In this document: positions 1-64,000 of the stretch, piece after piece | How positions within the stretch are numbered: position 1 is the first letter of the stretch | How the letters are laid out: every line of letters begins with the position of its first letter | Virus record (IMG/VR): IMGVR_UViG_3300042350_004191 | Span: 146,587-210,586 of that record | Direction: 5' to 3' (one strand) | Length of the DNA stretch: 64,000 bases | The notes under the pieces: model-generated | The model's database searches: none | What the model was told of the DNA's origin: nothing | Seen by the model: the letters and a program-made list of their open reading frames with translations, nothing else | Position numbers and translations under genes: made by a program

Positions 1-4
1 CAGT

Positions 5-199
5 ATGTACGATGAACTATTTGATTCTGCATTAGATGATGCTGGTTCTGCTAAAGTGTTGGAAATTTTAAAAGAAAATACAGAAAAACATCAAGAATCT
101 GTTTATATTATATCTCATAGTTCTTCCATCAATAAAAATGATGTTAATAAAGTTATTGAATTAGAAAAAATTAACGGCCAAACCAAGATAGTTAATTGA
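5..199 (+). CDS. gp46: C-terminal end of SbcC/Rad50-like recombination nuclease ATPase subunit (T4 gp46-like); partial, gene begins before the window
   Basis: ABC-ATPase Walker B/D-loop DELFDSALD and H-loop IISH at the C-terminus; next to the replication module. Confidence 0.85.
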   Translation: MYDELFDSALDDAGSAKVLEILKENTEKHQESVYIISHSSSINKNDVNKVIELEKINGQTKIVN

Positions 200-223
200 T
201 TTTTAGTATTTTAGTGATATAAT
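196..223 (+). promoter_or_regulatory. sigma70-type promoter (TTGATT...TGnTATAAT)
   Basis: TTGATT 196-201, extended -10 TGATATAAT 215-223, ATG at 235. Confidence 0.6.
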
Positions 224-234
224 ATTATACAAAC

Positions 235-1539
235 ATGGCTTTAAAAATTAAACAAAACACCGAACAAAACGACAGAAAAACCGTTTATGAATTTTCATGT
301 GTTAGAAGAGCTATCCCATTCCCACCACTAGGAACAACTACTAATTTACTGAATTTTAATTATATTGCCTTAAATGCAATAAAAATACCGCCACCACTAC
401 CAGTAGAAATGCCTGAAACCTCATTACCGAGAGTTTTAAATTATTATGCAGACTATGGTGGTTGTGGTTTTTGGCGAATGATATGGCCTGAATTTCTTTT
501 AAATTTCTATCAGAAGATGGTTTGTACTGGAATGACACAAATGGTCTTAGATACCCGTTTTTATTCCACTATAAGGGCTATAAGGTTCCAAAGACAAGCT
601 ACAGATCATCAAATGATGTTTATTAAAGAGCTTAATAAGGTTAAGAAAGACCTTAACCTAAGATTATTGTATGAAGTAGATGATGTAGTCTTCAAAGAAG
701 ATATTCCAGAATATAATCGTTGTAGAGATGCATTTAATGATGATAAAATTGTCAAAAATATTTTAGAAATCATAGAAATGATGGATGAAATGACAGTAAC
801 TTGTCAATTCATGAAAGATTATTATATCGAAAAAACTGGAAATAAAAAAATTACAGTTATTCCAAATTATGCCCCCAAATTTTGGCTGGATAGATTTTAT
901 AATCCTGAAAAACTAGAAGAGAATTTTGAAAAAAACAAAAAACGCCCAAGAATATTATATTCTGGTTCTGGAACTCATATAGATGTTCTTAATAGAACGG
1001 GTATGAAAGATGATTTTAGTCATGTAATTGACCAAATTATAAAAGCTAGAAAGAAATTTAAGTTTGTTTGGAAGGGTTGTTATCCATTAGCACTAAGACC
1101 CTTCATTGATAGCGGTGAAATGGAATATGTTGATTGGTCGCCTTTACCTGATTACCCTAAAGGTTTGATGGATACAAATTGCAATGCAACTTTTGCACCT
1201 TTAATTGATAATATTTTCAATAAATCAAAAAGTAACATTAAAATGGTTGAATCTGGTGCATTAGGTATGCCCGGTGCATATCAAAATTTATGCACTTATG
1301 AAATGGCCGAACACAGATTTGATAAAGGTACAGATTTAATTGAAAAACTTGAATACATTACCTCTGATGTCGATAGATATATGAAAGAATCACAAAAAGC
1401 ACGAAAATTCGCAGAAGGTCTTTGGTTAGAAGATCATATAAACGAATATGAGGGTCTATATTTGACTGCATGGGGTTCAAAAGAACGTAATGAGAAATAT
1501 CCGAGCTTGATTTCTCTCAATAAAGATCAGATAATATAG
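235..1539 (+). CDS. GT-B fold glycosyltransferase (GT4-like)
   Basis: GCGFWRM..P near N-terminus, YSGSGTH, and FAPLIDNIFNKSKSNIKMVESGALGMP donor-binding motif typical of phage GT-B enzymes. Confidence 0.75.
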   Translation: MALKIKQNTEQNDRKTVYEFSCVRRAIPFPPLGTTTNLLNFNYIALNAIKIPPPLPVEMPETSLPRVLNYYADYGGCGFWRMIWPEFLLNFYQKMVCTGMTQMVLDTRFYSTIRAIRFQRQATDHQMMFIKELNKVKKDLNLRLLYEVDDVVFKEDIPEYNRCRDAFNDDKIVKNILEIIEMMDEMTVTCQFMKDYYIEKTGNKKITVIPNYAPKFWLDRFYNPEKLEENFEKNKKRPRILYSGSGTHIDVLNRTGMKDDFSHVIDQIIKARKKFKFVWKGCYPLALRPFIDSGEMEYVDWSPLPDYPKGLMDTNCNATFAPLIDNIFNKSKSNIKMVESGALGMPGAYQNLCTYEMAEHRFDKGTDLIEKLEYITSDVDRYMKESQKARKFAEGLWLEDHINEYEGLYLTAWGSKERNEKYPSLISLNKDQII

Positions 1540-1546
1540 GCCAATC

Positions 1547-4120
1547 ATGGCATATCGAAATATCGCATACGACAACAATAACTGTTGTATCCATCTCTGG
1601 ACATGGGACGAGGATGGACAGCGTGTTAAGTTAGAAACCTCCTATGAACCTAGTTTGTATGTAGAAAGCGCATCATCCAATGATGCTTTGTCGATATATA
1701 ATACCAATTTAAAGAAAATATCGTTTAAAAACAATTATTACCGATCAAAGTATGTTAATGAAACTCCGATTAAGCGTATTTTCCAAAATTTATCTGTTGA
1801 ACAAGATTTTTTGTTAAATACCTACCGTGACGATTTAAAAGATCCAGATTTTGGTAAACACCCACTAAAGATTTTTTTCTGGGACATAGAAACATATAGT
1901 CCAAACTCTTTTCCAGAACCCAGTAAAGCAGCAGATCCTATTAATCTGATTACACTTTATGACAGTTTATCCAAAAAATATTATAGTTGGGGATTGAAAG
2001 AATATGTTTCTGATGATGAGAATGTAATTTATACACATTGTAAGAGTGAATATTATATAATAGAAAAGTTTTTAACATTTTGGCAACAAGATCCACCAGA
2101 TATTATGTGTGGTTGGAATACAGAATCCTTCGACGTACCTTATTTGATCAATAGAATAAAAAATTTAAAAGGTGAAGACGAATATAAAAGACTTTCTCCT
2201 ATAGAAAACGTCTATTGTAGAGAAGGTGTTGTTATAAACAAGTACAACAAACCAATAGATAAATGGTACATCAGTGGAATTTCTAACCTCGACTACATGA
2301 TCATCTATAAAGCCTTCTCCAGAGGAGATTCAGAATCATATAGCTTAAACTTTATAGCTGAAAAGGAACTTAAGGAAGGTAAAATTGATTTTGGTGGCAG
2401 TAATTTGGCTATGTTAGCAGATAAAGATTGGGATACCTTTGTAAAGTATAATATTCAAGATGTAAAACTTCTTGTAAAATTGGAAGACACCTTAAAATAT
2501 TTGAAGCTAGTACGCAATTTATCATATAAGGGATTCATTCCTTTTGAAAAGGCTACAGGAAAAGTTTCGATGATTACTGGAGCGGTTGCACACGAAGCCT
2601 TGTTACAAGGCAAAATGATCCCCACATTCAAAACGGACAACAACAAAACAGAATTTACAGGCGGTTATGTCCACGAACCTGAAAGAGGCATTCATAATGC
2701 ATTAGTAAGCTATGATGCTAATAGTCTATATCCAAATACGATTATATCCTTGAACATCTCACCAGAAACAAAGATTGGAAAGATTGTAAACAAAGAAGAA
2801 AATGTTTATTCCCTAAGATTAATAAACGGAAAAGTTGTAACTTTGGATAAGGATAAATTTGAAAAGCTTATACACAAAGAAAAATTATGTATATCAGACT
2901 ATGATGTGTTATATACGCAAAAATTTAAAGGCGTAGTTCCGTGTTTGATTGATAAACTTTATAAAGAACGTGTTGATACCAAAAAAGAAATGCAAAAGTA
3001 TCAAACAATCTTAAACAAGGAAAAAGATTTTAAAGTAAAACAACAGATTGAAGAAAAAATACAAGACTTGGATACACAACAAAACGTTTATAAGCTTGTT
3101 TTAAATTCAATATATGGAACCTTTGCTCAAAGATTTTCTCCTTTGTTTGATATTGACCATTCTGCGAGTGTAACATTAACGGGACAGTCAGTGGTTAAAA
3201 AAGCATCCGATATTGTTTATGAATATGCTGTTCAGAAAGGTTTTGTTGGTGACAAAAAAAATATTTATATATACGGTGATACTGACAGCATTTATATAAC
3301 TATAAATCCTATATTAAAAATAACGGGTAAACAGTTTTTAGTGGACAATAAAATAACCGACGAGGCTTCAAAGGTTGTTGATGAGATAGATAATAAATTA
3401 AATACAGATATAATTGAATGGTCGAAACAGAAACACAATTCAATAGACCCAAGATTTGTTTTTAAACGTGAAACTATTTGTGACAAGGCACTTTTCTTGG
3501 AAAAGAAAATGTACATTCTTCATATTATTGATAAAGAAGGTTATAAACCAAAAGATCCATTTGTTTATAAAGGGATAGAACTAGCTCGTTCAACTTTATC
3601 CAAAGAAGTTAAAGATCTTATTAAAAATGTTGTTGAGTCTGTTATTTTATCAGAAGATAAAACTGAAAGTGATAGAATTTTTTTCGATTCTTATAGCAGA
3701 TTTAAAGATATGGACGTAGTAACCATATCTAAACGAGCAAAAGTTTCTGATATAGAAAAATATCAAAGTAGAAGTGATGGCTTTAAAATCTATAAAGGAA
3801 CGCCCATGCATGTTAAAGGATCGATTTATTACAACAATCTACTTAAAAAGTACAGTGTTGATCATTTGTATGAAAGAATAACAAACGGAACCAAAGTTAA
3901 GATTTTTTATGCAAATAAAAACAAATATAATATACAAGTTTTTTCTTTTTTAGATGAAATGCCTGAAGAAATTATAAAAGATGTAGCACCGGATTACGAT
4001 AAAATGTTTCAAAAGAACGTGTTTCCACCATTAGAAAGAATTTATAAATGTATTGGTTGGGATACACCTTCTCTTGTGCAAAACTATTGCACTGATTTAA
4101 CTGAATTATTTAAAGATTAA
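1547..4120 (+). CDS. gp43: Family B DNA polymerase
   Basis: Exo motifs WDIET, GWNTESFD, YNIQD; polymerase motifs YDANSLYP, KLVLNSIYG, YGDTDS. Confidence 0.98.
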   Translation: MAYRNIAYDNNNCCIHLWTWDEDGQRVKLETSYEPSLYVESASSNDALSIYNTNLKKISFKNNYYRSKYVNETPIKRIFQNLSVEQDFLLNTYRDDLKDPDFGKHPLKIFFWDIETYSPNSFPEPSKAADPINLITLYDSLSKKYYSWGLKEYVSDDENVIYTHCKSEYYIIEKFLTFWQQDPPDIMCGWNTESFDVPYLINRIKNLKGEDEYKRLSPIENVYCREGVVINKYNKPIDKWYISGISNLDYMIIYKAFSRGDSESYSLNFIAEKELKEGKIDFGGSNLAMLADKDWDTFVKYNIQDVKLLVKLEDTLKYLKLVRNLSYKGFIPFEKATGKVSMITGAVAHEALLQGKMIPTFKTDNNKTEFTGGYVHEPERGIHNALVSYDANSLYPNTIISLNISPETKIGKIVNKEENVYSLRLINGKVVTLDKDKFEKLIHKEKLCISDYDVLYTQKFKGVVPCLIDKLYKERVDTKKEMQKYQTILNKEKDFKVKQQIEEKIQDLDTQQNVYKLVLNSIYGTFAQRFSPLFDIDHSASVTLTGQSVVKKASDIVYEYAVQKGFVGDKKNIYIYGDTDSIYITINPILKITGKQFLVDNKITDEASKVVDEIDNKLNTDIIEWSKQKHNSIDPRFVFKRETICDKALFLEKKMYILHIIDKEGYKPKDPFVYKGIELARSTLSKEVKDLIKNVVESVILSEDKTESDRIFFDSYSRFKDMDVVTISKRAKVSDIEKYQSRSDGFKIYKGTPMHVKGSIYYNNLLKKYSVDHLYERITNGTKVKIFYANKNKYNIQVFSFLDEMPEEIIKDVAPDYDKMFQKNVFPPLERIYKCIGWDTPSLVQNYCTDLTELFKD

Positions 4121-4158
4121 TACTTGAAAAAGAAATAGACTGTGATAATATATTAAAT

Positions 4159-4566
4159 ATGAGCGATAAAAATAATAAATTAACCGTGTTTTTAGATTAT
4201 GTTGGTAGAACAATTATTGGAGAAATTGTTGAAGAAAATGATTCACAATTTAAAGTTAAAAATCCAGTTATTCTTTCTACTGTAGCAACTCCTGACAACA
4301 GAATGTCAATTCAACTGTTTCCTTTGTTGTTCAGAGAATTCTTGGCTGACAAAGAAGCTGATGCTATTTTCCCTTTTAATAAGAGTTATATTACTCCTAT
4401 TCATGATAATGAAAATAAATTTATCTCTTTAGATTTTAGATTACAAGCACAATATTCTCAAATCTTTAATAAGAGTAATTTGTATGTTCCTACACAACAA
4501 ACTCCTGATGCACCACAACAAAACGCTGGAGCAGATGCTAATGTTGTTAAATTGTTCGATGAGTAA
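4159..4566 (+). CDS. Hypothetical protein (small beta-rich)
   Basis: 135-aa ORF with its own promoter upstream and a terminator downstream. Confidence 0.7.
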   Translation: MSDKNNKLTVFLDYVGRTIIGEIVEENDSQFKVKNPVILSTVATPDNRMSIQLFPLLFREFLADKEADAIFPFNKSYITPIHDNENKFISLDFRLQAQYSQIFNKSNLYVPTQQTPDAPQQNAGADANVVKLFDE

Positions 4567-4582
4567 ACAAAATTAAAACAAG

Positions 4583-4617
4583 AAAAGCCTGAATCGTAAA
4601 GATTCAGGCTTTTTTAT
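4583..4617 (+). terminator. Rho-independent terminator
   Basis: 13-bp inverted repeat AAAAGCCTGAATC / GATTCAGGCTTTT followed by a T-run. Confidence 0.9.
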
Positions 4618-4650
4618 TGCTTTTTTAAAAAAGTATGTTAGACTAATTCT

Positions 4651-5793
4651 ATGGCTAAAAATAAAAAAGAAAATATAAACGATGAGACTCTTGCGATCAT
4701 TGATGATGCATTTAAGGTATTGGATGATTTAAATCCTGATGCAGCCTATCTTAATGAAAATACATTATCTTCCGTAAAAGAATGGATTGATACAGGTTGT
4801 ATGGCATTAAATGCTATTATTTCAGGCTCTTTATATGGTGGCGTTCCTATGGGGCGAATTACAGGCTTTGTTGGACCACAGGCATGTGGAAAAACTATGA
4901 TTGTTAATAAAATCATGGCAAATGCTCAAAAGAAAGGTATGCATATTGCATATTTTGATACAGAAAATGCATTAGATCCAGATACAGCAACTAATCTTGG
5001 TTGTGATACCAAAAAAATTAAACATTGTCCTATTGAAGTTATTGAAGATTGTAGAAATCAGATTGTTAAATTTTTAAAAAGCGTTATTGAACACAATCTT
5101 CATGGTAAGGTTGTTCTTGTGATCGATTCTTTGGGGAATTTGATCTCCGCGAGAGAAGCAAAAGTAATCGAAGATGGAAAAGATTCAGCAGATATGGGTG
5201 CAAGAGCAGTTTCTTTAAAGAGTATGCTTCGCGCAATCACACATACAGCAGCAAAAGCTAACGTTCCTGTTTTGTTTACTAATCATATATACGATAATCC
5301 TGGTGCAATGTACCCAACATTGGTAAAAAGCCAATCTGGAGGTTCTGGACCACTTTATATGAGTTCTGTCTTGGTTCAAATGGCAACTAAACAAGAAAGA
5401 GTTAGTAGATCAGATAATAAGAACGCTAATGATGACAGTACTCCTCTATCAAAGGATGTGAACGGTTTAACAATTCGCGCATTAACAACTAAAAATCGTT
5501 TTATCCCACCATTTTTAGAGTGTGAAATGTATTTAAATTTCAAACAAGGCTTATCAAAGTATGCTGGTTTGCTTGAAATGGCAGAGGGTTATGGTGTAAT
5601 AACCAAACAGGGTCATAGATACGTCATAGGAGAAGATGTTTTAGGTTTCTATAAAGATTGGAGAGAAGACGAGACTGTTTGGGCTAAAGTTCTACCAGCA
5701 TTAGAGAATAAATTAAAAGAACAATTGAAATTTAATAACGAATCTTTAAAGACTTTTACCCCAAAGTCTGAACAAGTGTTATTAAATGAGTAA
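4651..5793 (+). CDS. uvsX: RecA-like recombinase UvsX
   Basis: Walker A GPQACGKT, FDTENA, Walker B VIDSLGNL, TNHIY, SGGSG. Confidence 0.95.
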   Translation: MAKNKKENINDETLAIIDDAFKVLDDLNPDAAYLNENTLSSVKEWIDTGCMALNAIISGSLYGGVPMGRITGFVGPQACGKTMIVNKIMANAQKKGMHIAYFDTENALDPDTATNLGCDTKKIKHCPIEVIEDCRNQIVKFLKSVIEHNLHGKVVLVIDSLGNLISAREAKVIEDGKDSADMGARAVSLKSMLRAITHTAAKANVPVLFTNHIYDNPGAMYPTLVKSQSGGSGPLYMSSVLVQMATKQERVSRSDNKNANDDSTPLSKDVNGLTIRALTTKNRFIPPFLECEMYLNFKQGLSKYAGLLEMAEGYGVITKQGHRYVIGEDVLGFYKDWREDETVWAKVLPALENKLKEQLKFNNESLKTFTPKSEQVLLNE

Positions 5794-5810
5794 ATTGTTA
5801 TTCATACAAC

Positions 5811-5840
5811 AAGGGGATAGGGCAACCTATCCCCTTTTTT
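5811..5840 (+). terminator. Rho-independent terminator with GCAA tetraloop
   Basis: AAGGGGATAGG-GCAA-CCTATCCCCTT followed by a T-run. Confidence 0.9.
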
Positions 5841-5841
5841 A

Positions 5842-5870
5842 TTGACTTTATAGGTAAAAAAGGATAATAT
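5842..5870 (+). promoter_or_regulatory. sigma70-type promoter, probably leaderless transcript
   Basis: TTGACT-17 nt-TAATAT, ATG only 6 nt after the -10 box. Confidence 0.7.
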
Positions 5871-5876
5871 TTCTAT

Positions 5877-7256
5877 ATGGGAAAATCTCTCGATTTCGAT
5901 TACGAACTTTTTGAAAAAATTATTGTATACAATTATCTGACTGATGCGAATTATTTTGAAACTGTATATGAATATATAAATTCATCATTTTTTACAAACG
6001 AAAATCATAAAACTGTAGTCAAAATTTTAAAAGAATATTATAGAAACAACCAAAAATTTCCAAACCCAACAGAATTAAAATTAAATTTTACTAGTCCAAG
6101 TGATAGACAGGCTCTAAAAGAGGTTTTGTTGAGCTTTAAAGATATTGATAAAAAATATGATAAAGAATTACTTTTAAAAAACACCGAAAGATTTTTTAAA
6201 GAGAAAGCGGTTCATAATACAGTCATTAATACATATGTTAATATTCAAGCTGGTGATATAAACTCGTCAGAAATCTTAAAGTCTTTTGAAAAAGCTTGTT
6301 CTATTTCTTTAGTAGAAAATAAAGGATTTGATTATTTGGAAAAAATTGATGAACATTGCGATGAACTGCAAAAAGTTTTCAAATACATACCTTCTGGTTG
6401 GAAATGGTTAGATGAAAGAATAGGTGGCGGGTTTCTTGCTACAGGAAGAGCTATTTATGTGTTTTATGGTGTAACAAACGTAGGTAAATCGATTTTTCTT
6501 GGTAATATTGCAACAAATATTCTTAGTCAGAATAAAACGGTGGTATTGATTTCAATGGAAATGCCTGAACAAGTGTATGCAAAAAGAATAAGTGCTCAAC
6601 TTACTCAGATTCCTATGGATGATTTATCATCAGAAATTCAATTATTAAAGACTAAATTAAATTCTTACAAATTAAAAAACAAAGAAGCAAAATTAATCAT
6701 TAAGGAATTTCCCCCAAAGACCGTTTCGACTCTCCACATAAAAACATATATTGAAAAATTAAAAAATTCTGGAATAAATCCTGATATAATAATCTTAGAT
6801 TATTTAAACTTAATTGCTCCAGCAGACAAAGGACAATCTTCTTATGATTCGGTGAAACAAATCACTGAGGCGGTAAGGGCCATGTCATACCAGTTTGAAT
6901 GTCCTATAATAACCGCTACACAAGCTAATAGAAGCGCATACAATGAGGCTAATCCGGGTCTTGAGACTACCAGCGAGTCTATGGGCTTGTCTCATACAGC
7001 CGATGCACAATTTTCTATATGGACGGAAAAAGAAGAAATGGATTTAAATTTAATTCATTTAGGTATAACTAAAAACCGCTTCGGTCCTAGAGATTGTCAA
7101 ACTGTATTGGAAATAGATTATCCCACGTTGTCATTAAAAGATCCAGAATCTGATTCAATTGTCTCGACATTTTCTTCATCAAAATCTAGTAAATCAAATT
7201 CAATTAATGATACTGTATCATTATTAGAATCTTTAGGGGATGATGTTGATAATTAA
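5877..7256 (+). CDS. gp41: DnaB-like replicative helicase
   Basis: Walker A GVTNVGKS, ISMEM, IILDYLN, TATQANR, ESMGLSHTAD, KNRFG. Confidence 0.95.
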   Translation: MGKSLDFDYELFEKIIVYNYLTDANYFETVYEYINSSFFTNENHKTVVKILKEYYRNNQKFPNPTELKLNFTSPSDRQALKEVLLSFKDIDKKYDKELLLKNTERFFKEKAVHNTVINTYVNIQAGDINSSEILKSFEKACSISLVENKGFDYLEKIDEHCDELQKVFKYIPSGWKWLDERIGGGFLATGRAIYVFYGVTNVGKSIFLGNIATNILSQNKTVVLISMEMPEQVYAKRISAQLTQIPMDDLSSEIQLLKTKLNSYKLKNKEAKLIIKEFPPKTVSTLHIKTYIEKLKNSGINPDIIILDYLNLIAPADKGQSSYDSVKQITEAVRAMSYQFECPIITATQANRSAYNEANPGLETTSESMGLSHTADAQFSIWTEKEEMDLNLIHLGITKNRFGPRDCQTVLEIDYPTLSLKDPESDSIVSTFSSSKSSKSNSINDTVSLLESLGDDVDN

Positions 7257-7278
7257 AAAATTATATATAAGTACTTGA

Positions 7279-8169
7279 ATGACTAATAAATTATATAAAG
7301 TTTTTACCCATGGCGACTTAGATGGTGCCGTGAGTTTATTATGTTTATTATGGTCGAAACCAGAAGCCACAATAGAATACGAAGAGCTTTATAATAATAC
7401 AATTGAAGAACGATTAATAAGTTATAATCAAAAAACAATTAATAAACCAACAACTATAGTAATGGATTTCTCTTTAAGAGAATCATTTTTAAATTTCGAC
7501 TCAAATGAATATGTTTTTATTGATCATCATAAAACTTCAGAAAAATTTGTAGAAAAATTTAAAAACGCTAAAATAATTTATAAAAATAACAATTCAAATA
7601 CAGGGTTAATATATAGCACATTTAATAAATCTCTTAGTTCAATATCAAAAGAACAAAAATATCTTATAGCATTAGCCGATGACTTCGACTCTTATACTTT
7701 AAGACTCCCCCATTCTTATGATTTGAATATTTTATTCTGGACAGAGTACAGAGGTCAGTTTTCTAAGTTTGTTAAGGATTATTCAAACGGATTTAAACCA
7801 TTTACCGAAAAACAAATAAAATTGATCAATTTTGAAAAGAACAGTGCTTGTGAACAATCTCATAAACTTCAAAAGTATGAAGGATCTGTAACTATTAAAG
7901 GAGAAAAATATAAAACACTAGCAGTTATAGGAGAAAAATATAATAATTTAGTGATCGATTGCTTAATAAGAGAGAATGATCCAGATTTATTTTTTTACAT
8001 AAACACAAAATCGGAAAAAGTTAATCTTAGAAAAAAATCTTCGATAACATCTTTTGATTTAGGAACATTTGCAGAGAAAATATGTGAAGGTGGTGGTAAC
8101 ACCAACTCTGCTGGTGGAAAACTAACACCGTTATTTATGGAGTTGACAAAAAATTTAAAACCTGTATGA
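7279..8169 (+). CDS. DHH-family phosphoesterase / RecJ-like nuclease
   Basis: THGDLDG, FIDHH, C-terminal GGG..SAG (DHHA1-like). Confidence 0.85.
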   Translation: MTNKLYKVFTHGDLDGAVSLLCLLWSKPEATIEYEELYNNTIEERLISYNQKTINKPTTIVMDFSLRESFLNFDSNEYVFIDHHKTSEKFVEKFKNAKIIYKNNNSNTGLIYSTFNKSLSSISKEQKYLIALADDFDSYTLRLPHSYDLNILFWTEYRGQFSKFVKDYSNGFKPFTEKQIKLINFEKNSACEQSHKLQKYEGSVTIKGEKYKTLAVIGEKYNNLVIDCLIRENDPDLFFYINTKSEKVNLRKKSSITSFDLGTFAEKICEGGGNTNSAGGKLTPLFMELTKNLKPV

Positions 8170-8456
8170 TTATAACATCATATCAACAAATCGAAAAATT
8201 GATAAATCCTTCAAACTCGTTGGATGTAAATGAATTTGAAGAAATCACTTTAAAATTTGGTTCTTTTATGTGTATATGTTATAACAAAAAATTTAACTTT
8301 TTAAATCTTTTAAAAATAATTTTAGAGGACAAAAAAGTACAAAAATTGTATTGTGATTTGTTGGGAGAATACAATTTACAATATGTTATCAAGACATACA
8401 TAGATAATATACCAGGTTTTTATAAGAAAATTTTTCGATCAAAATTCAACAGGTAA
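8166..8456 (+). CDS. Hypothetical protein
   Basis: ATGA overlap with upstream gene, 96 aa. Confidence 0.6.
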   Translation: MIITSYQQIEKLINPSNSLDVNEFEEITLKFGSFMCICYNKKFNFLNLLKIILEDKKVQKLYCDLLGEYNLQYVIKTYIDNIPGFYKKIFRSKFNR

Positions 8457-8461
8457 TAAAC

Positions 8462-9112
8462 TTGAATATAACCGAAAAACAAAAACAGATATATAATTGC
8501 TACCTTAAACATTTACGTAAAGGTCAGCCATACAATCCTAGAAAAAATTTTGATGACCTCAATGGTCAAACAAAAATAGATCTGTATAAACTTCAAAACT
8601 TTTTTAATAAATTTAAACAAATTAGAATGGATTTCTTTTTTGAAGCATTTGCATTTGTTTACCCGAATGACGATTATCCTCAATTGTCTTTTTTTTGTAC
8701 CAGAAAAGCATTAAAGTGTTATTCCTTGTATAAGGAGCATAAAGAAAACCAATCACCAGATACGATGTTGGACGATATTAAGAAGAGCGTAATTTTTATT
8801 GGCTCATTTTGTATGAGAAATAACATTCTTATGCAGAAGTATTTGAAACATAAAACATTATGTATTCCTACATGGATTAAACACTATAAAGAAGGAAACA
8901 TAAACATATATGCAGTAATAGCATTGGGATATTCTAATGAATTGAATTCTTTACAAGAAGATGAAAGAGAACTATGGGTCCCAAACCTGTTACAAAATAT
9001 AACATCTTATAAAATAAGATATAGTAATTGTAAATCTAAAGTTAAGATTATCAAATGGTTAGAAACTACTGAAAATTTTGTCAAAAAGAATTTGACTTTC
9101 GTTGCAGACTGA
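8462..9112 (+). CDS. Hypothetical protein, possibly gp59-like helicase loader
   Basis: 216 aa, basic and helical, directly upstream of gp32 as gene 59 is in T4; call rests on synteny and size only. Confidence 0.35.
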   Translation: MNITEKQKQIYNCYLKHLRKGQPYNPRKNFDDLNGQTKIDLYKLQNFFNKFKQIRMDFFFEAFAFVYPNDDYPQLSFFCTRKALKCYSLYKEHKENQSPDTMLDDIKKSVIFIGSFCMRNNILMQKYLKHKTLCIPTWIKHYKEGNINIYAVIALGYSNELNSLQEDERELWVPNLLQNITSYKIRYSNCKSKVKIIKWLETTENFVKKNLTFVAD

Positions 9113-9131
9113 TTTAATATATAACAAAATT

Positions 9132-10019
9132 ATGAACAAATACTCAAACAACCTATTCGAATCCATCAAAGACGCACTCAATAAGAAAACAACTAACACA
9201 GAGAGCAGTTTTAAGGATTTTATGAAGACAGAAATGAACAAAACATATATTGTTCGTTTACTTCCAAATGTGGAATCTCCAGACAGAACATTTTTCCATT
9301 ATTTTCATCATATGTGGAAAAGCGTATTAACAAATAATATGATTTCTTTTCTTTGTCCCACAACCTATGGGGAAAAATGTCCTCTCGAAGAATATAGAGG
9401 AAAGGCATATCGCAGTAAAAATGAAGCAGAGATTGAGAAAACAAGACCAATCAAAAGAAACGAATCTTGGCTTGCCAATGTTTATGTTATTAAAGATCCA
9501 ACAAATCCTGAAAATGAGGGTAAAGTAAAAATCCTCCGTTTCGGTAAGCAACTTAATAAAATTATCACTGATGCTATTTCCGGTGATGAAAGCGAAGAAT
9601 TTGGTCCAAAAATCTTTGATTTATCTGAAAATGGTTGTAATTTTAAGATTAAAGTAGATTCAAATGAAGGCGGTTATCCAACATATGTTAGTTCAAAGTT
9701 TATGACACCTTCAAAACTCGAAGAGATCACTAATCCAGATGAAGTATATGCACAAGTTAAACAACTTGATAAAATCTTCACTCAAAAATCTTATGAAGAG
9801 ATTAAAGAATTGTTGGATGTTCACTTCCTTGGCTTAGAGAAGGAAGAAAAGCCTTCTATTAATCAGCAGAAACCAGTCCATGAAGAAATTCCTGAAATTA
9901 ATTCGATGGTTGAAGTAGAGTCTACTGATAACTCAAATAAATCAGAAGCCAAAGTAGATTCTATAGGAGATATTGATGATGCTGATGCAAAGATTGAAGA
10001 AATTCTTAAAGGTTTGTAA
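9132..10019 (+). CDS. gp32: Single-stranded DNA-binding protein
   Basis: IVRLLP, HYFHH..CP...CP Zn site, LANVYVIKDPTNPENEGKVKI, G.NFKIK, acidic tail; start moved to ATG 9132 behind TTGACT-17-TAATAT (9092-9120). Confidence 0.93.
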   Translation: MNKYSNNLFESIKDALNKKTTNTESSFKDFMKTEMNKTYIVRLLPNVESPDRTFFHYFHHMWKSVLTNNMISFLCPTTYGEKCPLEEYRGKAYRSKNEAEIEKTRPIKRNESWLANVYVIKDPTNPENEGKVKILRFGKQLNKIITDAISGDESEEFGPKIFDLSENGCNFKIKVDSNEGGYPTYVSSKFMTPSKLEEITNPDEVYAQVKQLDKIFTQKSYEEIKELLDVHFLGLEKEEKPSINQQKPVHEEIPEINSMVEVESTDNSNKSEAKVDSIGDIDDADAKIEEILKGL

Positions 10020-10023
10020 GAAT

Positions 10024-10842
10024 ATGCCTGTCAAAAAATCCAAAGAAGACATTCTTTATACTGAAAAGAACGTTTCGAAAAACACACCACATCTTATACA
10101 AATAGGATGTGGTGATGTTCATATACCAATTTCTGTTTTAAGAAAAGACGGTTCTACTAATTTTTCACAGGCTATTGTTAATGTGATGGTAGATTTGAAT
10201 CCATCAGTAAATGGATCTAATATTTCAAAAATTTTAAAGATCCTTAATAAGGACGATCATTATACATTCGAAACATTAATTGATTCTTTATTAAGAAACA
10301 TCGATGAATTTAAAATTTATGATAAACAAATCAAAATCAATCTTGATTTTATGTATTTCTTAAGAAAGAAAGCATTAGTTTCTAAAAAAGAGTCTTGGGT
10401 TGGATTTAAAACTACATTCACAGTCCAAAAAATAGAGGAAAACATCAATTATTTTCTTAAAGTATACGTTCCATATGCATCTGTGTGTCCTACATCTAAA
10501 GAAATATCTGATTATGGAGCACACAATCAAAGATCATTAGCTGAAATTGAAGTTCAATTAACTAACTTGGATGATAAAAAAGAATTTTGGGTCGAGGATA
10601 TTGTATATTTGATAGATCATTGTGTATCTTGTCCTGTTTTTAATGTCATTGAACTTGAGGATGAAGCGTTCCAAACAGAGATGATGTATGAAAACCCAAT
10701 GTTTGTCGAGGAAGTTGCAACAAAAATAGCAAAAAGCCTAGATAAACACAAAGACAAACACATTAAAAGCTATAATTTTGTCTTAAATCATTATGAAAGC
10801 ATAAATGATTATACGGTAAAGGCTATTTTACAAAACAATTAA
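10024..10842 (+). CDS. folE2: GTP cyclohydrolase IB-like protein (divergent)
   Basis: CPTSKEISDYGAHNQRS, YENPMFVEE, YESI motifs; several canonical residues substituted (see findings); start taken as MPVKK after the gp32 stop. Confidence 0.85.
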   Translation: MPVKKSKEDILYTEKNVSKNTPHLIQIGCGDVHIPISVLRKDGSTNFSQAIVNVMVDLNPSVNGSNISKILKILNKDDHYTFETLIDSLLRNIDEFKIYDKQIKINLDFMYFLRKKALVSKKESWVGFKTTFTVQKIEENINYFLKVYVPYASVCPTSKEISDYGAHNQRSLAEIEVQLTNLDDKKEFWVEDIVYLIDHCVSCPVFNVIELEDEAFQTEMMYENPMFVEEVATKIAKSLDKHKDKHIKSYNFVLNHYESINDYTVKAILQNN

Positions 10843-10846
10843 CAAT

Positions 10847-11230
10847 ATGAATACAGAAACAAACGATTTAGCTATGTTAGCAGGTATGGTGAAGGGTAAT
10901 ATGAGAAAAATAGACTCTTTAATGGCCGATAGACCTGATCGACCAGCAGACAATATTGATATTAGAAACTTTATCAATGAACCTAGAGTCGAAACATTAC
11001 CGACAATCACAACAAATTTACCGCAACAACAGGTTTATGTAGAACAATCTGCTATTCACACACCACAACCACAAATATCACAAATTACACACCATAATGA
11101 TGACCAAATTAAGCAAGATATTGAATCTATTAAGTTGACTTTGGAGAAGATTAATGTTAATCTTACAAAACTCACAGGAATGTTTGGAAAAGTGTTTCAG
11201 AGTTTAACCAAGGGCAATAAAAATGGATAA
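10847..11230 (+). CDS. Hypothetical protein with C-terminal coiled coil
   Basis: 127-aa ORF in operon, Q/P-rich linker then heptad repeat. Confidence 0.65.
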   Translation: MNTETNDLAMLAGMVKGNMRKIDSLMADRPDRPADNIDIRNFINEPRVETLPTITTNLPQQQVYVEQSAIHTPQPQISQITHHNDDQIKQDIESIKLTLEKINVNLTKLTGMFGKVFQSLTKGNKNG

Positions 11231-11969
11231 AATATGTTTTGAAAAGGATTTTTTAGTTAAAATACTTAAAACAATCAATAGATTGTGTGATAGTTGTGTT
11301 CTTAAAATAGAGAACAATCGAATATATTCAGTTACATCATCAAGTGACAATGTAATTGTACTGTATATTAATGGTGAATTAGTAGAAAATACTAATTTTA
11401 CTGGTAAAATCAATATCATTGATATTAAAAGATTTTTGTGTGGCTTGGATTGTTTAGATAGTCAAAAAATTGAAATACAATTTAATGATAACTATATTAA
11501 ATGTGTAACAAAAGATAGTAATGATCCAACTCATGTAAAATATCATCTTGTTGATGATAGTGTAATGAGCAAATCTACTTTTAATATTAAGAAAATAACA
11601 CAACTAACGTTTGATACAGAATTTTCTATACCTTTAAGTGTCCAGAAAAAAATTATAACAGCTTACTCTTTCTCTGCTGACTGTCAGAAGGTTTATTTAA
11701 AGGAAAGTGAAGGTAGTATTTACGCAGAAATTAATGATCTAACTCAACACAATAAAGATAGTGTAGAGTTAAAAATTACAGATGAATACAAAGGAGATTT
11801 AATAAAGCAACCAATTCCTATAAACATTGAAATATTCAAAAATTTGATGTACACAAAAAATAGCAATATACAAGTAAAAATAAATAACGAATATAAAGTA
11901 TTAATTTTTAATGTAAAAGAAGATGATACAATAGACGTAAAATATATCATATCAGCACTTGTTAAATAA
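11223..11969 (+). CDS. gp45: Sliding clamp (gp45/PCNA-like)
   Basis: 248 aa with two-fold alpha/beta clamp-like pattern (ILKTINRL..., ending YIISALVK); replication context. Confidence 0.7.
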   Translation: MDKICFEKDFLVKILKTINRLCDSCVLKIENNRIYSVTSSSDNVIVLYINGELVENTNFTGKINIIDIKRFLCGLDCLDSQKIEIQFNDNYIKCVTKDSNDPTHVKYHLVDDSVMSKSTFNIKKITQLTFDTEFSIPLSVQKKIITAYSFSADCQKVYLKESEGSIYAEINDLTQHNKDSVELKITDEYKGDLIKQPIPINIEIFKNLMYTKNSNIQVKINNEYKVLIFNVKEDDTIDVKYIISALVK

Positions 11970-11990
11970 AAAAATTTAATAATTAATATT

Positions 11991-12314
11991 ATGGCTAAAA
12001 CAAAAATTACTACAGTTAGTTATTTCTTAAAAAGACTGAGAGATAGTGGATATGTTGCTGATAAACTTTATACTAAATACAGTGATGTTGATCCTAGAAG
12101 CTGGACTATAATAGTAGATCCAGAAAATACATCAATTTTTATAACTTGTTTTAACAATAAAAATTTTTTTGGTGAAGAATTTTTTGAAATTTATGATGGT
12201 GGACAATACATACCTGAAAACTTTAGAATAAAGACTTCTTCAATTGAAGTTATTGTAGAATATTTAGTAAAGTTTAACATAAATAATAAGGCACACACTT
12301 ATAAAGGAAAATAA
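11991..12314 (+). CDS. Hypothetical protein
   Basis: 107-aa ORF in operon. Confidence 0.65.
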   Translation: MAKTKITTVSYFLKRLRDSGYVADKLYTKYSDVDPRSWTIIVDPENTSIFITCFNNKNFFGEEFFEIYDGGQYIPENFRIKTSSIEVIVEYLVKFNINNKAHTYKGK

Positions 12315-12315
12315 G

Positions 12316-12699
12316 ATGTCAACAAACAAAAAATCAAAAAAGAAAGTTGTTTTAGATGCAACTACGGGTATTAATAGTTTGTCTGCCTCAAATCAAGTTC
12401 AAATAACTGAAGATTTAGAACAAAAATTATTTGATACTTTAAATGCAGCAGAATTAAAAAAAAGCATGGATAAGTGGCTTCGTACCGCTGAAGGAAAAAA
12501 TGCAACAATTTTTAGAGATTTATCTATTTTAAAAAGCATTAACGAAGAATATTTAAATAGTTTTATTACTTTAGGTTATACAATGGATGGTGAACGTGTA
12601 ATTCTTCAAAGTTATTCATGTCCAAAAGATAAGGATGCTTTAATGGAATTCTTAAAAGTCATTTTTATTCAAAATCATCAACATTCTTCTGAGGATTAA
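12316..12699 (+). CDS. Hypothetical protein
   Basis: 127-aa ORF in operon. Confidence 0.6.
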   Translation: MSTNKKSKKKVVLDATTGINSLSASNQVQITEDLEQKLFDTLNAAELKKSMDKWLRTAEGKNATIFRDLSILKSINEEYLNSFITLGYTMDGERVILQSYSCPKDKDALMEFLKVIFIQNHQHSSED

Positions 12700-12706
12700 T
12701 TCGATT

Positions 12707-13504
12707 ATGGATTTTATTAGAAACCCAAGCAATCCAGATATATGTGAATTGCCTAAAGTCTTACCTGATTTTTCTAAGTTTCCAGGTATTACCTCAAATT
12801 TAAATAACTTAAGCGCAAGTATAGAACCTTGGCTTTGCGAAATATTAAAGATTGCAGGAGATGAAAGTAAAGACCCTGTATTAAGACCGGGTAATGAACC
12901 GGATTACAGTCCGTTCTTTGATTCATTAACTGGAATGAAGGGAGTTGGAGATCCTAGAGTTGATTTAGGATTTGTCATGACAAAAACTTTGGAAAAATAT
13001 TTGCCACTATTAGATGTTAAATTGAAAGTTCTCCAAGAGGGTTGTCAAATTATAGAAGAAACCTTGTGCGATAGTGACGGAAAACCTGTATATAAATTAA
13101 AGAGTGACTGTGATTATGGCGAGGAAATAACATTTGATAGCGTTGCACAGTTTACTCAAAATATTTGGGAAGAAGAAACAACTAAAGCAGCCAATTCTTT
13201 TGCTGATTTTATTAAAAGAACATATGTAGACAAAAACTGGAGCGTAGAGCTTTATGCTATGGGTGATGGTAATCTACTAAAAATTGCTAGAGGACAAAGT
13301 ATACCGATCTTTTATGTGAGAGCATCATCAGGTAATCAGATAAAGTTTCACAAATATTATTTTGATGCTAGAGAAAAAGTATCTAAAGCTCTCAATATTA
13401 AATTGAATATAAAAGATTATAATTTGTTTAACAACGTTAACAATTTTCAAGAAAATACACAATTAATGCAAGTTTTAAGTGGCCCTTATTGGCCTGAGAA
13501 CTAA
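12707..13504 (+). CDS. Hypothetical protein
   Basis: 265-aa ORF converging on the baseplate module. Confidence 0.65.
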   Translation: MDFIRNPSNPDICELPKVLPDFSKFPGITSNLNNLSASIEPWLCEILKIAGDESKDPVLRPGNEPDYSPFFDSLTGMKGVGDPRVDLGFVMTKTLEKYLPLLDVKLKVLQEGCQIIEETLCDSDGKPVYKLKSDCDYGEEITFDSVAQFTQNIWEEETTKAANSFADFIKRTYVDKNWSVELYAMGDGNLLKIARGQSIPIFYVRASSGNQIKFHKYYFDAREKVSKALNIKLNIKDYNLFNNVNNFQENTQLMQVLSGPYWPEN

Positions 13505-16500
13505 CATTTTGTATCATCGACTATAATATCAATATTACCATCTGGTAAGCGTTTAAATCTGATATTGCTGCTTTGTAAACGTGTATTTGTAAAACCGGGT
13601 ACTTTATCTCCGATTCCGAAGGAATTCATTTTGTTATAATTGAAACGGCGACCACCAGAACCACCACCCCAACCACCAAATCCACCGCAACCAGCCAATG
13701 TTTTAGGACCACCATCAGGCCCCTGACCATTGCTTCTTGCTTTGGTTGGAATAGGTCCCGGTTCTACCGCAGAATTCCTTACACCCTGAACATCATCATA
13801 ATAATTCCCCTTTGGTTGAGTGTAATCATGATGGTGAGGTTTTGGATCTTCTAATTGATTATGATGCCAGTTCCAGATCCAGCCCCAAGAAACACCCGGT
13901 CCTGCTGCATTACAACAAAAACCCAAATACAATCCAGTAGGCACTGGTTCAATTACTGTATTGATATAAATTGTATTATAAATTTGCATAACAGCTTTAA
14001 CAATGTTTGTGAGGTTTAGCATAGCACCCGGCATTGCATAGTGTGTTAAAGCTGTCCTTACAGTATTTAAAATATCATTAGTCTGTGCAGGGCCAGTTGC
14101 CCAAGTTGTAAAAGGTATTCTTTGATCTGGTGAACTTCCTTGGTCTGATTGGGTTCGTTGTCCAACTGTATTTAAAAACGGCACAGACAACTCTCCATCC
14201 AATCTCATCCCACCAACAACACCTACGTTTCCGGTTGCACTAAATCCTTTGCAAACCATAGTGGGTGAATTTATTTCCACACCACCTTTATTAGTCCTAT
14301 CATTTGCGTCTATGGTAACTACTCTACCTTTTAAAGTAGTATGATTTTTTGATCCGAAAACCATTTCACCGTCTGAAGCTAAAAGTTCAACAGAACCACA
14401 ATTTAATTTTAATCTTCCTTTAGTATTTAATTCTATGCCAGCAGCACCAGCAACTATTTGTACAGAATTTCCGCCACGCAACATAAGATTACCGGGTAAA
14501 TTGATCGGTGGGGTATAAACAACGTTTTTTATTTCAGCAGATTTATGCCTTTGTGCAATGGTTTGTCCATCATTTGATTTTGTTTGTGTACCAACAGAAA
14601 CTGACTTATTAACAGTTTCTGCATAACATGGCGCATCGTTCATTCCTCCGGGTAATCCAGCAGAAATCACAACATCTTTTGATGCTGTAACTGTAAAACT
14701 TCCACCATTTCCTAACTGTTGTTCTGCATCAGCAATTTCTTTTTGTTTACTTGATAACTTTTTAGCCGCTTCTTTATTTGCATTTTCTATGGGTTTTTGT
14801 GGTGAAGGTATTTCGCCTTTATCACAATCAGGATTACCACATTTACCTAAGACATGCCCCGGTACAACCGAAGTAAATGGAACTAATATTAATCCCAATA
14901 AAAATTGGAAAACGTCTATAGCATACGAAAAATAAGGTGGTAATAAATTTCTTAAAAAGTTAAATGCTCTTTTTGCAAAACTTGATGCTCTGTCCACAGC
15001 ATATGATGTGGAACATAAAGGACACGGAACTTTTTCTCCGCTTTTTGCTGTATTTTTTATCTGTTCTACTTTTTCTTTTTGAACAGTTTCGGTTATAGTT
15101 TTTAATTTTTCTATAGCAGCTATTTCTTTATCCGTCATTCTACCAGCATTTATAAAAATATCTGACTCAACATCTGTATGAGATGTTGTGCCTATTCTTG
15201 CATTATAAGAGCCTCCTAATGATGTAAAAGCATCTGCTCTAGATTGAATATTTAAAGTATCTTGAGCTACCAATGACGTACCAGCACCATGAACCATTAA
15301 ACCAGATCCTCTAGCCAACACTTCAAAAGAACTTGTATCTGTTATTAAATTTCCATCTTTTAATTTTGTATCGGTCATTGACATTTTAACTGGGCCTGAT
15401 GCAAAAACGTTACCAACTCTAGCTGAATCTACATCAAGACCAATAACCGAATCAGAACCTGTTTGTATCATTTTTTTCATTGTTTCGGGTTCCAATGAAT
15501 TTGCAAAATATATAGGTTTTTGAATGTCACCAGCTAAAAAGAATACAAATACTTTTGCACCAGGAAATGGTATCGATATCATTCCTGATGCTTGATCACC
15601 AGCAAGACCAGGATCCGTTATCGGAGCATGAAAATTCGGGTTTGGAGAAGTTTGTGATCCTCCTCTAGCAGCAGCATAACCTGTTTTACCCTCTAATACA
15701 TCACCCTTCCCTGCTGCTATTAAATCTTCAGCGGCAGATGCACCGGGTGGCACAGTACCATATTTTGCAAGCTGTGCTTTGACATCTTCAGCACTTTTAC
15801 CTATCGTAGATTCTCTCCCTAAAACTTCAAAATTTACATTACTTACAGTATTATTAACGTTATACGTACTTCGATCAACATACATGTCTATTGTAGATCC
15901 TTGATTTGAATTTCCGTGTACGTCTGAAACTATATATACATAATTTGTTCTAGTATCTCGAATCACAGTTCCTACTGGTAAAAATTTATTATTTTGTGGA
16001 ACTGCAATGATGCCTGGTGTTAGATTTTGTCCTTGAGAAGAATATCCTTTAGAAGTCCAAGAATCTGTTGTTTCATCGCCTACTGTTGTATATTGAAATA
16101 CTTTGTCAGCAACAAAACTTCCTTGAACTTCTGGAGATTCTGTTGTTGTTGCGTCTTTTACTTCCAGACTTCCTTCGGTTGCTGTACTATGTGGATTTAC
16201 TGTTGTTCCAGCAACACTTTCGGATGGTTGCGTTATATCACCTCCATAATTCGGATCGAATTTGCCGTGTAAAATCTCAAATCGTCTACCATCGGGTAAT
16301 TCAAATGTAGCTCTATCTCCTACTTCTCCATTTTTAAATGTCATAGAAGAATTGTCTACCCATCTAGCTCCATTACTAAGAGTTAATGCTGCCTGTCTAT
16401 TACCAAAAGCAAAATCCCATCCACTGTGAGTACGTGTTCCCCCGTCCCTAGATGCATAAAAAGTTCCACCTGATGTAGTGGTTCCAGATGAAAGAGGGCT

Positions 16501-16962
16501 ACCATCTACTTGTACATATTGGTCTAAATCAGTTCTTTCAAAAAATCCTCTACCAACTTGTTTAATATCATAATGGCCTATTTTATTACGGGGTGATCCT
16601 ATTTTTCCTTGTATATAAGCACCTTTTTGTGGATCTGTTACAGGAAAAGTTCTACCAGCATATGTGTCAGTTATACCTGTATTTGGATTATATGTCGCAG
16701 AAGTACCTCCACCAAATATAGGACTAGCACATTCAGCCCAAGGTAAAACAGTTTTTAATTCTTCTACTAATTCAGGAGTTAATGAACCAGAATCATGAAT
16801 ATGTTTGAAATTTTTGTTACTTAAATCTTTATTCCAACCAGCATGTAAAGTATTTGTTAAATAAGGAATCCATATTTGTACACGGCCTCTGAATTCTGGA
16901 TCTTTATTATTAACAACAATTCCTAAATGATTACCATAAATTGGTTCTTTTGAGAGACTCAT
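13501..16962 (-). CDS. gp5: Baseplate central spike (gp5/VgrG-like) with inserted M23-peptidase-like and 3D-like domains
   Basis: OB-fold halves GIVVNNKDPEFRGRVQIWIP...LPWAE and IPFPGAKVFVFFLAGDIQKPIY; RTHSGWD (HxxxD); GIIAVP...VGT...SDVHG...TIDMYV; C-terminal beta-helix-like repeats. Confidence 0.85.
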   Translation of the reverse strand: MSLSKEPIYGNHLGIVVNNKDPEFRGRVQIWIPYLTNTLHAGWNKDLSNKNFKHIHDSGSLTPELVEELKTVLPWAECASPIFGGGTSATYNPNTGITDTYAGRTFPVTDPQKGAYIQGKIGSPRNKIGHYDIKQVGRGFFERTDLDQYVQVDGSPLSSGTTTSGGTFYASRDGGTRTHSGWDFAFGNRQAALTLSNGARWVDNSSMTFKNGEVGDRATFELPDGRRFEILHGKFDPNYGGDITQPSESVAGTTVNPHSTATEGSLEVKDATTTESPEVQGSFVADKVFQYTTVGDETTDSWTSKGYSSQGQNLTPGIIAVPQNNKFLPVGTVIRDTRTNYVYIVSDVHGNSNQGSTIDMYVDRSTYNVNNTVSNVNFEVLGRESTIGKSAEDVKAQLAKYGTVPPGASAAEDLIAAGKGDVLEGKTGYAAARGGSQTSPNPNFHAPITDPGLAGDQASGMISIPFPGAKVFVFFLAGDIQKPIYFANSLEPETMKKMIQTGSDSVIGLDVDSARVGNVFASGPVKMSMTDTKLKDGNLITDTSSFEVLARGSGLMVHGAGTSLVAQDTLNIQSRADAFTSLGGSYNARIGTTSHTDVESDIFINAGRMTDKEIAAIEKLKTITETVQKEKVEQIKNTAKSGEKVPCPLCSTSYAVDRASSFAKRAFNFLRNLLPPYFSYAIDVFQFLLGLILVPFTSVVPGHVLGKCGNPDCDKGEIPSPQKPIENANKEAAKKLSSKQKEIADAEQQLGNGGSFTVTASKDVVISAGLPGGMNDAPCYAETVNKSVSVGTQTKSNDGQTIAQRHKSAEIKNVVYTPPINLPGNLMLRGGNSVQIVAGAAGIELNTKGRLKLNCGSVELLASDGEMVFGSKNHTTLKGRVVTIDANDRTNKGGVEINSPTMVCKGFSATGNVGVVGGMRLDGELSVPFLNTVGQRTQSDQGSSPDQRIPFTTWATGPAQTNDILNTVRTALTHYAMPGAMLNLTNIVKAVMQIYNTIYINTVIEPVPTGLYLGFCCNAAGPGVSWGWIWNWHHNQLEDPKPHHHDYTQPKGNYYDDVQGVRNSAVEPGPIPTKARSNGQGPDGGPKTLAGCGGFGGWGGGSGGRRFNYNKMNSFGIGDKVPGFTNTRLQSSNIRFKRLPDGNIDIIVDDTKC

Positions 16963-16966
16963 AATA

Positions 16967-18673
16967 TTATGTTCCAGTTGTATTGGAATCTAATCCAAAA
17001 TTATTTGTAGGTGTACCAAAATCACTCGGAGAACCAGCTAATGTTTTTGCGACATTATAAACACCTTCATTTATATAATTTTTACCTTTAACTAAATCTC
17101 TACCCATATTATCCAACGATCTTTGAACATTACCTCTAAATTCTGTTAAAAATTCTGGCATTACTACATTTCTGGAGGGGGAATTTGGGTCGAATAATTG
17201 TACTTGTCCAGTTATTCCATATTTTCTAAATACCGCTGCTAAAGGATATAAAACAGGTGCTTGTGAACCAAACTGGTTTAAAAGACCGCCCATAACATCG
17301 CCTTTTAGATAATAAGCCATGTATGTATATCCATACTCCGATAAAACAGAACCCAAATAACCTAAAGGATCATTTCCTACACTGTTAACAATATTCATTA
17401 TATTTTGTACTTCTTCAGGCAAGTAAGATGTCAAACTTCCGACTGGATCTGATAAAAATTCAGTTATTTCTGGGGCAATACCAAATTCTTCCAAAATGTC
17501 TGATATTTTAAGAGAACTTGAAAACCATTGCGTAAACATAGTTAAATCTCCAGCGAAAATAGATATAATATCCAAAATGAAACATATAATTTCCAAAGGT
17601 ATAATTCTATCCAGTAAAGTTAATAACCATTGCATAATAACACCAGCAATTGAATCTAGTGCAGCAACAAATTCTTTCACTAATTTTAATGCTCCTTGAT
17701 AAATTTCATTTATCATTTGAGCTATGTATGCCACCACTCCTGTTATATAGTTAATAGCATATTGAATAGAACCTAATACACCAGCAGGAAGTGCTAAATA
17801 TGCTTTTCCTTTTAAAACATTTATATATTTTTCTAATTCTTCTGTAAATTTTGGATGAATTTTATTTAATGCTTGTTCTAGTAAAGACGGAACTTGTTTT
17901 TCAGAACCAGTCATTGGATTGTTAGGTAAATTATCAGTACTAGAAACAAGAGTGTTTCCTATTGCTCCTATGTCTTCGAAAAATTTATTTTTATATGCTG
18001 GTGTTTTTTTAAAAATAGCTTGTAAGGTTGGATTATAATATCCTTTAGTGATAGCATTACCTCTATACCACATGTACATTAACATGTTACCTTCTATTGA
18101 TACTGGCTGATCTTTTAAATTTCGATTTACACTACTTTGAATTGTTTTACCCGCTGCTGCTGCACCATTTAACAAAAGATAAACCCATGCTGACAATAAA
18201 TTATAATTCGTACCAGTTAATGATGATGCTAATACACAAAGATCGTTTAATGTCAATCCCGCCGCTCTACCTACAGTATCATAATCTATAGATATTATTT
18301 CTCCCGTAGTACCTGTTTTGGTTTCAAATTGTGTTCTTGTTCCTTGATTTAAAGATTTAGCAGTTTCGGGTGTAACTCCCCTAGGAGCATCTGGATCTTC
18401 AGGACCCGGCGCAGACCCCACTGCCAATCTACCACCACCAGATACTGCATCAAAGTCATCTTGTGAGATCAATTCATTAGACCAGTCCATAGGAGATTCA
18501 AAACCACCGCTTGAACTAGATCCTGATGTATCTACAGTAGGCCCTGTTGAGGCCGAAGTTTGGGTTATTCCACGACCATATTGTGATCGATCCCCTGATG
18601 TAACAATAGGACCTCCTTGCGAAGTTACATCTTCAGCAGTAGTTGGTAATGGAATTATTTTATTATCGCCCAT
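16967..18673 (-). CDS. Putative virion structural protein with hydrophobic helical C-terminal half
   Basis: 568 aa inside the tail module, TATAAATA late-promoter box at 18681-18688. Confidence 0.6.
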   Translation of the reverse strand: MGDNKIIPLPTTAEDVTSQGGPIVTSGDRSQYGRGITQTSASTGPTVDTSGSSSSGGFESPMDWSNELISQDDFDAVSGGGRLAVGSAPGPEDPDAPRGVTPETAKSLNQGTRTQFETKTGTTGEIISIDYDTVGRAAGLTLNDLCVLASSLTGTNYNLLSAWVYLLLNGAAAAGKTIQSSVNRNLKDQPVSIEGNMLMYMWYRGNAITKGYYNPTLQAIFKKTPAYKNKFFEDIGAIGNTLVSSTDNLPNNPMTGSEKQVPSLLEQALNKIHPKFTEELEKYINVLKGKAYLALPAGVLGSIQYAINYITGVVAYIAQMINEIYQGALKLVKEFVAALDSIAGVIMQWLLTLLDRIIPLEIICFILDIISIFAGDLTMFTQWFSSSLKISDILEEFGIAPEITEFLSDPVGSLTSYLPEEVQNIMNIVNSVGNDPLGYLGSVLSEYGYTYMAYYLKGDVMGGLLNQFGSQAPVLYPLAAVFRKYGITGQVQLFDPNSPSRNVVMPEFLTEFRGNVQRSLDNMGRDLVKGKNYINEGVYNVAKTLAGSPSDFGTPTNNFGLDSNTTGT

Positions 18674-18702
18674 TTAAGAATATTTATAATATAAAAATGG
18701 GA

Positions 18703-19014
18703 TTACCACTTACCAACAGGACACTTTTCAGCTTTCAAATAAGTTTTAACAGACAAATAACAACCACATTTTTGACATCTTTGTGCTTCAGCAGAAAAAA
18801 ATTCACAACCTTGACAAATTGATAATCTTCTATTAGCCTCTGCTGGATCTATTCTTAAAGCATTTCCTTGAGCAACGCTTGCTGCATTTCTAACAACGCT
18901 TTGAGCAGCATTAGCAGCCATTCTACCTAAAGAAGGCATCTGTGGCTTATTGGAAGACTGTAATTGTCTTAATCTCGTCTGTTCTAATCTTTGTTTTAAA
19001 TAATCAGGATTCAT
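18703..19014 (-). CDS. Small Cys-rich zinc-binding protein
   Basis: CQGC...CQKCGC...CPVGKW. Confidence 0.7.
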   Translation of the reverse strand: MNPDYLKQRLEQTRLRQLQSSNKPQMPSLGRMAANAAQSVVRNAASVAQGNALRIDPAEANRRLSICQGCEFFSAEAQRCQKCGCYLSVKTYLKAEKCPVGKW

Positions 19015-19017
19015 AAA

Positions 19018-20643
19018 TTACCAATTTTTATCGTCTAAAACAGACCAATGGTTATGTAAACCATCGATTTTATTTGCATAAACGTCTGTAATGTATTTAC
19101 TACTATCGAAATAATGTACAACTTTATTAATGAGCCATTGTCCCAAAAACTTATCATCAAATGCATTTTTATCGGATGAGTCTGATCTGTCGATAAACAA
19201 AAATGTACCGGGTTGTCTTAGCGTCAATCCTTCTGTTTGAAAATATAATGCTTGATTTAAAAATATTGCATCTTTTAACATTTTTACCATCATCATGTCA
19301 GGTGGACCTTGTGTGTAAAATGCATTTTCTACACTCAAACCTTCCAATTTAGTTTTGTTTATATTTAACCAAATCTGATTTGGTCCATTTGTATTGTTCA
19401 AGAAAGAATACAATCCTTTTTTTCCTAATGTCTCTAAATTTTCAAATATTTTTTCGGCTTTATTTTCTTCAAAATGAATACTGTATGTTCCCGTATTAAA
19501 ATCCATTGTATGTGTTGGTCTATTAATTAAACGCATATCATCCACAGGAGCCATAGCTGCAAATTTATAGTTTTTCATCACAGATGTTCTTCCAGAAAAA
19601 ATATTTAAAATCTTTTCATTATTATCATCAAATAAAGCAGCCCTAGCAATATAGGCTAATGTTTGTGGTTCCAGTCCGTCTTGAAGAGTCATTCTTTCAA
19701 TTTGTTTGGCTTTTGAAAAAATATCACTTAATGATATTAATGACCATTTTTTATTATATCTATCTAATCTTAAAAACACTGGATCATTATCGAACCCTTT
19801 AGCATAAGACATCATAAATTTTATGTCATCTATTGTTTTTGCGTTTGCTGGTGACGTATAAAACACAAGATTATTAGGGTCGTTAGTATTTGTTATATTC
19901 CAATTATCCTCATCAATATTATCAAAAGGTAAATTTGGGTTGTCAATAGAACCGCCGCTATCAAAACCTACTTTTAATTCACTAGTTTGTTCTTTTCCTA
20001 GAGTAAAATCGTTACATGCGGCAGTTTTTATAATAGATTTAATTGATTCGTTAGGATTCCACTTTCTTTCTATGTCTGTAAGATAAGAAACAGAAACATT
20101 CCTCTGCTTTGCAATATCGTTTGCTGGTCCATGAGTAGACGTTGACCATGGAATATTTCTTTCTGATAAAATTTGATATCTTTCATCTATAAAATAAATT
20201 TTTTTAAGTTTGGCTGTAGCTGAATTAGTTTCAATATCTTCAACATCATATACAACAAAATCATAATCCATTGTCCATGTTTCAGGTTTTATTAAAGGAT
20301 TTCCATTAGATAATGTTTCTATTTTGATATTAATACGGTTTCTACCATCGTGTCTAAAAACAAAAAAAGCATCTGTGCTTGTAGTATTTTGATTTTTCTC
20401 GGTATCTGATACTGTTTTAGCTGTGGTAGATCTTTCTATTACTTCAAAATCGTTTTTTAATATAATCCAACCTTTTGTCCACCAATTTGTTAAACTTTCT
20501 TCTATAACCAAACTATCTACAATCTTGAACGGAAGGCTTAAAGGTTTTTTTGTTACAGTATTGAAAAAAACAATTCTTATGAGATAATATTGGTCTTTTA
20601 TTAAGACAATATCACCTTTATTTTTATTTAATTCTCCAGCCAT
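19018..20643 (-). CDS. Baseplate hub protein (gp27/gpD-like)
   Basis: C-terminal GLTLRQPG...GQWLINKVVHYF..YIT pattern of hub proteins; position near gp5. Confidence 0.65.
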   Translation of the reverse strand: MAGELNKNKGDIVLIKDQYYLIRIVFFNTVTKKPLSLPFKIVDSLVIEESLTNWWTKGWIILKNDFEVIERSTTAKTVSDTEKNQNTTSTDAFFVFRHDGRNRINIKIETLSNGNPLIKPETWTMDYDFVVYDVEDIETNSATAKLKKIYFIDERYQILSERNIPWSTSTHGPANDIAKQRNVSVSYLTDIERKWNPNESIKSIIKTAACNDFTLGKEQTSELKVGFDSGGSIDNPNLPFDNIDEDNWNITNTNDPNNLVFYTSPANAKTIDDIKFMMSYAKGFDNDPVFLRLDRYNKKWSLISLSDIFSKAKQIERMTLQDGLEPQTLAYIARAALFDDNNEKILNIFSGRTSVMKNYKFAAMAPVDDMRLINRPTHTMDFNTGTYSIHFEENKAEKIFENLETLGKKGLYSFLNNTNGPNQIWLNINKTKLEGLSVENAFYTQGPPDMMMVKMLKDAIFLNQALYFQTEGLTLRQPGTFLFIDRSDSSDKNAFDDKFLGQWLINKVVHYFDSSKYITDVYANKIDGLHNHWSVLDDKNW

Positions 20644-20646
20644 ATT

Positions 20647-21252
20647 TTATTTGCATACATTTTCATTCACATTAGACTCCAAGCTAACATTGATTTGATT
20701 ATAACTGAAAGATGCTGTGCTTGTAATTTCGACACCATCTTGATGTGAATAATTAATTCCACCCAAAGAAGTTATAAATGCTCCTTCATATTCAAATCTT
20801 ATAAGTTTTCTATTATATTCATCTAATGTTATAATTGTTAATGTCGTAGTATAATCAGGAAATTGATTTTCTAATTCTAACTCTGGATTTGGTGGGACTT
20901 CGGCTGATCTTAAAATTTCACTAGAAGAATTTCTAGAATCATTAAAAAGATTTAACCAATTCCAAAGAATATAATAATTATGATACCCGTTATCTATAAA
21001 AAATCTAATATCCATTGATGGATAATCTGGTCTTGAGAAAGAACTGGTTTTATAAGTTTGTCCACCGTATCCTAAACTTATAGACGGAATACTAATATCA
21101 GGTACTGACATGTTGTATATACTCAATTGAACTTTATCGTCATTAAAATCAGATTTTAATTTAGGATCATAAAGATTGTCTAATGCTTTGGGTAAAGCAA
21201 AAAGAAATATAAATTTATCGTTTCTAGACTTGTTTAAAATAGATTGGTTCAT
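20647..21252 (-). CDS. Tail completion / tube terminator (gp3-like, tube fold)
   Basis: SVPDISIP...YPSMDIRFFID..Y.N...LWNW, LITLD...FITSLG.I.Y. Confidence 0.65.
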   Translation of the reverse strand: MNQSILNKSRNDKFIFLFALPKALDNLYDPKLKSDFNDDKVQLSIYNMSVPDISIPSISLGYGGQTYKTSSFSRPDYPSMDIRFFIDNGYHNYYILWNWLNLFNDSRNSSSEILRSAEVPPNPELELENQFPDYTTTLTIITLDEYNRKLIRFEYEGAFITSLGGINYSHQDGVEITSTASFSYNQINVSLESNVNENVCK

Positions 21253-21255
21253 ATA

Positions 21256-23091
21256 TTAAAATAAAATAACAGGAGAATTGTTTTCTTCATTTAAAGAATT
21301 TTCCGTTTTTTCTCCATCTTTATTACTTATATTAGGTTTACCGTCCCAAAGGTTACTAATCCAATTAAATAGTTCCATTTGATCATTTGTTGTTGGTCCA
21401 ATTTCATCTTGTCCTATAAAGGATAATGGTCTATAATTGTTTTCTGTTTTTTTATAAAGACTACTTTTACCTAAAAATAAAGAACTCTTTTTTATTAGCT
21501 CAGAATTGTTTACAAATGGTTTAATTTTTAGTGGTCTACCTTGATCATCAACATCATGAATATAAAAATATTTTTCTACTATAGAAGGATCTAAAATGAA
21601 AAGACACCAAATTAAAGCAAAAACTCTGTCATCAAAATCATCATTTGTTCTTTTACTATATGTATAGTTTGGGTGTTGAATAAAGTTATTAATTTCTAAA
21701 AGTGTATCTAAATCATAAAACTCAACAGCATTTAGAGAATTTATCCAATATCTAAGATTTGCAGTTCCTCTATATTTTGTATTAGTATGACTATGTATTC
21801 CTAGTCTATTATCATTTTTATAAAATTTGCTCATACCTTCGCTATAGTATGATACAATATTTTCATAATTATGAATTTTACCTAAAACATCTAAAACCTG
21901 TTGACCACTATTATTGTTTTCAATTAACACAGGAGGTCTTCCCCAATCGTCTAAAATACCCATTAAACGTGTACCGAAATGATATGGACTAATTTCATTA
22001 TTAGCATAAATGGCTGCTTGTTTTATGTTGGTCAAATCCGAAACGTTCATAATCTGGACAACAGTATTTGATCTACCTATACCTTCACCTACGTCTACGC
22101 CCACTACATAAAAATCATTTTCTTTAGGAAAATCGAATATTTTATATGAACCTTCGTCTAAAATTAAAACAGGCTCTTTACATTTAGCTTTTAATTCTTC
22201 TAAAAGTTTTGTATCAATAACAGCTTTACCTTTTGTAAAAAATTGATTTCCAAATTCTTGTTCAAAATCTTGTTCAGAACCTAATTGAGCTATAGTTGAG
22301 CGTTTCCATTCTTCATCTCTACCGGGCACATCCCACCAATCAACTCTTTCTAAATTCCAATCATTATTTTCTTTTAATGATTCTTGATATATTTCGTAAA
22401 ATTTATTATCTGTCCCGTTAGGTGTACTAATAACAATTATTTGTGAGTTTTTAGAAGATGAAATAATAGGTATTGCAGACTTCCACAATTCTTTCATAAC
22501 TTCATTTGGACAATGTGCCATCTCATCGATAAGAAGAAGATTGCTAGTAGATCCGCGAGGTCCAGCACTTGATGTTGTGCTGACTTGTATAGCAGAACCA
22601 TTACCTAAAGCAAATCCGTTTTTTCTCCAAGACTTAACTGGTGGTTTTAAATATAAAGGCAATTCTTCAAATGCCATTTTAATACGTGCAAAAATTTCTT
22701 CAGCAGTATCGGCTTTGTTTGCAACTATAGTAATTCTTTTGTCATCAAAAAAACAAGTAAGCCATAATGCATAAATTGTTATAGTTGTAGTTTTTCCACT
22801 CTGACGGCTTGATAATATAATGTTAAATCTATTAGATTTATAAGATTTTAATAATCTTTTTTGGTATTTATAAAGTTCAATTTTTCTTCTACCCTCATCA
22901 AGAGTTAATATAAAAAAATGATTTTCAGCAAAATGGAGAATACTTTTTCTGCATAAACGCAGATCGTCTTCCATTTCTTTTGTCCACTTTAATGTAGCAT
23001 TTCCTCTTAAAAGGTTTTCATTACCTTTATAAAATGCTGCATCTACCAAAATGTCATCTGGATCTACAGGTTTTACATTTGTTTTTGGCAT
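21256..23091 (-). CDS. gp17: Terminase large subunit
   Basis: SRQSGKTT Walker A, LLIDE Walker B, ISTPNG, FEQEF, GVDVGEG, DDRVFAL. Confidence 0.97.
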   Translation of the reverse strand: MPKTNVKPVDPDDILVDAAFYKGNENLLRGNATLKWTKEMEDDLRLCRKSILHFAENHFFILTLDEGRRKIELYKYQKRLLKSYKSNRFNIILSSRQSGKTTTITIYALWLTCFFDDKRITIVANKADTAEEIFARIKMAFEELPLYLKPPVKSWRKNGFALGNGSAIQVSTTSSAGPRGSTSNLLLIDEMAHCPNEVMKELWKSAIPIISSSKNSQIIVISTPNGTDNKFYEIYQESLKENNDWNLERVDWWDVPGRDEEWKRSTIAQLGSEQDFEQEFGNQFFTKGKAVIDTKLLEELKAKCKEPVLILDEGSYKIFDFPKENDFYVVGVDVGEGIGRSNTVVQIMNVSDLTNIKQAAIYANNEISPYHFGTRLMGILDDWGRPPVLIENNNSGQQVLDVLGKIHNYENIVSYYSEGMSKFYKNDNRLGIHSHTNTKYRGTANLRYWINSLNAVEFYDLDTLLEINNFIQHPNYTYSKRTNDDFDDRVFALIWCLFILDPSIVEKYFYIHDVDDQGRPLKIKPFVNNSELIKKSSLFLGKSSLYKKTENNYRPLSFIGQDEIGPTTNDQMELFNWISNLWDGKPNISNKDGEKTENSLNEENNSPVILF

Positions 23092-23096
23092 GATTT

Positions 23097-23450
23097 TTAT
23101 TTATTAATTTGTTTTGATATTTCAGCCAGAACTACCCCAACGTAATTGGGTCTTAAATATTTTATAAGCGTTTTTGATTTTATTTTCTCAAAGGGGTCTA
23201 AAACACTATTATATAAACATATTAACCACCACAAATTCATATTACCATAAATTCTATGAGATATGGAGTACCATGTATCAGTGTAGTCTGATATATATTC
23301 TCCTTCCAATTCACTGTTATTTGACGGGAAAATTGATATATTTTTTAATAAATTAAAAAAACGAAACCCTTGGTCATTTTCGTATATATTAAAAAAATTT
23401 TCGTAACTAAAAGAACTACTATTAATTTCTGGTATATCTGTTTTTCTCAT
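23097..23450 (-). CDS. Baseplate wedge protein (gp53-like, LysM-like)
   Basis: DTWYSISHRIYGNMNLWWLICLYNSVLDPF. Confidence 0.75.
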   Translation of the reverse strand: MRKTDIPEINSSSFSYENFFNIYENDQGFRFFNLLKNISIFPSNNSELEGEYISDYTDTWYSISHRIYGNMNLWWLICLYNSVLDPFEKIKSKTLIKYLRPNYVGVVLAEISKQINK

Positions 23451-23464
23451 TTTAATTATTAACC

Positions 23465-24523
23465 TTATTCAGGTCCACCTCTTGTATTTGGTCCACCCCC
23501 AAAAGGATTAGTTCCAACTACTTCCACTTTAGCACCACCAACAGCCCCTTGGAAAATATTGGTACTTTGTGGTAACATTTCCTGTAATGTTATATTAACA
23601 TCATATGCCTCTGGTACTAGTACGGTTTTACCGGGTATTATATCATCGGTGATTTGTCTAACAGTTCCTATATTATTAATTTTTAATTCTCTCATATATG
23701 CTATAGGCATATATACACCATTCATACCTTCACAAGATACTGTATATACTGATGGTGGAACATATGTAACAAGGGATGTTCTGTTTTTTAGATTTTGATA
23801 AGTCAATAGTATGGTAAAGTAAAAATTATCTATTGTAGATTGAATATTAAAAGTATTATATAAAGGAAATCTTATATTAAGTGTCATACAATTGGTAGTA
23901 GAAAAGGTATAGATGGGATCTACTTCTATACCTGGTGTTAGAAAACCAGCCGCACCACCTATTGCTCCACCAAAAAATTGAGAAAGTTTAGAATTAGGTG
24001 CTCCGGTACTACTGCTACTACTTCTCGGTGAAAACCCCTTATTATCATTCCAAGTATTTGTTATACTTCTCAAATTACTACCGCTATTTAACAACCATGG
24101 TATTCTGTATTTGAATGGACTGTTATTTTGTTCTATAACATACAATTGAGCATATGGCTCAGACATAGCTGCTTCAAAAGATTCGTTTTGTGCAGTGTCG
24201 ATAACATTTCTAAAAGTATTAATAACATTAGATATTGTTGCAGCTATTCCTCTCATGGCTAAAGTTTTTTCTTCTAAAATCAAGGACGGAACTTCATTTA
24301 GTACGGAATCATCTTGTGCTTCTGAAGAATTTCTCCATTTAAAACCATTTCTAATGTCTACCATGTTACCATTAGATCTTAGTCTAATTCTTTTTAAAAA
24401 ATTAGTTACTGCTGTATCACCTGATCCAGCAAGTGTTTCTGAATATTTTTCTAAAGTAAACAAATTATTTTGTTGACTTACAGCACTTTCAAACAAGGAA
24501 TAATCTTTATCAAAATCTGCCAT
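23465..24523 (-). CDS. Baseplate tail-tube cap (gp48-like)
   Basis: Tube-like beta pattern (LNIRFPL, P.VYTV, I..LKI, Y.V.ITL.E); position next to gp53. Confidence 0.45.
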   Translation of the reverse strand: MADFDKDYSLFESAVSQQNNLFTLEKYSETLAGSGDTAVTNFLKRIRLRSNGNMVDIRNGFKWRNSSEAQDDSVLNEVPSLILEEKTLAMRGIAATISNVINTFRNVIDTAQNESFEAAMSEPYAQLYVIEQNNSPFKYRIPWLLNSGSNLRSITNTWNDNKGFSPRSSSSSTGAPNSKLSQFFGGAIGGAAGFLTPGIEVDPIYTFSTTNCMTLNIRFPLYNTFNIQSTIDNFYFTILLTYQNLKNRTSLVTYVPPSVYTVSCEGMNGVYMPIAYMRELKINNIGTVRQITDDIIPGKTVLVPEAYDVNITLQEMLPQSTNIFQGAVGGAKVEVVGTNPFGGGPNTRGGPE

Positions 24524-27500
24524 ATGTATTACTCCTTAGAAACTCTGTTCTTGATAAATATATTTCGTCTCTGCCACCGCTTATTTTTACTTTTTCTGAA
24601 GCATTTTCCATACTACCGTTATTATTATTTATAATAATAGGTTCTGTTGGGGTGTTATCTATTTCTGGATTTCTTCTTTGATTTAACATATCGATCTCTT
24701 TAGACATTAATAGTCTTTCCATTTTTTTAGATAAATTTTCTACACTATTGGTTAAATTAATAAATGTTTTGTCTACAGCATCTCCTTTTTTAGATGCAAA
24801 AATAGTGTCATCAGAAGACAGTTGAATAGCATTACCACTTCTGTCTAATATTATTTTTCCGTCTTTTGAATCAAATCTTTTTTCTATAAATGAAGATTTT
24901 GAAGGACCTTCAAAAGCAGTGTCTTCTAATAACATATTTGAAAGTTTTTTATCATCGGTATAAAAATTAGCTTTTTCTGGTTCAATAACTTCTTTGTTTT
25001 TTTTATCCATCAATTCTTGAAGCTCTTGTCTCAACAAGTTTAATTTTTGTCCTTTGGTTCTGTCCCTAGATTGACTGATTTTTTCAATTTTTTCTTCTAT
25101 CAATGAAATTTGTTTGTCTAATTCAGTCTCTGGCAATACCCCTAAATCTTCAGCAGTCGTAACTTGTTTACCTTCCTTCAGTTCTTCATATCTTTTGAGT
25201 TTGTAATTTAATGCTTTTTGAGATTCTAATATATTCTCTCTTTGTCTTTCTAACATTTCTATTTTTCTATCATCTCTTGATATAAAATTTTTGTTTTTTT
25301 CTTCTTCAATAGAAGCTTCTAATTCTTTTCGGTTGGAGATTAATCCTTTTGCATTATCTTTTAATTCAGTCTCATCTTTTTCATTGTATTCGGTTGGAAG
25401 ATTTCTTATAACATTCTTTTCAACTCCAGACATTTTTGGTTGTTTAATCTCAGATATTGGAGCATTATTTTCTACAAGTTCTTTTGTCTTTTCATCGTAT
25501 GTATATCCAAACATACTAGCAAACCAAGATTTTATACCGAATCCTTCTGGGAAAAAATTTACTAAATTTTTATACAAGTTCTTTTTTAAATTGTCTGCTA
25601 ATTTAGTAAATGAAAATTTTGTAGTAGTTACGCCTGTTTTTGAATCGGTTGTGGTTTCAAATGCATCTAATATTGATAAAAATGTTCCTGCTACAGAACC
25701 GAAAAATGGTAATTCATTGATCAATTCTAAACCCTCACGTATATTGCCTGTAAACAAAGAATATAGACCTTCACCAGCTTTGATTAAGGTTCCTACCAAA
25801 TAACTTTCTCTGAGATATTTGTAAAAAGAACCAAACCAGTTTCCCATAATAGAAGCTTTACCAGTAGATGTATCTGAACCTTGTTGGTAATCTAAAACGC
25901 TGTTTAATATATCTATACCTATAGCCAACGTTGTACCTACACCGGGAACAAACGCAGCAATGCCTGATACTATATCCAAAACACCGCCTAAGATATCGTT
26001 TTGTTGAAACCTTCCCCATGCTAAACCAAAACTTAAAAGAGAACCAATAACAGGTATAAATTTTAATTTACTTCCTATTTTAGCTACCCAACCTACGGCT
26101 TTCATTAGCATCGCTGTTATGCTCAATCCTGTCTCGGCCTTTTGTTCTTTTTCTTCACCGCCCTTTAAGTCGATAAAGGTATTTAAAAGGCTTAAACCTA
26201 TAGACAGAGCAGTTCCTACACCGGGAACCAAACCAGTGACTCCAGCGGCTATGTCTATCAAACCTTGCATATATTCACCTTCACGAAACCTTGCCCAAGC
26301 CTGACCAAAGCTAATAACTGTGCCTATTAATGGAATGGCTTTTAATGCGGTCAAAGATACACCTTTCAAAAGTAAACCAGCACCTCTAGCTAAAAGACCT
26401 TTTAAATTACGTCCCACAGTAGATCCAGCCACTTTTCCACCAACTTCAGCACTTTCACCTATGATATTATCAAACACACCAGAAAACATTTGAGTAGCAT
26501 ATGTTGCCAGCTTTTCACTAATACTACCAAAGAATGTACCAACGGTCTTAAAAGCATTCCCAAAGGTCATTTGGAGTCCACCCATAGTAAAAAATTTACT
26601 CATGGCATTCACTACTCCTTGAAATTTATCAAAAGTTTCAGCAGCCTTATCGCCAAATTTCTCACTAATGTAATTTTTAATTTCAGGCCAATAAAAGGAT
26701 GTAATAGCTCCTATGCCACCTATAGCCGCCATAGCACCTCCAATCAAACCAGCAACGCCACCTAGACCATTTAATAAACCACCAAACAAACCACCAAACA
26801 AACCACCACCTTGTTGTATTGTAACATTCGATGTTTCTTCGGATTTTTCTTTTAAAATTTTATCTACTAATTTAGATAAAAAATCACTTGTCTGAGTAGA
26901 AAAAGTTATAATTGTTTCTGTTGGTTTGTTTTCAAATAATTTTTGTTCTTCTGAAGTTGTTTGTGTGTTATTTGTTGGATTTTCGTTATTGGCTTTAATG
27001 AATTCTAGCGTGTTATTTTTTTGTAAATCTAAAACATTTACTAAATTACCAATCAGATTATTGTTGTTTTCGTTGTTTAAATTGAAAATATTTTTAATAT
27101 CAAAAATAAAACTTTTAAGAGTATCACTTAAATCGAATTTTTGATTTTTTAAAATATTTTTGTTATTGAGTGTTTCAACATCTGTCGTTTCTTCCGTATT
27201 TTTTTTCTGATAAGCTTCTTTTATTTTAGAAAAAATATCTGAAAATATATTTTGATAGTCGGTTAAGAAATTAAAATCTGTTTGAACATTTGTATCTTTT
27301 ACGGGTTGTTTAGGCTGTTCAACTAATCTCGGAGACTCTTTGGATGATTTAGCTTGAATGTCGGTTACTTCTTTGTCTTTGGTTTGAACTTTTTGAATTA
27401 ATGTGTTCAGCTTTTCATATATCTCAGTAGCCCTTTCAGAAGAATTTTCAACATTATCTGTTAAAGTTTTCCATTTTTTGACCAACTTTTCTAATATATT

Positions 27501-27638
27501 CCGTTTAAAATCTCTTCGAATTAACTGTAAATCTTGATCGTTGACAAATATCTTTACAAGAACATCTAAAGGATTTTCCTTTAATCCCTTTTCTGTAAAT
27601 TCTTTTATAAAGCTTTCTATGTCAGGATTCGCTACCAT
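24510..27638 (-). CDS. Tape measure-like protein (gp29-like)
   Basis: 1042 aa, mostly helical/coiled coil, Gly-rich hydrophobic segments, internal repeats, located between hub chaperones and tube cap. Confidence 0.7.
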   Translation of the reverse strand: MVANPDIESFIKEFTEKGLKENPLDVLVKIFVNDQDLQLIRRDFKRNILEKLVKKWKTLTDNVENSSERATEIYEKLNTLIQKVQTKDKEVTDIQAKSSKESPRLVEQPKQPVKDTNVQTDFNFLTDYQNIFSDIFSKIKEAYQKKNTEETTDVETLNNKNILKNQKFDLSDTLKSFIFDIKNIFNLNNENNNNLIGNLVNVLDLQKNNTLEFIKANNENPTNNTQTTSEEQKLFENKPTETIITFSTQTSDFLSKLVDKILKEKSEETSNVTIQQGGGLFGGLFGGLLNGLGGVAGLIGGAMAAIGGIGAITSFYWPEIKNYISEKFGDKAAETFDKFQGVVNAMSKFFTMGGLQMTFGNAFKTVGTFFGSISEKLATYATQMFSGVFDNIIGESAEVGGKVAGSTVGRNLKGLLARGAGLLLKGVSLTALKAIPLIGTVISFGQAWARFREGEYMQGLIDIAAGVTGLVPGVGTALSIGLSLLNTFIDLKGGEEKEQKAETGLSITAMLMKAVGWVAKIGSKLKFIPVIGSLLSFGLAWGRFQQNDILGGVLDIVSGIAAFVPGVGTTLAIGIDILNSVLDYQQGSDTSTGKASIMGNWFGSFYKYLRESYLVGTLIKAGEGLYSLFTGNIREGLELINELPFFGSVAGTFLSILDAFETTTDSKTGVTTTKFSFTKLADNLKKNLYKNLVNFFPEGFGIKSWFASMFGYTYDEKTKELVENNAPISEIKQPKMSGVEKNVIRNLPTEYNEKDETELKDNAKGLISNRKELEASIEEEKNKNFISRDDRKIEMLERQRENILESQKALNYKLKRYEELKEGKQVTTAEDLGVLPETELDKQISLIEEKIEKISQSRDRTKGQKLNLLRQELQELMDKKNKEVIEPEKANFYTDDKKLSNMLLEDTAFEGPSKSSFIEKRFDSKDGKIILDRSGNAIQLSSDDTIFASKKGDAVDKTFINLTNSVENLSKKMERLLMSKEIDMLNQRRNPEIDNTPTEPIIINNNNGSMENASEKVKISGGRDEIYLSRTEFLRSNTYGRF

Positions 27639-27670
27639 AATAATATTTATGGCCGATTACTGTTATAGTG

Positions 27671-28483
27671 CTACATTAGGAACAAAAGATTATCTAATGT
27701 TAGAGTCTTTTTATACTCTCCATTCTTAGAAGAAACTGTTAAAAAAGAATCTAATTCGGTTTTCCAGTCTGCAATTTTTTGTAGTACTTTTTGAGTCAAA
27801 TCAGCAGTCAAAAGTTCTGTTAATTTTATTCTCTGGTTTATAGTAAGTCCTTCTAAACTAATGACTTTATCATCGAATGCTATTTTACTTATAAATTTAG
27901 ATACTTCACCAATAAATGCATCTGACAAAAGTGTTCCCATGTCATTTACATTTTTAACATCATCTATTTTTTTATAAGTTTTTGATAATTCTAATTCATA
28001 TTTCGATTCCAAAGTTATTGTCGGGATTAAAACTTCGACGTTTATAGATACTCCATCTTTTACAATATTGATACTTTCAGTAGAAGGGTGATTATACTTT
28101 AAGCTGTTATCAATTATTGGCTGCAATTCTACAGATTCAGAGTAAACGGGATTTTCATTAAAAACCACATTTAAGTTATTAGATATTTTTGATCTTAAAA
28201 ATAAACCTATATAAACTTTATCGTAGATTGTTAGTTTTTCTACTTCTACACCTTCGGTAATTAAATTCTCTTTAATAATTTTTAAAAAATTTTGGGTGAA
28301 TTTACTTTTATATATTGATGTATCAGTTACCGTTTCCAATAAATCTTTTTGTTGTTTTGTATTAAGTTCTTTAAACTCAACGTTTTTCTTAAGAGAAGGT
28401 ATATATACAGATAAACTAAAAGTATTTGATATATCTGTTAATGATTTTAAAATATCATTAAAATTTTGTGTATTATCGCTCAT
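27671..28483 (-). CDS. Baseplate hub assembly protein (gp26-like)
   Basis: VYIPSLKKNVEFKELNTKQQKDLL...DKVYIGLFLRSK, matching the gp26 N-terminal pattern. Confidence 0.6.
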   Translation of the reverse strand: MSDNTQNFNDILKSLTDISNTFSLSVYIPSLKKNVEFKELNTKQQKDLLETVTDTSIYKSKFTQNFLKIIKENLITEGVEVEKLTIYDKVYIGLFLRSKISNNLNVVFNENPVYSESVELQPIIDNSLKYNHPSTESINIVKDGVSINVEVLIPTITLESKYELELSKTYKKIDDVKNVNDMGTLLSDAFIGEVSKFISKIAFDDKVISLEGLTINQRIKLTELLTADLTQKVLQKIADWKTELDSFLTVSSKNGEYKKTLTLDNLLFLM

Positions 28484-28495
28484 TTATTAAAATAA

Positions 28496-29401
28496 TTATA
28501 AATTCACGTTAGAATTCAAGTCAGAATTTTGATTAGACTTGGTTATTTGCTCAACATATTCATGAATATAGTCAGCCTTCTCTAATGGTGTTAAATTATT
28601 AATTTCTTCCAATGAAAAATTATATTTTTTCAAAAAAATATTTTCTTGTAAAATAGATCTTTCATCACCAGAAAATATAAATCTAATTAAATCTTGCATT
28701 GTTGCATTAAAAAATTCTAATTTATATTCATTAAATTCTTTTATTTCAAAAAGAGGTATAACAGAAATTTCTTTGAGTAAAGAAAGAACATTTGTTTGAA
28801 TAATTTGTTTTATTGATAACGGTATAGATTCTAACAAAGTATTTTTTTGTTTTGCATCAAATTTTTTAAATTCAAAGTTTTTATCTTTGATAATTATTTT
28901 TTCAATAAACAACGGTAAAGATTTTAAAAATTTATCTAATTGATCATTTGTTAAATTTTCTAAAAAGAACTCTTCGTCTTTTAACATCGGCCAATTTAAG
29001 TGTATTTCTATATTTTCGTCTTTTATAATTTTATATTTTTTGATATTTTCAGCTATATCATAAACAGATTTTAATAAATCAAAAAAGTTTATAATAATTT
29101 TAGTATTTTTTGTTTCTTCGTTTTTTATGGAAAGTTCTACTGTATGTCCAACAGATATTGTTCTTAGACGAATACAAAACATTAAAAATTCTACAATATT
29201 TAAATCAAAAATTTTTTCTTTATCCTTTAAACATTCAGATAAAATATTTATAATGGTATAATGATAATCTATTCTGTAGTCTGCTTCTGGTGGTAAATTA
29301 GTATTACTCTTTATTAGATTATGATATTGCTTATTATTAAATTCTTTAAAATGTAAAACTGTATTAGTATATGGAAACTGTAATGCGTGTGTATAAAACA
29401 T
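28496..29401 (-). CDS. Baseplate hub assembly protein (gp26/gp51-like paralog)
   Basis: EFLMFCIRLRTISVG motif; C-terminal LEEINNLTPLEK..YI of gp51-like chaperones. Confidence 0.55.
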   Translation of the reverse strand: MFYTHALQFPYTNTVLHFKEFNNKQYHNLIKSNTNLPPEADYRIDYHYTIINILSECLKDKEKIFDLNIVEFLMFCIRLRTISVGHTVELSIKNEETKNTKIIINFFDLLKSVYDIAENIKKYKIIKDENIEIHLNWPMLKDEEFFLENLTNDQLDKFLKSLPLFIEKIIIKDKNFEFKKFDAKQKNTLLESIPLSIKQIIQTNVLSLLKEISVIPLFEIKEFNEYKLEFFNATMQDLIRFIFSGDERSILQENIFLKKYNFSLEEINNLTPLEKADYIHEYVEQITKSNQNSDLNSNVNL

Positions 29402-29449
29402 TATATTATAGCTTATTCTACAAAGCTTGAAAATAAAGGCTTTTGTTTA

Positions 29450-30163
29450 CTATCTTGTTAAATTTAATAAATTTGGTGTGTTTTGATCTCTTACGTAATA
29501 TTGATCATATACAAAATCTACAGAGGTATATTTCATATCATCGGCCATATATGAATATTGTTCTCCATCAATACCCACCGGAACAATATTGTTAAATCTA
29601 TAAGTTTTTCGTATGGCTTGTTTATTACCACTACCTACTCTTGCCATTAAGTTAACATCACAGTATGAACACTTTACGTTTCTTGTGCTATCAAAATCTC
29701 TAGATATTAAACCATAATACGAAGACAATACCATCCAAGGTCTTATTACTAGATCAACAAAAGACGCATTTGTTTCCAAGAAAGTTATTCTTAATTTTGA
29801 ATATTTTGTTCTAGTATTAGATGTTGCTGGTGGTAAAAATCCACCATATTCTAATCCAGTATTTCCAGCATCAATACCATCATTTGGAAGATTTACTTGT
29901 CTTGCAAATACACAGCCAACGCCATATTGTGTATTATATTCCCAATCAGTTAATTTAGTAATACTGTCTTGTTTAACATGCCAACCAGCCTGACCAAAAT
30001 TTGACTCAATTGCATTTAATCTCTTAGTTACGTCTCCTTGCAAAGCAGGTACACTGTCTATATCGAATATTAGCCACCATTGACTAGCAGACGCAAGAGC
30101 AGTAGGCCACGCAGCTAAAGACTTGAAATAATTTTCATAAGGATAAGGATCTTCACTAGCCAT
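29450..30163 (-). CDS. Tail-tube-fold protein (gp54-like tube initiator)
   Basis: RQVNLP...LRITFLET...IRPW, Y.F..IVP..I, V.F.YD; directly downstream of the tube gene. Confidence 0.55.
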   Translation of the reverse strand: MASEDPYPYENYFKSLAAWPTALASASQWWLIFDIDSVPALQGDVTKRLNAIESNFGQAGWHVKQDSITKLTDWEYNTQYGVGCVFARQVNLPNDGIDAGNTGLEYGGFLPPATSNTRTKYSKLRITFLETNASFVDLVIRPWMVLSSYYGLISRDFDSTRNVKCSYCDVNLMARVGSGNKQAIRKTYRFNNIVPVGIDGEQYSYMADDMKYTSVDFVYDQYYVRDQNTPNLLNLTR

Positions 30164-30195
30164 ATGCTATATGAATTACTTATCCTTAAGTAAAA

Positions 30196-30735
30196 TTATT
30201 CTACTCTCCAGTATTGGTAAGCAATAGTAGCTGGAACTGTGACAATATCACCAGCAGTGCCAACATTCAGTGTCATTTCTCCCAAATTAGTAATATAGCA
30301 ACCATAGAGATGATATCTTCTAAGTCTGTTACCATTTTTACCAATCAAGTCGAGAGTTGTAACACCTTCATCACCAGCGGGAATAGAATATTCTCCGGTG
30401 CTGGTTTCATCATCAAAGATGCTCTTCATCCAATCTTCAAGTTTGTCACGGACATCAAGCTCTGCATCCATTCTCATAGTAACCTGCCATGCGTTACTAT
30501 TTGGATACTGAACCGTACCGGGAACATTGAATTGAAGTCCCATATAAGGAACTTGAATGTTGTTTATTGTCTTGCTAGGGAGTGTTGTTGATTCGATGTA
30601 AAGCAAATCATCATCGTTGAAGAAGTTTGCTCCACCGAATGCAATTACTCTAAAAAGATTTTGTCTGAAGAAATCTTTTCTACCAGCAACTTCGTGGAAG
30701 TTTCTAATGCCTTGTTGATCTAATATTCCTGCCAT
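30196..30735 (-). CDS. gp19: Tail tube protein
   Basis: RQNLFRV, TTLPS..I..I.VPY.G....PG, W.VT.R.D, L.DWM; follows the sheath gene. Confidence 0.9.
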   Translation of the reverse strand: MAGILDQQGIRNFHEVAGRKDFFRQNLFRVIAFGGANFFNDDDLLYIESTTLPSKTINNIQVPYMGLQFNVPGTVQYPNSNAWQVTMRMDAELDVRDKLEDWMKSIFDDETSTGEYSIPAGDEGVTTLDLIGKNGNRLRRYHLYGCYITNLGEMTLNVGTAGDIVTVPATIAYQYWRVE

Positions 30736-30762
30736 AATTTTATTTATCCTTTTATTCTATAA

Positions 30763-33459
30763 TTAGTTGATTAATGCATCTAAGTCTGTACCAGTTCTGG
30801 TAGCAACGAAGTCAGCCAAGATAAATTCAGCGGCTCTAACAGGTTGAATATATATTGCAACTCTGAGTTCGTTTCTATCGATTGTGTCTGGTGTGTTATT
30901 TCTTTCATCACAGATAATTCTGTAATCATAGATGCCTTCTCTTGTCTTTGCTCTTTCGAATAAAGGTGTTAATCTAAGAACAACTCTGTTTCTTGTTGTG
31001 ATTGTATTTGGTTCAAATACAAATCTATTTAAGATAGTTGTTGTGCTCTTTTCTAACCATAAGAAGAGGTTTCTTACATTCAATCTATCGAATGCTGTTT
31101 GATAATTTATGAATGTTTTTTGACCATAAACTACCATACCTTCTCTTGGGAAGTTAACGATAGGATTGTAGGAATGTCTATAAAGAAGATCTCTTTGTCT
31201 TTGATTTGGGTTGAGTGCTAGATCTACAACGCCAGTCAATCTTCCATAATTAAATCCTGCTGGAGCTAACCATGGTGCTCTTCTTCTGGTATTGAGGAGA
31301 ACTCTACCAGCAAAGCCTGATGGTGGCAACCAAACAAATTCGTCTGAGGCTGCATCATAACGTCTCATCCAGTTTGCATATGTTGCCATGTATGTTGAGC
31401 GACCAATTTTTGCATAAAGCACATTCAGAGGTCTTAAAACATCATCAACGAAGTTGAATGTTCTTGAATCGGCTATTTTAGCGTTTTTGCCTTTGACAAA
31501 AACATACCTCAATGGATCAGAAATAAATACGTGATTTTTTCTATTTTGTGCATAATTTCTGAATTTTCTCTGAACATCAACGTAAGCTTCTCTTACGACA
31601 TCAAACTCTTGGTAATAAGCTCTCCAGTTCTTAGGAATGACTTTAAGATTGTTGACATCGACATCTCTTGTGTCATCAAAGTGACCCGCGAGATCTGAAC
31701 CAACATATGGGTTAAATCTTGCAGCACTTAATGCTACGTTTATTGTGCCTAAACCAGCTTCACAAACAATGTCTATGAATGTACTTTCATTTTCAGTTAA
31801 TTCATATGTTTGGAAAACTCTGTCTAATTTAAGACTGAGATCACCAATATTTTTGTTTTTATTATCAACTGATGTAGGTGAGAACAGACTGTGACACCAA
31901 ATAGCTTTGGTTCCTTCAGCAACTCTTACCTTCTTGACAGGTCTACCAAATTGATCGATCCATACGCCTGTTTCAGATATGTTAGGATTAGTTACAAATT
32001 TAATTCTAGAATTGAGATTATTTTCAATTCTATTTTCGATGTTGAAGCTAACTAATCTTCCACCGCGAGGGTCATTTTGCTTTCTCTTGGCATACAATGA
32101 ACCAGCATATGCTTCCACTGTGCTATAATCTAAAGTTATAGCATCCTGAAGGAAAGGTGAAGTGTTTAATCTGTATACAAACAGTTTCAAGGAATCATTG
32201 AATGCATCATCTGAGAAATCATAAGCAGGGAATCTTGACATTCTTTCAGAAACACTTTGGAATGTTACACTTGAATAAGACTCTGTTAATGTGAAGTTTA
32301 ATCTTTCATCAGGAATTCTATAGAAAGACTGACCGACATTATTTCCAGAATTAACTGCGAAAATTGATGTTACAGAACTAAAATCTGTATAAGGAGTATC
32401 ATCTGAATTATCTGCAAGGGCAATGTAAAACCCTTCAAACATATCATTAACCCCTAATTTATCACTGTTGATGATAACAATACCAGCCTTACTTAAATCT
32501 TCTGGGCCATTGATTGTTAATGCGTTTAATGATCTCTTATCATGATAGTTAAGATCATATGATATTACAGTTCCTACACCATTACTGTTACTTGAAACAT
32601 AATTTGTCCAAGAACTTAATGTGTTTAAATCTGTGTTTACTGTTGCCCAAGCAATAGGAGCACCGCCAACCAAGTTTTTATCTAACTTGTTGGCATCATT
32701 TATAAGCCCATTGTCAGCAGCAACAATTCCATCAATATAATCTTGAACTCTTTGATTAAAGTATGCTTGGATATTGAATGCTGTTAAAGGTCTTTGTACT
32801 ACTTGTTGGTTTGGTAAAACAGCAGGACCTTGATATGCATTAGGAGCATATGGGAAATATTTATTGACTTCAGAAACATCACTAACTCTTAAATCATTAA
32901 CTACGTCTAAGAATAAAGCACTAGCTACTGTTCTGTTTAAAGTGAAGGTTTGGTTTGCTACTGTTGATACAGAACTTACTTGTGTACTCCATGTTACACT
33001 TCCTTCTCTGATGTATTTATCGTATTGATTTTGGTCAAATTTAACAGATTTAGGAGGAAGAATGTAATATGCTTCTGCATCAGAATAAGTTTTACCGTGT
33101 GGTAAAACTGGAAATACTAAGGCACTATAATGATTCTGAGGATCTTCTTCTCCTCCATTGGCACCATAGGGCATTCTTGTTACATGAACATCAGAACCAG
33201 TACTAACCAATTGTTCTACAGTATGGGAGAGATAACGCTCTGCGGCTGTTTCAGGTAAGCCGAAAACGGTATTAAATTGAGCCATGCTTGTGATTCTAAC
33301 AACTTGTTCAGTAGGACCCTGTGAAGCGAAACCAGTAACAACTGCGGCTGGTCTAATTGCTGCACCTCCTCCACTAGGTAGTCTTGTTAAGTCAGTTTCA
33401 GTAATTTGAACTCCGGGTGATTCAATTCTTCTTGGTGTTTGTATAATTCTTGTTGCCAT
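30763..33459 (-). CDS. gp18: Contractile tail sheath protein
   Basis: SPGVQITETDLT N-terminus; W.PPSG, WLAPAGFNYG, NPIVNFP..G....GQKT, FDRLNVRNLF, LFEPN, AEFI. Confidence 0.96.
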   Translation of the reverse strand: MATRIIQTPRRIESPGVQITETDLTRLPSGGGAAIRPAAVVTGFASQGPTEQVVRITSMAQFNTVFGLPETAAERYLSHTVEQLVSTGSDVHVTRMPYGANGGEEDPQNHYSALVFPVLPHGKTYSDAEAYYILPPKSVKFDQNQYDKYIREGSVTWSTQVSSVSTVANQTFTLNRTVASALFLDVVNDLRVSDVSEVNKYFPYAPNAYQGPAVLPNQQVVQRPLTAFNIQAYFNQRVQDYIDGIVAADNGLINDANKLDKNLVGGAPIAWATVNTDLNTLSSWTNYVSSNSNGVGTVISYDLNYHDKRSLNALTINGPEDLSKAGIVIINSDKLGVNDMFEGFYIALADNSDDTPYTDFSSVTSIFAVNSGNNVGQSFYRIPDERLNFTLTESYSSVTFQSVSERMSRFPAYDFSDDAFNDSLKLFVYRLNTSPFLQDAITLDYSTVEAYAGSLYAKRKQNDPRGGRLVSFNIENRIENNLNSRIKFVTNPNISETGVWIDQFGRPVKKVRVAEGTKAIWCHSLFSPTSVDNKNKNIGDLSLKLDRVFQTYELTENESTFIDIVCEAGLGTINVALSAARFNPYVGSDLAGHFDDTRDVDVNNLKVIPKNWRAYYQEFDVVREAYVDVQRKFRNYAQNRKNHVFISDPLRYVFVKGKNAKIADSRTFNFVDDVLRPLNVLYAKIGRSTYMATYANWMRRYDAASDEFVWLPPSGFAGRVLLNTRRRAPWLAPAGFNYGRLTGVVDLALNPNQRQRDLLYRHSYNPIVNFPREGMVVYGQKTFINYQTAFDRLNVRNLFLWLEKSTTTILNRFVFEPNTITTRNRVVLRLTPLFERAKTREGIYDYRIICDERNNTPDTIDRNELRVAIYIQPVRAAEFILADFVATRTGTDLDALIN

Positions 33460-33531
33460 ATGTTATGAAAATATTTATCTTATTTAAGTACCAATTTACG
33501 TAAAATTATAAAAAAATGTAAATAGTAGTAT

Positions 33532-33855
33532 ATGAAATCATATAATGAACTTTATACACAGTTACTTAGTGAATATCAAAATACAAATACGGATGTCCAA
33601 AATCCCAATTTTTTAAAATTACAAAATTATTTTAAGCAACTTGGCCAAAATATCGATCCTAAAACTATAGAAGGAATTCTAAAAACATTGGAAGATAAAT
33701 CTGAAAATGTTACGCAAAATACAAATGCAACAGAAAACGAAGAAGACCAAAATCAACCAGAAGTTCCAAAAGAAAAACAAACTTCCCCTAATGTTAGTCC
33801 AGTAATGAATAACCCATTGAACCCTTTCAATAAAAATCAACAAGCAACAGTATAA
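33532..33855 (+). CDS. Hypothetical late protein
   Basis: GTAAATA box upstream; N-terminal LLSE. Confidence 0.65.
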   Translation: MKSYNELYTQLLSEYQNTNTDVQNPNFLKLQNYFKQLGQNIDPKTIEGILKTLEDKSENVTQNTNATENEEDQNQPEVPKEKQTSPNVSPVMNNPLNPFNKNQQATV

Positions 33856-33858
33856 ATA
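33851..33858 (+). promoter_or_regulatory. T4-type late promoter TATAAATA
   Basis: Exact T4 late -10 consensus 6 nt before ATG 33865; also exact at 18681-18688 (-) and 37247-37254 (-). Confidence 0.75.
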
Positions 33859-33864
33859 TAATAT

Positions 33865-34149
33865 ATGTTACCAGAAAATTTCGATAATTTAGTAACTGAG
33901 CTTTTGGAAGAAGCCAAATGCACAGGACCAACGAAAAAAGCTTCATCTACAGCCAAGGGTAAAAAGTGGATGAAGTGTGTAAAAAACCCAAGTGGTGGTG
34001 GATATAAAAGAATACATTGGGGTCAAAAAGGTGTTCGTGTAACTGGTAAATCCGGTAACACAAAACGTAAAAAATCATTTCGTGCAAGACATAAATGCTC
34101 TGGAGCAAAGGCTGGCACACCACGTTACCAAGCGTGTAAAGATTGGTAA
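33865..34149 (+). CDS. Small basic Cys-containing protein, probably head-associated
   Basis: LLEEAK propeptide-like start then K/R-rich body with KKSFRARHKC...RYQACKDW. Confidence 0.75.
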   Translation: MLPENFDNLVTELLEEAKCTGPTKKASSTAKGKKWMKCVKNPSGGGYKRIHWGQKGVRVTGKSGNTKRKKSFRARHKCSGAKAGTPRYQACKDW

Positions 34150-34958
34150 CTTCTTCAATGAAGTCAAAAAAAAGTAAAAAGAAACAGACAGACTCTGTTC
34201 AAAAAAGCCATTCTCAAAACCGTGAGGATACTTCTCCTTATGTATACCAAAGAGAAAAAATTAATTTTGAATTTGGTATTAGGGAACTACCGTGGACAAA
34301 TAAACAAAAAGAACTAATTGAAGCTATTTTAGATAAACATACAAGATGTGTTTTTATTGAAGGGCCAGCAGGTACATCAAAGACATTAACTGCTGTTTAT
34401 GCCGCACTGAACCTTTTGAAAAATAAAAAAATTTCTGACATAATCTTTGTAAGAAGTGCTGTTGAAAGTGCTGATTCTAAAATAGGTTATTTACCCGGTT
34501 CTATTGATGAAAAATTTGAAGCGTATATGGTTCCCTTTATGGAAAAACTTGAAGAACTTTTAGATAAAGGTGCATTGAATAGATTAAGACATGACGAAAG
34601 ATTTAGTGCAACGCCTGTGAATTATATCCGAGGTTTACATTGGGCAGCAAAAACGATCATCGTTGACGAAGCACAAAACATCACATTCAGAGAATTGGTA
34701 ACAACTATTACTAGAATGGGTGAATTTTCAAAAATTATTTTTTGTGGAGATCCTATGCAATCAGATTTACCAGAAGCAAAAGCTGGTGGTTTTTCTAAAA
34801 TGTGTGATTTATTTTCAGATGATGAATGTAAAAAATACGGTATTCATCATTTTAGATTTACAAATGAAGACGTTGTACGATCTGAGTTTGTGAAATTTAT
34901 TGTTAATCGCCTTGAAAATGAAAAAGACACTTGGAAACCAAAAAATGTAAGTAAATAA
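34143..34958 (+). CDS. phoH: PhoH-like ATPase
   Basis: GPAGTSKT, RSAVE, IGYLPG, YIRG, IVDEAQN, TRMG..SK...GD..QSD. Confidence 0.95.
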   Translation: MVTSSMKSKKSKKKQTDSVQKSHSQNREDTSPYVYQREKINFEFGIRELPWTNKQKELIEAILDKHTRCVFIEGPAGTSKTLTAVYAALNLLKNKKISDIIFVRSAVESADSKIGYLPGSIDEKFEAYMVPFMEKLEELLDKGALNRLRHDERFSATPVNYIRGLHWAAKTIIVDEAQNITFRELVTTITRMGEFSKIIFCGDPMQSDLPEAKAGGFSKMCDLFSDDECKKYGIHHFRFTNEDVVRSEFVKFIVNRLENEKDTWKPKNVSK

Positions 34959-34962
34959 TAGA

Positions 34963-35133
34963 ATGGATCAAAATCAACAAAAAGTAGATTATAACAAAGT
35001 ATCAAACAGACCAGTTACATGTATTTATTGTGGTGCTACAGTTGTAGGAAGAGTTCAAAAAACACCACAAGGAGAACAAATAAAGTGGATTTGTGATAGA
35101 TGTAATCAACTAGTAAAAGTAGGAAATGTATGA
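34963..35133 (+). CDS. 56-aa zinc-ribbon protein (not in ORF track)
   Basis: MDQNQQ...CIYC...CDRC; TAAATA box upstream; ATGA overlap with next gene. Confidence 0.75.
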   Translation: MDQNQQKVDYNKVSNRPVTCIYCGATVVGRVQKTPQGEQIKWICDRCNQLVKVGNV

Positions 35134-35534
35134 ATTTAAAGGATATTATTGAAGAAACTATTACGAATGCGGGTAGCATGAAAGCATATTCTGCTTATGA
35201 ACAACCTGCTCGTAAAGACTTCATTCCTTTAAATCAATCAGATTATAATTTTCAATACAATCAAAATGTAAGACCCGGTGGAGAAAGACTTCCAGAACCA
35301 CCTATACAAGGAGCCGTTCCTTGGCCTTTAGAGGGTGTTGTAGACGATTTTACTAGTAGTTATGTAAATCTCTACACCGCTGGTCAAAAAATCAATGCTT
35401 CAATAAAAGCTAATAAGGCATTATCTGATAATCAAAAAGAAGAATTAAAAAAGTTTTTAAAAGATATTAAAACTATTTTAAATCATATAAAAACACTTGG
35501 GTCTAAAATAGTAGACGTTTCCAAGATCAATTAA
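35130..35534 (+). CDS. Hypothetical protein
   Basis: 134 aa, N-terminal IIEE. Confidence 0.65.
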   Translation: MNLKDIIEETITNAGSMKAYSAYEQPARKDFIPLNQSDYNFQYNQNVRPGGERLPEPPIQGAVPWPLEGVVDDFTSSYVNLYTAGQKINASIKANKALSDNQKEELKKFLKDIKTILNHIKTLGSKIVDVSKIN

Positions 35535-35579
35535 AAATTTTCTTGACCTTACAAGAAAATTCTAGTAATCTCGTTATAG

Positions 35580-35981
35580 ATGAAAAATCTTATAAGATCT
35601 ATCTCTATTAATTTAATAGTTTCTGCTTTATTCGGATTGGCCAATGTACTGTTTGGTGGTAATTTTCTTTACGTATTTGCGTTTGCTTTTTTAATTCAAT
35701 ACGTACTTTACTCTGTAATAGCAACTATCATAATAAACTATTATAGAGAAAAAACAAAACAAATAGAATTAAATAAATTAGAAAATTTATCGACTATTCT
35801 TGAGTGTGCTTATTGTAAGCAAAAAAATTTATTAACATTTATACCTGAACAAAATGAAAGAACAGAGTTTATCTGTACTTCTTGTAATAAAGAAAACGCT
35901 GTGATTATTAATTTTACAGTTGCCAGAATCACAGATTCTTTGCCAATCAATTCACTTTTAACTGATGAAGACAAAAAATAA
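35580..35981 (+). CDS. Membrane protein with zinc ribbon
   Basis: Two hydrophobic helices then CAYC...CTSC; TTGACC-17-TAATCT promoter at 35543-35571. Confidence 0.7.
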   Translation: MKNLIRSISINLIVSALFGLANVLFGGNFLYVFAFAFLIQYVLYSVIATIIINYYREKTKQIELNKLENLSTILECAYCKQKNLLTFIPEQNERTEFICTSCNKENAVIINFTVARITDSLPINSLLTDEDKK

Positions 35982-36258
35982 AACTAAACAAACTAACATT
36001 GACCTGTCCGGTAAAAATATATACGAAGAAACTATGTATTATGCTAGATGGATAGCTTTATACGAAGCAATCAACATGATTGCTGAAGAAGCAAAACAGA
36101 GAAAAAAAGAGTTTGATGTTCTCAAACTTAGTCCAGTTAAGATTAAAAAATACATTTCTAGTGTAGAAGATCATATTCAAAAAAGACTTTTACAAGAAAA
36201 ATTAGGTGTTGATTTTTATATTAAAGACAAAGATAAAGAAAAGACCTATTCTGTCTAA
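35965..36258 (+). CDS. Hypothetical protein
   Basis: 97-aa ORF overlapping the upstream gene. Confidence 0.6.
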   Translation: MKTKNKTKQTNIDLSGKNIYEETMYYARWIALYEAINMIAEEAKQRKKEFDVLKLSPVKIKKYISSVEDHIQKRLLQEKLGVDFYIKDKDKEKTYSV

Positions 36259-36884
36259 TAATCACCATAGACATTATCATTACTACAGGGGTTCTGTAGG
36301 TATGAAAAATTTTCTTGGGAGTCTTGTTCGATAGTATCATTGTCACTGACATTGGTATTATTTCCAACACCAGCACCGGGACCACCTGTTTCGTGGCTGT
36401 AATCATACCTACGACCCTTGAAGAACCAAAGATAATGTCCAGCTATAGGATTTATTTGAAACTCGTCTATAACCTCTGTTAATTCAAATACATTAGCACC
36501 ACGTTTCGGAAAGTGTATTCTATCAGCACCAAATTCTGTCAATTCAATAACATCACCAGCTTTGGGTTCACTACCGACACCAAATAATGCTTCAAACATT
36601 TCAGGATGAATAACACCATTTATATCACTATCGGCTACAATACCAAATTTAGAAAGAAGATATGAATCATTGTTAAGATTTAATAGAACAACAAGTTCTT
36701 TCCCTTCACCAAAACCCGAAACCGTATCTTCACCATATAAATCGTCAGCAGAAGATAAAGAAGTTAAATTAGAAAAAAACTTAACTTCTTGACCAAACAT
36801 TTCAATTTGTTCTTTGTTCCAACGATTGAAGTTTGACCTTTCGTTAGCATTAATTTTTTTATTTAAAAATCTAACCTTTTCCAT
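36255..36884 (-). CDS. gp14: Neck / head completion protein (gp14-like)
   Basis: QIEMFGQEV, LYGED, LSKFG, PKAGDVI, FELTEV, YDYSHE. Confidence 0.8.
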   Translation of the reverse strand: MEKVRFLNKKINANERSNFNRWNKEQIEMFGQEVKFFSNLTSLSSADDLYGEDTVSGFGEGKELVVLLNLNNDSYLLSKFGIVADSDINGVIHPEMFEALFGVGSEPKAGDVIELTEFGADRIHFPKRGANVFELTEVIDEFQINPIAGHYLWFFKGRRYDYSHETGGPGAGVGNNTNVSDNDTIEQDSQENFSYLQNPCSNDNVYGDY

Positions 36885-36887
36885 ATT

Positions 36888-37241
36888 TTATTTTTTACGT
36901 ACAACAAAATATTTTGTACCCTTTCTTACTAAAAATAAATCTGTTCTTCCTAGAGATTTTTTAAAATCACCAGTTTCTTTTTCTATATTTCGTCTAAAAA
37001 TTTTTGCTAACTCTTTTGCTACTGTAAGTGGAATTTTATCAAATTTTAAATTTTTATTCATTTTAAATCTTTTGATAATATAATGTGATCGTTTAATATT
37101 ATCAGAATCAGGAACAAAATTTAAACCTTTTTTACGGTCTATCGTATTTCTATTTAAAGACTGTGTGTGTTTTCTAGAATTTTTTGTAGGTTTTACAATA
37201 TCAGATTTTTGGTTATAAAAATTTTTAAAGCTAGAAATCAT
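36888..37241 (-). CDS. Basic hypothetical late protein
   Basis: TATAAATA at 37247-37254 (-). Confidence 0.65.
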   Translation of the reverse strand: MISSFKNFYNQKSDIVKPTKNSRKHTQSLNRNTIDRKKGLNFVPDSDNIKRSHYIIKRFKMNKNLKFDKIPLTVAKELAKIFRRNIEKETGDFKKSLGRTDLFLVRKGTKYFVVRKK

Positions 37242-37253
37242 ATATCTATTTAT

Positions 37254-37284
37254 AAAAAAACTCCATCTTTTCAGATGGAGTTTT
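37254..37284 (-). terminator. Rho-independent terminator (GAAA loop on - strand)
   Basis: AAAACTCCATCT-GAAA-AGATGGAGTTTT followed by a T-run. Confidence 0.8.
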
Positions 37285-37307
37285 CTTTTTTAATTTTTAT
37301 TAATTAA

Positions 37308-38156
37308 TTATTTGTTGTCAATTATTCCTTTGCCAACATTTACTGCTGCTACTTTGTTATTTTTGTTTTGTAAAGATTTTCCAGCAGAATCACTTTGTTT
37401 TGTTAATTCGCCTTTGAATCCTTTACCAGTAGAAGGAACTTGAGCTTTCTTTTTATGAGCCTTGATTGTGCTCTTAACAACGTTATTAGAAGGTTTGTTC
37501 ATTCCTTTAAGAAGTTTTTCTTGGTCAACCAATGCATGACCAACGACTTCTGCATCAACCTCTTCTTTAACGGTTTCTTCTTCGTCTTCAGATTCTTCAT
37601 TTTCTTCGTCAGAAGCACCGAAATCAAATTCTTCATCTTCAGATTCTTCATTTTCAGATTCTTCGTCTTCAGATTCACCGCCAATAGCAGTTTGAAGAAC
37701 GTCGATAAGTTTTTGGGCAGTTTCTTTATCAAGGGTAAGAGTTACTTCTTCAGATTCTTCTTCTTCTTCTTCAGATTCTTCTTCAGACTCATCAGAATTT
37801 TCGAGTGAAGGAACTTCATTGTCGATTTCTCCCATACCATTATCACTACCATTTTCAATTTCCCATCCAAAAGCGTCTTCTTGAAGAATTTTGTTATACA
37901 AATCTTCAAAAGGATTAGCAGCTTCTTTATAGGTAGGAGCTTTTTCTAAAGCACCGTCTTTTTCACCTTTTTCGTCACTAGAATTTCTTTTATCTTCGAC
38001 AGGTTTATCAAGATCAACATTTACATCAGCTTCATCAGCTTTGTTAAGTTTTTCAGTGCCTTCAAACGAATTTCCTGTTTTTAAAGTTGTTTTAACAACA
38101 CCAGTATCATTGCCTTCGTTTAAAACTTCTAAGTATTTTTCGGTTAATGGGTCCAT
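37308..38156 (-). CDS. Highly acidic protein, possible prohead core/scaffold
   Basis: E/S/D-rich low-complexity centre, VLNE near N-terminus, GTAAATA box upstream. Confidence 0.5.
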   Translation of the reverse strand: MDPLTEKYLEVLNEGNDTGVVKTTLKTGNSFEGTEKLNKADEADVNVDLDKPVEDKRNSSDEKGEKDGALEKAPTYKEAANPFEDLYNKILQEDAFGWEIENGSDNGMGEIDNEVPSLENSDESEEESEEEEEESEEVTLTLDKETAQKLIDVLQTAIGGESEDEESENEESEDEEFDFGASDEENEESEDEEETVKEEVDAEVVGHALVDQEKLLKGMNKPSNNVVKSTIKAHKKKAQVPSTGKGFKGELTKQSDSAGKSLQNKNNKVAAVNVGKGIIDNK

Positions 38157-38182
38157 AATTTTTGTTTGTAATAATATTTACT

Positions 38183-39028
38183 CTATTTAGGTACATTTTC
38201 ATCAAAAAATGACTCTTTGTTTAAAATAAACTCTGCTTCCTTTTCCAAATCCAACGGTTTGATTATTTGATAATCTTTATTTTCAGGAAACCATACGATG
38301 TATAAGTCATCTACTTTATAACCAGAATTTTTTTCGACTATTTTTTTATAAATGTGTAATTGTAAAGAATATTTACTCAACTCACAATCTTGTAAATGAG
38401 ACAAACCATTTAGCATAGTTTTTCCGTTGAATCCTTCAGTTTTGATCGATTGGTTGGTTTTATAATCAAAAATAGATAAGTTTTTTGTTTTTCTATTATA
38501 TGAAAGATTATCAATTGTACCACAAATTTTACTACCAACATCACCTACAACAAATTCTGATCTTATACAATAATATGATTCATCATACCATTTATAAAAA
38601 TTTAAAAAGTTTTTAACCATGAAACGCATCGTTTCTCGATACTGTTCTTTCTTTTTTTCAGCATCCAATTCTTGCCCTTCTTGAAAAAGCATATAATGAA
38701 ACCCGTCCATATCTAAAGACACAAATTTTTTATTTAAAAAGTTTTCAACATATTTGTGAAAATCAGTTCCTTTAAAACAAGCATATTCTTTTTTGAAATT
38801 CCATTCTTTTAAAATATCTTCTACAGGTCTTCCTTGTTTAAAGGCTACATTTTTAGCCACACCCGCAGAATCAAATTCTTCTGCATAATTTTTGAGAAGT
38901 GTCGTAACCGAATATTTGCAAAGTTCTCCATTTATTTTATATTTGTGATCTTTCTCGTAAAATTTTACTTTTTTAAAAGTCTCTTCGAGAAGTAAAAGGT
39001 CATCAAAAGTTTTTATTGCTTTTAGCAT
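38183..39028 (-). CDS. PD-(D/E)XK exonuclease (Cas4/RecB-like)
   Basis: GTDFHKY.E, ICGTIDNL, IFDYKTN, YSLQLHIY. Confidence 0.85.
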   Translation of the reverse strand: MLKAIKTFDDLLLLEETFKKVKFYEKDHKYKINGELCKYSVTTLLKNYAEEFDSAGVAKNVAFKQGRPVEDILKEWNFKKEYACFKGTDFHKYVENFLNKKFVSLDMDGFHYMLFQEGQELDAEKKKEQYRETMRFMVKNFLNFYKWYDESYYCIRSEFVVGDVGSKICGTIDNLSYNRKTKNLSIFDYKTNQSIKTEGFNGKTMLNGLSHLQDCELSKYSLQLHIYKKIVEKNSGYKVDDLYIVWFPENKDYQIIKPLDLEKEAEFILNKESFFDENVPK

Positions 39029-39057
39029 CCAAAGAGTCTATCATAATTCGTCAACCA

Positions 39058-40143
39058 ATGCAAATATATTCACAAGAAAAATGGTCTGAAATTTTAACAA
39101 AATATCCTAAACCAGAAGATCTTATAAAAGAAGATATTTGGATTAAAACCAGAGGATTAGATCTTAAAAAAGAGATAACATTAGACCAAGCTAAAGATGA
39201 TTTTAATTTATTAAAGTCGTTAGAAACAAATAATTTAATCAAAGAAAGAAATATCTTTTCAAGATATGATTATAAATGGGAATTGGGAAGCAAATATATA
39301 GACTCTTGTAATATTGGTAACAAATCTTCGAATTATTTTCATCAAGCTACTCGTTGGAAGTGTGATTCGATTAACTCACCGTCACCAGAAAGAAATTGGA
39401 ATGAAAAGAAGTTCTTTTTTACTTTATTAAACTCTCTGTGGTCATTAAAGGTTAAAGAAGTTTCTTTGGATACATTAAGAACATGTATGTCCATGAGAAA
39501 ATATGTAGCAAGCCAATTTAGACCATCTGCTGCAAAATGTTTATATGATCATTTTAAAGCTAAAAGAGTTTTAGATTTTAGTTCGGGTTGGGGTGATCGT
39601 TTATCAGCAGCAATGAGTTCTGAAACTGTAGAACAATATGTGGGTATTGATCCAAACGAAGAGCTTTTTGAGAATTATAAAAGACAAATTAATTATTTTA
39701 ATACAAATAAAAATATTCAACTTATAACTGCACCAGCAGAAGAAGTGTTTCAAAATTCACTAATAACAAAAGAAGATATCGAACCTGATCTTGTATTCAC
39801 TTCACCACCATATTTTATAGTTGAAAGGTATTCAAAGAGCGATACTCAATCATGGGTTAGATATAAAAAAATAGATAAATGGTTAACGGGATTTTTGTTT
39901 CCTGTTATAGCTGGAAGCTTAAATATATTAAAGACCAATGGTATTTTGGCAATAAACATAAGTGATGTTTATTGTAATCATACTGTTAATCAAATTTGCG
40001 ATCCTATGAATGATTATATTCAAAGTCTAGGTCTAGCTGACAAGATTGAAAATATTAATTATAGAATGGCAAAGAGAACAAATAGTAAATCGAACAAACA
40101 AGGAATATTTGTAGAACCTATTTGGATATGGAGAAAAAAATGA
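39058..40143 (+). CDS. DNA amino-methyltransferase (N4-C or N6-A)
   Basis: SAM-binding LDFSSGWG and catalytic FTSPPY; start moved to ATG 39058 behind TTGCTT-17-TATCAT. Confidence 0.85.
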   Translation: MQIYSQEKWSEILTKYPKPEDLIKEDIWIKTRGLDLKKEITLDQAKDDFNLLKSLETNNLIKERNIFSRYDYKWELGSKYIDSCNIGNKSSNYFHQATRWKCDSINSPSPERNWNEKKFFFTLLNSLWSLKVKEVSLDTLRTCMSMRKYVASQFRPSAAKCLYDHFKAKRVLDFSSGWGDRLSAAMSSETVEQYVGIDPNEELFENYKRQINYFNTNKNIQLITAPAEEVFQNSLITKEDIEPDLVFTSPPYFIVERYSKSDTQSWVRYKKIDKWLTGFLFPVIAGSLNILKTNGILAINISDVYCNHTVNQICDPMNDYIQSLGLADKIENINYRMAKRTNSKSNKQGIFVEPIWIWRKK

Positions 40144-40478
40144 AATTTACAACCAGACAATTAAACAAACTTTATTCTGATTGCTTGAATTTATTAAAAA
40201 AGCAAAAACCAGATTTTTTTCATTTAAGAAAAATGAGAGGTATATGGGGTCTGTGTTATGATGATAAATTAGAATTCGATTACAGATACTCAATAATTCC
40301 AACAATGTTTCATGAGTGTATTCATTTTTTATACCCCAACTGGTCTGAAACAAAGGTTTTACAAGCAGAATCTAGACTTATGAATTTTATTACACCATTA
40401 CAAGTCGCGGAGTGTTTAAAAATTTTTGCTAACAAACTTTATCGAAGTGAGCTTAAAAAGTCATTTTTTAATGAGTGA
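40122..40478 (+). CDS. Small HExxH protein
   Basis: MFHECIH motif. Confidence 0.55.
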   Translation: MDMEKKMKFTTRQLNKLYSDCLNLLKKQKPDFFHLRKMRGIWGLCYDDKLEFDYRYSIIPTMFHECIHFLYPNWSETKVLQAESRLMNFITPLQVAECLKIFANKLYRSELKKSFFNE

Positions 40479-41216
40479 ATGGAATGGACATTTTTCTATT
40501 GAGTAAGACTTCTTTGCTCTAAAGTTATTTTTATAGATATTAAAAAACGAAGCACTTGCTTTGTACCAACGATAAAGCAAACTGTTATCATACTTTTTAA
40601 ATCTCAATTTAAAATTTTCGCGTTTAAATGGAATTATTTGAGCAATAGGTGTTCCTTTTGGAATTAAACCAACGAAATCTTTTTTCAAAAAGAATGGAAA
40701 ATTTACCGACAAAGGAAAATTATCAGTATCTACTAAACCTCCTAATGTTCTAAAAGGTAAGTCTTCATAATAAGAAGGATGTGTGAAGATACAAGACCAA
40801 TTCGGCGGGGTTTCTATAATCCAAAAATTATTAAATTTAAATGGCATTTTTTCAAATTCTTTATGTATAGGATAGCCTTTAGATTGAATTTCCATATGAG
40901 GCTCGATCAATGGTAAATTATCCAAGGCCCACCGAAAATTTACACTCTGATTACCGCCATCATCAAATGTTCTTTCAACCCAAACATCACAAGGTAATGG
41001 AATATGATAACCACACGATATTAAATCTCTTACAGGCATACAATTTTTAATTGTAGCTGTGGGCATATTAAATTGATCTAAACTTTTTTCTTTTGTGTAA
41101 TATAAAGAGATATTTTTTATCCAATCCGGCAATTTTGAATTTGCTGGATATGGTTTTTCTAAAAACTCAGCATATTCGTTTCTAACAGGATAAATTTTTA
41201 ATCTGATACTAGACAT
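40461..41216 (-). CDS. Conserved phage protein of dUTPase-like/jelly-roll type (DUF6065-like)
   Basis: LPDW, TIKNCMP..D....GY, ETPP.WS.IFTHP, GLVDTD, IPKGTPIAQIIPFKRE. Confidence 0.55.
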   Translation of the reverse strand: MSSIRLKIYPVRNEYAEFLEKPYPANSKLPDWIKNISLYYTKEKSLDQFNMPTATIKNCMPVRDLISCGYHIPLPCDVWVERTFDDGGNQSVNFRWALDNLPLIEPHMEIQSKGYPIHKEFEKMPFKFNNFWIIETPPNWSCIFTHPSYYEDLPFRTLGGLVDTDNFPLSVNFPFFLKKDFVGLIPKGTPIAQIIPFKRENFKLRFKKYDNSLLYRWYKASASFFNIYKNNFRAKKSYSIEKCPFHSLIKK

Positions 41217-41291
41217 GTGTGTAATATTAAAACATTTTTATGTAAATGTCAAATACTTGCTTTCTTAAAAAAAGAAATAATTAAAAACACA

Positions 41292-41489
41292 ATGGAATAC
41301 GTCTATTTTATTTTAGCTTATTTCTTTTTTCTTTTAGGTGATATTTGTAGCAAAATTCCAACCCAAACTTTTTTTATTTTATATCAAAGATTTATGAATA
41401 TTTCGTTAACCCTTGATTCTAAGAGTGGTTACAAAATCTGGAAATTACCAAAGAAAAAACATTGCAAAAAAGCTAAAAAGGTGCAATAA
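41292..41489 (+). CDS. Small membrane protein
   Basis: Hydrophobic N-terminus MEYVYFILAYFFFLLG, basic tail. Confidence 0.5.
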   Translation: MEYVYFILAYFFFLLGDICSKIPTQTFFILYQRFMNISLTLDSKSGYKIWKLPKKKHCKKAKKVQ

Positions 41490-41503
41490 TTATAGAACAA
41501 TTT

Positions 41504-43483
41504 ATGGAAAAAATCATCACTGACGAGTTTATCAAAAAATATGAAAATAAAACTACCAATTGGGGTTTTAATGGCTTGGGTTATATCGTTTATAAAAGAA
41601 CTTATTCTAGAGTCAAAGAAAACGGTCAGAAAGAAGAGTGGTATGAAACAATTCAACGTTGTATCAACGGCGCACAGAAATTAGGAGCACAATATACTCA
41701 AGAAGAAGCCGAGAGACTTTTTGATCACATTTTCAATCTTCGCTGTAACTATGCAGGAAGAATGCTTTGGCAATTAGGGACAAACACCGTCGATAGATTT
41801 GGTGCAAATTCTCTTCTTAATTGCTGGAATGTTTCCATGAATGAACCAAAAGCGTTTTTGTTTTTATTTGAAAACTTAATGCTTGGTGGTGGTGTTGGGT
41901 TTTCTATTCGCAGAGAAGATATTCACGAACTTCCCAAAATTAAAAAAGGAGTAACTGTAATTCATGAATGCACAAAAGATGCAAAGTTTATTGTTCCCGA
42001 TAGCCGTGAAGGTTGGATTGAACTCCTTGATCGTGTTCTTCATGCTTACTACGTAAGTGGAAAATCTTTCAACTATTCTACAATTCTCATTCGTGGTGCA
42101 GGAGAAAAAATTCAAGGTTTCGGTGGTCAGGCTAGTGGTGCTGGTATCTTGATTGAAGGTATTGATAAGATTTCAAAAATCTTTCAACAAAGAGAAGGTA
42201 AAAAACTTCGCTCAATTGATGTGTTGGATATTTGTAATATTATCGGCAGTATTGTTGTTTCTGGTAACGTAAGACGATCTGCACAGATTGCTCTTGGTGA
42301 TCCTGATGATTACCTCTATCTTAGAGCTAAGAATTGGTCTTTAGGAAATATTCCTAACTGGAGAGCAATGTCTAACAATACAATCTATGCTGATGATTTC
42401 TCTCATATTTCAAACGAGATTTGGCAAAATGGTTATACCACAGATAAAGAAACTGGATTCGCCAAAGGTGAACCATATGGTTTTTTCAATCTTCCTCTTT
42501 CACAAAAGTATGGAAGAATTAAAGATGGTCTAATGAAAGATTCTAGTCTTTATCCAACAGACGAAGATAACGTTGTCGGAACAAACCCATGTGGGGAAAT
42601 TAGTCTTGCATCATATGAGTGTTGTAATCTTTCAGAATTATATCTTAACAACATTTCCTCTAAAGAAGAATTAATTGACTGTGCTAAATTGCTTTATAAA
42701 ACACAAAAAGCAATTGCAGCACTTCCGTTCATTCATGAAGAAACAAATAAGATCGTTCATAAGAACATGCGTCTTGGTCTTGGAGTAACAGGTGTTTGTC
42801 AATCACTTGATAAAGTTGATTGGCTAGATGAATGTTATAAAGAGCTTCGTAAATTTGATAAAGAATGGAGCAAACAAAAAGGATTTCCTCGTAGTATTAA
42901 ACTTACTACAATCAAGCCTAGCGGAACCTTGAGTCTTCTTGGTGGGGCAACGCCGGGTGTCCATCCAGCATACTCAAAATATTATATTCGCCGTGTCCGT
43001 ATGGCAAGCAATGATTCTTTGGTTCAATATTGTAGAGATATTGGATATCATACCGAATATGTAATCAATTTTGATGGATCAGAAAATCATGATACTGTTG
43101 TAGTTGAATTTCCGTGTGAAACACCAGATGGTGCAATTTTTGCAGCAGACATGGGTGTTATCAAACAACTTGAGACTGTAAAGAAATTGCAAACAGTTTG
43201 GTCTGATAATGCCGTCAGTGTTACAGCATATTATGCTGAAGAGGAACTTCCAGAACTTAAAAAATGGTTGGAAGAAAATTATCAAAATTCAATTAAGTCG
43301 GTTAGTTTCTTGTTAAGACAAAATCATGGTTTTAAACAAGCACCTTACGAAGAGATTGATAAAGAAACTTACGAAAGACTTAAATCAAAAGTAAAACAAC
43401 CTAAAGCCGTGGAATTCGACGGTATTGGTGATACTGCTCTTGAAGGCTTGGAGTGTGAAGGTGGTGCATGTCCTATTAAATAA
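41504..43483 (+). CDS. nrdJ: Class II (adenosylcobalamin-dependent) ribonucleotide reductase, monomeric RTPR type
   Basis: YKRTYSR, LLNCW, LMLGGGVG, GNVRRSA, TNPCGEISL, CNLSE, TIKPSGT, C-terminal CEGGACPIK. Confidence 0.95.
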   Translation: MEKIITDEFIKKYENKTTNWGFNGLGYIVYKRTYSRVKENGQKEEWYETIQRCINGAQKLGAQYTQEEAERLFDHIFNLRCNYAGRMLWQLGTNTVDRFGANSLLNCWNVSMNEPKAFLFLFENLMLGGGVGFSIRREDIHELPKIKKGVTVIHECTKDAKFIVPDSREGWIELLDRVLHAYYVSGKSFNYSTILIRGAGEKIQGFGGQASGAGILIEGIDKISKIFQQREGKKLRSIDVLDICNIIGSIVVSGNVRRSAQIALGDPDDYLYLRAKNWSLGNIPNWRAMSNNTIYADDFSHISNEIWQNGYTTDKETGFAKGEPYGFFNLPLSQKYGRIKDGLMKDSSLYPTDEDNVVGTNPCGEISLASYECCNLSELYLNNISSKEELIDCAKLLYKTQKAIAALPFIHEETNKIVHKNMRLGLGVTGVCQSLDKVDWLDECYKELRKFDKEWSKQKGFPRSIKLTTIKPSGTLSLLGGATPGVHPAYSKYYIRRVRMASNDSLVQYCRDIGYHTEYVINFDGSENHDTVVVEFPCETPDGAIFAADMGVIKQLETVKKLQTVWSDNAVSVTAYYAEEELPELKKWLEENYQNSIKSVSFLLRQNHGFKQAPYEEIDKETYERLKSKVKQPKAVEFDGIGDTALEGLECEGGACPIK

Positions 43484-43510
43484 TCTTTTAATAGGATAAG
43501 TACTATAATC

Positions 43511-43945
43511 ATGAATGATTTTGAACAAAAGAAACTCGCAGAGGTATACCAAAAAGTATACAATAAAACAAATTTAAAAGAGGCTATAGATGTTTCTTTT
43601 GGTTCAGACTTCTTAACACAAGTTGTTCCTGCTTGGACAGCCGTAGGTTCTAGTGTTATGGCACTTGTTTTAGGTAACAAATATGCTGAAAATATTAAAA
43701 ATTTCTTAAACAAATTTGTTACAAAATATGCTATTAAAGAATTAGAAAATAATTCAGAGTTTAAAAGTTTAATTGAGCAAAGAACTAAAAGCCAAGACAA
43801 CCAAGAAAGAAGTCAGTTAACGACTAAAATTTATGAAATGATGTTGGATACTTTTGCAAACAGTTCTTTATTATCCAAGCTCAGAATTAGTCCTCAACAA
43901 AAACAACAAATAATTAATACTTTTAGAGAAAAAATAGTGAAATAA
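43511..43945 (+). CDS. Hypothetical late protein with one hydrophobic segment
   Basis: GATAAGTA box upstream; LKEA motif. Confidence 0.6.
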   Translation: MNDFEQKKLAEVYQKVYNKTNLKEAIDVSFGSDFLTQVVPAWTAVGSSVMALVLGNKYAENIKNFLNKFVTKYAIKELENNSEFKSLIEQRTKSQDNQERSQLTTKIYEMMLDTFANSSLLSKLRISPQQKQQIINTFREKIVK

Positions 43946-43984
43946 GTTCTTGCATTATTCCACCTTTTATTATAGAATAAAAGG

Positions 43985-44404
43985 GTGAAAGTTAAACTCT
44001 TAAATATAAATGCAGAGATACCTACTAAAGGTTCACAAAATGCTGCTGGATATGATCTTTATTCAACAGAAGCTGGTGTAATCAAACCCAAGGAAAGAAG
44101 ATTAATTAAGACGGGTTTGGTATTAGAAATACCATCTGGCTATTATGGTAGAATAGCACCAAGATCAGGTTTAGCATTTAAAAGTGGCATAGATGTTATG
44201 GCTGGTGTGATTGATTCTGATTATAGAGGAGAAATTGGAGTGATTCTTTATAATAGTGATAGCTATAGTGATTTTATTTTCGGTATGGGAGATAAAATTG
44301 CACAAATAATTTTTGAAAAACACTATGACTTCGATATGAGTCTTATAAATGATTTAAGTGAAACTAAAAGAGGAGATGGTGGTTTTGGTTCAACTGGAAT
44401 TTAA
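43985..44404 (+). CDS. dut: Trimeric dUTPase
   Basis: AGYDL, PRSGLA, GVIDSDYRGE, KIAQ, RGDGGFGSTG. Confidence 0.97.
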   Translation: MKVKLLNINAEIPTKGSQNAAGYDLYSTEAGVIKPKERRLIKTGLVLEIPSGYYGRIAPRSGLAFKSGIDVMAGVIDSDYRGEIGVILYNSDSYSDFIFGMGDKIAQIIFEKHYDFDMSLINDLSETKRGDGGFGSTGI

Positions 44405-44407
44405 AAA

Positions 44408-45343
44408 ATGAAAAACAAAGCATTATCATATGATGAGGTATATCTAGTTCCGCAATATTCGGAATTAGAAACACGAAAAGAAGCAAACACAAGTATTACA
44501 TTAGGTAAACATACGTTTAAACTACCAGTATTTCCATCAAACATGAAAACTGTTATTGATGAAAAGTGGTCTGAACAGTTTTCCTATAATGGCTATTTTT
44601 ATGCTATGCATAGATTCGATAGTGTGACAGTACCTTTTGTTCAAAAAGCTAACGAAAAAGACTTTAAGGTTATTAGTATTAGCACTGGTGTAAATGACGA
44701 TTCTTATCAAGAATTGTTAGACATTTATTACAAAAACTGGAGAGTAGATTATATCACAATTGACGTAGCTCATGGACATCATTTGAAAGTAAAAAATAGA
44801 ATTGAAGAAATTAGAAAATTATTTCCTAATGTTTTTATTATTGCTGGAAATGTAACCACACCAGAAGGTGTTGAGTTTTTAGAGGCATCTGGTGCAGATG
44901 CTACACGGATCGGTATAGGACCCGGTAAAGCCTGTACGACCAAATACCAAACAGGCTTTCATGTTCCGATGTTCAGTGCATTATTGGAATGCTCACAGGT
45001 AGCCAAAAAGCCAATGATTGCTGATGGTGGTGTAAACTATTATGGAGACGTAGCCAAAGCATTAACTGCTGGAGCAAGTCTTGTAATGGCTGGATCTATG
45101 TTTGCATCATGTTCAGATTCTCCAGCACCTACAATTAACGGAAGAAAGATATATTATGGTTCAGCTAGTTCACACAATAAAGGACATAACAATCATATTG
45201 AAGGAACTTTATTAGAATTAGAAACTCAAATTTCTTTGGAAGAAAGAATTAAAGAAATTACTCAAGCATTGCAAAGTTCAATTAGCTATGCTGGAGGTAA
45301 AGACTTGTCTTGTTTTCAAGGAATAAAATATGTTACAATTTAA
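44408..45343 (+). CDS. guaC: GMP reductase (IMPDH/GMPR barrel)
   Basis: PSNMKT, IDVAHGH, AGNV, GIGPGKACTTK, IADGG, YYGSAS, no CBS domain, 311 aa. Confidence 0.88.
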   Translation: MKNKALSYDEVYLVPQYSELETRKEANTSITLGKHTFKLPVFPSNMKTVIDEKWSEQFSYNGYFYAMHRFDSVTVPFVQKANEKDFKVISISTGVNDDSYQELLDIYYKNWRVDYITIDVAHGHHLKVKNRIEEIRKLFPNVFIIAGNVTTPEGVEFLEASGADATRIGIGPGKACTTKYQTGFHVPMFSALLECSQVAKKPMIADGGVNYYGDVAKALTAGASLVMAGSMFASCSDSPAPTINGRKIYYGSASSHNKGHNNHIEGTLLELETQISLEERIKEITQALQSSISYAGGKDLSCFQGIKYVTI

Positions 45344-45383
45344 CTTGAGATTTTTAAAAATTTCAGGATAAATCATTAATATA

Positions 45384-45395
45384 GATCTTTGACAA
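45384..45395 (+). promoter_or_regulatory. boxA-like antitermination element
   Basis: GATCTTTGACAA just 5' of the structured RNA and tRNA-Ser. Confidence 0.55.
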
Positions 45396-45403
45396 AAAAA
45401 ATC

Positions 45404-45735
45404 ACGATTCGGTAGCAGTTCATTACCGAATCAGGATAACAATCTTTTCTTGTTGGTGCGTTGGGAAAGTTATCCGAGCTAGGGGAGCCAAGCTGCGTTA
45501 AGCTATGATCCTATGCATTGATACAACACAAGATATGGACGAAGTTGTGTTCTGCGTATCGCGGAGCCTTCGTTGAGTGATAGGACAAATTCTAGGATAA
45601 AACCTATCAAAACCAACATTTGGGTTAATTCTGTAAATGGAGCCGACATGAGTATAAGGGTGATCTTAAGCAGTCTTATATCTCCACATACGAGTGGTTG
45701 GAATTAGTCCTGAATCGTCGCGGGTAAACGATTCA
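45404..45735 (+). ncRNA. Unidentified structured non-coding RNA (~330 nt)
   Basis: No long ORF, GC-richer than flanks, many complementary pairs (GATTCGGTA/TACCGAATC, GGATAAC/GTTATCC, TGTTGGT/ACCAACA, TGATAGG/CCTATCA, GAATCGT/ACGATTC). Confidence 0.75.
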
Positions 45736-45743
45736 ATTTTTTA

Positions 45744-45828
45744 GGAAGCGTACTCAAGCGGCTTAAGAGAACTGTCTACTAAACAGTCGAACAGAAATGT
45801 TCCGTGAGTTCGAATCTCACCGCTTCCG
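45744..45828 (+). tRNA. tRNA-Ser (anticodon ACT)
   Basis: Acceptor GGAAGCG/CGCTTCC, anticodon arm ACTGT-CTACTAA-ACAGT, long variable arm GAACA-GAAA-TGTTC, T-loop TTCGAAT, discriminator G. Confidence 0.92.
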
Positions 45829-45860
45829 TATATTAATACCATTGATTTTTTATAACAACC

Positions 45861-46094
45861 TTGTTAATTATTAATGTGAAAAAATACGCAATTAATATTA
45901 AATTCAAAAATCGTAATTTTAAATTAAATATTCTACCAAAAGGACATGATTCTTTTGATTTAGAAATGGAAGTTAAAGGAGTTTTAACAGGTCAAGATTT
46001 TCAAGAACTAAGAAAGTATCTTATTGATGAAGGTTATGTTGATGCAGCGAAAAGTTGGATTAAAGGTGAGAGCTATTTAGCTGAAGAATTATAG
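45861..46094 (+). CDS. Hypothetical protein between tRNAs
   Basis: ORF with plausible composition; true start may be GTG about 15 nt downstream. Confidence 0.55.
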   Translation: MLIINVKKYAINIKFKNRNFKLNILPKGHDSFDLEMEVKGVLTGQDFQELRKYLIDEGYVDAAKSWIKGESYLAEEL

Positions 46095-46168
46095 GGAGTT
46101 ATAGCTCAATTGGTTAGAGTGTCGCCCTGTCACGGCGAAGGTTGCGAGTTCGAGCCTCGTTGACTCCG
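46095..46168 (+). tRNA. tRNA-Asp (GTC)
   Basis: Cloverleaf GGAGTTA/TGACTCC, anticodon arm TCGCC-CTGTCAC-GGCGA, TTCGAGC T-loop. Confidence 0.95.
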
Positions 46169-46315
46169 TTTTAACGATAGGTAAATACTGTTAATGGAGC
46201 TAAAAAAATACAATTTAAAAGAATTGTATGAAATTGCAGAATGGGCTGCTAATATAGGTTTTTATTTCTTAACGAAAGAAATTATCAAGGAAATAAAAAA
46301 CAGGAAAGATAAAAA

Positions 46316-46903
46316 TTAAGCTACATATCTCGTTATGTAGTATTGGATTTTTTGAATAAAACCCGAAAACTTGTAAAGTAATTTTGCTACGATATTCCAA
46401 AACTTTTCCCAACCAATTTTTCTTAAGACTTTTTTGATTCGATTCCATAATTTTTTTTGTTCTTCGTTATGTTCTTTTTGCCATTCTTCAATAGAAAATT
46501 TGTTAGATTCTGTTCTTTTAAATTCTAACAATTCAATTTTATCTAACTTTCCATAGATAAAATATGCAGCGAAATCTACCCAAAAATCTTCTTTATCGTT
46601 AAGCTCTTCGTAAGCATAGAACTTTAACACACCGTGAAAGTCTATTTTTTTATTATAACGCTTTTTCTCTTCAAAATCTGCAACATGCCAAGGAACATCC
46701 CTTTGATCTTCTGGTACAGGGATCCAATCTCCTTCGACTACTTCTTCAAAAAGATAACCTCTTTTATCAATAAAATAATGTCCCATATAGTTTTCCAAAG
46801 CTTTTGTTTGGAAGCTGACCTTATCCCAATTAATATTAAGATCTTTGAGTTCCTTACTTAAAGGAAGCTTTCTTTTAATTTTTATTGAATCAAACATTCC
46901 CAT
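46316..46903 (-). CDS. Hypothetical protein (MGMFD-type)
   Basis: 195-aa ORF starting MGMFDSI with FQTK.L motif. Confidence 0.7.
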   Translation of the reverse strand: MGMFDSIKIKRKLPLSKELKDLNINWDKVSFQTKALENYMGHYFIDKRGYLFEEVVEGDWIPVPEDQRDVPWHVADFEEKKRYNKKIDFHGVLKFYAYEELNDKEDFWVDFAAYFIYGKLDKIELLEFKRTESNKFSIEEWQKEHNEEQKKLWNRIKKVLRKIGWEKFWNIVAKLLYKFSGFIQKIQYYITRYVA

Positions 46904-46904
46904 T

Positions 46905-47069
46905 TTATTGTTCCTCCCACTTTGGTAATTCTACATCGTTAATTGGTGCGAAATATTCATCTATCTTTTTTTCAATTCTAGAAAAACGATATTCGCTAGA
47001 AATTAAAAATCCTAGTTGGATTATTAAAATAGACATTATAGCAAATGTTACAGTATTAAAGTTTTTCAT
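46905..47069 (-). CDS. 54-aa membrane-anchored protein (not in ORF track)
   Basis: MKNFNTVTFAIMSILIIQLGFLISSEY...; fills the gap between flanking - strand genes. Confidence 0.55.
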   Translation of the reverse strand: MKNFNTVTFAIMSILIIQLGFLISSEYRFSRIEKKIDEYFAPINDVELPKWEEQ

Positions 47070-47085
47070 ATCTTATATAGTATCA

Positions 47086-47937
47086 TTACTTGTTATAGTT
47101 TTCAATAGCCTTTTTCATAGCTGTTTTGATATCAGATAAACCTAATCCCAAATCATTGATTTTTTTGGTACTTAAAACACAGTTACTTCTAGCAACTCTA
47201 AAATTGGCATCTTGCAATGAAACAAAGTTCCAGTTGGGATTTTCAAGATTGTTTTCTTTAAGAAGATCAACCACTTCTTGTGCATTGATTGTACCACTAT
47301 TCACAACATTATACACACCAGTTGGTGGTCTTTCTTTAAAGCAGCAGCAAGAAATAAACTTATAAGTGAAATTAACAAGTTCATCAATATTTGTTAAAGA
47401 ATTTTTCATATTGATGAGATTGTTATAATTCAACAATTTCCACAGGTAATTTTTAGGCTCTGCAACCGAATTAAAAGGAATTCTGATTCTGAAAATATAA
47501 CGATCCATGTGTGCTGTTAATTTCTCGAAGATATCTTTTGTTTTAGAATAAAAAGAACTATAGTATTGTTCAATACCAAAATTTGAAGGATCTTCTTCAG
47601 TAAATTCTTTATCATAACCATTATAGATACAGCCAGAACCTATATGAATAATAGGTATTCTCATTTTATTAGCAGCCTTGGTTAATAGTATAGGGACTTC
47701 TACATTATATTTGAAACACTCTGCTTTTTGATCTTCACAAGCGTCTACATTTGGCTTTCCGGTAAAACCAGAAGTATTAACAATATATTCTGGTTTTTCA
47801 CTTACTAAAAATTCTTTAAACGCCGAAAAGTTTGAATAGTCTAAACTTCTTTTTGAGTGATGAATAATTTCGTGGTTTGTATTGGCTTTTGCTAAATAGT
47901 TTCCAATATATCCTTTTCCTAAGATTGCAATTTTCAT
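47086..47937 (-). CDS. NDP-4-keto-6-deoxyglucose 3,5-epimerase/4-reductase-like SDR (RmlD-like)
   Basis: GKGYIG, NTSGFTGKPNVDACE, SGCIY, FYSKTK. Confidence 0.85.
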   Translation of the reverse strand: MKIAILGKGYIGNYLAKANTNHEIIHHSKRSLDYSNFSAFKEFLVSEKPEYIVNTSGFTGKPNVDACEDQKAECFKYNVEVPILLTKAANKMRIPIIHIGSGCIYNGYDKEFTEEDPSNFGIEQYYSSFYSKTKDIFEKLTAHMDRYIFRIRIPFNSVAEPKNYLWKLLNYNNLINMKNSLTNIDELVNFTYKFISCCCFKERPPTGVYNVVNSGTINAQEVVDLLKENNLENPNWNFVSLQDANFRVARSNCVLSTKKINDLGLGLSDIKTAMKKAIENYNK

Positions 47938-48176
47938 ATAAAATTTAATTTTTCTTTTTTAGATTCTTCTAAGAGTTTATCTTTTAAAAAATCTAGTATA
48001 AGTTTAACATCATCATCGTCTAAGTCAAGTTCTAGTTTTGATTCATCATATTTCGAACCATAATTAAATTCCAAAATTAATTTCACAGGAGGTTCTACCC
48101 AATTTAAAAGTTTTCCTGAAAAGTCCGAATAGTATACAGCTTCTTCGTTTTCGGAAGGTTTTGTAACTTTTTTCAT
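47934..48176 (-). CDS. Hypothetical protein
   Basis: 80 aa, YYSDFSGK...FNYGSKYD. Confidence 0.6.
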   Translation of the reverse strand: MKKVTKPSENEEAVYYSDFSGKLLNWVEPPVKLILEFNYGSKYDESKLELDLDDDDVKLILDFLKDKLLEESKKEKLNFI

Positions 48177-48199
48177 TAAAATACTTTACATTATTAAAA

Positions 48200-48475
48200 T
48201 TAATATTCAATACCTAATACTGTAAAAACGTTGGACTTCAATTCTCCACCAAAATGATTATAATCAAATGTAATCTTTCCGCCTAAATAGAATATCCACT
48301 TTTTATGTAGTGGTTCGTATAGATTTAATCGATATTCTGGACCAAATCTATGTGTAAGTTTTTCTTCATCTCCTTGTTTAGTATATGTAGTATCACCTTT
48401 AAACTTAACATCTAAATCTACGGCATAACTAATGTTAGCCATAACTATCAATATTAATAAAGTTTTTATACCCAT
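48200..48475 (-). CDS. Small secreted beta-strand protein (possible mini outer-membrane protein)
   Basis: Signal-peptide-like N-terminus ending SYA, alternating amphipathic strands, C-terminal VLGIEY. Confidence 0.55.
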   Translation of the reverse strand: MGIKTLLILIVMANISYAVDLDVKFKGDTTYTKQGDEEKLTHRFGPEYRLNLYEPLHKKWIFYLGGKITFDYNHFGGELKSNVFTVLGIEY

Positions 48476-49113
48476 GATAATGCTTTTGATGTGTTGGGAA
48501 AATTATTTATAAAAATATCTTTAATTTTAAAAGCGATTTCTCTGTGCTCTTTCTGTGTATCTTCGTTAGCTCTTAAGTCTATGTAATGAATCCAAGAACG
48601 AATAGAACCAGACATATACATAGTTGTACTAGTGTTTAACGGTAAAACCATTCTTGCACATTCTTTAGCAATTCCTTTACTAATTAATTTATTATATAAA
48701 TCTAAACTTTGGTGTTGTAAACGATCTATATCTTCAAATACTTCCAAATGTTCTGAAATATTAATAGGCTCATCACCAACTTGTCTATTTGTTTTACCTT
48801 GTTTTCGTAATTCAATCCTTTCTAGTTCTGTTGCGGTTGAATAACGTTGACTAAATTCTTGAAATGAAAAACTGCGATGTCTTAAAATTTGTGCAGCAAT
48901 AGCTCTACTTGTTTGTATTTCCATACACATAGAAACCATTTCAAAAGGACTCCAGTGTTTATGTTTAATAAGATAGCTCAAAAGCTTTGGAGCAGTTTCT
49001 GTGTTAAGTTGGTTAGAAGGATTACTAACCCTTGCACAGTAAGCTATTAATTCTTCAGGACTGCTCATACCAGTTGTTACTGGGTTTGATAAGGATATAA
49101 GTTTAACGTTCAT
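48466..49113 (-). CDS. thyX: Flavin-dependent thymidylate synthase
   Basis: HWSPFE, QILRHRSFSFQEFSQRY, ECAR.VLP, R.....QKEHR. Confidence 0.97.
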   Translation of the reverse strand: MNVKLISLSNPVTTGMSSPEELIAYCARVSNPSNQLNTETAPKLLSYLIKHKHWSPFEMVSMCMEIQTSRAIAAQILRHRSFSFQEFSQRYSTATELERIELRKQGKTNRQVGDEPINISEHLEVFEDIDRLQHQSLDLYNKLISKGIAKECARMVLPLNTSTTMYMSGSIRSWIHYIDLRANEDTQKEHREIAFKIKDIFINNFPNTSKALSWV

Positions 49114-49325
49114 GATTTTCTAGGTAACAAAATAGCATATTCATCAGAATCATCTAAATTAACTTCTCTATATTCCCCCATCCAAGGCTTATGATCCTTG
49201 TTATATTCAATAGGAACATATTCAATATGCGTAACTTCATCAAAATCTCCCTCATAGCCATCTACGACAACTTTTAAGTCTTGATCTTGTTGTTTTAAAA
49301 TCTCAATAAGTTTTCTTACTGTCAT
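49110..49325 (-). CDS. Hypothetical protein
   Basis: 71 aa, MTVRKLIEILK...VVVDGYEG. Confidence 0.65.
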   Translation of the reverse strand: MTVRKLIEILKQQDQDLKVVVDGYEGDFDEVTHIEYVPIEYNKDHKPWMGEYREVNLDDSDEYAILLPRKS

Positions 49326-49623
49326 TTTCTTTTAAAATTCTAATCTCTTCTAATGTTTCTTGTTTGAATTTTTCAAAATCTTCTTTGAAAAAGAGATCAA
49401 TAAAAATGTTAGTTAATACATACGCTAACACAGGTATACATAAAAAAGTTATAATCAATATTTTTTTCATATACAAACTAATGCTTTTTTATCTTTTGGT
49501 TCTATAGGTTTTGGTGTCTGATCATTTTGATCAGAACCAAAACACTCTATTAAAAAAACTATTAATATCAGCAAGCCAAAAGCAAACCAAAATTTCCATG
49601 TATTCTTAAAATAAGAATTCATA

Positions 49624-50385
49624 TTATGTCCAGAAAAACTCTCTGTTTTTAACAAACCAATTAATAGTTTTTGTGTCTGTATCAAACAATTCTTTTTCGA
49701 GTTTGTTATGTTTACTATATGTTGCTTCGTAATTAAAAACGCCTTTTTTCTCTACAGGTTTTTTTGTTGCTTCATCTAAAGCTATCTCAATTTTTTGTAG
49801 ATGTTTTGGTCTATTAATCTCGATCCATTCAATAACTTGTTTAAGTTCTTTATAAAACTTTTTATGAGTTTTATCGGACTCCCAATTAACATGTCCCTGT
49901 GAAACTTCTTCATGAAAGAAATCTGAAATAAGAGCGAAATTTGAAGTTACGACTAAATCAGTAATATCGCCCCACTCATGCCTCGGTAAAACTTTTCTCC
50001 AACGAGGGTGACATGGTTTAATGTAATTTCTTACAGCCCATTTTAAATCACGCAACGGCCAGTAGAGTTTAGTCTTAACGAGTGCATAAGCAGGGTTAGA
50101 GTAGCTAAAAATCCAATAACGAAAAAAATATTGAATAGGGTATTCTTGTTTAATTTGTTTATAGAAATCTGCCCATCCTTTTTCTTTTGTTTCTTTTCTT
50201 CCAAAAAAATCAAAAGGTAAAGAAATAGGAGGTTTGTATAAACCATACCATTCTCTTTCTTTTTTAGACTTAGAGAAATATTCATCAACAGTTTTTACAT
50301 TGATACTCGGAATTCTTAAAAGATTAAATCTTTTTTTTCTCATATCAGGTAAGTTTATACTTTTAGTAAGTGTGTCTTTATTCAT
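49624..50385 (-). CDS. Hypothetical protein
   Basis: 253-aa ORF. Confidence 0.7.
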   Translation of the reverse strand: MNKDTLTKSINLPDMRKKRFNLLRIPSINVKTVDEYFSKSKKEREWYGLYKPPISLPFDFFGRKETKEKGWADFYKQIKQEYPIQYFFRYWIFSYSNPAYALVKTKLYWPLRDLKWAVRNYIKPCHPRWRKVLPRHEWGDITDLVVTSNFALISDFFHEEVSQGHVNWESDKTHKKFYKELKQVIEWIEINRPKHLQKIEIALDEATKKPVEKKGVFNYEATYSKHNKLEKELFDTDTKTINWFVKNREFFWT

Positions 50386-50406
50386 AGTTAAAATGTATAT
50401 ATGCTT

Positions 50407-50682
50407 TTAAAGTTCCCAAGCATCCGCATCACAGTCCCAATGTCTATTATCATAAAAATTTAATGTAAATTCTAGTCCTAAGAAACAAATCTCAAAACGA
50501 ATACCCGCATGATCTTTGCCTGTGAAGCTCATATCTAATTCTAATTTAAATAAAAAATAATTAGAATATAAAATTTCAAGTTCTAATGATTTATTTTTTG
50601 TTAAAGGTCTGTAAAAAGATAATAGAGTTTTAAATTTGTTTTTCTTTTGGAAGAAATTATAAACATGTATTAAAACTAGCAT
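50407..50682 (-). CDS. Hypothetical protein
   Basis: 91 aa; TTGACT-17-TATTAT promoter with ATG 6 nt after the -10 box. Confidence 0.6.
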   Translation of the reverse strand: MLVLIHVYNFFQKKNKFKTLLSFYRPLTKNKSLELEILYSNYFLFKLELDMSFTGKDHAGIRFEICFLGLEFTLNFYDNRHWDCDADAWEL

Positions 50683-50739
50683 TGTGTTATAATAATATAA
50701 CTGGCAATAAAAGTCAAGAAATTTGGGTAAATATTTTAT

Positions 50740-50910
50740 ATGAATAAATCATTCGAAACTTTCTTTGGAGAAATTATTGAAGAAGAAAAAGCAAAAAGAG
50801 ATCGCTGTTTAAAAAAAGCTGATCAAGTCTATGGTAAAAAAACAAGTGCATACAAATCTGGTGCTGTAGTAAAATGTCGCCAAGGTAAAATATGGAAAAA
50901 GAAAAAATAA
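50740..50910 (+). CDS. 56-aa basic protein (not in ORF track)
   Basis: MNKSFETFFGEIIEEEKAKRDRC...SAYKSGAVVKCRQGKIWKKKK; GGTAAATA box at 50726-50733. Confidence 0.75.
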   Translation: MNKSFETFFGEIIEEEKAKRDRCLKKADQVYGKKTSAYKSGAVVKCRQGKIWKKKK

Positions 50911-51167
50911 ACCTAAAAGAAATCTTATTTGAAGTTTTAGAAGAAGGTTTTGAAAAAGAAGAGAAGCAAGGTCTTCATGGTTGGTTTTCTAGAAATAAGG
51001 GTAAGGGTTGGGTAGATTGTAAAACTGGAAAGCCTTGTGGTAGACAGAAAGGTGAAAAAAGAAGAAGTTATCCTGCTTGCCGCCCAACCAAATCTATGTG
51101 CAATTCTAGAAAAAGACATAAAAAAGGATCTAAAAGAATTTCTTGGAAAAAAGGAGATAAAGCATGA
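50892..51167 (+). CDS. Small basic Cys-containing protein
   Basis: VLEEG start then GLHGWF...WVDC...CGR...YPACRP. Confidence 0.7.
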   Translation: MEKEKINLKEILFEVLEEGFEKEEKQGLHGWFSRNKGKGWVDCKTGKPCGRQKGEKRRSYPACRPTKSMCNSRKRHKKGSKRISWKKGDKA

Positions 51168-51391
51168 ATTTAATAAAAATTATAGAAGAGGAGTTATCTG
51201 AGAAAAAAACTTATGTTGTTTCTAGTTATAAATTTGGATATAAAAAAGAGACACAAGCTTCTTCTGAAAGAGAAGCAAAAAGTAATGTAGCTTTTAATTT
51301 TGCTGAAGAGTTTTCTAAAAAAACTGGAAAACCTGAAGGAGTTCTTAGAAAAGATTTTTTTAATTCTGCTACAGTTAGAATTAAAAAGTAG
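51164..51391 (+). CDS. Hypothetical protein
   Basis: ATGA overlap; IIEEELSE start. Confidence 0.6.
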   Translation: MNLIKIIEEELSEKKTYVVSSYKFGYKKETQASSEREAKSNVAFNFAEEFSKKTGKPEGVLRKDFFNSATVRIKK

Positions 51392-51461
51392 CGGGAGAGG
51401 GAATCGAACCCCCGACCTTCTGGTTATGAGCCAGACTATCTACCACTGATAATATCCCGCA
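51389..51461 (-). tRNA. tRNA-Met (CAT), initiator-like
   Basis: TGCGGGA/TCCCGCT with 1:72 mismatch, TCTGG-CTCATAA-CCAGA, variable loop AGGTC, TTCGATT. Confidence 0.85.
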
Positions 51462-51468
51462 ATTTAAA

Positions 51469-51540
51469 AGCCCCTGTAGAGATTTGCGCTCTACTCTCCC
51501 GATTACAAATCGGGTGCATCGCTATCTATGCTTCAAGGGC
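51469..51540 (-). tRNA. tRNA-Thr (TGT) with non-canonical T-loop
   Basis: GCCCTTG/CAGGGGC, CCCGA-TTTGTAA-TCGGG, T-arm TAGAG-CGCAAAT-CTCTA. Confidence 0.8.
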
Positions 51541-51546
51541 GATATT

Positions 51547-51795
51547 TTACTTACTTTTCTTTTTTGTTTTCTTTTTTAAAGCTGACAATTCTTTACTTAA
51601 TTGTTTAGATGTTGTGCGAATATATGAATTTGTATCTTTTTTAGGTCCACTAAATTCTATTAAATATCTAAACCAACGAAAACCGATTTTAAAATAAGAA
51701 CCACCATTAAAGTATGATAATTTAGGAATGGGTTTTGAATCAAAAACAGGAATTTTACCAGACCACACCGAATACTTAGAAAAATTTAAAATCAT
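51547..51795 (-). CDS. Hypothetical protein
   Basis: 82-aa ORF. Confidence 0.5.
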   Translation of the reverse strand: MILNFSKYSVWSGKIPVFDSKPIPKLSYFNGGSYFKIGFRWFRYLIEFSGPKKDTNSYIRTTSKQLSKELSALKKKTKKKSK

Positions 51796-51796
51796 A

Positions 51797-52381
51797 TTAT
51801 TTGTATAAATTTAGATACTTCTCGTAATTTTTCAAGTATTCATTTTTAGGTAAAAAAACTTTTGGCATTTTTCCATAAATTTTTTTATTTTGATACGGAA
51901 ACGGATACCATTTTTTATCTCTATAAGTTGCCCAATACGACAAAATATACGCATTCGCTTTTTGAATGTATGTTTCTTTATCAAATGGAATTTTATATTT
52001 TATATATTTTTTAACAGTTCTTATTTCACAATCAAGTTCCAATAAAATTGCGCTATTAATAGATTTTAATAGGTTTTTTTCTTTTATATTTTCACCCTTT
52101 AACCATTTATCTAAAGAATCTATCGGGTCTGAATTTTTAACCCATAAAGATTTTTTATCTAAAAATTGGTCCATGTGACAAGATTCATGAATAAGAATAG
52201 AAATCCATTCAGATTCTTTTTTGTTTACCGATGCAGCCAAAGTTGTTTCATCAAAAAAACCACTACATTCGATCTGTTCATTAAGTCGAATGGTTTTTTC
52301 AGCAACCAAACTAAGATTAATTTTGTTTTTGATACAAGTGACAGCTATATCACCTAATAAGTTTTTAAGATTGTTTTTCAT
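51797..52381 (-). CDS. Zincin-like HExxH protein
   Basis: LIHESCH...Q followed by distal ELDCE. Confidence 0.6.
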   Translation of the reverse strand: MKNNLKNLLGDIAVTCIKNKINLSLVAEKTIRLNEQIECSGFFDETTLAASVNKKESEWISILIHESCHMDQFLDKKSLWVKNSDPIDSLDKWLKGENIKEKNLLKSINSAILLELDCEIRTVKKYIKYKIPFDKETYIQKANAYILSYWATYRDKKWYPFPYQNKKIYGKMPKVFLPKNEYLKNYEKYLNLYK

Positions 52382-52829
52382 TTAAGGAGTCCCAATATTT
52401 GGCTACGTCTGGATTAGTTGGTGCATAATCTACTTTATCGGCTTCTTCTTTTGAAAGAATTTTTATATATCCTTGTGTTGATTGGCATTTGTAACCAGCT
52501 TTACCTGTATTTTCACAGATATGTGCGCTTTGTTTTTCTGCATCTTGAATTATAGCCGAAAAAATACGATTAATAGTATCAGTATAAGTTTCTACTCTAT
52601 AGTAGAATCGAAGCGTTCCAAATTTTTCTTTAATTTGTTCTGCAACTAATTGCACATGTGTAATGTCACACATATACTGAATTTTATGCATAGTTTCATC
52701 AAGAAGTTCATACCAACCATCATTACATTCCATACCCCAATGCATACAAGTTTTTTTCTTGTCACCACCATATTCTTTTAGAATTTTAGGATATTTCTCA
52801 ACAAGCTTGAGTTCTAATTCTTTAGTCAT
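52365..52829 (-). CDS. Conserved phage hypothetical protein
   Basis: CNDGWY.L, QIKEKFGTLRFY, ICE.TG. Confidence 0.7.
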   Translation of the reverse strand: MTKELELKLVEKYPKILKEYGGDKKKTCMHWGMECNDGWYELLDETMHKIQYMCDITHVQLVAEQIKEKFGTLRFYYRVETYTDTINRIFSAIIQDAEKQSAHICENTGKAGYKCQSTQGYIKILSKEEADKVDYAPTNPDVAKYWDSLNEKQS

Positions 52830-52843
52830 TTCCGTTAATATTA

Positions 52844-53941
52844 CTATAATTTGTCAGAAATGTCAAAGTATTCTTTTATCAAAGTTATATATTGTTTTTT
52901 ATTCGGTTCTTTATTATCCAATAAATTAAAAACTAAAGAAGAATATTCTGATTTGTAATTTTGTAAAATAGCTTCGGCTTGTTCTTTTCTGGTTTCATAT
53001 TTTTGAATGACCAAAACAAATCTTTTCATTTTATCAATCGCTGTTTTAACCTTTTCACTCGCTTCCACCAATTTAAGGATTTGTGAGGATAACTGTTCGG
53101 CAATTTCATAATCAAAATTTTTCTCTATAATATCATAAAAATCTTGATAATTTGGCATGTTGTTATCAACATAATATTCAATCAAATTATTTTCAGAACT
53201 TAATTGAGACTTTATTTTATGGAGAAAACAGTACCAGTCTGATTTAATTTTAATTTTATTTTGATTATTGTTATAGCTTACTACTATTCCCTCTTTACCT
53301 TTCCAGTCTTTTATAAGTTTAGAAATTTCCAAGAGACTTTGGTTGTCCTCGAATTTGTAATGTTTAGGTGTTGGAGGGTTTCCAATAGCTTGTTTAATTT
53401 CTTCTAATGCTGCTAAAGGTAACATTTTTAATGTATCTTTATCTACCGCACCTAAAAAACAAAAATCAACATCTTGGGGTCTTATAACAATAACATTATT
53501 AGGAGTTACAATTTCAAACAATAAAGAAAGTTTGGAATCGAAAGGAAAATATTCTAAAATTTTAGGATATTTTTCTGGTAAAAGTTCAAAGTCTTTCCAG
53601 TTTTCTTGGGTCAGATAAGAAGCAGTTCCTCTGGTTCTCATGTTAAATCGACCATTTACATAATCACATATTACAAGAGAACCATCTATTTTTTCTTCGA
53701 CATACCAAGTAAATTTTTCTGGATCTGGATAACAATCTGGTTTTTCCCCTAAATTAAAAAATTTAGGAAAACCTGAAGATAATACATAACCTTCTTTATC
53801 TACGATTAAAGAGCGATAAATTAAATTTTCTGCATTCCATTCAGCATCTATTTTTGGGATTATTAAATACGAAGAAATGCCACAAAATTCGTGTTCATAT
53901 AAACCAAAACCCTTATCTGGATCTGGTAATTTAACTTTCAT
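52844..53941 (-). CDS. rnlA: RNA ligase 1 (T4 RnlA-like)
   Basis: YRSLIVD, FPKFFN, motif I EEKIDGSL, LLFEI, KEGIVV, KIKIKS..Y. Confidence 0.9.
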   Translation of the reverse strand: MKVKLPDPDKGFGLYEHEFCGISSYLIIPKIDAEWNAENLIYRSLIVDKEGYVLSSGFPKFFNLGEKPDCYPDPEKFTWYVEEKIDGSLVICDYVNGRFNMRTRGTASYLTQENWKDFELLPEKYPKILEYFPFDSKLSLLFEIVTPNNVIVIRPQDVDFCFLGAVDKDTLKMLPLAALEEIKQAIGNPPTPKHYKFEDNQSLLEISKLIKDWKGKEGIVVSYNNNQNKIKIKSDWYCFLHKIKSQLSSENNLIEYYVDNNMPNYQDFYDIIEKNFDYEIAEQLSSQILKLVEASEKVKTAIDKMKRFVLVIQKYETRKEQAEAILQNYKSEYSSLVFNLLDNKEPNKKQYITLIKEYFDISDKL

Positions 53942-53943
53942 AA

Positions 53944-54354
53944 TTAAAAGTCTTCAACTCTAAAAAACTCTCTTCTATTTTTCATTTTTTCCACAACTTC
54001 TTGAGGAACATCGTGAATATTTTTATATTCAGTTGTTAAGTGTTCGATTATGATGTTATATCCATGTTTTTTGGCTAATTCAATATAAGGCTTTGCTTCT
54101 TTTTTGGTTGTCATAGTATTAGAAACAATAACAGCCTCACCTAATTCCATGGCCTTTTCTGTTGCTTTTCTGCACCAAGAATGACATTCGCCTAATTTTT
54201 TAGGAGAAAACCAGTAATCACCATTACGATTGATCATCAACATATCAGCTTCATAATGATGCCTAATACCTTTTTCGTGCATTAATTTTTTAGCGCGAGT
54301 AGTTTTACCTGCGCCAGAATGTCCAGTTATCAAATATAATAATTTTTGTTTCAT
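53944..54354 (-). CDS. P-loop polynucleotide kinase-like (AAA_33)
   Basis: GHSGAGKTT, EAD, IVSNT, N.HDVP.E...KM. Confidence 0.85.
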   Translation of the reverse strand: MKQKLLYLITGHSGAGKTTRAKKLMHEKGIRHHYEADMLMINRNGDYWFSPKKLGECHSWCRKATEKAMELGEAVIVSNTMTTKKEAKPYIELAKKHGYNIIIEHLTTEYKNIHDVPQEVVEKMKNRREFFRVEDF

Positions 54355-55049
54355 ATTCTATACTCCCATATTTCGTTAATATTTAAAAGTTTGTGAAAAC
54401 AGTCATTTATTTCCTCTGACCAACTGCTATGAAAATGCCCATAACAATGTATCTTGGGTCTGCAAATAGCAAACAATTGATCCATTTTGCTTCTTTCTTC
54501 TAATAAATCAGAGATTAAATTTTTATCTTCCTTGGACCAACCATAAACTATTTCATTAAACTTTTGAGGAAAACAATATGAAGGTGCTGTGTGAGTAATT
54601 AAAAAATCTACCTTTTCACATTTATCAGGCTGATAGTCAACTTTTTCCCCAGACCAATATGATACACCTTCTCTGCGAGCCAGTCTATCAATAGAAGTTG
54701 CACCGCCTATAAATTGAATTTTTTTATCACCATATTGAGCTACTGTATAATCTTCTATTAATTCAAAATTACTCAGAACAACTCTGTTATCGCCTTTAAA
54801 GTAAGAAGGGTCTGAATGGTTTCCTCTTATACTCAGATAATTTATATTTTTTTCTTTAAACTTATCATTTAAAGATTCAAATTGTTTCATCTGTTGATCT
54901 TTTGGAGAAAACCCTTCACCACCATCACCGACATGAATTAAATAACAATCTCTTATATCGTAGTTATTGATATAAAAAAATACTTCATACCAATTACCAT
55001 GGGTATCGCCTAAAACGTAGATAGGAAGAAATGAATCTAAAATTTTCAC
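54351..55049 (-). CDS. Calcineurin-like metallophosphoesterase
   Basis: GDTHG, VGD, RGNHS, ITHTAP, YGHFH. Confidence 0.9.
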   Translation of the reverse strand: MKILDSFLPIYVLGDTHGNWYEVFFYINNYDIRDCYLIHVGDGGEGFSPKDQQMKQFESLNDKFKEKNINYLSIRGNHSDPSYFKGDNRVVLSNFELIEDYTVAQYGDKKIQFIGGATSIDRLARREGVSYWSGEKVDYQPDKCEKVDFLITHTAPSYCFPQKFNEIVYGWSKEDKNLISDLLEERSKMDQLFAICRPKIHCYGHFHSSWSEEINDCFHKLLNINEIWEYRI

Positions 55050-55087
55050 CCATCATTTATATCAGATAATTGGTAGCGTGTCAAGTA

Positions 55088-55294
55088 TTAAAGACCGTCT
55101 TTCTTTTTTATATCGAATGTAAAGTTTTGATACATTTTAATATGATCAGATCTAAAATGTAAAATACTACCACCATCTTCCATAACAACAGTCCATATAT
55201 CATTTTCAAACGTCCCTCCGTTTGTAACATATATAGCATATGCATTACCCACAGGAGTAACTACTGGTATAGGTGTTCTAAATTCTAACATCAT
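55088..55294 (-). CDS. Hypothetical protein
   Basis: 68-aa ORF in operon. Confidence 0.6.
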   Translation of the reverse strand: MMLEFRTPIPVVTPVGNAYAIYVTNGGTFENDIWTVVMEDGGSILHFRSDHIKMYQNFTFDIKKKDGL

Positions 55295-55551
55295 TTTATG
55301 ATATTTAAAAACACTGGGGTTTGTTCTCCTACATAGGCTCCCTGAACATTAAACTCGAAATATTCTTCAGCTTCCTCTTCGGACATGTCTTTCATTAATT
55401 CTTTGATACAAAGTGACCTATCATAGATTGCTATAGGTGTTCTAAACTGCCAACCTATACCAACAAAAGCTTTTTCAAAACCATCAGCCAATAATACTGT
55501 TTCATCTTCAGATAAAACATTTTTAATTTGATTTTTAATTTTTTTATTCAT
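55291..55551 (-). CDS. Conserved phage hypothetical protein
   Basis: LADGFEKAFVG...EEA.EYFEFNVQGAYVGEQTP. Confidence 0.7.
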   Translation of the reverse strand: MNKKIKNQIKNVLSEDETVLLADGFEKAFVGIGWQFRTPIAIYDRSLCIKELMKDMSEEEAEEYFEFNVQGAYVGEQTPVFLNIIK

Positions 55552-56234
55552 TTGCTAAAAGGAGTTGAAGCATTACCATCATGATGATCAGTTTTAAATT
55601 TTGATTTATTACGCATAATAGTTGCTATTTCACCATAGGTTAGTGGGTATGGATTGACCTCTACGGATACTTCCAAGTTAGTTCCACCGTTATTGACATA
55701 CATACGTCCTAGTTCGCTGTTTGTAAGAGAACCGTGGACATGACTAAAAAGCATCCAAGAACCCTTTCCTGCACCATTCCAAGACAAAACCGGATAGTGG
55801 CACATGACAATAGGTTGACCATTAATATATGCTTCCAAATAGTTTGGAACAAATATTACTTCTTTATGATAACCATCAATATAAAGTGTATTATCTTTGA
55901 TACTTTCAAATGCTTGTTTCCAACCCGCTGTGTGATTTCCAGACATGATAAACAAACGCTGAAACTTTAAACGGCGCATGAGCTTTGTAAATTCTTCTAG
56001 TCCACCATAACCAAACATGGTGTCACCAAGAAGAAATCCAATAGTTTTATCTGATGCTTTACTATTCCAGTTTAAAACAATAGCTTCATCATGCTCCTGT
56101 ACAGAATCAAAACCTCTGCGTTTCCAAATAGGGATATCCCACTTTGGATCGTGATGCCAGTGCAAGCAACCCCAAAAAAGAATTTCGTGGTTCTTTGCTT
56201 CTTGGCGTACATAATTATAAAATAGACCCTTCAT
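55548..56234 (-). CDS. Calcineurin-like phosphoesterase (variant first motif)
   Basis: GCLHWHH, LLGD, GNH, CHYP..SW, SHVH. Confidence 0.8.
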   Translation of the reverse strand: MKGLFYNYVRQEAKNHEILFWGCLHWHHDPKWDIPIWKRRGFDSVQEHDEAIVLNWNSKASDKTIGFLLGDTMFGYGGLEEFTKLMRRLKFQRLFIMSGNHTAGWKQAFESIKDNTLYIDGYHKEVIFVPNYLEAYINGQPIVMCHYPVLSWNGAGKGSWMLFSHVHGSLTNSELGRMYVNNGGTNLEVSVEVNPYPLTYGEIATIMRNKSKFKTDHHDGNASTPFSK

Positions 56235-56517
56235 CTTCGTCCTTATGATCTTCGCAGAATTTGGTCAAAGAGTCAACAACAAAATCTTCAAAAGTCATAT
56301 CTGCTTTATTTGCAGCAACAATAATATTGATTAATTCTTCTTTGGAAAACTCATTCAAATCAATTTCAAGTTCTTCGTGAGGAGTTAATTTCAAACCACT
56401 TTTGTCTTCGCTTAATTCAATAGTAAATTTTGTATTAGGTTTAAATCCAAGTTGATCCATTTCTTCATCTGTAAATTGGATAAAGTATTCTTCTTTTTTC
56501 TGTACAGTTTTGATCAT
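56215..56517 (-). CDS. AbrB/MazE-like small regulator
   Basis: YFIQFTDEEMDQLGFKPNTKFTIEL swapped-hairpin pattern. Confidence 0.5.
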   Translation of the reverse strand: MIKTVQKKEEYFIQFTDEEMDQLGFKPNTKFTIELSEDKSGLKLTPHEELEIDLNEFSKEELINIIVAANKADMTFEDFVVDSLTKFCEDHKDEDEGSIL

Positions 56518-56555
56518 AGTATTTAAAATATAACAGGAAAAAAATTAAATGCAAA

Positions 56556-56954
56556 TTAAATCTTTGGTAAAAATTTAGCAGTAGTATTGTTTTTATCTTG
56601 ACCCCAATCTACTAATAAAACATCAATCTTTGCCATTATACAAAGAGTGCAAACTTCAACACTGTCATCAATATGAAGTTCACTTTTGAGTTGTTTTAAA
56701 AATGGAACTTTATTTGTTCCTTCTGTGCATACAATTGATTTAATAGGAATTTTATATCCTTTACAGAAATCATTTACTTGTTCTTTGTTTGACCAATTTC
56801 TAAAAGTTACTATATGAATCTCAGATCCTTTTTTGTGTTGATCCATAAGATAGTTAATCACCCTTGGAACAGGCGTTAATGTTTCACCACCCCAAGCACC
56901 GTTTGAAGTAGCGGCAATCGTATCATCAAAATCGCAAGTGATTACCTTTTTCAT
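56556..56954 (-). CDS. HAD-superfamily phosphatase
   Basis: DFDDT motif I, IVTFR, K, HIDDS. Confidence 0.8.
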   Translation of the reverse strand: MKKVITCDFDDTIAATSNGAWGGETLTPVPRVINYLMDQHKKGSEIHIVTFRNWSNKEQVNDFCKGYKIPIKSIVCTEGTNKVPFLKQLKSELHIDDSVEVCTLCIMAKIDVLLVDWGQDKNNTTAKFLPKI

Positions 56955-57463
56955 AACAATTCTAAATCTTTCATTCCTACGATATAATTGACTGGATAGT
57001 TTGGTTTATATTGTTTAATTCTTTTATGTTTATCAAATTTCTCGCGGGTAATCTCACCTAAAACGTCTATTGTCCTGAAAGCATCTTCGTTTATTCTGAC
57101 CAATACATATTTTTTTGGAAACTTGGTTTCAAAGTGTTTTTTCTCAACCTTTAATTCAATATCATCAGATAGTCTTGTGGAAGCTTTAACTTCCACATCG
57201 TCCACATCAGAACCTGTATCTCTTACTTTATAGATGTTTTCGTCTATTTGCTTATCTGTTATTTTAGCATAAGCCATTTCACCTAATATTCCTAGAAAAT
57301 GTGCTTTGTGTGTTGGGTGTTTAACAAACAAATCTACTTTGGTTTTTTTGGTAAAATCACCTAGCCTTCTTTTATTTTTAAAAGACGAATGTTTTGCTTC
57401 GTGTCTTTTTTCTGCTAAGTCTCTAGCAAATAACAATTCTTGATCTGTGAATTTAACTTTCAT
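56951..57463 (-). CDS. PD-(D/E)XK nuclease-like protein
   Basis: GILGEMAY...DTGSDVDDVEVKAS. Confidence 0.55.
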   Translation of the reverse strand: MKVKFTDQELLFARDLAEKRHEAKHSSFKNKRRLGDFTKKTKVDLFVKHPTHKAHFLGILGEMAYAKITDKQIDENIYKVRDTGSDVDDVEVKASTRLSDDIELKVEKKHFETKFPKKYVLVRINEDAFRTIDVLGEITREKFDKHKRIKQYKPNYPVNYIVGMKDLELL

Positions 57464-57472
57464 ATTAAAAAG

Positions 57473-57556
57473 TGGGTAAGATAGGATTCGAACCTATTCA
57501 GCCGACAGGCAAAAGATTTACAGTCTTTCGTAACTCTCCAACTTTACCGCTTACCC
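57473..57556 (-). tRNA. tRNA-Tyr (GTA)
   Basis: GGGTAAG/CTTACCC, AAAGA-CTGTAAA-TCTTT, long variable arm, TTCGAAT. Confidence 0.93.
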
Positions 57557-57560
57557 AAAA

Positions 57561-57631
57561 CTGGCTCGCATAGACTCGAACTATGAATAAGAGATCCAAA
57601 TTCTCTGGTGTTACCATTACACTACGAGCCA
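57561..57631 (-). tRNA. tRNA-Gln (TTG)
   Basis: TGGCTCG/CGAGCCA, AGAGA-ATTTGGA-TCTCT, TTCGAGT. Confidence 0.9.
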
Positions 57632-57667
57632 TCATCTTTACTAATTTATCATTTAATCAGTAAAATA

Positions 57668-57856
57668 TCAATTTTTCTTTTTTCTGCTTTTAAGCCATGG
57701 TGTTTTAAACTTCATTGTCCAATCAATTACTGCTCTTGCAAAACCAATATCATATCCCGCTTTTTCGGATTCGTACCACTTATGTTTCATGATTTCTTCT
57801 TTCATTGCTATGAATTCTTTGTATAAAGAAGTATTTGCCACGTTCACTATATTCAT
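57668..57856 (-). CDS. Small DUF4032-like protein
   Basis: EEIMKHKWYESEKAGYDIGF..A..DW motif; start moved to MNIVNV. Confidence 0.7.
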   Translation of the reverse strand: MNIVNVANTSLYKEFIAMKEEIMKHKWYESEKAGYDIGFARAVIDWTMKFKTPWLKSRKKKN

Positions 57857-57866
57857 ATTTATCTTT

Positions 57867-58880
57867 TTAAATGTTTGTCTGATCACCAGAAAAAATAATA
57901 TCATTTGGTTTTAATCCATTAATATTTTGATTAACCAAATCTTTTTTAATAATATCTTTTAATTGATCAAAGGAACCTGCTTCCAATGATGTTTCATAAA
58001 AATTATTAATTCGAAATATTCCTACTTTTTCAAATACATCACATTTGTTGATGATTACTTTGGTCGCACCTGAAAGATTTACAGCCTTATTTAATCTTCC
58101 AAAGTTTAACCAATTCACAAGTCTTTTTCTACCTGTGGTAGAACCAAACTCTTGACCAAGTTCAATTAATTGGTTGAGTTTTTCATCATTCCAAAGACAT
58201 TCTGGAAACAATGGATCGACACCACTTTTGGTATCATAAATTTTTGCTACACCGATAATGTCACGAATTTTCTTCGGTGAAAATCCAAGTGAACACGCAT
58301 TATGGGGAAATGTTTCAGAACTTGTTACATAAGGATAATTTCCATAGTTAACATCCAACCATATGCTTTGAGCACCTTCACAAAGAATTTTTCCTTCTAG
58401 TTTTCCATCCCAAAGAAAGTCTTTTAATGGATTAAAATTTGCTTTGCTAATCTGAATGCCAACACGATTTGCTTTGTCTGCATAACAAGGGGCAATACCC
58501 TGACCAGTAGTTCCAAGTTTAGGTTTCAGATGTTTCAGATCATATTCGATATGTGCATCTGTGATCACATGAACATTTGGATGAACTTTTACCAAAGACG
58601 TATCAAAACCATTTTGTTTTAAGTATTCAATTTCTTTGAGAAATTTATCGACATTCAAAACACAGTTTGGACCGATAACAGATTTTTTTCCGTGAAAAAC
58701 ACCAGAAGGAATCAGATGAGTTTTATATTTTTTCCCATCAAGATAAACAGTATGACCAGCATTTGGTCCACCATTCCAGCGACAGACCATATCATAGTCT
58801 TTCGCCATTGCGCTTGAAATTTTACCCTTGCCTTCATCCCCCCAAGCAAGACCGACAATTACATCAACATGTTTAATCAT
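57867..58880 (-). CDS. purA: Adenylosuccinate synthetase (short form)
   Basis: WGDEGKGKI, GGPNAGHT, GTTGQGI.P, EGAQ..LDV..G.YPYVTSS, TTGRKR. Confidence 0.95.
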   Translation of the reverse strand: MIKHVDVIVGLAWGDEGKGKISSAMAKDYDMVCRWNGGPNAGHTVYLDGKKYKTHLIPSGVFHGKKSVIGPNCVLNVDKFLKEIEYLKQNGFDTSLVKVHPNVHVITDAHIEYDLKHLKPKLGTTGQGIAPCYADKANRVGIQISKANFNPLKDFLWDGKLEGKILCEGAQSIWLDVNYGNYPYVTSSETFPHNACSLGFSPKKIRDIIGVAKIYDTKSGVDPLFPECLWNDEKLNQLIELGQEFGSTTGRKRLVNWLNFGRLNKAVNLSGATKVIINKCDVFEKVGIFRINNFYETSLEAGSFDQLKDIIKKDLVNQNINGLKPNDIIFSGDQTNI

Positions 58881-59145
58881 ATTCATTAAATTTAAACCAA
58901 GCATACACCAAAATACTGCACATAATCAAACCTACAGTATAATTTAAAAACCACCAAAGACCAAAAGTGGTCAAGAACATATAAACCATTCCTGAAATAT
59001 AGCCACCAATAGACATTAAAATTAACATTAAAGAAACATCTTTAGATGATTTATTTTTGAATATTTTTACGATTTGTGGAATATAACAAAGCATAAAAAA
59101 CAGCATCATCAATATTCCGAAGAATTCTGCTAAAATAGTTTTCAT
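58873..59145 (-). CDS. SemiSWEET / PQ-loop family transporter
   Basis: 90 aa, three hydrophobic helices, YIPQIVKIFKNKSSKDVS. Confidence 0.85.
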   Translation of the reverse strand: MKTILAEFFGILMMLFFMLCYIPQIVKIFKNKSSKDVSLMLILMSIGGYISGMVYMFLTTFGLWWFLNYTVGLIMCSILVYAWFKFNEYD

Positions 59146-59416
59146 TCTTGAGTTATAAAATCATTAGGAACCCAAAGAGTTTGTGGAATATTATCACAAT
59201 AGTAACAGATATAACTCTGGGATTCTGCTACATCTAAAATAGAATGAAGTTGAATTTTAGTTCCATCTGGAAAATTACAAAACTTATTAATTACTGTATT
59301 CATACATTACCATAATACATTAAAAATATAAGATGTAAAGAAAATTTTTACAACTTAATTAACTAATGTCACTAAAATTTGACGATTGACATTAGTTAAT
59401 CTTTGCCAAAAATTTA

Positions 59417-59980
59417 TTATTTTTGGCGTTGGTTAATAGGTTGATAAATTTTTAATTTTTTTAATCTTTTTATAACTGCAACATCAGAAGCACCAACTAT
59501 TTTTCCTATTTTAAGATTACTTAATTTTTGAATTACGTGTAAATCATATAAATCAAAATTATCCCATTCGATTTGAGATTTTCTTTTTGCGGCACAAGTT
59601 TTTGAACAAGTTATAAGATAATTTGCTTTTTGCTTATTACAAATTGGACAATATGTTTTTCTTTTTCTTTTTTCTTTTAAATCTACAAATTTTGGAATAT
59701 TTTTTGGGATATTAGTTTTACCCGCATGATATTCTCTGTGACAGTTAGCACACAATAAAACACAATTTTCTAACTCTTTTAATAATAATTTCCATTGTTT
59801 AGGATTGGCTCTTATTCCACCAAAAGATAATGTTTTTTGTGAAGGATCAATATGATGTATATCAAAAGCTTCTTCACATTTATCATAACCACATATACAA
59901 CACTTTCCACCAAATCCCTCAACAATTAAATTTTTAGTATCTTTTCTCCAAGCCTTAACACGATCTGCATTTATACTCAT
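59417..59980 (-). mobile_element. Free-standing HNH endonuclease with zinc fingers
   Basis: CCIC, HHIDP...NCVLLCANCHREYH, CPIC...CSKTC, C-terminal HTH-like end; directly downstream of tRNA-Asn. Confidence 0.85.
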
Positions 59981-60039
59981 ATATAATACTTACATATTAT
60001 ATGTAACATTTTATATAAAGGTTTAGATATTCGTAAAAG

Positions 60040-60113
60040 CTCCTTGGGCTGGATTCGAACCAGCATGATGAACAAATTAACAGTTTGTTGGCTTACCGTT
60101 AGCCCACCAAGGA
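60040..60113 (-). tRNA. tRNA-Asn (GTT)
   Basis: TCCTTGG/CCAAGGA, ACAAA-CTGTTAA-TTTGT, TTCGAAT. Confidence 0.93.
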
Positions 60114-60119
60114 ATTAAA

Positions 60120-60815
60120 TTTTCGGCTGTTTTTATCCGCCATCATTTTCTTATCCAGAATCAAGCGGGACTCCCTATCTTTTCAGACGAGTCAACTGAC
60201 GCACACCGTATGCGAGTCATGGCAACTATCCCCCTTATTGCTGTAACGAACAGCTTCTATTCATCAGTGGGTTCTGACTAGAATCTCGTTAGGATTCTCG
60301 GATTAATTATGAGACGGAAGATCGTGAGGAAGTGGCACTTTAGGCTATGTGCCTAACGCCGAACCAACAGCCGAAGCACCGCATCTTCACCCTTTCGGTT
60401 AACACGGTTTGTATTTCTACAACGTCTCAAAAATTGGTGTTTTTGTCGCAAACGGGACCAGACTGATGATTAAGTTGCGCCTTAATCGGCTGGCTTCTGG
60501 TTGGCAATATGCCAACATCAGAAAAACACAGAACCCTTATACAAGGGTTTTAGGTACTATCGACCTTTGGCTTTTTCCTTACCCAGAACCTACACTCTTC
60601 TTTTTTGACTCTCATTAGTAGTCTTATTCACTGTGGAACTCTATATGTCTGCCAGAACACGGACACGTATCCGTTACATAGAGAGGTAGAGTTGCATACC
60701 TTTTTATAAACCAATCCATTTATTACAGAGTTGTTAATTGGTTAGATCTTTCTCTGACCTGACGGGTTTCTCGGCAGGGTTTGTTTGATGTCGGCTAATC
60801 ACCCCGACACCAAAG
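60120..60815 (-). ncRNA. Large (~700 nt) ornate structured ncRNA, GOLLD/ROOL-class candidate
   Basis: GC-richer, no credible ORF, many hairpins and long-range complementary pairs, promoter plus boxA upstream, tRNA 6 nt downstream. Confidence 0.8.
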
Positions 60816-60822
60816 ATTAAAA

Positions 60823-60868
60823 TTTTCAAAGAACTAATATATCTTATCAGAAACTGAAAAAGAGTCAA
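60823..60868 (-). promoter_or_regulatory. sigma70-type promoter plus boxA-like element for the ncRNA-tRNA transcript
   Basis: TTGACT (60863-60868), TGnTAAGAT (-10 at 60841-60846), GTTCTTTGAAAA (60823-60834). Confidence 0.7.
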
Positions 60869-60916
60869 TAAATATTATCGGTGAAATATTATTTTTTAGC
60901 TTTTTTCTTTTGGTAT

Positions 60917-61141
60917 TTATTGTTTAGACTTTTCTTTTAACTTTTGATATTCTTCGTAATACCAATCTCTCTGATCTACTAGTTCCCAAAAATCTTTCAT
61001 ATTTAACTCTACAAGCTTTTCACACATTGTAAGTTCTTTTCTTAAATCAAGGTTAACCTTCTTGTACAATTCTAAATCCTCTTTAAGACGTTCATAGTCT
61101 TTAAGAATAAAGTCTTTATATTGTTCATCGATCATACCCAT
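60917..61141 (-). CDS. Coiled-coil hypothetical protein
   Basis: 74 aa, heptad pattern. Confidence 0.6.
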   Translation of the reverse strand: MGMIDEQYKDFILKDYERLKEDLELYKKVNLDLRKELTMCEKLVELNMKDFWELVDQRDWYYEEYQKLKEKSKQ

Positions 61142-61142
61142 A

Positions 61143-61472
61143 CTATTCTTTAATTAATTCTGATCCAATATCTTTTAGACAAAGACGAGCTTTGTGTGCA
61201 GATGCATAAAACCCATCTTCGTCGGACATATAAAGTTCATTTTTAATTTCAAAACATTGCCAAATATTATAAAGAGTTTCTTCCATTTTTTTAACCATTA
61301 TCGCTAAATCTTCATTAGCTACCTTTAAAACGTGATTGTGAAGTTTTAAAGAATCAGAATTATCCAATTCTTTATATGGTTCATTAAGAGCCGTATTTAA
61401 AGGAACAACCCTACCAACAACTAAATCATTCATCGCATTTTCAAAAGATTCTGGAATATTATTTTCTTTCAT
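61143..61472 (-). CDS. Hypothetical protein
   Basis: Probable start MKENNIP overlapping the upstream stop. Confidence 0.55.
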   Translation of the reverse strand: MKENNIPESFENAMNDLVVGRVVPLNTALNEPYKELDNSDSLKLHNHVLKVANEDLAIMVKKMEETLYNIWQCFEIKNELYMSDEDGFYASAHKARLCLKDIGSELIKE

Positions 61473-61713
61473 AATTTGCAGGATATTGTGCGGGTAAACC
61501 AGCAATTTCAAACATTTTGGCACATGCAATTTGTGAGTCGTATCGGTTTTTAGTTTTGTAGAATTTTTTAATAGCTTCGATTAAAAGTTTATTTTCTTGC
61601 TCAAGAAGACGCAATCTGTCTTCGAGATTAGCCATCTCATCAAAGATATTGATTTTTCCTTGTTGCCATCTTTCAACAGCTTCTTGTGTAATTGGATTTT
61701 TTTCAGATTTCAT
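61459..61713 (-). CDS. Hypothetical protein
   Basis: 84-aa ORF, coiled coil. Confidence 0.6.
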   Translation of the reverse strand: MKSEKNPITQEAVERWQQGKINIFDEMANLEDRLRLLEQENKLLIEAIKKFYKTKNRYDSQIACAKMFEIAGLPAQYPANYERK

Positions 61714-62092
61714 TTTTATCGACCTTTTCTAATAACATTCTATCTGCAATTTTATAAACTTCAAAAAAATCTTTTTTCTCATCTTCTTCAATATAAAGCA
61801 ATCTATCTCCTACTGATTCGAGGTTTGTGCAATTTTCTTTAGAACAATATTTCAAAAATGCTATAACATAATGAGTTTCTTTGTTTTCAAAACAATTTTT
61901 ACTAATAGAACAATTATTATGATAGATAGCATCGCCCCGATCTTCCCAACCATCTTTAAGATAATTTTCTAGCTCTCCATAATATCTGTTAGGATGATAC
62001 TTTACAATAGAGCATTCATACTTCGCAACCTTGGAAGTTTTGCCAATATATGCTACAGACTCTGTACCAATGTTATTGATTCGAACTTTCAT
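61703..62092 (-). CDS. Hypothetical protein
   Basis: 129-aa ORF. Confidence 0.65.
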   Translation of the reverse strand: MKVRINNIGTESVAYIGKTSKVAKYECSIVKYHPNRYYGELENYLKDGWEDRGDAIYHNNCSISKNCFENKETHYVIAFLKYCSKENCTNLESVGDRLLYIEEDEKKDFFEVYKIADRMLLEKVDKNEI

Positions 62093-62204
62093 CTTTTTTA
62101 TCTTCTGGTGTAAAAATAGGTTCTAAACTTTTGATAAGTTCATTAAGTTCAGTAATTGTTAGTTTACTGATTTCTTCCATAATTTGTTTTAATTTATCGC
62201 TCAT
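62073..62204 (-). CDS. 43-aa protein resembling only the N-terminal dimerisation domain of ribosomal protein bL12 (not in ORF track)
   Basis: MSDKLKQIMEEISKLTITELNELIKSLEPIFTPEDKKDESSNQ; ATGA overlap with the upstream gene. Confidence 0.7.
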   Translation of the reverse strand: MSDKLKQIMEEISKLTITELNELIKSLEPIFTPEDKKDESSNQ

Positions 62205-62500
62205 GTTGTTATTTCATTATACAAAGATTCTATGTTGTGGCAAATTTCTTTTCCTTCTTTGTCCCAAGCTTTCATATCTTCTCTACCGTCTTTTTCGTAG
62301 ATATACCAATTAATCCATTCTACTCCTTCTTTACCAAACGCTTCGACCATCAAAGGATGCACTACTTTTCTGTAATAATCCTCATTAAAGGATAACAAAT
62401 CCACTCCATGTTTATAAATTTCATGAGTCTTGTTATTTTGATTCTGAATACCTTCAATCAAAGTTTTAAATTTGTCTAGAGTCATAATCAAATTTCCCAA
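62201..62500 (-). CDS. Hypothetical protein
   Basis: 99 aa, EWINWYIYE motif. Confidence 0.65.
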   Translation of the reverse strand: MGNLIMTLDKFKTLIEGIQNQNNKTHEIYKHGVDLLSFNEDYYRKVVHPLMVEAFGKEGVEWINWYIYEKDGREDMKAWDKEGKEICHNIESLYNEITT

Positions 62501-62748
62501 ATTGTCCAGCTTACACTATCTCCACATTGATCGCAAGGTTCTTTTTCATATTTGTAATCATTATATTCAAACATTTCAACCACATCCAGTAATTGAATTT
62601 CACGATTATCAAACATCTCCCTTATTCTTTCAATAAGATAATCAAAGATTGCATATTCTTTTTCTCTTGGAATATCAGCAACGGATTCACCATCAACAGT
62701 GAAATCATAAGCCGTACAACCTTCTGTTTTTAAAAACTTATGTTTCAT
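62488..62748 (-). CDS. Hypothetical protein with C-terminal CxxC
   Basis: EPCDQCGD. Confidence 0.65.
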   Translation of the reverse strand: MKHKFLKTEGCTAYDFTVDGESVADIPREKEYAIFDYLIERIREMFDNREIQLLDVVEMFEYNDYKYEKEPCDQCGDSVSWTIWEI

Positions 62749-62935
62749 GAATTATAGTTTTAACTTTATCATTATGTTGCAATCTTGCTACATGTTTGGA
62801 CGCTTCTTCGAATGTATTAAAGTCGGCAGGGAAATAATGACAACCAGCATCAACCCAAAACAGTCCAAACATCTTCCATTGAACTTGGAATCTCGACCCA
62901 TCGTAATATTGATATTCTTTAATTCTGTATTTCAT
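62738..62935 (-). CDS. MKYRIKE-family small protein, copy 3
   Basis: Paralog of 63316-63516 and 62936-63160. Confidence 0.75.
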   Translation of the reverse strand: MKYRIKEYQYYDGSRFQVQWKMFGLFWVDAGCHYFPADFNTFEEASKHVARLQHNDKVKTIIHET

Positions 62936-63160
62936 TTATGATATATGGGAATGATACAATATCTGTTTAGAGCTATCAAGCTTTTTCTTGTTTAGTGCAT
63001 CTTTAAAGATTTCAATATGATCTCTGGCTCCTTTTAAATGAGGATATACTACTGGATCACTTTTTATTGTGGTCATATTTCTCCAGAAAAGGATTTTTTT
63101 ATACTGAGGGTAAAAGTAATGTTTACCCATCTTTATTTCTTCTTTAATTCTGTATTTCAT
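62936..63160 (-). CDS. MKYRIKE-family small protein, copy 2
   Basis: MKYRIKE...YPQYKKILFW. Confidence 0.7.
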   Translation of the reverse strand: MKYRIKEEIKMGKHYFYPQYKKILFWRNMTTIKSDPVVYPHLKGARDHIEIFKDALNKKKLDSSKQILYHSHIS

Positions 63161-63326
63161 TTGCTCCTAATTGTGCTAGTTCTGAAAGCTCATCCCATTT
63201 ACTGTTCTGTGACAGGTAGTCAATGAATTCACTTGTGCTGATCCATTTATTGTCTACAAGAATTTCTCTAGGGCGAACTTTGTAAATAGTATCTTTAATC
63301 TTTATAAAGGTATTATCAGATTTCAT
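63144..63326 (-). CDS. Hypothetical protein
   Basis: 60-aa ORF overlapping both neighbours. Confidence 0.55.
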   Translation of the reverse strand: MKSDNTFIKIKDTIYKVRPREILVDNKWISTSEFIDYLSQNSKWDELSELAQLGANEIQN

Positions 63327-63516
63327 GAACTATGGGTTTGGCATTTTTGTTATGTATAAGCATAGCAGCAAATTCAGATGCTTCAGTTAAAGTGTTAAAT
63401 TCTGGAACATATCCACCTAAAGATTCATAATCAACCCAAAAAAGACCAAATATCTTTTGTTGCACATAGTATTTTGGACCATTATACCAATTGTATTCTT
63501 TAATTCTGTATTTCAT
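63316..63516 (-). CDS. MKYRIKE-family small protein, copy 1
   Basis: MKYRIKEY...YVQQKIFGLFWVD...FNT..EAS. Confidence 0.75.
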   Translation of the reverse strand: MKYRIKEYNWYNGPKYYVQQKIFGLFWVDYESLGGYVPEFNTLTEASEFAAMLIHNKNAKPIVHEI

Positions 63517-63731
63517 TTTTTTCTTATTTTTTTCTTTAATGCTTTATCTAACCTCTCTTGTAATATTTTAGCTATTTTTAAATCTACAACTCTGATATAT
63601 CTTTCTCCTCTTCCCCAAGGTTCAATGCCATTAAAAGTATCATGAAGAAAACTTATTTTATCTAAATCAAATTTGTTCATTCTTCTAAGTATATCGGAAC
63701 CTTAAGGGCAAAGCAAGAATTAAATTAATTG

Positions 63732-63962
63732 TCATTCTTCGTTCTCTTCCACTACAATCGGCACATCAGTCCAATGCGGCTTTCCACATTCAAGGCATCG
63801 CACCCCTTGCTGAAGTGTGTCTTGATAGTATACTCCACCGCTATTGAGTTTACCCCCAACCGCCTTGCGAACCCAACGCAAACCAGCGAATACGCCGCCT
63901 GTGACGCAATAATGCTTACCCATGGTTACTGTATCTCCTGTAACAATGTAATCTTGACTCAT
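63732..63962 (-). CDS. Small zinc-ribbon-like hypothetical protein
   Basis: HYC...CLECG. Confidence 0.55.
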   Translation of the reverse strand: MSQDYIVTGDTVTMGKHYCVTGGVFAGLRWVRKAVGGKLNSGGVYYQDTLQQGVRCLECGKPHWTDVPIVVEENEE

Positions 63963-64000
63963 ATTATTTTATCCTCTTCCATCTAAATCCAAAGAATAAG

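What the first reader, a model, noticed from the sequence alone, without database searches (positions are those of the whole stretch)
15490..16940. gp5-like spike with two different wall-hydrolase-like domains inserted inside its OB-fold
Seen: the OB-fold is split. GIVVNNKDP..GRVQIWIP..LPWAE is at the N-terminus and IPFPGAKVFVFFLAGDIQKPIYF about 370 aa later. The insert holds an M23-like segment (RTHSGWD plus distal EILHG, ~16250-16470) and a 3D/RlpA-like segment (GIIAVP..VGT..SDVHG..TIDMYV, ~15860-16060). Known: T4 gp5 carries one T4-lysozyme after the OB-fold. Inference: an endopeptidase plus a lytic transglycosylase displayed together on the puncturing device, suggesting an unusual host envelope.
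Basis: partly seen in the sequence, partly recalled or inferred. Interest (0 to 1): 0.6.

Follow-up and report, generated by a model that had tools for sequence, protein, structure and literature searches.

The report
Phage spike with swappable wall-cutting enzymes
The tail spike of an uncultured 210-kb phage carries two likely cell-wall-cutting enzymes inside a loop of its anchoring barrel, a loop where related phages swap enzymes, and one of the two is a rearranged version of a known peptidase that no family database lists.

Summary
Window 13501-16962 (-) encodes a 1153-aa gp5/VgrG-type central spike of an uncultured myovirus. Its Phage_base_V OB domain is split: profile positions 2-32 match aa 13-43 and positions 40-70 match aa ~454-486.

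The ~370-aa insert holds two folded modules.
- **Module 1 (aa 113-236).** AF2 pLDDT is 90. It keeps the M23/LytM inventory of His and Asp residues, but in permuted order. The C-terminal HxH strand of M23 sits first and reads H130-x-D132, followed by H179xxxD183 and then H232. No Pfam, NCBIfam or named PHROG model covers it. It occurs in 137 protein clusters, mostly tape-measure and internal virion proteins.

All 31 full-length relatives share the split barrel. They carry 4-5 alternative modules at the first position and 5 at the second, in 13 combinations. The loop is therefore an enzyme cassette site.

Pairs of a glycan-cutting enzyme and a peptidase are already known on baseplate hubs (cyanophage A-1(L) gp15, diffocin CD1368). 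Nothing supports an "unusual host envelope". No enzyme activity was tested.

The parts
13501..16962 (-). Central spike gene, 1153 aa (P0001)
   Evidence: ORF list and translation. PF04717 match above the cut-off. Lies in a tail gene cluster.
16702..16962 (-). N-terminal half of the OB fold (aa 1-87), covering strands 1-3 up to SPIFGGGTS. It has an extra ~38-aa loop between RVQIWIPY and LPWAEC.
   Evidence: Pfam profile positions 2-32 match aa 13-43. The block is nearly invariant in 19 aligned relatives.
16255..16626 (-). Module 1 (aa 113-236): a circularly permuted M23/LytM-like domain, a putative metallo-endopeptidase
16561..16581 (-). Motif IGHYDIK (H130, D132, K134). It is the counterpart of the C-terminal GPHLHF strand of M23, with the second His replaced by Asp.
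   Evidence: H26 is invariant in the 39-sequence alignment A2; D28 and K30 are nearly invariant there (at least 90%) and invariant in the 10-sequence A3. The motif aligns to LytM, 5kqb and MepM at GNTG..TG(P/A)HLH.
16408..16431 (-). Motif THSGWDFA (H179xxxD183), the counterpart of the M23 HxxxD zinc ligands
   Evidence: Aligns to LytM HYGVDYA and MepM HRGVDFA. D is invariant.
16264..16281 (-). Motif FEILHG (H232), the counterpart of the M23 catalytic His (YMH in MepM)
   Evidence: H128 and G129 are invariant. They align collinearly with MepM once the profile is permuted.
16120..16254 (-). Linker between the modules (aa 237-281). It contains the junction motif VAGT.VNP...AT......VKD, conserved across relatives.
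   Evidence: The motif is conserved in most of the 32 aligned family members whichever modules flank it. Its start overlaps the low-pLDDT first 17 residues of the module 2 model.
15808..16119 (-). Module 2 (aa 282-385): a double-psi beta-barrel of the MltA/YuiC/RlpA type, a putative lytic transglycosylase
15877..15927 (-). SDVHGN (D347) and TIDMYV (D359), proposed counterparts of YuiC D151/D162 and MltA D297/D308
   Evidence: Both Asp are invariant in alignment A4. They are 12 residues apart here and 11 in relatives, against 11 in YuiC and MltA.
15601..15807 (-). Helical tail and linker (aa 386-454) leading back to the OB fold
   Evidence: Helices at aa ~391-399 and ~410-416, then low pLDDT.
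15493..15600 (-). C-terminal half of the OB fold (aa 455-490), strands 4-5
   Evidence: Pfam profile positions 40-70. PGAKVFVFFL.GD.QKP.YFA is invariant. It aligns weakly to the VgrG1 OB fold.
13504..15492 (-). Conserved spike shaft and tip (aa 491-1153). It holds a Cys4 motif with a hydrophobic hairpin, a beta-helix-like repeat, and a tail rich in His and Gly.
   Evidence: 42-71% identical to the full-length relatives below 85% overall identity. Weak DUF2345 and VgrG1 beta-helix matches.

Best explanation
The gene encodes the trimeric central spike of a contractile-tailed phage. Its N-terminal OB barrel is the part that docks the spike under the tail tube and hub. The loop between strands 3 and 4 of that barrel has been opened, and two enzyme modules joined by a conserved linker have been inserted there. 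The barrel closes again behind them.

Module 1 is a zinc-type peptidoglycan endopeptidase descended from the M23/LytM fold by circular permutation. The proposed ligand and catalytic set is H179, D183, D132, H130 and H232. Module 2 is an MltA/YuiC-type lytic transglycosylase with D359 as the catalytic acid and D347 binding the sugar.

When the sheath contracts, the spike crosses the outer layers and carries three copies of each enzyme into the wall. The glycan-cutting and peptide-cutting activities then open the peptidoglycan locally for the tube. Each module is held at both ends, so it would act while still attached to the spike, and a single cut could not release it as the cut in T4 gp5 does.

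Related phages exchange the two modules independently, presumably to match the wall chemistry of their hosts.

Shown: the split OB fold, two folded modules, their fold relationships, the conserved residues, and module swapping among relatives. Inferred: metal binding, both enzyme activities, the trimer, and action in cis.
For: - **Spike identity.** PF04717 above its cut-off. Weak matches to VgrG1 (4mtk) and the A-1(L) central spike (8kea_D). Sheath, tube, TerL and a gp53-like protein lie nearby.
- **Split barrel.** Two Pfam stretches. Both halves are invariant in 31 relatives with 395-529 variable residues between them.
- **Module 1, structure and sequence.** Confident model, pLDDT 89.8 and pTM 0.84. 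Most of the best VIA rows are M23/LytM folds: LECT2 4.5, StM23 4.1, EnvC 3.9, LytM 3.7, plus Csd3, DipM, SpoIIQ and lysostaphin. All of them align model residues 40-134 to the N-terminal two thirds of M23. A profile search of the PDB returns M23 chains as six of seven hits, best E=0.024. HxGxDYA aligns to HYGVDYA, and a second stretch aligns GNIGPTSTGPHLD to GNTG..TGAHLH at the opposite end of M23.
- **Module 1, permutation.** Cutting the profile anywhere between columns 24 and 63 turns the two non-collinear MepM matches into one collinear alignment, MepM 310-395.
- **Module 1, supporting hits.** Three of 10 relatives hit Pfam M23, best E 0.0048. Relative P0124 hits peptidase and metallo-endopeptidase PHROGs.
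- **Module 1, conservation and context.** H130, D183 and H232 are invariant across 39 diverse sequences, and D132 is nearly so (at least 90% of them; invariant in the 10-sequence set). The module occurs in tape-measure proteins, in the Synechococcus phage P60 internal virion protein and in an S-TIM5 virion protein. These proteins are virion components, and tape-measure and internal virion proteins leave the virion at entry (general phage knowledge).
- **Module 2.** Double-psi beta-barrel matches. Hits to the assayed 'endoglucanase' domain of A-1(L) hub gp15 and to the MltA-like lobe of diffocin CD1368. Two conserved Asp with the YuiC/MltA spacing. Atlas features point to 3D-domain clusters at 0.93.
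- **Swapping.** 4-5 classes at the first position, 5 at the second, 13 combinations. Known lysin families occupy the same slots: GH24 in 7 of the 19 relatives scanned, M15_3 in 2, glucosaminidase in 1.
Against: - No activity, metal content or virion location was measured.
- For module 1 every single link to M23 is weak. Foldseek finds nothing in the PDB. VIA Z stays below 5, a range the tool itself calls unsafe, and RRM folds are interleaved with the M23 rows. HMMER E-values are 0.02-0.9. hhalign gives a probability of 3.5%. Permuting the profile gains only 1.7 bits.
- I could not read model coordinates, so I did not check that the five residues cluster in space.
- In one branch of the module 1 family the His of HxxxD sits one residue closer to the Asp.
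- For module 2 there is no Pfam 3D hit and no PDB sequence hit. Its first Asp is Pro here and Asn in most relatives. The fold is shared with non-catalytic expansins and protease inhibitors.
- The Asp mapping rests on motifs and spacing, not on a superposition.
- The whole OB fold plus insert was not folded, so closure of the barrel is inferred from the Pfam coordinates.
Confidence: 0.7

Rival explanations
1. Module 1 has the LytM fold but does not cut anything. Like EnvC, NlpD or SpoIIQ, it would bind peptidoglycan or regulate or position module 2.
For: EnvC, DipM, SpoIIQ and PrgK LytM domains score as well as the active enzymes in the fold search. The HxH motif is not intact, reading HxD.
Against: Degenerate LytM factors have lost their metal ligands (established knowledge). 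Here H130, D183 and H232 are invariant, D132 is nearly so, and a His lies 3-4 residues before D183 across the 39 diverse family members aligned. Asp is a competent zinc ligand. The module also stands at the C-terminal end of short proteins with no recognised partner domain.
Confidence: 0.12
2. Module 1 is unrelated to M23. It would be a separate small beta-sandwich, perhaps a metal-binding or carbohydrate-binding domain, and the shared short motifs would be convergent or chance.
Against: Independent methods all converge on M23: VIA fold ranking, HMMER against the PDB, Pfam on relatives, PHROG peptidase families, and the first row of the Atlas feature search. Three motifs match in register once the order is permuted, and they reproduce the complete M23 residue inventory.
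Confidence: 0.1
3. Module 2 is not a lytic transglycosylase. It would be either a non-hydrolytic expansin/RlpA-like binder that loosens or grips glycan strands, or a hydrolase for another polysaccharide, matching the 'endoglucanase' label given to the A-1(L) hub domain.
For: Expansins, kiwellin, a papain inhibitor and Cel45 endoglucanases score almost as high as MltA and YuiC. The first Asp of the 3D motif is missing. There is no Pfam 3D hit.
Against: The two Asp that bind the sugar and catalyse the reaction in YuiC and MltA are invariant, with the right spacing. Relatives carry GH24 lysozyme or glucosaminidase at the same position, which argues for a glycan-cleaving role in that slot. The matching domains of A-1(L) gp15 and diffocin CD1368 are, respectively, reported as lytic and assigned as a lytic transglycosylase.
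Confidence: 0.15

Closest known systems
Phage T4 gp5 (central spike with tail lysozyme)
   Same: It has an N-terminal OB fold of the same superfamily, a wall-degrading enzyme carried on the spike, and a C-terminal shaft. It also belongs to a contractile-tailed phage of the T4 terminase lineage (T4 anatomy from established knowledge).
   Different: T4 has one enzyme, a GH24 lysozyme, placed after a complete OB fold and freed by a cleavage. Here two enzymes of other families sit inside the loop between strands 3 and 4 of the OB fold and are tethered at both ends. The Pfam Gp5_OB and Gp5_C models are not matched.
Cyanophage A-1(L) baseplate hub gp15 (PDB 8kea_A)
   Different: There the enzymes are on the gp27-like hub, not on the spike, and are not inside an OB fold. 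The A-1(L) spike gp25 is a plain 270-aa protein.
Diffocin hub-hydrolase CD1368 (PDB 8v3w_H)
   Different: The lobes are appended to the C-terminus of the hub. The authors compare the peptidase lobe with Acd24020 and SagA and describe a catalytic triad; those comparators are NlpC/P60 enzymes by my own knowledge, so it is not M23-like. The target is Gram-positive.
M23/LytM metallopeptidases (LytM, MepM, lysostaphin; Pfam PF01551)
   Same: They share the same set of conserved residues, in motifs that align in register: HxxxD, a lone catalytic His, and a GxxGxSTGPH strand. Most of the best structural neighbours are M23 domains.
   Different: The order is circularly permuted, with the last M23 strand coming first. 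HxH reads HxD. This protein scores below every Pfam threshold. Fold scores are low.
YuiC / MltA '3D' lytic transglycosylases (Pfam PF06725)
   Different: The first Asp is Pro or Asn. There is no HMM match to PF06725, and identity is only 13-22%.

Membership tests
gp5/VgrG-type spike (Pfam PF04717 Phage_base_V) | HMM match above the curated cut-off | tested here: met
   27.9 bits against a cut-off of 23.8. All 19 aligned relatives match.
gp5/VgrG-type spike (Pfam PF04717 Phage_base_V) | A contiguous five-stranded OB barrel | tested here: not met
   Profile positions 2-32 lie at aa 13-43 and positions 40-70 at aa ~454-485, separated by about 370 inserted residues.
gp5/VgrG-type spike (Pfam PF04717 Phage_base_V) | A C-terminal beta-helical shaft | tested here: inconclusive
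   Only weak matches: DUF2345 at E 0.03-0.15 (aa ~825-859), and VgrG1 4mtk beta-helix repeats at domain E 27-35. The shaft was not folded.
gp5/VgrG-type spike (Pfam PF04717 Phage_base_V) | Encoded among contractile-tail and baseplate genes | tested here: met
   Tube at 20647-21252, gp53-like protein at 23097-23450, and sheath at 30763-33459, all on the same strand.
Peptidase M23 (PF01551) | HMM match above the curated cut-off (28.7 bits) | tested here: not met
   No hit for this protein or its fragments even at E<=10. Three of 10 relatives hit, best E 0.0048. A six-frame search of the whole phage genome finds no PF01551 match.
Peptidase M23 (PF01551) | The HxxxD zinc-ligand motif | tested here: met
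   H179-S-G-W-D183 aligns to LytM HYGVD and MepM HRGVD.
Peptidase M23 (PF01551) | A C-terminal HxH motif, in the order HxxxD, then H, then HxH | tested here: not met
   The counterpart is H130-Y-D132, and it lies before HxxxD. The profile matches to LytM, 5kqb and MepM are non-collinear and become collinear only after circular permutation.
Peptidase M23 (PF01551) | The M23 fold | tested here: inconclusive
Peptidase M23 (PF01551) | Zinc-dependent cleavage of peptidoglycan peptides | not testable with these tools
   Needs purified protein.
3D / MltA-type lytic transglycosylase (PF06725) | HMM match | tested here: not met
   No PF06725 hit at E<=10 for the module, and none at E<=0.1 in relatives P0006-P0008 and P0010. 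P0010 is nevertheless named a 3D-domain protein by JGI.
3D / MltA-type lytic transglycosylase (PF06725) | Double-psi beta-barrel fold | tested here: met
3D / MltA-type lytic transglycosylase (PF06725) | Three conserved Asp (YuiC D129, D151, D162) | tested here: not met
   The first position is P322 here and Asn in most relatives. D347 and D359 are invariant.
3D / MltA-type lytic transglycosylase (PF06725) | The catalytic Asp (YuiC D162 / MltA D308) is present | tested here: inconclusive
   D359 in TIDMY lies 12 residues after D347 (11 in relatives), against 11 in YuiC and MltA. The mapping is by motif, not by superposition.
3D / MltA-type lytic transglycosylase (PF06725) | Formation of 1,6-anhydro-MurNAc products | not testable with these tools
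   Needs an enzyme assay.

The most novel reading that the evidence does not exclude
Two linked claims.
1. The loop between strands 3 and 4 of the OB fold in this spike family is a dedicated two-slot cassette site. Phages exchange peptidoglycan hydrolases of at least eight unrelated sequence classes there, around a fixed linker. A shorter spike family with VanY inserts does the same.
2. Slot 1 here holds the founding example of an undescribed, circularly permuted branch of M23 metallopeptidases that uses HxD in place of HxH. That branch is widespread in virion proteins that take part in cell entry: myovirus spikes, siphovirus tape measures and podovirus internal virion proteins.
Probability: 0.55. 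Interest if true: 0.6.

Novelty: new variant of a known kind. Interest (0 to 1): 0.5.

Why it matters
Spike-borne and hub-borne lysins are known, so the principle is not new. Three things are.

- **Insertion site.** Large enzymes are tolerated in a surface loop of the OB barrel that docks the spike. This gives a natural template for engineering spikes or tailocins that carry chosen lysins.
- **Module swapping.** The family shows combinatorial exchange of lysin modules around a conserved junction. That makes it a tidy system for studying how phages match entry enzymes to host wall chemistry.
- **Unannotated domain.** A ~120-aa domain present in 137 protein clusters is invisible to Pfam, NCBIfam and the named PHROGs. 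It can now be read as a probable permuted M23 peptidase. That would annotate part of many tape-measure and internal virion proteins and add a rare case of circular permutation among wall hydrolases.

Tried and rejected
- **tblastn against 50,697 phage genomes.** No match for the whole spike or for module 2. No isolate carries a close relative of the whole spike or of module 2.
- **phmmer of the whole protein against PDB sequences.** Blank.
- **Word-based homologue searches for module 2.** Using a region of the long protein gave only 3 hits. Using the fragment alone gave none. A viral-contig scan returned only a near-identical copy. The module 2 fold therefore rests on a 7-sequence alignment.
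- **Profile of alignment A2 against the PDB.** It was swamped by the tape-measure parts of the longer members. I repeated it with short proteins only, alignment A3.
- **Profile of alignment A4 against the PDB.** No 3D or MltA hit by sequence.
- **Foldseek of module 1 against the PDB.** Nothing below E=0.29.
- **Collecting canonical M23 sequences from the phage's relatives.** Not possible for a virus record. I used E. coli MepM and phi29 gp13 from annotated records instead. gp13 gave only a marginal match to the HxH strand.
- **Pfam on the C-terminal 499 aa and on the weak 'peptidase' stretch of the neighbouring 1042-aa ORF.** Nothing.
- **Rejected explanation: assembly or fusion artefact.** The architecture recurs in 31 relatives from separate samples.
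- **Not used.** Read mapping, alternative genetic codes and complex prediction. The question did not need them.
Full report
**What is there.**
The reported interval lies inside a single minus-strand ORF, window 13501-16962, encoding 1153 aa. The window is the last 64 kb of a 210,586-bp IMG/VR virus record judged about 99% complete. GC content is about 30%.

On the same strand lie a tail tube gene (20647-21252), a large terminase (21256-23091), a gp53-like wedge protein (23097-23450) and a tail sheath (30763-33459). The terminase is at best 34% identical to those of phiM9-type phages, which are distant relatives of T4. No sequenced phage isolate has a protein resembling the spike. This is therefore the central spike gene of an uncultured myovirus.

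**The split OB fold is real.**
The only Pfam family above its threshold is Phage_base_V (27.9 bits, cut-off 23.8), and it matches in two pieces. Profile positions 2-32 fall at aa 13-43, and positions 40-70 fall at aa ~454-485. In the canonical domain the stretch 'W-a-r-v-s-p-aG' is followed directly by strands 4 and 5 (my reading of the Pfam consensus, from memory). Here SPIFGGGTS (aa 80-88) and GMISIPFPGAKVFVFF (from aa 460) are about 370 residues apart.

A word-based search found 44 relatives. Of these, 31 are full length (1153-1279 aa). They keep both half-barrels and the C-terminal 650 aa nearly invariant. The 395-529 residues between LPWAEC and GAKVFVFF are unalignable between subgroups. 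The split is a family trait, neither chance nor an assembly artefact.

**Module 1 (aa 113-236).**
Pfam, NCBIfam, PHROGs and a PDB sequence search are silent for this protein. An exhaustive HMMER search with aa 105-245 found 137 representative clusters, 89 of them at E<=1e-10. Most matches sit inside proteins of 1000-2700 aa. Two of these carry tape-measure Pfam domains, in one case next to a tail-lysozyme domain; a third carries lysozyme and SLT domains.

Matches among predicted viral structures include an uncultured tape-measure protein, the internal virion protein of Synechococcus phage P60 and a virion protein of cyanophage S-TIM5. An Atlas cluster pairs the module with an SLT domain. The module therefore travels in virion proteins of the kinds that take part in cell entry.

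H130, D183 and H232 are invariant across 39 diverse sequences; D132 and K134 are in at least 90% of them and are invariant in the 10-sequence set. A His lies 3-4 residues before D183; here it is H179. The AF2 model is confident, with pLDDT 89.8 and pTM 0.84.

Evidence on its relation to M23:
- Foldseek finds nothing in the PDB.
- A profile built from ten short family members returns M23 peptidases as six of its seven PDB hits, best E=0.024. The family's HxGxDYA aligns to LytM HYGVDYA. A second, weaker stretch aligns the family's N-terminal GNIGPTSTGPHLD to GNTG..TGAHLH at the C-terminal end of M23.
- E. coli MepM gives the same non-collinear pair of matches. Cutting the profile anywhere between columns 24 and 63 and rejoining it yields one collinear alignment over MepM 310-395. 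That alignment covers HRGVD, YMH and GNTGRSTGPHLH. The gain is small, 12.8 against 11.1 bits.
- Three of ten relatives touch Pfam M23, best E 0.0048. One relative hits peptidase and metallo-endopeptidase PHROGs. hhalign against MepM gives E=0.012.

Each line is weak. Together they point one way: a circularly permuted M23-like domain whose residue inventory equals that of M23, with the last zinc-binding His replaced by Asp. I put this at roughly 0.75. The third motif and the permutation were missed.

**Module 2 (aa ~282-385).**
Only seven sequences could be aligned. The model still has a well-defined core, with most 10-residue blocks at pLDDT 74-94 (one at 67) and a mean of 73.6 because the flanks are disordered.

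In YuiC and MltA the three Asp are D129/D151/D162 and D261/D297/D308, and the last is catalytic. Here the first is P322, or Asn in most relatives. SDVHG (D347) and TIDMY (D359) are invariant. They are spaced 12 residues apart here and 11 in relatives, against 11 in YuiC and MltA. There is no HMM match to Pfam 3D.

Fold membership is therefore met and strict family membership is not. A lytic transglycosylase is the most likely function.

**The loop is a cassette site.**
I split the insert at a junction motif, VAGT.VNP...AT......VKD, which is conserved across the family, and clustered each half. This gives 4-5 classes at the first position and 5 at the second, in 13 combinations among 32 proteins.

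Slots filled by known families include Peptidase_M15_3 at position 1, and GH24 lysozyme or glucosaminidase at position 2. The pairing found here, permuted M23 with a 3D-like barrel, occurs only in this protein and its two closest relatives. The same M23-like module is paired with GH24 in two others. A separate family of 700-850-aa spikes also has a split OB fold, in three cases with a VanY domain.

**Mechanism and comparison.**
The most economical reading is a trimeric spike that carries three endopeptidase and three transglycosylase lobes around its OB collar into the wall after sheath contraction. The lobes would cut both bond types of peptidoglycan while remaining tethered at both ends.

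T4 gp5 differs in having one GH24 domain after an intact OB fold, released by cleavage (established knowledge). A-1(L) gp15 and diffocin CD1368 show the same two-enzyme logic, but on the hub protein. Such pairs and many alternative modules are ordinary in this setting, so nothing here indicates an unusual host envelope.

**Limits.**
- Both structure-prediction jobs went to the two modules, so the complete OB fold with its insert and the trimer were not modelled.
- Model coordinates could not be read, so the clustering of the proposed active-site residues is untested.
- No permutation-aware structural alignment was available.
- All functional statements are inferences.

Noticed in passing
window 14815-15024 (aa 647-716 of the spike): Four invariant Cys (CPLC at aa 647-650, CGNPDC at aa 708-713) bracket a conserved, very hydrophobic ~26-residue stretch (aa 677-702). 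This looks like a zinc knuckle holding a membrane-active hairpin inside the spike shaft.
   Followed up: no
window 13504-13869 (aa 1032-1153): The spike ends with a conserved His-rich motif (WHHN....P.PHHHD), a Gly-rich run (GCGGFGGWGGGSGG) and an invariant last Cys. This may be a metal-binding tip. Pfam finds nothing.
   Followed up: partly
window 16120-16254 (aa 237-281): The linker between the two modules carries a motif (VAGT.VNP...AT......VKD) that is conserved across the family whatever modules flank it. It could be a structural return to the scaffold or a recombination joint.
   Followed up: partly
P0038, P0042, P0044 (700-850-aa proteins): A second, shorter spike family also has its OB fold split, with half 1 at aa ~8-83 and half 2 after aa ~610. 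It carries a VanY (PF02557) domain. Insertion into this loop is therefore not confined to one family.
   Followed up: partly
P0007-P0009 and P0018-P0033 (excluding P0032), slot 1 (alignment A1 columns ~190-330): The commonest slot 1 module (18 of 32 relatives) has a conserved GGRC..TA motif and a later G..GH motif. That pattern is reminiscent of Cys/His amidases or peptidases. No Pfam family is recorded for it in the precomputed lists, and none turned up in the eight of these 18 that I scanned.
   Followed up: no
BFVD hits L0CQF1 and H6WFX6: The permuted M23-like module occurs in the internal virion protein of Synechococcus podophage P60 and in a virion protein of cyanophage S-TIM5. Cultured marine cyanophages therefore carry it and could be used for assays.
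   Followed up: no
window 18703-19014 (-): A 103-aa Cys-rich ORF two genes upstream of the spike matches DUF6171 and phrog_13558, both of unknown function. Its position suggests a small baseplate or spike-tip partner.
   Followed up: no
window 24510-27638 (-): A 1042-aa ORF in the tail cluster has weak PHROG matches labelled peptidase and endolysin at aa 514-578. Pfam finds nothing on that stretch. It may be a second virion-borne lysin or the tape measure.
   Followed up: partly
window 16967-18673 and 19018-20643 (-): The 568-aa and 541-aa ORFs next to the spike have no Pfam or PHROG match. One of them may be the gp27-like hub.
   Followed up: no

What the first reader, a model, noticed from the sequence alone, without database searches (positions are those of the whole stretch)
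45384..45735. Unidentified ~330-nt structured RNA co-transcribed with tRNA-Ser(ACU)
Seen: after a boxA-like 12-mer come a 5' hairpin (GATTCGGTA/TACCGAATC) and GGATAAC/GTTATCC, whose loop segment TGTTGGT (~45451) matches distal ACCAACA (~45612), i.e. a pseudoknot. Further pairs are GATAC..ACAAC/GTTGT..GTATC, TGATAGG/CCTATCA, TGGAG..TATAAG/CTTATA..CTCCA, a possible closing pair TCAGGAT/GTCCTGA, and a 3' hairpin GAATCGT/ACGATTC ending 8 nt before the tRNA. GGAGCC occurs three times and GGA about nine times. I cannot match it to tmRNA, RNase P, SRP or 6S. Inference: a possibly new phage RNA class released by tRNA processing; ribozyme, RNP scaffold or protein sponge (e.g. CsrA-type) are all open.
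Basis: partly seen in the sequence, partly recalled or inferred. Interest (0 to 1): 0.75.

Follow-up and report, generated by a model that had tools for sequence, protein, structure and literature searches.

The report
New self-pairing phage RNA beside tRNAs
A lake-water jumbo phage encodes, inside its tRNA gene cluster, a conserved and expressed ~220-nt knotted RNA that matches no Rfam family and carries a loop built to pair with a second copy of itself.

Summary
The finding is real and matches no Rfam 15 family. Window 45403-45618 is the core of a conserved non-coding RNA. I found 38 copies (30 distinct), all in uncultured phage and lake metagenome contigs and none in cellular genome representatives.

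Covariation supports helices P1 to P7. Two helices (P3, P4) are made by the loop of P2, which gives a double pseudoknot. Its GATAC/GTATC, ACAAC/GTTGT and TCAGGAT/GTCCTGA pairs are not.

The P7 loop holds a hexamer that changed at least 9 times on the family tree and stays self-complementary in 30 of 30 sequences. This is the signature of a kissing-loop homodimer.

Three lake metatranscriptomes hold contigs over this RNA and none over the flanking genes.

Copies sit on the same strand as phage tRNA genes. Where no tRNA follows directly, a divergent twister-like ribozyme abuts the core's 3' end, which argues for excision as a stand-alone RNA.

Window 45619-45735 is a clade-specific accessory module plus a terminator-like hairpin.

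GGA is not enriched, so a CsrA sponge is unsupported. The boxA reading is doubtful. The function is unknown. The closest analogues in context and in the inferred self-pairing are GOLLD and ROOL.

The parts
45345..45373 (+). Weak sigma-70-like promoter candidate, TTGAGA-N17-ATAAAT, just after the stop codon of the GMP reductase-like gene. Read-through from that gene is the alternative source of the transcript.
   Evidence: Read from the sequence. The promoter scan did not call it. Relatives have near-consensus TTGACA-N17-TAnnnT 7-9 nt upstream of P1, but the window lacks that at the equivalent place. Inference only.
45383..45395 (+). The 'boxA-like' motif AGATCTTTGACAA.
   Evidence: Present and conserved upstream of clade-1 homologues. 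There it sits in the spacer between the -35 and -10 hexamers, so probably upstream of the transcription start. Only 2 exact copies occur in the 210-kb genome.
45403..45618 (+). Conserved core of the RNA family, about 216 nt, spanning P1 to the 3' strand of P4.
   Evidence: Model R1 finds 38 copies (30 distinct) at E from 1e-15 to 1e-58. On alignment A8, 91% of cells pair against 78% for shuffles, 28 of 42 pairs change on both sides, and 0 of 500 shuffles reach any measure.
45406..45432 (+). P1 hairpin, 45406-14 with 45424-32.
   Evidence: 6 of 7 pairs have compensatory changes and none is broken. 98% of cells pair.
45434..45475 (+). P2 helix, 45434-40 with 45469-75. Its 28-nt loop carries the 5' strands of P3 and P4.
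   Evidence: A helix of 5-13 bp is found here in all 29 sequences tested, with about ten unrelated sequences.
45448..45533 (+). P3 pseudoknot helix, TCTTGT 45448-53 with ACAAGA 45528-33.
   Evidence: 5 of 6 pairs change on both sides and 99.4% of cells pair.
45451..45618 (+). P4 pseudoknot helix. The core pairs are 45454-57 with 45612-15. In the window it can extend to 45451-57 with 45612-18, which then competes with P3.
   Evidence: TTGGT always comes with ACCAA, and TTAGT with ACTAA; GTAT/ATAC variants also occur. Summed Watson-Crick pairs are 164, against 120 +/- 5 for shuffles.
45478..45496 (+). P5 hairpin with the purine-rich loop GGGAGCCAAG (first GGAGCC copy).
   Evidence: Four pairs, one of them changing on both sides. 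In most other clades this loop is complementary to the P6a 5' strand and loop, and the two covary (GGAGCC/GGCTCC, GAGTT/AACTC, CGAG/CTCG). The window's clade lacks this complementarity.
45538..45574 (+). P6 (GACGAAG with CTTCGTT) enclosing hairpin P6a (45549-56 with 45560-67). The second GGAGCC copy is the 3' strand of P6a.
   Evidence: P6a has changes on both sides in 6 of 6 pairs. The P6 core ACG/CGT is constant in 28 sequences and becomes TCG/CGA in the L100/L129 clade. The fourth pair varies among A-T, G-C and G-T but is T.T in 9 sequences.
45578..45609 (+). P7 hairpin, 45578-84 with 45603-09. Its 18-nt A-rich loop carries a self-complementary hexamer at 45591-45596 (TCTAGG here, self-pairing with two G.U).
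   Evidence: Stem: 19 distinct versions, and 6 of 6 pairs change on both sides. Hexamer: 26 of 30 are strict palindromes, 30 of 30 are self-complementary if G.U is allowed, and 7 hexamers occur (TCTAGA, CCTAGG, TCCGGA, ACCGGT, TGCGCA, CGGCCG, TCTAGG). No other 6-nt window of the alignment behaves this way. The tree needs at least 9 switches.
45619..45710 (+). Clade-specific 3' accessory module. It is closed by helix 45622-32 with 45700-10 and contains GTAAATGGAGCCGAC (third GGAGCC copy) and a window-specific hairpin, 45638-86.
   Evidence: Shared only with G004 (L102) and G001 (L112), and partly G005. Absent in G006 and L107, where the tRNA follows the core directly. The closing helix is 11 bp in the window and 10 bp in L102, with one position exchanged between U-A and C-G, and is only partial in L112. 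Rfam gives no hit up to E=10.
45712..45742 (+). Terminal hairpin GAATCGT/ACGATTC with the conserved 9-nt loop CGCGGGTAA, followed by a run of six T. It looks like a terminator.
   Evidence: The same loop sits on four different stems, in the window, L102, L112 and L137, and also inside upstream modules of other clades. The terminator scan did not call it; by my reading the 9-nt loop exceeds that scan's 3-8 nt loop limit.
45744..45828 (+). tRNA-Ser with the unusual anticodon ACT, 9 nt after the hairpin. tRNA-Asp follows at 46095-46168.
   Evidence: ARAGORN and Rfam at 51.4 bits. The same tRNA follows the RNA in several relatives.

Best explanation
Window 45403-45618 encodes the core of a previously uncatalogued family of phage non-coding RNAs that live in tRNA/tmRNA gene islands.

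Fold (shown by covariation): the RNA forms a compact double pseudoknot. A hairpin (P1) is followed by helix P2. The loop of P2 supplies one continuous strand that pairs with two distant segments (P3, P4). These enclose a P5 hairpin, a long P6/P6a hairpin and a P7 hairpin.

Self-pairing (inferred from sequence): the P7 loop presents a 6-nt self-complementary sequence flanked by adenines. Two copies of the RNA most likely pair through it as a kissing-loop homodimer. In clades where the P5 loop and P6a are also complementary, this may form part of a larger assembly.

Processing (inferred from anatomy): the RNA is made as part of the tRNA-cluster transcript and cut out as a stable stand-alone RNA. 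In the window, the 3' side carries an accessory module, a terminator-like hairpin and, 9 nt later, tRNA-Ser, whose 5' end RNase P would cut. In another clade a twister-like self-cleaving ribozyme abuts the core instead.

Role (my guess): it acts in trans during infection as a self-associating RNA particle or scaffold, as proposed for GOLLD and ROOL. Its target is unknown.
For: Not a catalogued family:
- No Rfam 15 family matches in the window or over the core in 18 homologous loci.

Conserved family:
- Homologues were found first by BLAST in related 200-kb phage records, then with model R1 and a pattern scan.
- All 23 pattern hits in IMG/VR are true members, as are 19 metagenome hits.

Fold:
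- Covariation gives 0 of 500 shuffles reaching the observed values, and about 40% pairing when partners are slid by 1-3 columns.
- G.U pairs are common in the helices, so the constraint acts on the + strand RNA, not on DNA.

Self-pairing loop:
- The hexamer is self-complementary in 30 of 30 sequences, with 7 hexamers and at least 9 switches on the tree. Sister pairs include TCCGGA/CGGCCG and CCTAGG/TCCGGA.
- In 21 of 30 copies no second copy of the hexamer lies within 300 nt; where one does, by my reading it lies in P4 of the adjacent twister-like element.
- The same reasoning was used to support the intermolecular kissing loops later seen by cryo-EM in OLE and GOLLD (bioRxiv 10.1101/2024.12.08.627333).

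Expression:
- Contigs from three independent lake metatranscriptomes lie at 45445-45652, 45417-45566 and 45420-45586.
- Depth is zero at 43900-45212 and 45920-46020, and from 46223 on.

Context and processing:
- tRNAs lie on the same strand within 2.5 kb in 24 of 30 copies.
- Twister-like elements abut the 3' end of the core. Their P4 stems covary, and both tertiary pairings are kept through compensatory changes relative to the Rfam consensus (read).
Against: - No experiment shows dimerisation. Palindrome maintenance could in principle reflect a dimeric protein or a DNA-level site.
- The window's own hexamer, TCTAGG, self-pairs with only 4 Watson-Crick and 2 G.U pairs.
- The metatranscriptome evidence is a handful of low-depth assembled contigs (depth 2.7-12.8). 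It carries no strand or end information.
- No 5' or 3' ends are mapped.
- The window lacks the clear promoter that relatives have.
- Only 2 of 7 near-complete related phage records hold the RNA, so it is dispensable.
- The twister-like elements score 31-36 bits, below Rfam's cut-off of 67, and have not been tested for cleavage.
- The function is entirely inferred.
Confidence: 0.6

Rival explanations
1. It is a protein-binding RNA: a decoy, sponge or RNP scaffold. For example, it could bind a host nuclease or defence protein that targets tRNAs, or the small conserved protein encoded nearby.
For: It has conserved unpaired stretches and lies in tRNA islands. A 72-aa ORF (window 45876-46094) has same-strand homologues near the core in 9 further loci of clades 1 and 3.
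Against: No partner is identified. The 72-aa protein has no Pfam or PHROG family and no significant fold match, and it is absent near clade 2/4 copies. GGA is not enriched, so a CsrA-type sponge is unsupported. This rival does not exclude dimerisation.
Confidence: 0.15
2. It is a ribozyme, either self-cleaving or acting in trans on the tRNA-island transcript.
For: The core is a compact double pseudoknot with conserved junction nucleotides, and it sits among RNAs that need processing.
Against: Rfam 15 has models for several self-cleaving ribozyme classes (a twister model scores here), and none matches the core. Relatives use a separate twister-like element or a tRNA for 3' end formation, which would be redundant if the core cleaved itself. 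No conserved cleavage-site signature was seen.
Confidence: 0.1
3. It is a cis-acting leader, such as a riboswitch-like sensor or attenuator, that controls transcription into the downstream tRNA genes.
For: It sits upstream of tRNA genes on the same strand, and a terminator-like hairpin with a T-run lies between it and tRNA-Ser.
Against: The downstream gene differs between copies (Ser, Trp, Gly, Pro, Met tRNAs, ORFs, or nothing within 2.5 kb). In one clade a self-cleaving element would sever it from anything downstream. No alternative terminator/antiterminator pairing is conserved. The 3' hairpin is absent from most copies.
Confidence: 0.08
4. It is a very divergent member of a known RNA class (GOLLD, ROOL, RNase P RNA, tmRNA, 6S) that the Rfam models miss.
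For: GOLLD and ROOL are also phage RNAs near tRNA islands.
Against: No hit even at E=10 on a 1-kb search, and none in 18 divergent homologues. The phage already has a standard tmRNA elsewhere, at G000 683-1144. The core is about 220 nt, against more than 500 nt for GOLLD and ROOL.
Confidence: 0.04
5. It is a DNA-level element, such as an operator, an origin or a packaging site, and not an RNA.
For: It contains a palindromic hexamer, and a palindromic AAAGATCTTT motif lies upstream in relatives.
Against: Helices tolerate G.U pairs, which would be A.C mismatches on the other strand. The pseudoknotted long-range covariation has no meaning in double-stranded DNA. The region is present in RNA libraries while its flanks are not.
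Confidence: 0.02

Closest known systems
GOLLD and ROOL RNAs (Rfam RF01998, RF03087)
   Same: They are encoded by phages and prophages, often next to tRNA islands, and have multi-pseudoknot folds of unknown function. They self-assemble through kissing loops, some of which are palindromes that covary while staying palindromic.
   Different: No sequence or model similarity was found. The core here is about 220 nt, against about 580 to more than 800 nt. Only one symmetric contact is evident here, so a dimer is the minimal reading, not an 8- or 14-mer cage. Assembly is untested.
HIV-1 dimerisation initiation site, and the OLE RNA L9.3 kissing loop
   Same: Each has a hairpin loop that presents a short self-complementary sequence and mediates a symmetric homodimer. 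In HIV-1 it is a 6-nt sequence flanked by purines (from my own knowledge); in OLE L9.3 the covarying palindrome is an internal tetranucleotide.
   Different: Here the loop is part of a large pseudoknotted RNA, in a DNA phage, in a different biological setting. The resemblance is one of mechanism only.
phi29 prohead (packaging) RNA
   Same: It is a phage-encoded RNA of about 120-170 nt that multimerises through loop-loop pairing (mentioned).
   Different: The pRNA uses two different complementary loops to form a ring on the portal and is confined to phi29-like phages. Here there is no link to packaging genes, and the loop is self-complementary.
T4 'species 1 and 2' stable RNAs (RNA C and D) in the T4 tRNA gene cluster
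   Same: They are stable RNAs of unknown function, co-transcribed with phage tRNAs and released by tRNA-processing enzymes. This comes from my own knowledge and was not checked here.
   Different: They are shorter. I know of no homology, and none was tested.
Twister ribozyme, type P1 (RF03160)
   Same: The element that abuts the core in clade 2/4 relatives aligns over the whole model. It has the UAA cleavage-site context, a covarying P4, and both tertiary pairings kept through compensatory changes.
   Different: It scores 31-36 bits against a gathering score of 67. It is not present in the window or anywhere in this genome. Cleavage is untested.

Membership tests
Any Rfam 15 family | Covariance-model score at or above the family's gathering score | tested here: not met
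   The window gives only tRNAs at gathering score. At E up to 10 over 45200-46200 there are only tRNAs and chance hits (ALIL 12.5 bits, Pedo-repair 11.8 bits). The core is unmatched in 18 homologous loci.
GOLLD / ROOL | Match to RF01998 or RF03087 | tested here: not met
   No hit even at E=10, and none at E up to 5 around a clade-2/4 copy.
GOLLD / ROOL | Phage-encoded and located next to tRNA islands | tested here: met
   All copies lie on viral or metagenome contigs. tRNAs lie on the same strand within 2.5 kb in 24 of 30.
GOLLD / ROOL | Homo-oligomeric assembly through kissing loops | not testable with these tools
tmRNA | tRNA-like domain plus tag reading frame (ARAGORN, RF00023) | tested here: not met
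   ARAGORN finds no tmRNA in the window. The genome's tmRNA is elsewhere, at G000 683-1144, 143 bits.
RNase P RNA / 6S / SRP RNA | Match to the respective Rfam models | tested here: not met
   No hits at E up to 10.
CsrB-type CsrA sponge | Many GGA motifs, enriched and exposed in loops | tested here: not met
   GGA occurs 9 times against 5.6 +/- 2.0 in shuffles, p about 0.08. Homologue cores have 3-8. By my reading of the helix coordinates, several GGA lie inside helices such as P2 and P6a.
boxA antitermination element | Transcribed boxA sequence near the 5' end of the RNA | tested here: inconclusive
   By my recall of the rrn boxA consensus, the motif matches it at about 9 of 11 positions. 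In relatives it lies between the -35 and -10 of the inferred promoter. The transcription start is not mapped in the window.
Twister ribozyme (for the window's 3' module) | Match to a twister model, including the conserved P4 loop | tested here: not met
   No twister hit in the window at E up to 10. No P4-loop motif occurs anywhere in the genome. Only the GTAA start of the module resembles the relatives' twister-like element.
Kissing-loop homodimer RNAs (works like; not a sequence family) | A loop sequence that stays self-complementary while it varies | tested here: met
   Self-complementary in 30 of 30 sequences, with 7 hexamers and at least 9 switches.

The most novel reading that the evidence does not exclude
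This is a new class of natural self-assembling RNA: a third kind of phage tRNA-island RNA after GOLLD and ROOL. At about 220 nt it is far smaller. It forms at least a symmetric dimer through the P7 loop. In clades with P5-loop/P6a complementarity it may form closed higher-order particles. Its ends are set by RNase P at a neighbouring tRNA or by a dedicated twister-type ribozyme.
Probability: 0.45. Interest if true: 0.85.

Novelty: new variant of a known kind. Interest (0 to 1): 0.72.

Why it matters
Natural RNAs that assemble with themselves were shown only recently, for OLE, ROOL and GOLLD. Two of those three are phage RNAs next to tRNA islands, and their function is still unknown.

A much smaller, unrelated RNA in the same genomic niche, with the same evolutionary signature of a symmetric RNA-RNA contact, would suggest that self-associating RNAs are a recurrent part of phage translation-related islands.

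At about 220 nt it would also be a tractable object for cryo-EM, mutagenesis and function tests.

The related loci add two further leads. One is a divergent twister subclass used to trim the end of a non-coding RNA. The other is a set of further unannotated structured modules in the same islands.

Tried and rejected
- Synteny through the upstream GMP reductase-like gene failed. A single-protein scan found nothing. 80 loci from an alignment-based scan hold no copy within 3 kb. In relatives the RNA lies 6-12 kb from that gene.
- BLAST against isolated phages found only the tRNA.
- The closest contigs were 98-99% identical or had no DNA, so they gave no covariation.
- The pattern scan of 185,579 species genomes gave 24 hits. 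All were false by the model. Human-gut metagenome hits were also false.
- RNAalifold's extension of P3 (TGGTG with TGCATTG) and its 3-bp outer helix were rejected. The first is mostly G.U or one-sided changes and competes with P4. The second is paired in only 68% of cells.
The TCAGGAT/GTCCTGA closing pair was also rejected, because it overlaps P2 and is not kept in L112.
- I considered an intramolecular partner for the P7 loop (ATCCTA at 45509-14). It fails in the TGCGCA and TCCGGA clades (sequences).
- The CsrA-sponge idea was rejected.
- The window's 3' module could be a degenerate twister. Only the GTAA start resembles one, and there is no P4 loop and no Rfam hit.
- The nearby 72-aa protein has no Pfam or PHROG family, no informative atlas hit and no significant PDB fold match.
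- The host is not resolved. The RNR's best isolate match is a Maribacter phage at 49% identity. The sigma-70-like promoters and a Shine-Dalgarno-like site in relatives fit poorly with a Bacteroidota host.

Full report
**What is there**

The window is the last 64 kb of a 210,586-bp, 32% GC, near-complete IMG/VR phage record.

The finding lies between a GMP reductase-like gene (44408-45343, Pfam IMPDH) and tRNA-Ser(ACT) at 45744-45828. All three are on the + strand. The stretch is 40-44% GC against about 30% around it.

Rfam 15 finds only tRNAs in the window at gathering score. On a 1-kb search up to E=10 it finds nothing meaningful over the RNA. ARAGORN finds no tmRNA here, and the phage has a normal tmRNA elsewhere.

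**Finding relatives**

- Isolated phages hold no homologue.
- Synteny with the upstream gene failed.
- BLAST of the RNA against whole records of related ~200-kb phages found copies at 74-78% identity, 6-12 kb from that gene.
- A covariance model from six sequences found two more divergent copies.
- A degenerate pattern drawn from conserved positions then hit 23 IMG/VR stretches, and the model confirms all 23.
- The same pattern found 19 true metagenome contigs among 80 loci returned.
- It found no true hit in 185,579 species genomes.
- In all there are 38 copies, 30 distinct. The window's genome has one copy.
- The window's own sequence is held by lake and freshwater runs.

**Structure**

On the model-based alignment:
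- 91% of cells pair, against 78% for shuffles.
- 28 of 42 pairs change on both sides.
- None of 500 shuffles reaches any measure.
- Sliding partners by 1-3 columns drops pairing to about 40%.

Helix by helix:

| Helix | Window coordinates | Support |
|---|---|---|
| P1 | 45406-14 / 45424-32 | 6 of 7 pairs compensatory, none broken |
| P2 | 45434-40 / 45469-75 | present in all 29 sequences tested, about ten unrelated sequences |
| P3 | 45448-53 / 45528-33 | 5 of 6 pairs compensatory, 99.4% paired |
| P5 | 45478-96 | four pairs, one changing on both sides |
| P6 / P6a | 45538-74 | P6a 6 of 6 pairs compensatory; P6 core compensatory in one clade |
| P7 | 45578-84 / 45603-09 | 6 of 6 pairs compensatory, 19 distinct stems |

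The 5' strands of P3 and P4 are adjacent inside the loop of P2, so the core is a double pseudoknot.

Its closing pair overlaps P2. Frequent G.U pairs place the constraint on the + strand RNA.

**The self-complementary loop**

The 18-nt A-rich P7 loop carries a hexamer at a fixed position (45591-96).
- It is a strict palindrome in 26 of 30 sequences and self-complementary with G.U in all 30.
- Seven hexamers occur. No other 6-nt window of the alignment behaves this way.
- A tree built without the loop needs at least 9 switches, some between sister sequences.
- In most sequences the hexamer has no second copy within 300 nt. An intramolecular partner that I considered fails in several clades.

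A 6-nt palindrome cannot fold on itself, so pairing between two molecules is the simplest reading. The same argument was used for the kissing loops of OLE and GOLLD that cryo-EM then showed. This step is inferred, not shown. The tool for complexes does not take RNA alone.

**Expression**

Contigs from three independent lake metatranscriptomes lie within 45417-45652. Two match without substitutions; one carries a single inserted base. The third is a variant of the G004 type.

Over the flanking genes the four runs show no depth apart from one short cross-match (45272-45306) and tRNA cross-matches. Depth is low, and contigs carry no strand or end information. The RNA is therefore at least strongly enriched over its neighbours in RNA libraries.

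**Context and processing**

- tRNAs lie on the same strand within 2.5 kb in 24 of 30 copies. The next tRNA differs between copies (Ser-ACT, Trp, Gly, Pro, Met).
- Several loci also hold a tmRNA 1-1.5 kb upstream.
- In clades 1, 3a and 5 a near-consensus TTGACA-N17-TAnnnT sits 7-9 nt before P1.
- The window lacks this promoter. It has only a weak candidate at 45345-73, or read-through from the upstream gene.
- The 'boxA-like' AGATCTTTGA lies in the promoter spacer in relatives. That argues against a role as transcribed boxA, but the window's start site is unknown.
- In 12 of 13 clade-2/4 copies a twister-P1-like element begins within the last nucleotides of the core; in one copy a tRNA intervenes. 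Its P4 stem covaries. Both tertiary pairings are kept through compensatory changes relative to the Rfam consensus, which explains the low score of 31-36 bits.
- In other copies a tRNA follows the core directly or within about 40 nt.

Different devices at the same place point to excision of the core as a stand-alone RNA.

**The 3' part of the finding**

Window 45619-45710 is an accessory module closed by its own helix. Only two or three close relatives share it, and others lack it.

It is followed by a hairpin whose 9-nt loop CGCGGGTAA recurs on four different stems and in other modules of these islands. A T-run comes next, and tRNA-Ser begins 9 nt after the hairpin.

The three GGAGCC copies are the P5 loop, the 3' strand of P6a, and part of this module. 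In other clades the P5 loop is complementary to P6a, and the two covary. The window's clade lacks this. I cannot explain that difference.

**What it is and is not**

It is not a member of any Rfam family, not a CsrA sponge and not coding. Indels are not in threes, and change is compensatory.

The best-supported mechanism is a processed, trans-acting, self-pairing RNA. Its purpose is unknown. The consistent placement among tRNA and tmRNA genes suggests a link to translation or tRNA biology, but that is a guess.

A limited literature search found no description of it. A 2023 catalogue of short viral RNA structures (29-151 nt) could contain individual hairpins of it.

Noticed in passing
L101:5547-5630, L103:3094-3177(-), L136:9631-9743 and eight more loci: A divergent twister-P1-like ribozyme subclass. 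The P4 loop is TCTCAAGT, and both tertiary pairings are changed in a compensatory way. It sits directly at the 3' end of the core RNA and scores 31-36 bits, below Rfam's cut-off of 67.
   Followed up: partly
window 45744-45828; also L085, L086, L088, L098: A tRNA-Ser with the unusual anticodon ACT (A at the wobble position) is conserved across several of these phages. It is usually followed by tRNA-Ser(TGA).
   Followed up: no
window 45876-46094 (+); homologues in L102, L107, L109, L112, L178, L111, L193, L106, L139: A conserved 72-aa protein of unknown function is encoded inside the tRNA island, on the same strand and usually within about 1.5 kb of the RNA in clades 1 and 3. It has no Pfam or PHROG family. 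The model (pLDDT 80) has three strands and two helices, with no significant PDB match. It could be a partner of the RNA.
   Followed up: partly
upstream of the core in L118, L115, L136, L105, L129 (type C); L103, L100, L101 (type A); L151, L127, L104 (type B); downstream in L137, L111, L193: Further GC-rich, apparently structured modules of about 100-130 nt with no Rfam match. They are strung together by AT-rich linkers (..TCAT-AAATTAA..) in the same islands. One type shares the TAGTCC...CGCGGGTAA motif with the window's 3' end.
   Followed up: partly
L146:612-1233: A tmRNA match (612-1037) overlaps a group I intron match (1001-1233, 84 bits). The tmRNA gene may be interrupted or followed by an intron.
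   Followed up: no
L085:1830-2050: In G004, a 34-codon hydrophobic ORF with a strong Shine-Dalgarno-like site and a clean terminator is inserted between the RNA and tRNA-Ser(ACT).
   Followed up: no
L106:11592-11808: A second, partial copy of the core (3' half only, loop hexamer CCTAGG) lies about 430 nt downstream of the full copy, whose hexamer is TCCGGA. It includes two masked bases.
   Followed up: no
window 51469-51540 (-): Rfam calls a tRNA here (45.9 bits) that ARAGORN did not list, next to tRNA-Met at 51388-51461.
   Followed up: no
L139:6932-6968 (-): A marginal hit to the abiF RNA motif (37.8 bits against a cut-off of 37) lies immediately 3' of the core in a clade-3 copy.
   Followed up: no
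upstream of the core in L102, L109, L112, L117: The 10-nt palindrome AAAGATCTTT is conserved inside the spacer of the RNA's promoter. It may be a binding site for a regulator.
   Followed up: partly

What the first reader, a model, noticed from the sequence alone, without database searches (positions are those of the whole stretch)
60120..60815. ~700-nt ornate non-coding RNA fused to tRNA-Asn
Seen (transcribed on -): an 11-bp 5' hairpin (60784-60794/60804-60814) and many local hairpins (GTTGGC/GCCAAC, GATTAAG/CTTAATC, AGAATC/GATTCT, GCTGT/ACAGC). At least four long-range pairs: 10 bp 60122-60131/60366-60375, 8 bp 60269-60276/60529-60536, 8 bp 60261-60268/60462-60469 and 7 bp 60310-60316/60423-60429. 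Also an overlapping TAGGC/GCCTA plus GGCAC/GTGCC pseudoknot-like element and GNRA loops. It has its own promoter and boxA and ends 6 nt before the tRNA. Known: GOLLD and ROOL RNAs are of this size, occur beside phage tRNAs and have unknown function. Inference: a GOLLD/ROOL-class or new giant RNA whose 3' end would be freed by RNase P cleavage of the tRNA. It is the strongest candidate for an undescribed system here, especially paired with the 330-nt RNA.
Basis: partly seen in the sequence, partly recalled or inferred. Interest (0 to 1): 0.85.

Follow-up and report, generated by a model that had tools for sequence, protein, structure and literature searches.

The report
New large structured phage RNA family
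The stretch encodes a real, large, intricately folded non-coding RNA that sits in front of a tRNA gene in an uncultivated jumbo phage. It founds a previously undescribed RNA family of the same general kind as the enigmatic GOLLD and ROOL phage RNAs, but it is not a member of either.

Summary
Window 60114-60840 (- strand) is a genuine structured non-coding RNA gene. It is an ORF-free island of 41-49% G+C in a ~30% G+C genome, and it lies behind a sigma-70 promoter.

I found about 16 distinct homologs, forming six clades, on 27 viral and metagenome contigs. All that can be placed belong to one lineage of uncultivated T4-like jumbo myoviruses. None turned up in cultured phages or in cellular genomes with the searches run.

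Covariation strongly supports a conserved core of about 270 nt, with helices I call P3 to P9. Between 92.6% and 95.4% of cells are paired, against 24-49% when partners are slid, and 0 of 500 shuffles reach the observed covariation score.

The "700-nt RNA" is composite:
- a boxA-like 5' motif identical to the rRNA-spacer type;
- clade-specific 5' hairpins;
- the conserved core;
- a 120-nt insertion unique to this phage;
- a 3' domain of about 195 nt found only in this clade.

tRNA-Asn follows with no terminator between. Rfam 15, including GOLLD and ROOL, gives no match even at E<=10 in three clades.

Best reading: a new family of tRNA-island-associated phage RNAs. It is probably transcribed under Nus-factor (boxA) protection, released by RNase P and active in trans. 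Its function is unknown.

The parts
60841..60868 (-). Sigma-70-type promoter: -35 TTGACT, 16-nt spacer, -10 TAAGAT with TG before it.
   Evidence: The same geometry is conserved in relatives: TTGACT/TTGACA, N16-17, then TAAATT, TATATA or TATAAA.
60823..60836 (-). boxA-like motif UAGUUCUUUGAAAA at the predicted 5' end of the transcript.
   Evidence: - Exact match.
- Present in all six clades as G(U/A)UCUUU(G/A)A(A/C/U)A.
- 10 of 11 positions fit the gamma-proteobacterial consensus GYTCTTTAANA (PMC5725501).
- Identical to the start of the Mycoplasma nested-PCR primer GTTCTTTGAAAACTGAAT (PMC3019172), a 16S-23S spacer primer by my own knowledge.
60784..60814 (-). P1, an 11-bp hairpin with a 9-nt loop. 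It is clade-specific.
   Evidence: Four of its pairs change on both sides among clade-A relatives.
60758..60778 (-). P2 hairpin CCUGCCG/CGUCAGG. It is clade-specific.
   Evidence: pair 71/81 changes U-A to C-G.
60709..60743 (-). P2a hairpin AACCAAUU/GGAUUGGUU. The whole hairpin is missing in the L004, L059 and L068 versions.
   Evidence: a whole-hairpin indel.
60684..60701 (-). P3 hairpin AGGUA[UGCAACUC]UACCU. This is the start of the conserved core.
   Evidence: L063 has GGCA/UGCC, one compensatory change. A rival pairing of UAUGCA with J6/7 UGUAUA is only 78.5% paired and shows no covariation (helix 1).
60639..60683 (-). P4 stem CUCUAUGU/ACAUAUAGAG, enclosing inner hairpins (ACGGAU/GUCCGU).
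   Evidence: in helix 3, 6 of 7 pairs change on both sides; in helix 4, 4 of 6. Nine different stems were seen.
60623..60638 (-). J4/5, the conserved single strand UUCCACAGUGAAUAAG.
60607..60623 (-). P5, a variable hairpin (GACU/AGUC here).
   Evidence: a different hairpin sits at the same place in every clade.
60585..60606 (-). An A-rich strand, then the small hairpin AGAGU[GUAG]GUUCU.
   Evidence: helix 5: 100% paired in 14 sequences, with U-G changing to C-G on one side only.
60545..60584 (-). P6 (GGGU/ACCC) enclosing P6a, a 3-bp stem with a 7-nt loop at 60553-60565.
   Evidence: - P6 is CCGGGU/ACCCGG in L065, CUGAGU/ACUCAG in L070 and AGGU/ACCU in L063.
- P6a has five Watson-Crick variants.
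-, helix 7: 3 of 4 pairs change on both sides.
60437..60536 (-). The P7 domain:
- long-range helix GUGUU (60525-60529) with AACAC (60437-60441);
- P8 (60497-60521);
- P9 (60458-60493), capped by the invariant hexaloop GCGCAA (60475-60480);
- the invariant strand UGCGACAAAAACACC.
   Evidence: -: RNAalifold on clade D/E alone gives this fold.
- 95.4% of cells are paired, and P8 changes on both sides in 7 of 7 pairs.
- Ten different P8 stems were seen.
60429..60436 (-). U-rich tail AAUUUUUG that ends the conserved core.
   Evidence: Its possible partners are the leader just after boxA or the A-rich J5/6 strand. This is undecided (note 5).
60310..60429 (-). A self-contained structured insertion, closed by GAGACG(U)/(A)CGUCUC. 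It is unique to this phage.
   Evidence: - Absent from all relatives.
- No other copy in the window or in any locus held (L001-L100).
- It folds on its own at -39.5 kcal/mol.
60114..60309 (-). 3' domain with five or six hairpins. It is found only in clade A.
   Evidence: -: 85-95% identical in clade A, with compensatory changes at pairs 637/643 and 702/707.
- Absent from clades B to F.
60039..60113 (-). tRNA-Asn(GUU), with no terminator between it and the RNA.

Best explanation
This is the gene of a large structured non-coding RNA. It is the first described member of a family confined, as far as I could search, to one lineage of uncultivated AT-rich T4-like jumbo myoviruses.

**Shown**
- A near-consensus sigma-70 promoter.
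- A conserved boxA-like motif at the start of the transcript.
- A conserved core of about 270 nt, helices P3 to P9, whose helices covary.
- Clade-specific 5' hairpins and 3' extensions.
- A position inside tRNA islands, often directly in front of a tRNA.

**Inferred mechanism**
1. Host RNA polymerase starts at the promoter.
2. The boxA motif recruits NusB/NusE and the other Nus factors, as in rRNA operons. The long untranslated RNA therefore escapes Rho termination and folds co-transcriptionally.
3. Transcription runs on into the tRNA.
4. RNase P cuts at the tRNA 5' end and frees the RNA.
5. The compact RNA then acts in trans during infection as a free-standing RNA or RNP. This is the same niche as GOLLD and ROOL, possibly linked to the phage's translation or tRNA module.

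Its biochemical activity is unknown.
For: **A real RNA gene**
- No ORF, a G+C island, and an MFE z-score of -4.3.
- 27 contigs carry a homolog.
- Whole hairpins are gained and lost between versions.

**Covariation**
- 3' half of the core: 95.4% of cells paired against 78.6% in shuffles and 32-49% when slid. Eleven pairs change on both sides. The score is 0.424 against 0.127, with 0 of 500 shuffles reaching it.
- 5' half of the core: 92.6% against 82.4% in shuffles and 24-40% when slid. Fourteen pairs change on both sides, with 0 of 500 shuffles reaching it.

**Strand**
- The promoter and the tRNA have the same orientation.
- One-sided changes are mostly G-C or A-U to G-U (about 15). Only about 2 are A-C.

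**boxA**
- The motif is conserved in all clades.
- It lies 4-6 nt after the -10 box in clades A, D and E, and 18 nt after a TGTATAAT -10 box in L108. It is therefore transcribed.
- It matches the published consensus and the spacer-primer sequence.
- The only other exact copy in the window heads a second ORF-free RNA-tRNA unit at 45384. A tRNA operon without a long leader has no such motif.

**Acts in trans rather than only in cis**
- The same core is followed by tRNA-Asn (two or more different genes), by tRNA-Met, or by no tRNA at all.
Against: - There are no expression data, and the host is unknown.
- Binding of Nus factors and cleavage by RNase P were not tested.
- In relatives of the second RNA, the boxA-like motif could lie in a promoter spacer (TTGACA-N17-TAAATT). 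A DNA-level role for the motif is therefore not excluded.
- Sense-versus-antisense folding energy hardly differs.
- The family is small and comes from one phage lineage, so relatedness inflates shuffle statistics.
- No tertiary contact or pseudoknot is supported by covariation.
- The 3' domain might be a separate RNA.
Confidence: 0.55

Rival explanations
1. The RNA is only a cis-acting leader or spacer of a phage tRNA operon. On this view it is an rRNA-operon-like transcription unit whose structure serves tRNA expression and processing, and it has no function once cut off.
For: - It is directly fused to a tRNA in clades A and D, with 0-24 nt between them and no terminator.
- The boxA motif and a possible leader-trailer pairing recall rRNA operons (note 5).
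- A second boxA-led RNA precedes tRNA-Ser.
Against: - Clades B, C, E and F keep the core without an adjacent tRNA.
- The tRNA partner differs between clades.
- The tRNA-Gln/Tyr operon works with an 11-nt leader.
- About 270 nt of conserved sequence and structure is far more than processing would need.
Confidence: 0.2
2. The RNA is a decoy that mimics rRNA-operon signals. It would soak up Nus factors, ribosomal proteins or assembly factors and so redirect host rRNA synthesis or translation.
For: - A boxA identical to the rRNA-spacer type sits behind a strong, early-type sigma-70 promoter.
- GUUCU motifs are repeated.
- It is located in the tRNA island.
Against: - This is purely inferential.
- One GUUCU copy is explained as the 3' strand of a small hairpin (helix 5).
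- There is no match to rRNA models at E<=10.
Confidence: 0.1
3. The RNA is a very divergent member of GOLLD or ROOL.
For: It has the same genomic niche: phage-borne, in a tRNA island and large.
Against: - No hit to any Rfam 15 model at the gathering score or at E<=10, in clades A, B and D.
- The conserved part here is 5'-proximal. In GOLLD the 3' region is universally conserved and the 5' region less so.
Confidence: 0.03
4. It is not an RNA gene at all, but a degraded protein gene or a DNA-level element such as an origin or a packaging site.
For: The G+C-rich island could be foreign DNA, and folding energy differs little between the strands.
Against: - Compensatory base-pair changes, including G-U pairs that work on one strand only.
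- Hairpin-sized indels that are not multiples of three.
- A conserved promoter that points into the region.
- No ORF.
Confidence: 0.02

Closest known systems
GOLLD RNA (Rfam RF01998)
   Same: - It is a large, ornate non-coding RNA encoded by phages and prophages.
- It often lies next to or around tRNA genes.
- Its function is unknown.
- It has one conserved half and one variable half.
   Different: - There is no sequence or structure match.
- Here the conserved core is 5' and the variable extension is 3', the reverse of GOLLD.
- Minimal forms are only about 330-370 nt.
- A boxA leader has not been described for GOLLD, as far as I know.
- Oligomerisation is untested here.
ROOL RNA (Rfam RF03087)
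   Same: A phage or prophage RNA near tRNA islands, with a complex multi-helix fold and no known protein partner or function.
   Different: - No match to the Rfam model.
- The helices and conserved strands are different.
- The hosts and habitat differ: these are environmental T4-like jumbo phages.
rRNA operon leader/spacer (boxA, Nus-factor antitermination complex, leader-trailer helix)
   Same: - The same boxA sequence type sits at the start of a long untranslated, highly structured transcript that also carries a tRNA.
- The 5' leader may pair with a 3' tail (note 5).
   Different: - The body is not rRNA: there is no Rfam rRNA hit.
- It is phage-encoded.
- Nus binding is untested.
- No boxB or boxC element was identified.
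Lambda nut site (boxA followed by the boxB hairpin)
   Same: The order is boxA, a short spacer, then a hairpin, at the start of a phage transcript.
   Different: - The hairpin is long, at 11 bp.
- Its sequence and loop are not conserved between clades, or it is absent (clade E).
- No N-like protein was identified.

Membership tests
GOLLD (RF01998) | Match to the family covariance model | tested here: not met
   No hit at the gathering score in the whole window. No hit at E<=10 on window 59900-61000, L071 150-700 or L063 1440-2060.
GOLLD (RF01998) | [quoted passage not shown] | tested here: not met
   Here the conserved core is 5'-proximal, and the 3' extension differs between clades or is missing.
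GOLLD / ROOL | Encoded by phages or prophages, often near tRNA islands | tested here: met
   Phage contigs of 86-212 kb carry it. It is directly upstream of tRNA-Asn or tRNA-Met, or lies inside tRNA clusters, though no tRNA was found in the loci held for L065, L045, L040 and L108.
GOLLD / ROOL | Homo-oligomeric RNA-only nanocage | not testable with these tools
   This needs in vitro transcription with mass photometry or cryo-EM.
ROOL (RF03087) | Match to the family covariance model | tested here: not met
boxA / Nus-factor antitermination site | Sequence fits the boxA consensus | tested here: met
   GTTCTTTGAAA against GYTCTTTAANA gives 10 of 11 (PMC5725501). The 12-mer is identical to the start of the Mycoplasma nested-PCR primer GTTCTTTGAAAACTGAAT, a 16S-23S spacer primer by my own knowledge. 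It is conserved in six clades.
boxA / Nus-factor antitermination site | Lies in the transcript, upstream of a long untranslated RNA | tested here: met
   It lies 4-6 nt after the -10 box in clades A, D and E, and 18 nt after it in L108. It is ambiguous for relatives of the second RNA.
boxA / Nus-factor antitermination site | Binds NusB/NusE and suppresses Rho termination | not testable with these tools
   This needs gel shifts and reporter assays.
Group I/II introns, RNase P RNA, tmRNA, rRNA fragments | Match to the Rfam models | tested here: not met
   No hit at E<=10. ARAGORN finds no tmRNA.
Structured non-coding RNA (generic) | Helices kept by compensatory changes beyond what controls give | tested here: met
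   Both alignments were fitted to a model built from five sequences of clades D and E, which favours the structure. The other clades are independent of that model.

The most novel reading that the evidence does not exclude
This would be a third, independent class of tRNA-island-associated giant phage RNAs after GOLLD and ROOL, forming a defined RNA-only or RNP particle. Its assembly would be driven by hijacking the host's rRNA antitermination and chaperone machinery through a borrowed boxA, so that the phage in effect runs a miniature rRNA-like operon to build its own RNA machine.
Probability: 0.2. Interest if true: 0.85.

Novelty: new variant of a known kind. Interest (0 to 1): 0.64.

Why it matters
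Large, elaborately folded RNAs without a known function are rare. The two phage-borne classes, GOLLD and ROOL, were recently shown to form RNA nanocages.

A third, unrelated family in the same genomic niche would suggest that this niche repeatedly selects for big structured RNAs. It would also give an independent system for asking what such RNAs do.

Two features make it practical to study:
- The minimal forms of about 330-370 nt, in clades D and E, are small enough for SHAPE and cryo-EM.
- The boxA leader gives a concrete, testable link between a phage non-coding RNA and the host Nus/Rho machinery.

The boxA leader also hints that long phage non-coding RNAs need protection from Rho, as rRNA and CRISPR arrays do.

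Tried and rejected
- **Rfam.** I searched at the gathering score and at E<=10 on three clades and on the second RNA. Only tRNAs were found.
- **Cultured phages.** blastn of the window RNA and of the clade D and clade B versions against 50,697 cultured-phage records gave no match.
- **Cellular genomes.** An 18-mer scan of 185,579 species genomes gave 25 hits. None was a homolog by blastn or nhmmer.
- **A 16-mer scan.** AGTGTAGGTTCTGGGT in viral contigs gave 17 extra hits that were chance matches. Three of them lie inside a coding region.
- **Synteny.** L008, whose purA is 62% identical, has no RNA at the syntenic place.
- **A long-range helix.** RNAalifold on four clade-A sequences proposed a 16-bp helix joining P3/P4 to the 3' domain. 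I set it aside as a family feature because clades B to F lack the 3' partner. It may still be a clade-A alternative.
- **A rival to P3.** Pairing of UAUGCA with J6/7 UGUAUA is 78.5% paired with no covariation.
- **RNAalifold on all clades.** On MAFFT alignments of all clades it failed to find P8 and P9, because the variable hairpins were misaligned. It recovered them on clades D and E alone.
- **Strand by folding energy.** Inconclusive.
- **Paralogs.** nhmmer found one copy per locus and no similarity to the second RNA.
- **Possible homologies.** I considered RNase P RNA, 16S and 23S fragments and an anti-Shine-Dalgarno mimic, on the strength of short motif resemblances. I dropped them because the motifs are not collinear or not conserved across clades.
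- **A step I left out.** I did not type long dot-bracket strings into the pair-counting tool. P3 and P6 were therefore judged from sequence tables only.

Full report
**What is in the window**

On the - strand, 60114-60868 holds the following:
- a sigma-70-type promoter, TTGACT-N16-TAAGAT, at 60868-60841;
- the motif UAGUUCUUUGAAAA at 60836-60823;
- about 720 nt without any ORF longer than 69 aa on either strand;
- tRNA-Asn(GUU) at 60113-60039/60040.

G+C is 0.39-0.49 here, against about 0.25-0.33 around it. The - strand folds at -204.9 kcal/mol, with z = -4.3 against dinucleotide shuffles. The + strand gives z = -2.4. No terminator-like site lies between the RNA and the tRNA.

**The genome**

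The window belongs to a 210.6-kb IMG/VR contig. It encodes a tail sheath, a large terminase subunit, a UvsX-like recombinase and a family-B DNA polymerase.

The polymerase is only about 30% identical to T4-like cyanophage gp43. TerL is about 34% identical to its counterpart in rhizobial T4-like phages. This is therefore a distant, uncultivated T4-like jumbo myovirus. Its host is unknown.

**Homologs**

I used the neighbouring purA-like gene and exact DNA words from the RNA to find relatives. They lie on 18 IMG/VR contigs, most of them 86-212 kb long, and on 9 metagenome contigs.

These searches found nothing:
- blastn against 50,697 cultured-phage records;
- an 18-mer scan of 185,579 species genomes, which gave only chance hits.

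There is one copy per locus. About 16 distinct sequences fall into six clades:

| Clade | Members | What follows the core |
|---|---|---|
| A | window, L007, L009, L004, L059, L060, L068, L075 | 3' domain, then tRNA-Asn |
| B | L063 | a different 3' extension of about 110 nt; no adjacent tRNA |
| C | L065, L070 | L065: the same about 110-nt extension as clade B; L070: no such extension seen; no adjacent tRNA |
| D | L071-L074 | tRNA-Met(CAT), directly |
| E | L103 | a new promoter and an ORF |
| F | L108 | no tRNA in the locus |

**Anatomy**

All clades share the leading motif G(U/A)UCUUU(G/A)A(A/C/U)A. It lies 4-6 nt after the -10 box in clades A, D and E. In L108 it lies 18 nt after a TTGCTA-N16-TGTATAAT promoter. 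It is therefore transcribed.

After it come 5' hairpins that differ by clade. The conserved core follows:
- P3 hairpin;
- P4 stem, with clade-specific inner hairpins;
- the strand UUCCAYAGUGAAUAAG;
- variable hairpin P5;
- an A-rich strand;
- the small hairpin AGAGY/GUUCU;
- P6, enclosing the 3-bp P6a;
- the long-range helix P7 (GGUGUU/AACACC), enclosing the variable hairpin P8 and the long hairpin P9 with its invariant RCGCAA hexaloop;
- the invariant strand UGCGAYAAAAACACC;
- a U-rich tail.

In clade D the tRNA starts about 10 nt after that strand.

Clade A adds a 3' domain of about 195 nt (window 60114-60309). The window alone has a further self-contained insertion of about 120 nt (60310-60429) between the core and the 3' domain.

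**Evidence for structure**

RNAalifold on the five clade D and E sequences alone returns P7, P8 and P9 exactly as I had read them by eye. A covariance model built from those five sequences finds all 16 versions. Results for the two halves of the core were:

| Measure | 3' half | 5' half |
|---|---|---|
| Cells paired | 95.4% | 92.6% |
| Paired after shuffling partners | 78.6% | 82.4% |
| Paired when partners are slid | 32-49% | 24-40% |
| Pairs changing on both sides | 11 of 23 | 14 of 33 |
| Covariation score | 0.424 against 0.127 | 0.249 against 0.106 |
| Shuffles reaching the score | 0 of 500 | 0 of 500 |

Per helix:
- All 7 pairs of P8 change on both sides.
- P4 changes on both sides in 6 of 7 pairs.
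- The inner hairpin of P4 does so in 4 of 6 pairs, and P6a in 3 of 4.
- Ten different P8 stems, nine P4 stems and five P6a stems were seen. They are not interchangeable: with another variant's 3' strand only 49-65% of positions pair.

P3 rests on one compensatory change, GGUA/UACC to GGCA/UGCC in L063. P6 rests on CCGGGU/ACCCGG, CUGAGU/ACUCAG and AGGU/ACCU.

Two caveats apply. The sequences are related, and the alignments were fitted to the model.

**Strand**

The promoter and the tRNA both point along the - strand. Among clade-A relatives, one-sided changes are overwhelmingly to or from G-U, with only about two A-C cases. Folding energy alone does not separate the strands.

- The 10-bp pair 60122-60131/60366-60375 has one arm in the unique insertion. 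It cannot belong to the family fold.
- The TAGGC/GCCTA and GGCAC/GTGCC helices are also in the insertion. They compete for the same GGC.
- CAGAACCC (60269-60276), a loop of the 3' domain, is complementary to GGGUUCUG (60529-60536). It is also complementary to GUGUAGGUUCUG upstream.
- ACUGAUGA (60261-60268) is complementary to UCAUCAGU (60462-60469). That sequence is an internal loop of P9 that exists only in clade A, the only clade with the 3' domain.

This co-occurrence is suggestive, but there is no covariation (note 5).

**The boxA reading**

The motif fits 10 of 11 positions of the gamma-proteobacterial consensus GYTCTTTAANA (PMC5725501). It is identical to the first 12 nt of a standard Mycoplasma nested-PCR primer (PMC3019172). 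By my own knowledge that primer lies in the 16S-23S spacer, and its target there is the spacer boxA.

boxA is necessary and sufficient for assembly of the rRNA antitermination complex (PMC10250234).

In the window, the only other exact copy is at 45384-45395 on the + strand. It heads a second, unrelated ORF-free RNA of about 350 nt that ends at tRNA-Ser. That RNA is also conserved in relatives and is also unknown to Rfam. The tRNA-Gln/Tyr operon has only an 11-nt leader and has no such motif.

This fits a role in protecting long untranslated transcripts from Rho. It remains an inference, and in relatives of the second RNA the motif could lie in a promoter spacer.

**How it most likely works**

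Transcription would start at a strong host-type promoter and proceed under boxA-dependent Nus modification. It would read into the tRNA, RNase P would release the RNA, and the folded RNA would act in trans.

The same core is followed by different tRNAs or by none. This argues that it is more than a tRNA leader.

Rival readings are scored in the report sections:
- a purely cis-acting leader;
- a decoy for Nus factors or ribosomal proteins;
- a divergent GOLLD or ROOL;
- not an RNA gene at all.

**Comparison with known families**

GOLLD and ROOL are phage and prophage RNAs near tRNA islands, of unknown function, that form nanocages (bioRxiv 10.1101/2024.12.08.627333). This RNA shares that niche.

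It fails the membership test for both. No covariance-model match appears even at E<=10 in three clades. Its conserved part is 5'-proximal, whereas in GOLLD the 3' region is the conserved one.

Seven literature searches found no description of it. I therefore file it as a new family of a known kind.

**Verdict**

Novelty is moderate to high and the function is open.

Noticed in passing
window 45384-45743 (+), tRNA-Ser at 45744-45828: A second boxA-led (GATCTTTGACAA), ORF-free RNA of about 350 nt.
- It has an 11-bp 5' hairpin.
- It ends in the hairpin GAAUCGU/ACGAUUC plus a run of six U, directly before tRNA-Ser.
- The 5' hairpin contains the same ACGAUUC as the 3' hairpin, so the two could be alternative pairings.
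- It is conserved in L004, L007 and L009.
- It has no Rfam match and is not homologous to the main RNA.

   Followed up: partly
window 45744-45828 (+): ARAGORN gives this tRNA-Ser the anticodon ACU, which is unusual for bacteria and phages. The same tRNA is present in L004 and L009.
   Followed up: no
window 51469-51540 (-): A tRNA found by the Rfam tRNA model (45.9 bits) but not by ARAGORN. It lies next to tRNA-Met, and its anticodon loop reads UUUGUAA.
   Followed up: no
window 59417-59980 (-): An HNH endonuclease gene lies directly after tRNA-Asn. It is present in the window and in the L004 group. It is absent from L007 and L009, which also carry a different tRNA-Asn sequence. This looks like a mobile homing-type gene linked to a tRNA replacement.
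   Followed up: partly
L074 476-732 (-): This is a mosaic RNA. The core and its tRNA-Met are of clade D, but the P4 stem and its inner hairpins are those of clade A. This implies recombination between RNA variants of different phages.
   Followed up: partly
window about 62935, 63160 and 63516 (-): Three small ORFs in tandem all start with the same ATGAAATACAGAATTAAAGAA (MKYRIKE...). They form a small paralogous gene family.
   Followed up: no
window about 63740-63960 (-): A short ORF with 0.44-0.49 G+C in a genome of about 0.30 G+C. It may have been acquired recently.
   Followed up: no
window 57867-59145 (-): A short adenylosuccinate-synthetase-like gene (345 aa) and a 90-aa PQ-loop membrane protein. 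The PQ-loop protein recurs near the RNA in clade E (L103 7736-8002).
   Followed up: no
L068 2574-2661 (-): The tRNA-Asn after this clade-A RNA is 88 nt long and has an insertion. It is a third distinct tRNA-Asn gene at the same position.
   Followed up: no
window 57631-57680 (-): The tRNA-Gln/tRNA-Tyr pair has a TTGATA-N17-TAAATT promoter only 11 nt upstream and no boxA-like motif. It served as an internal contrast to the two RNA-tRNA units.
   Followed up: yes
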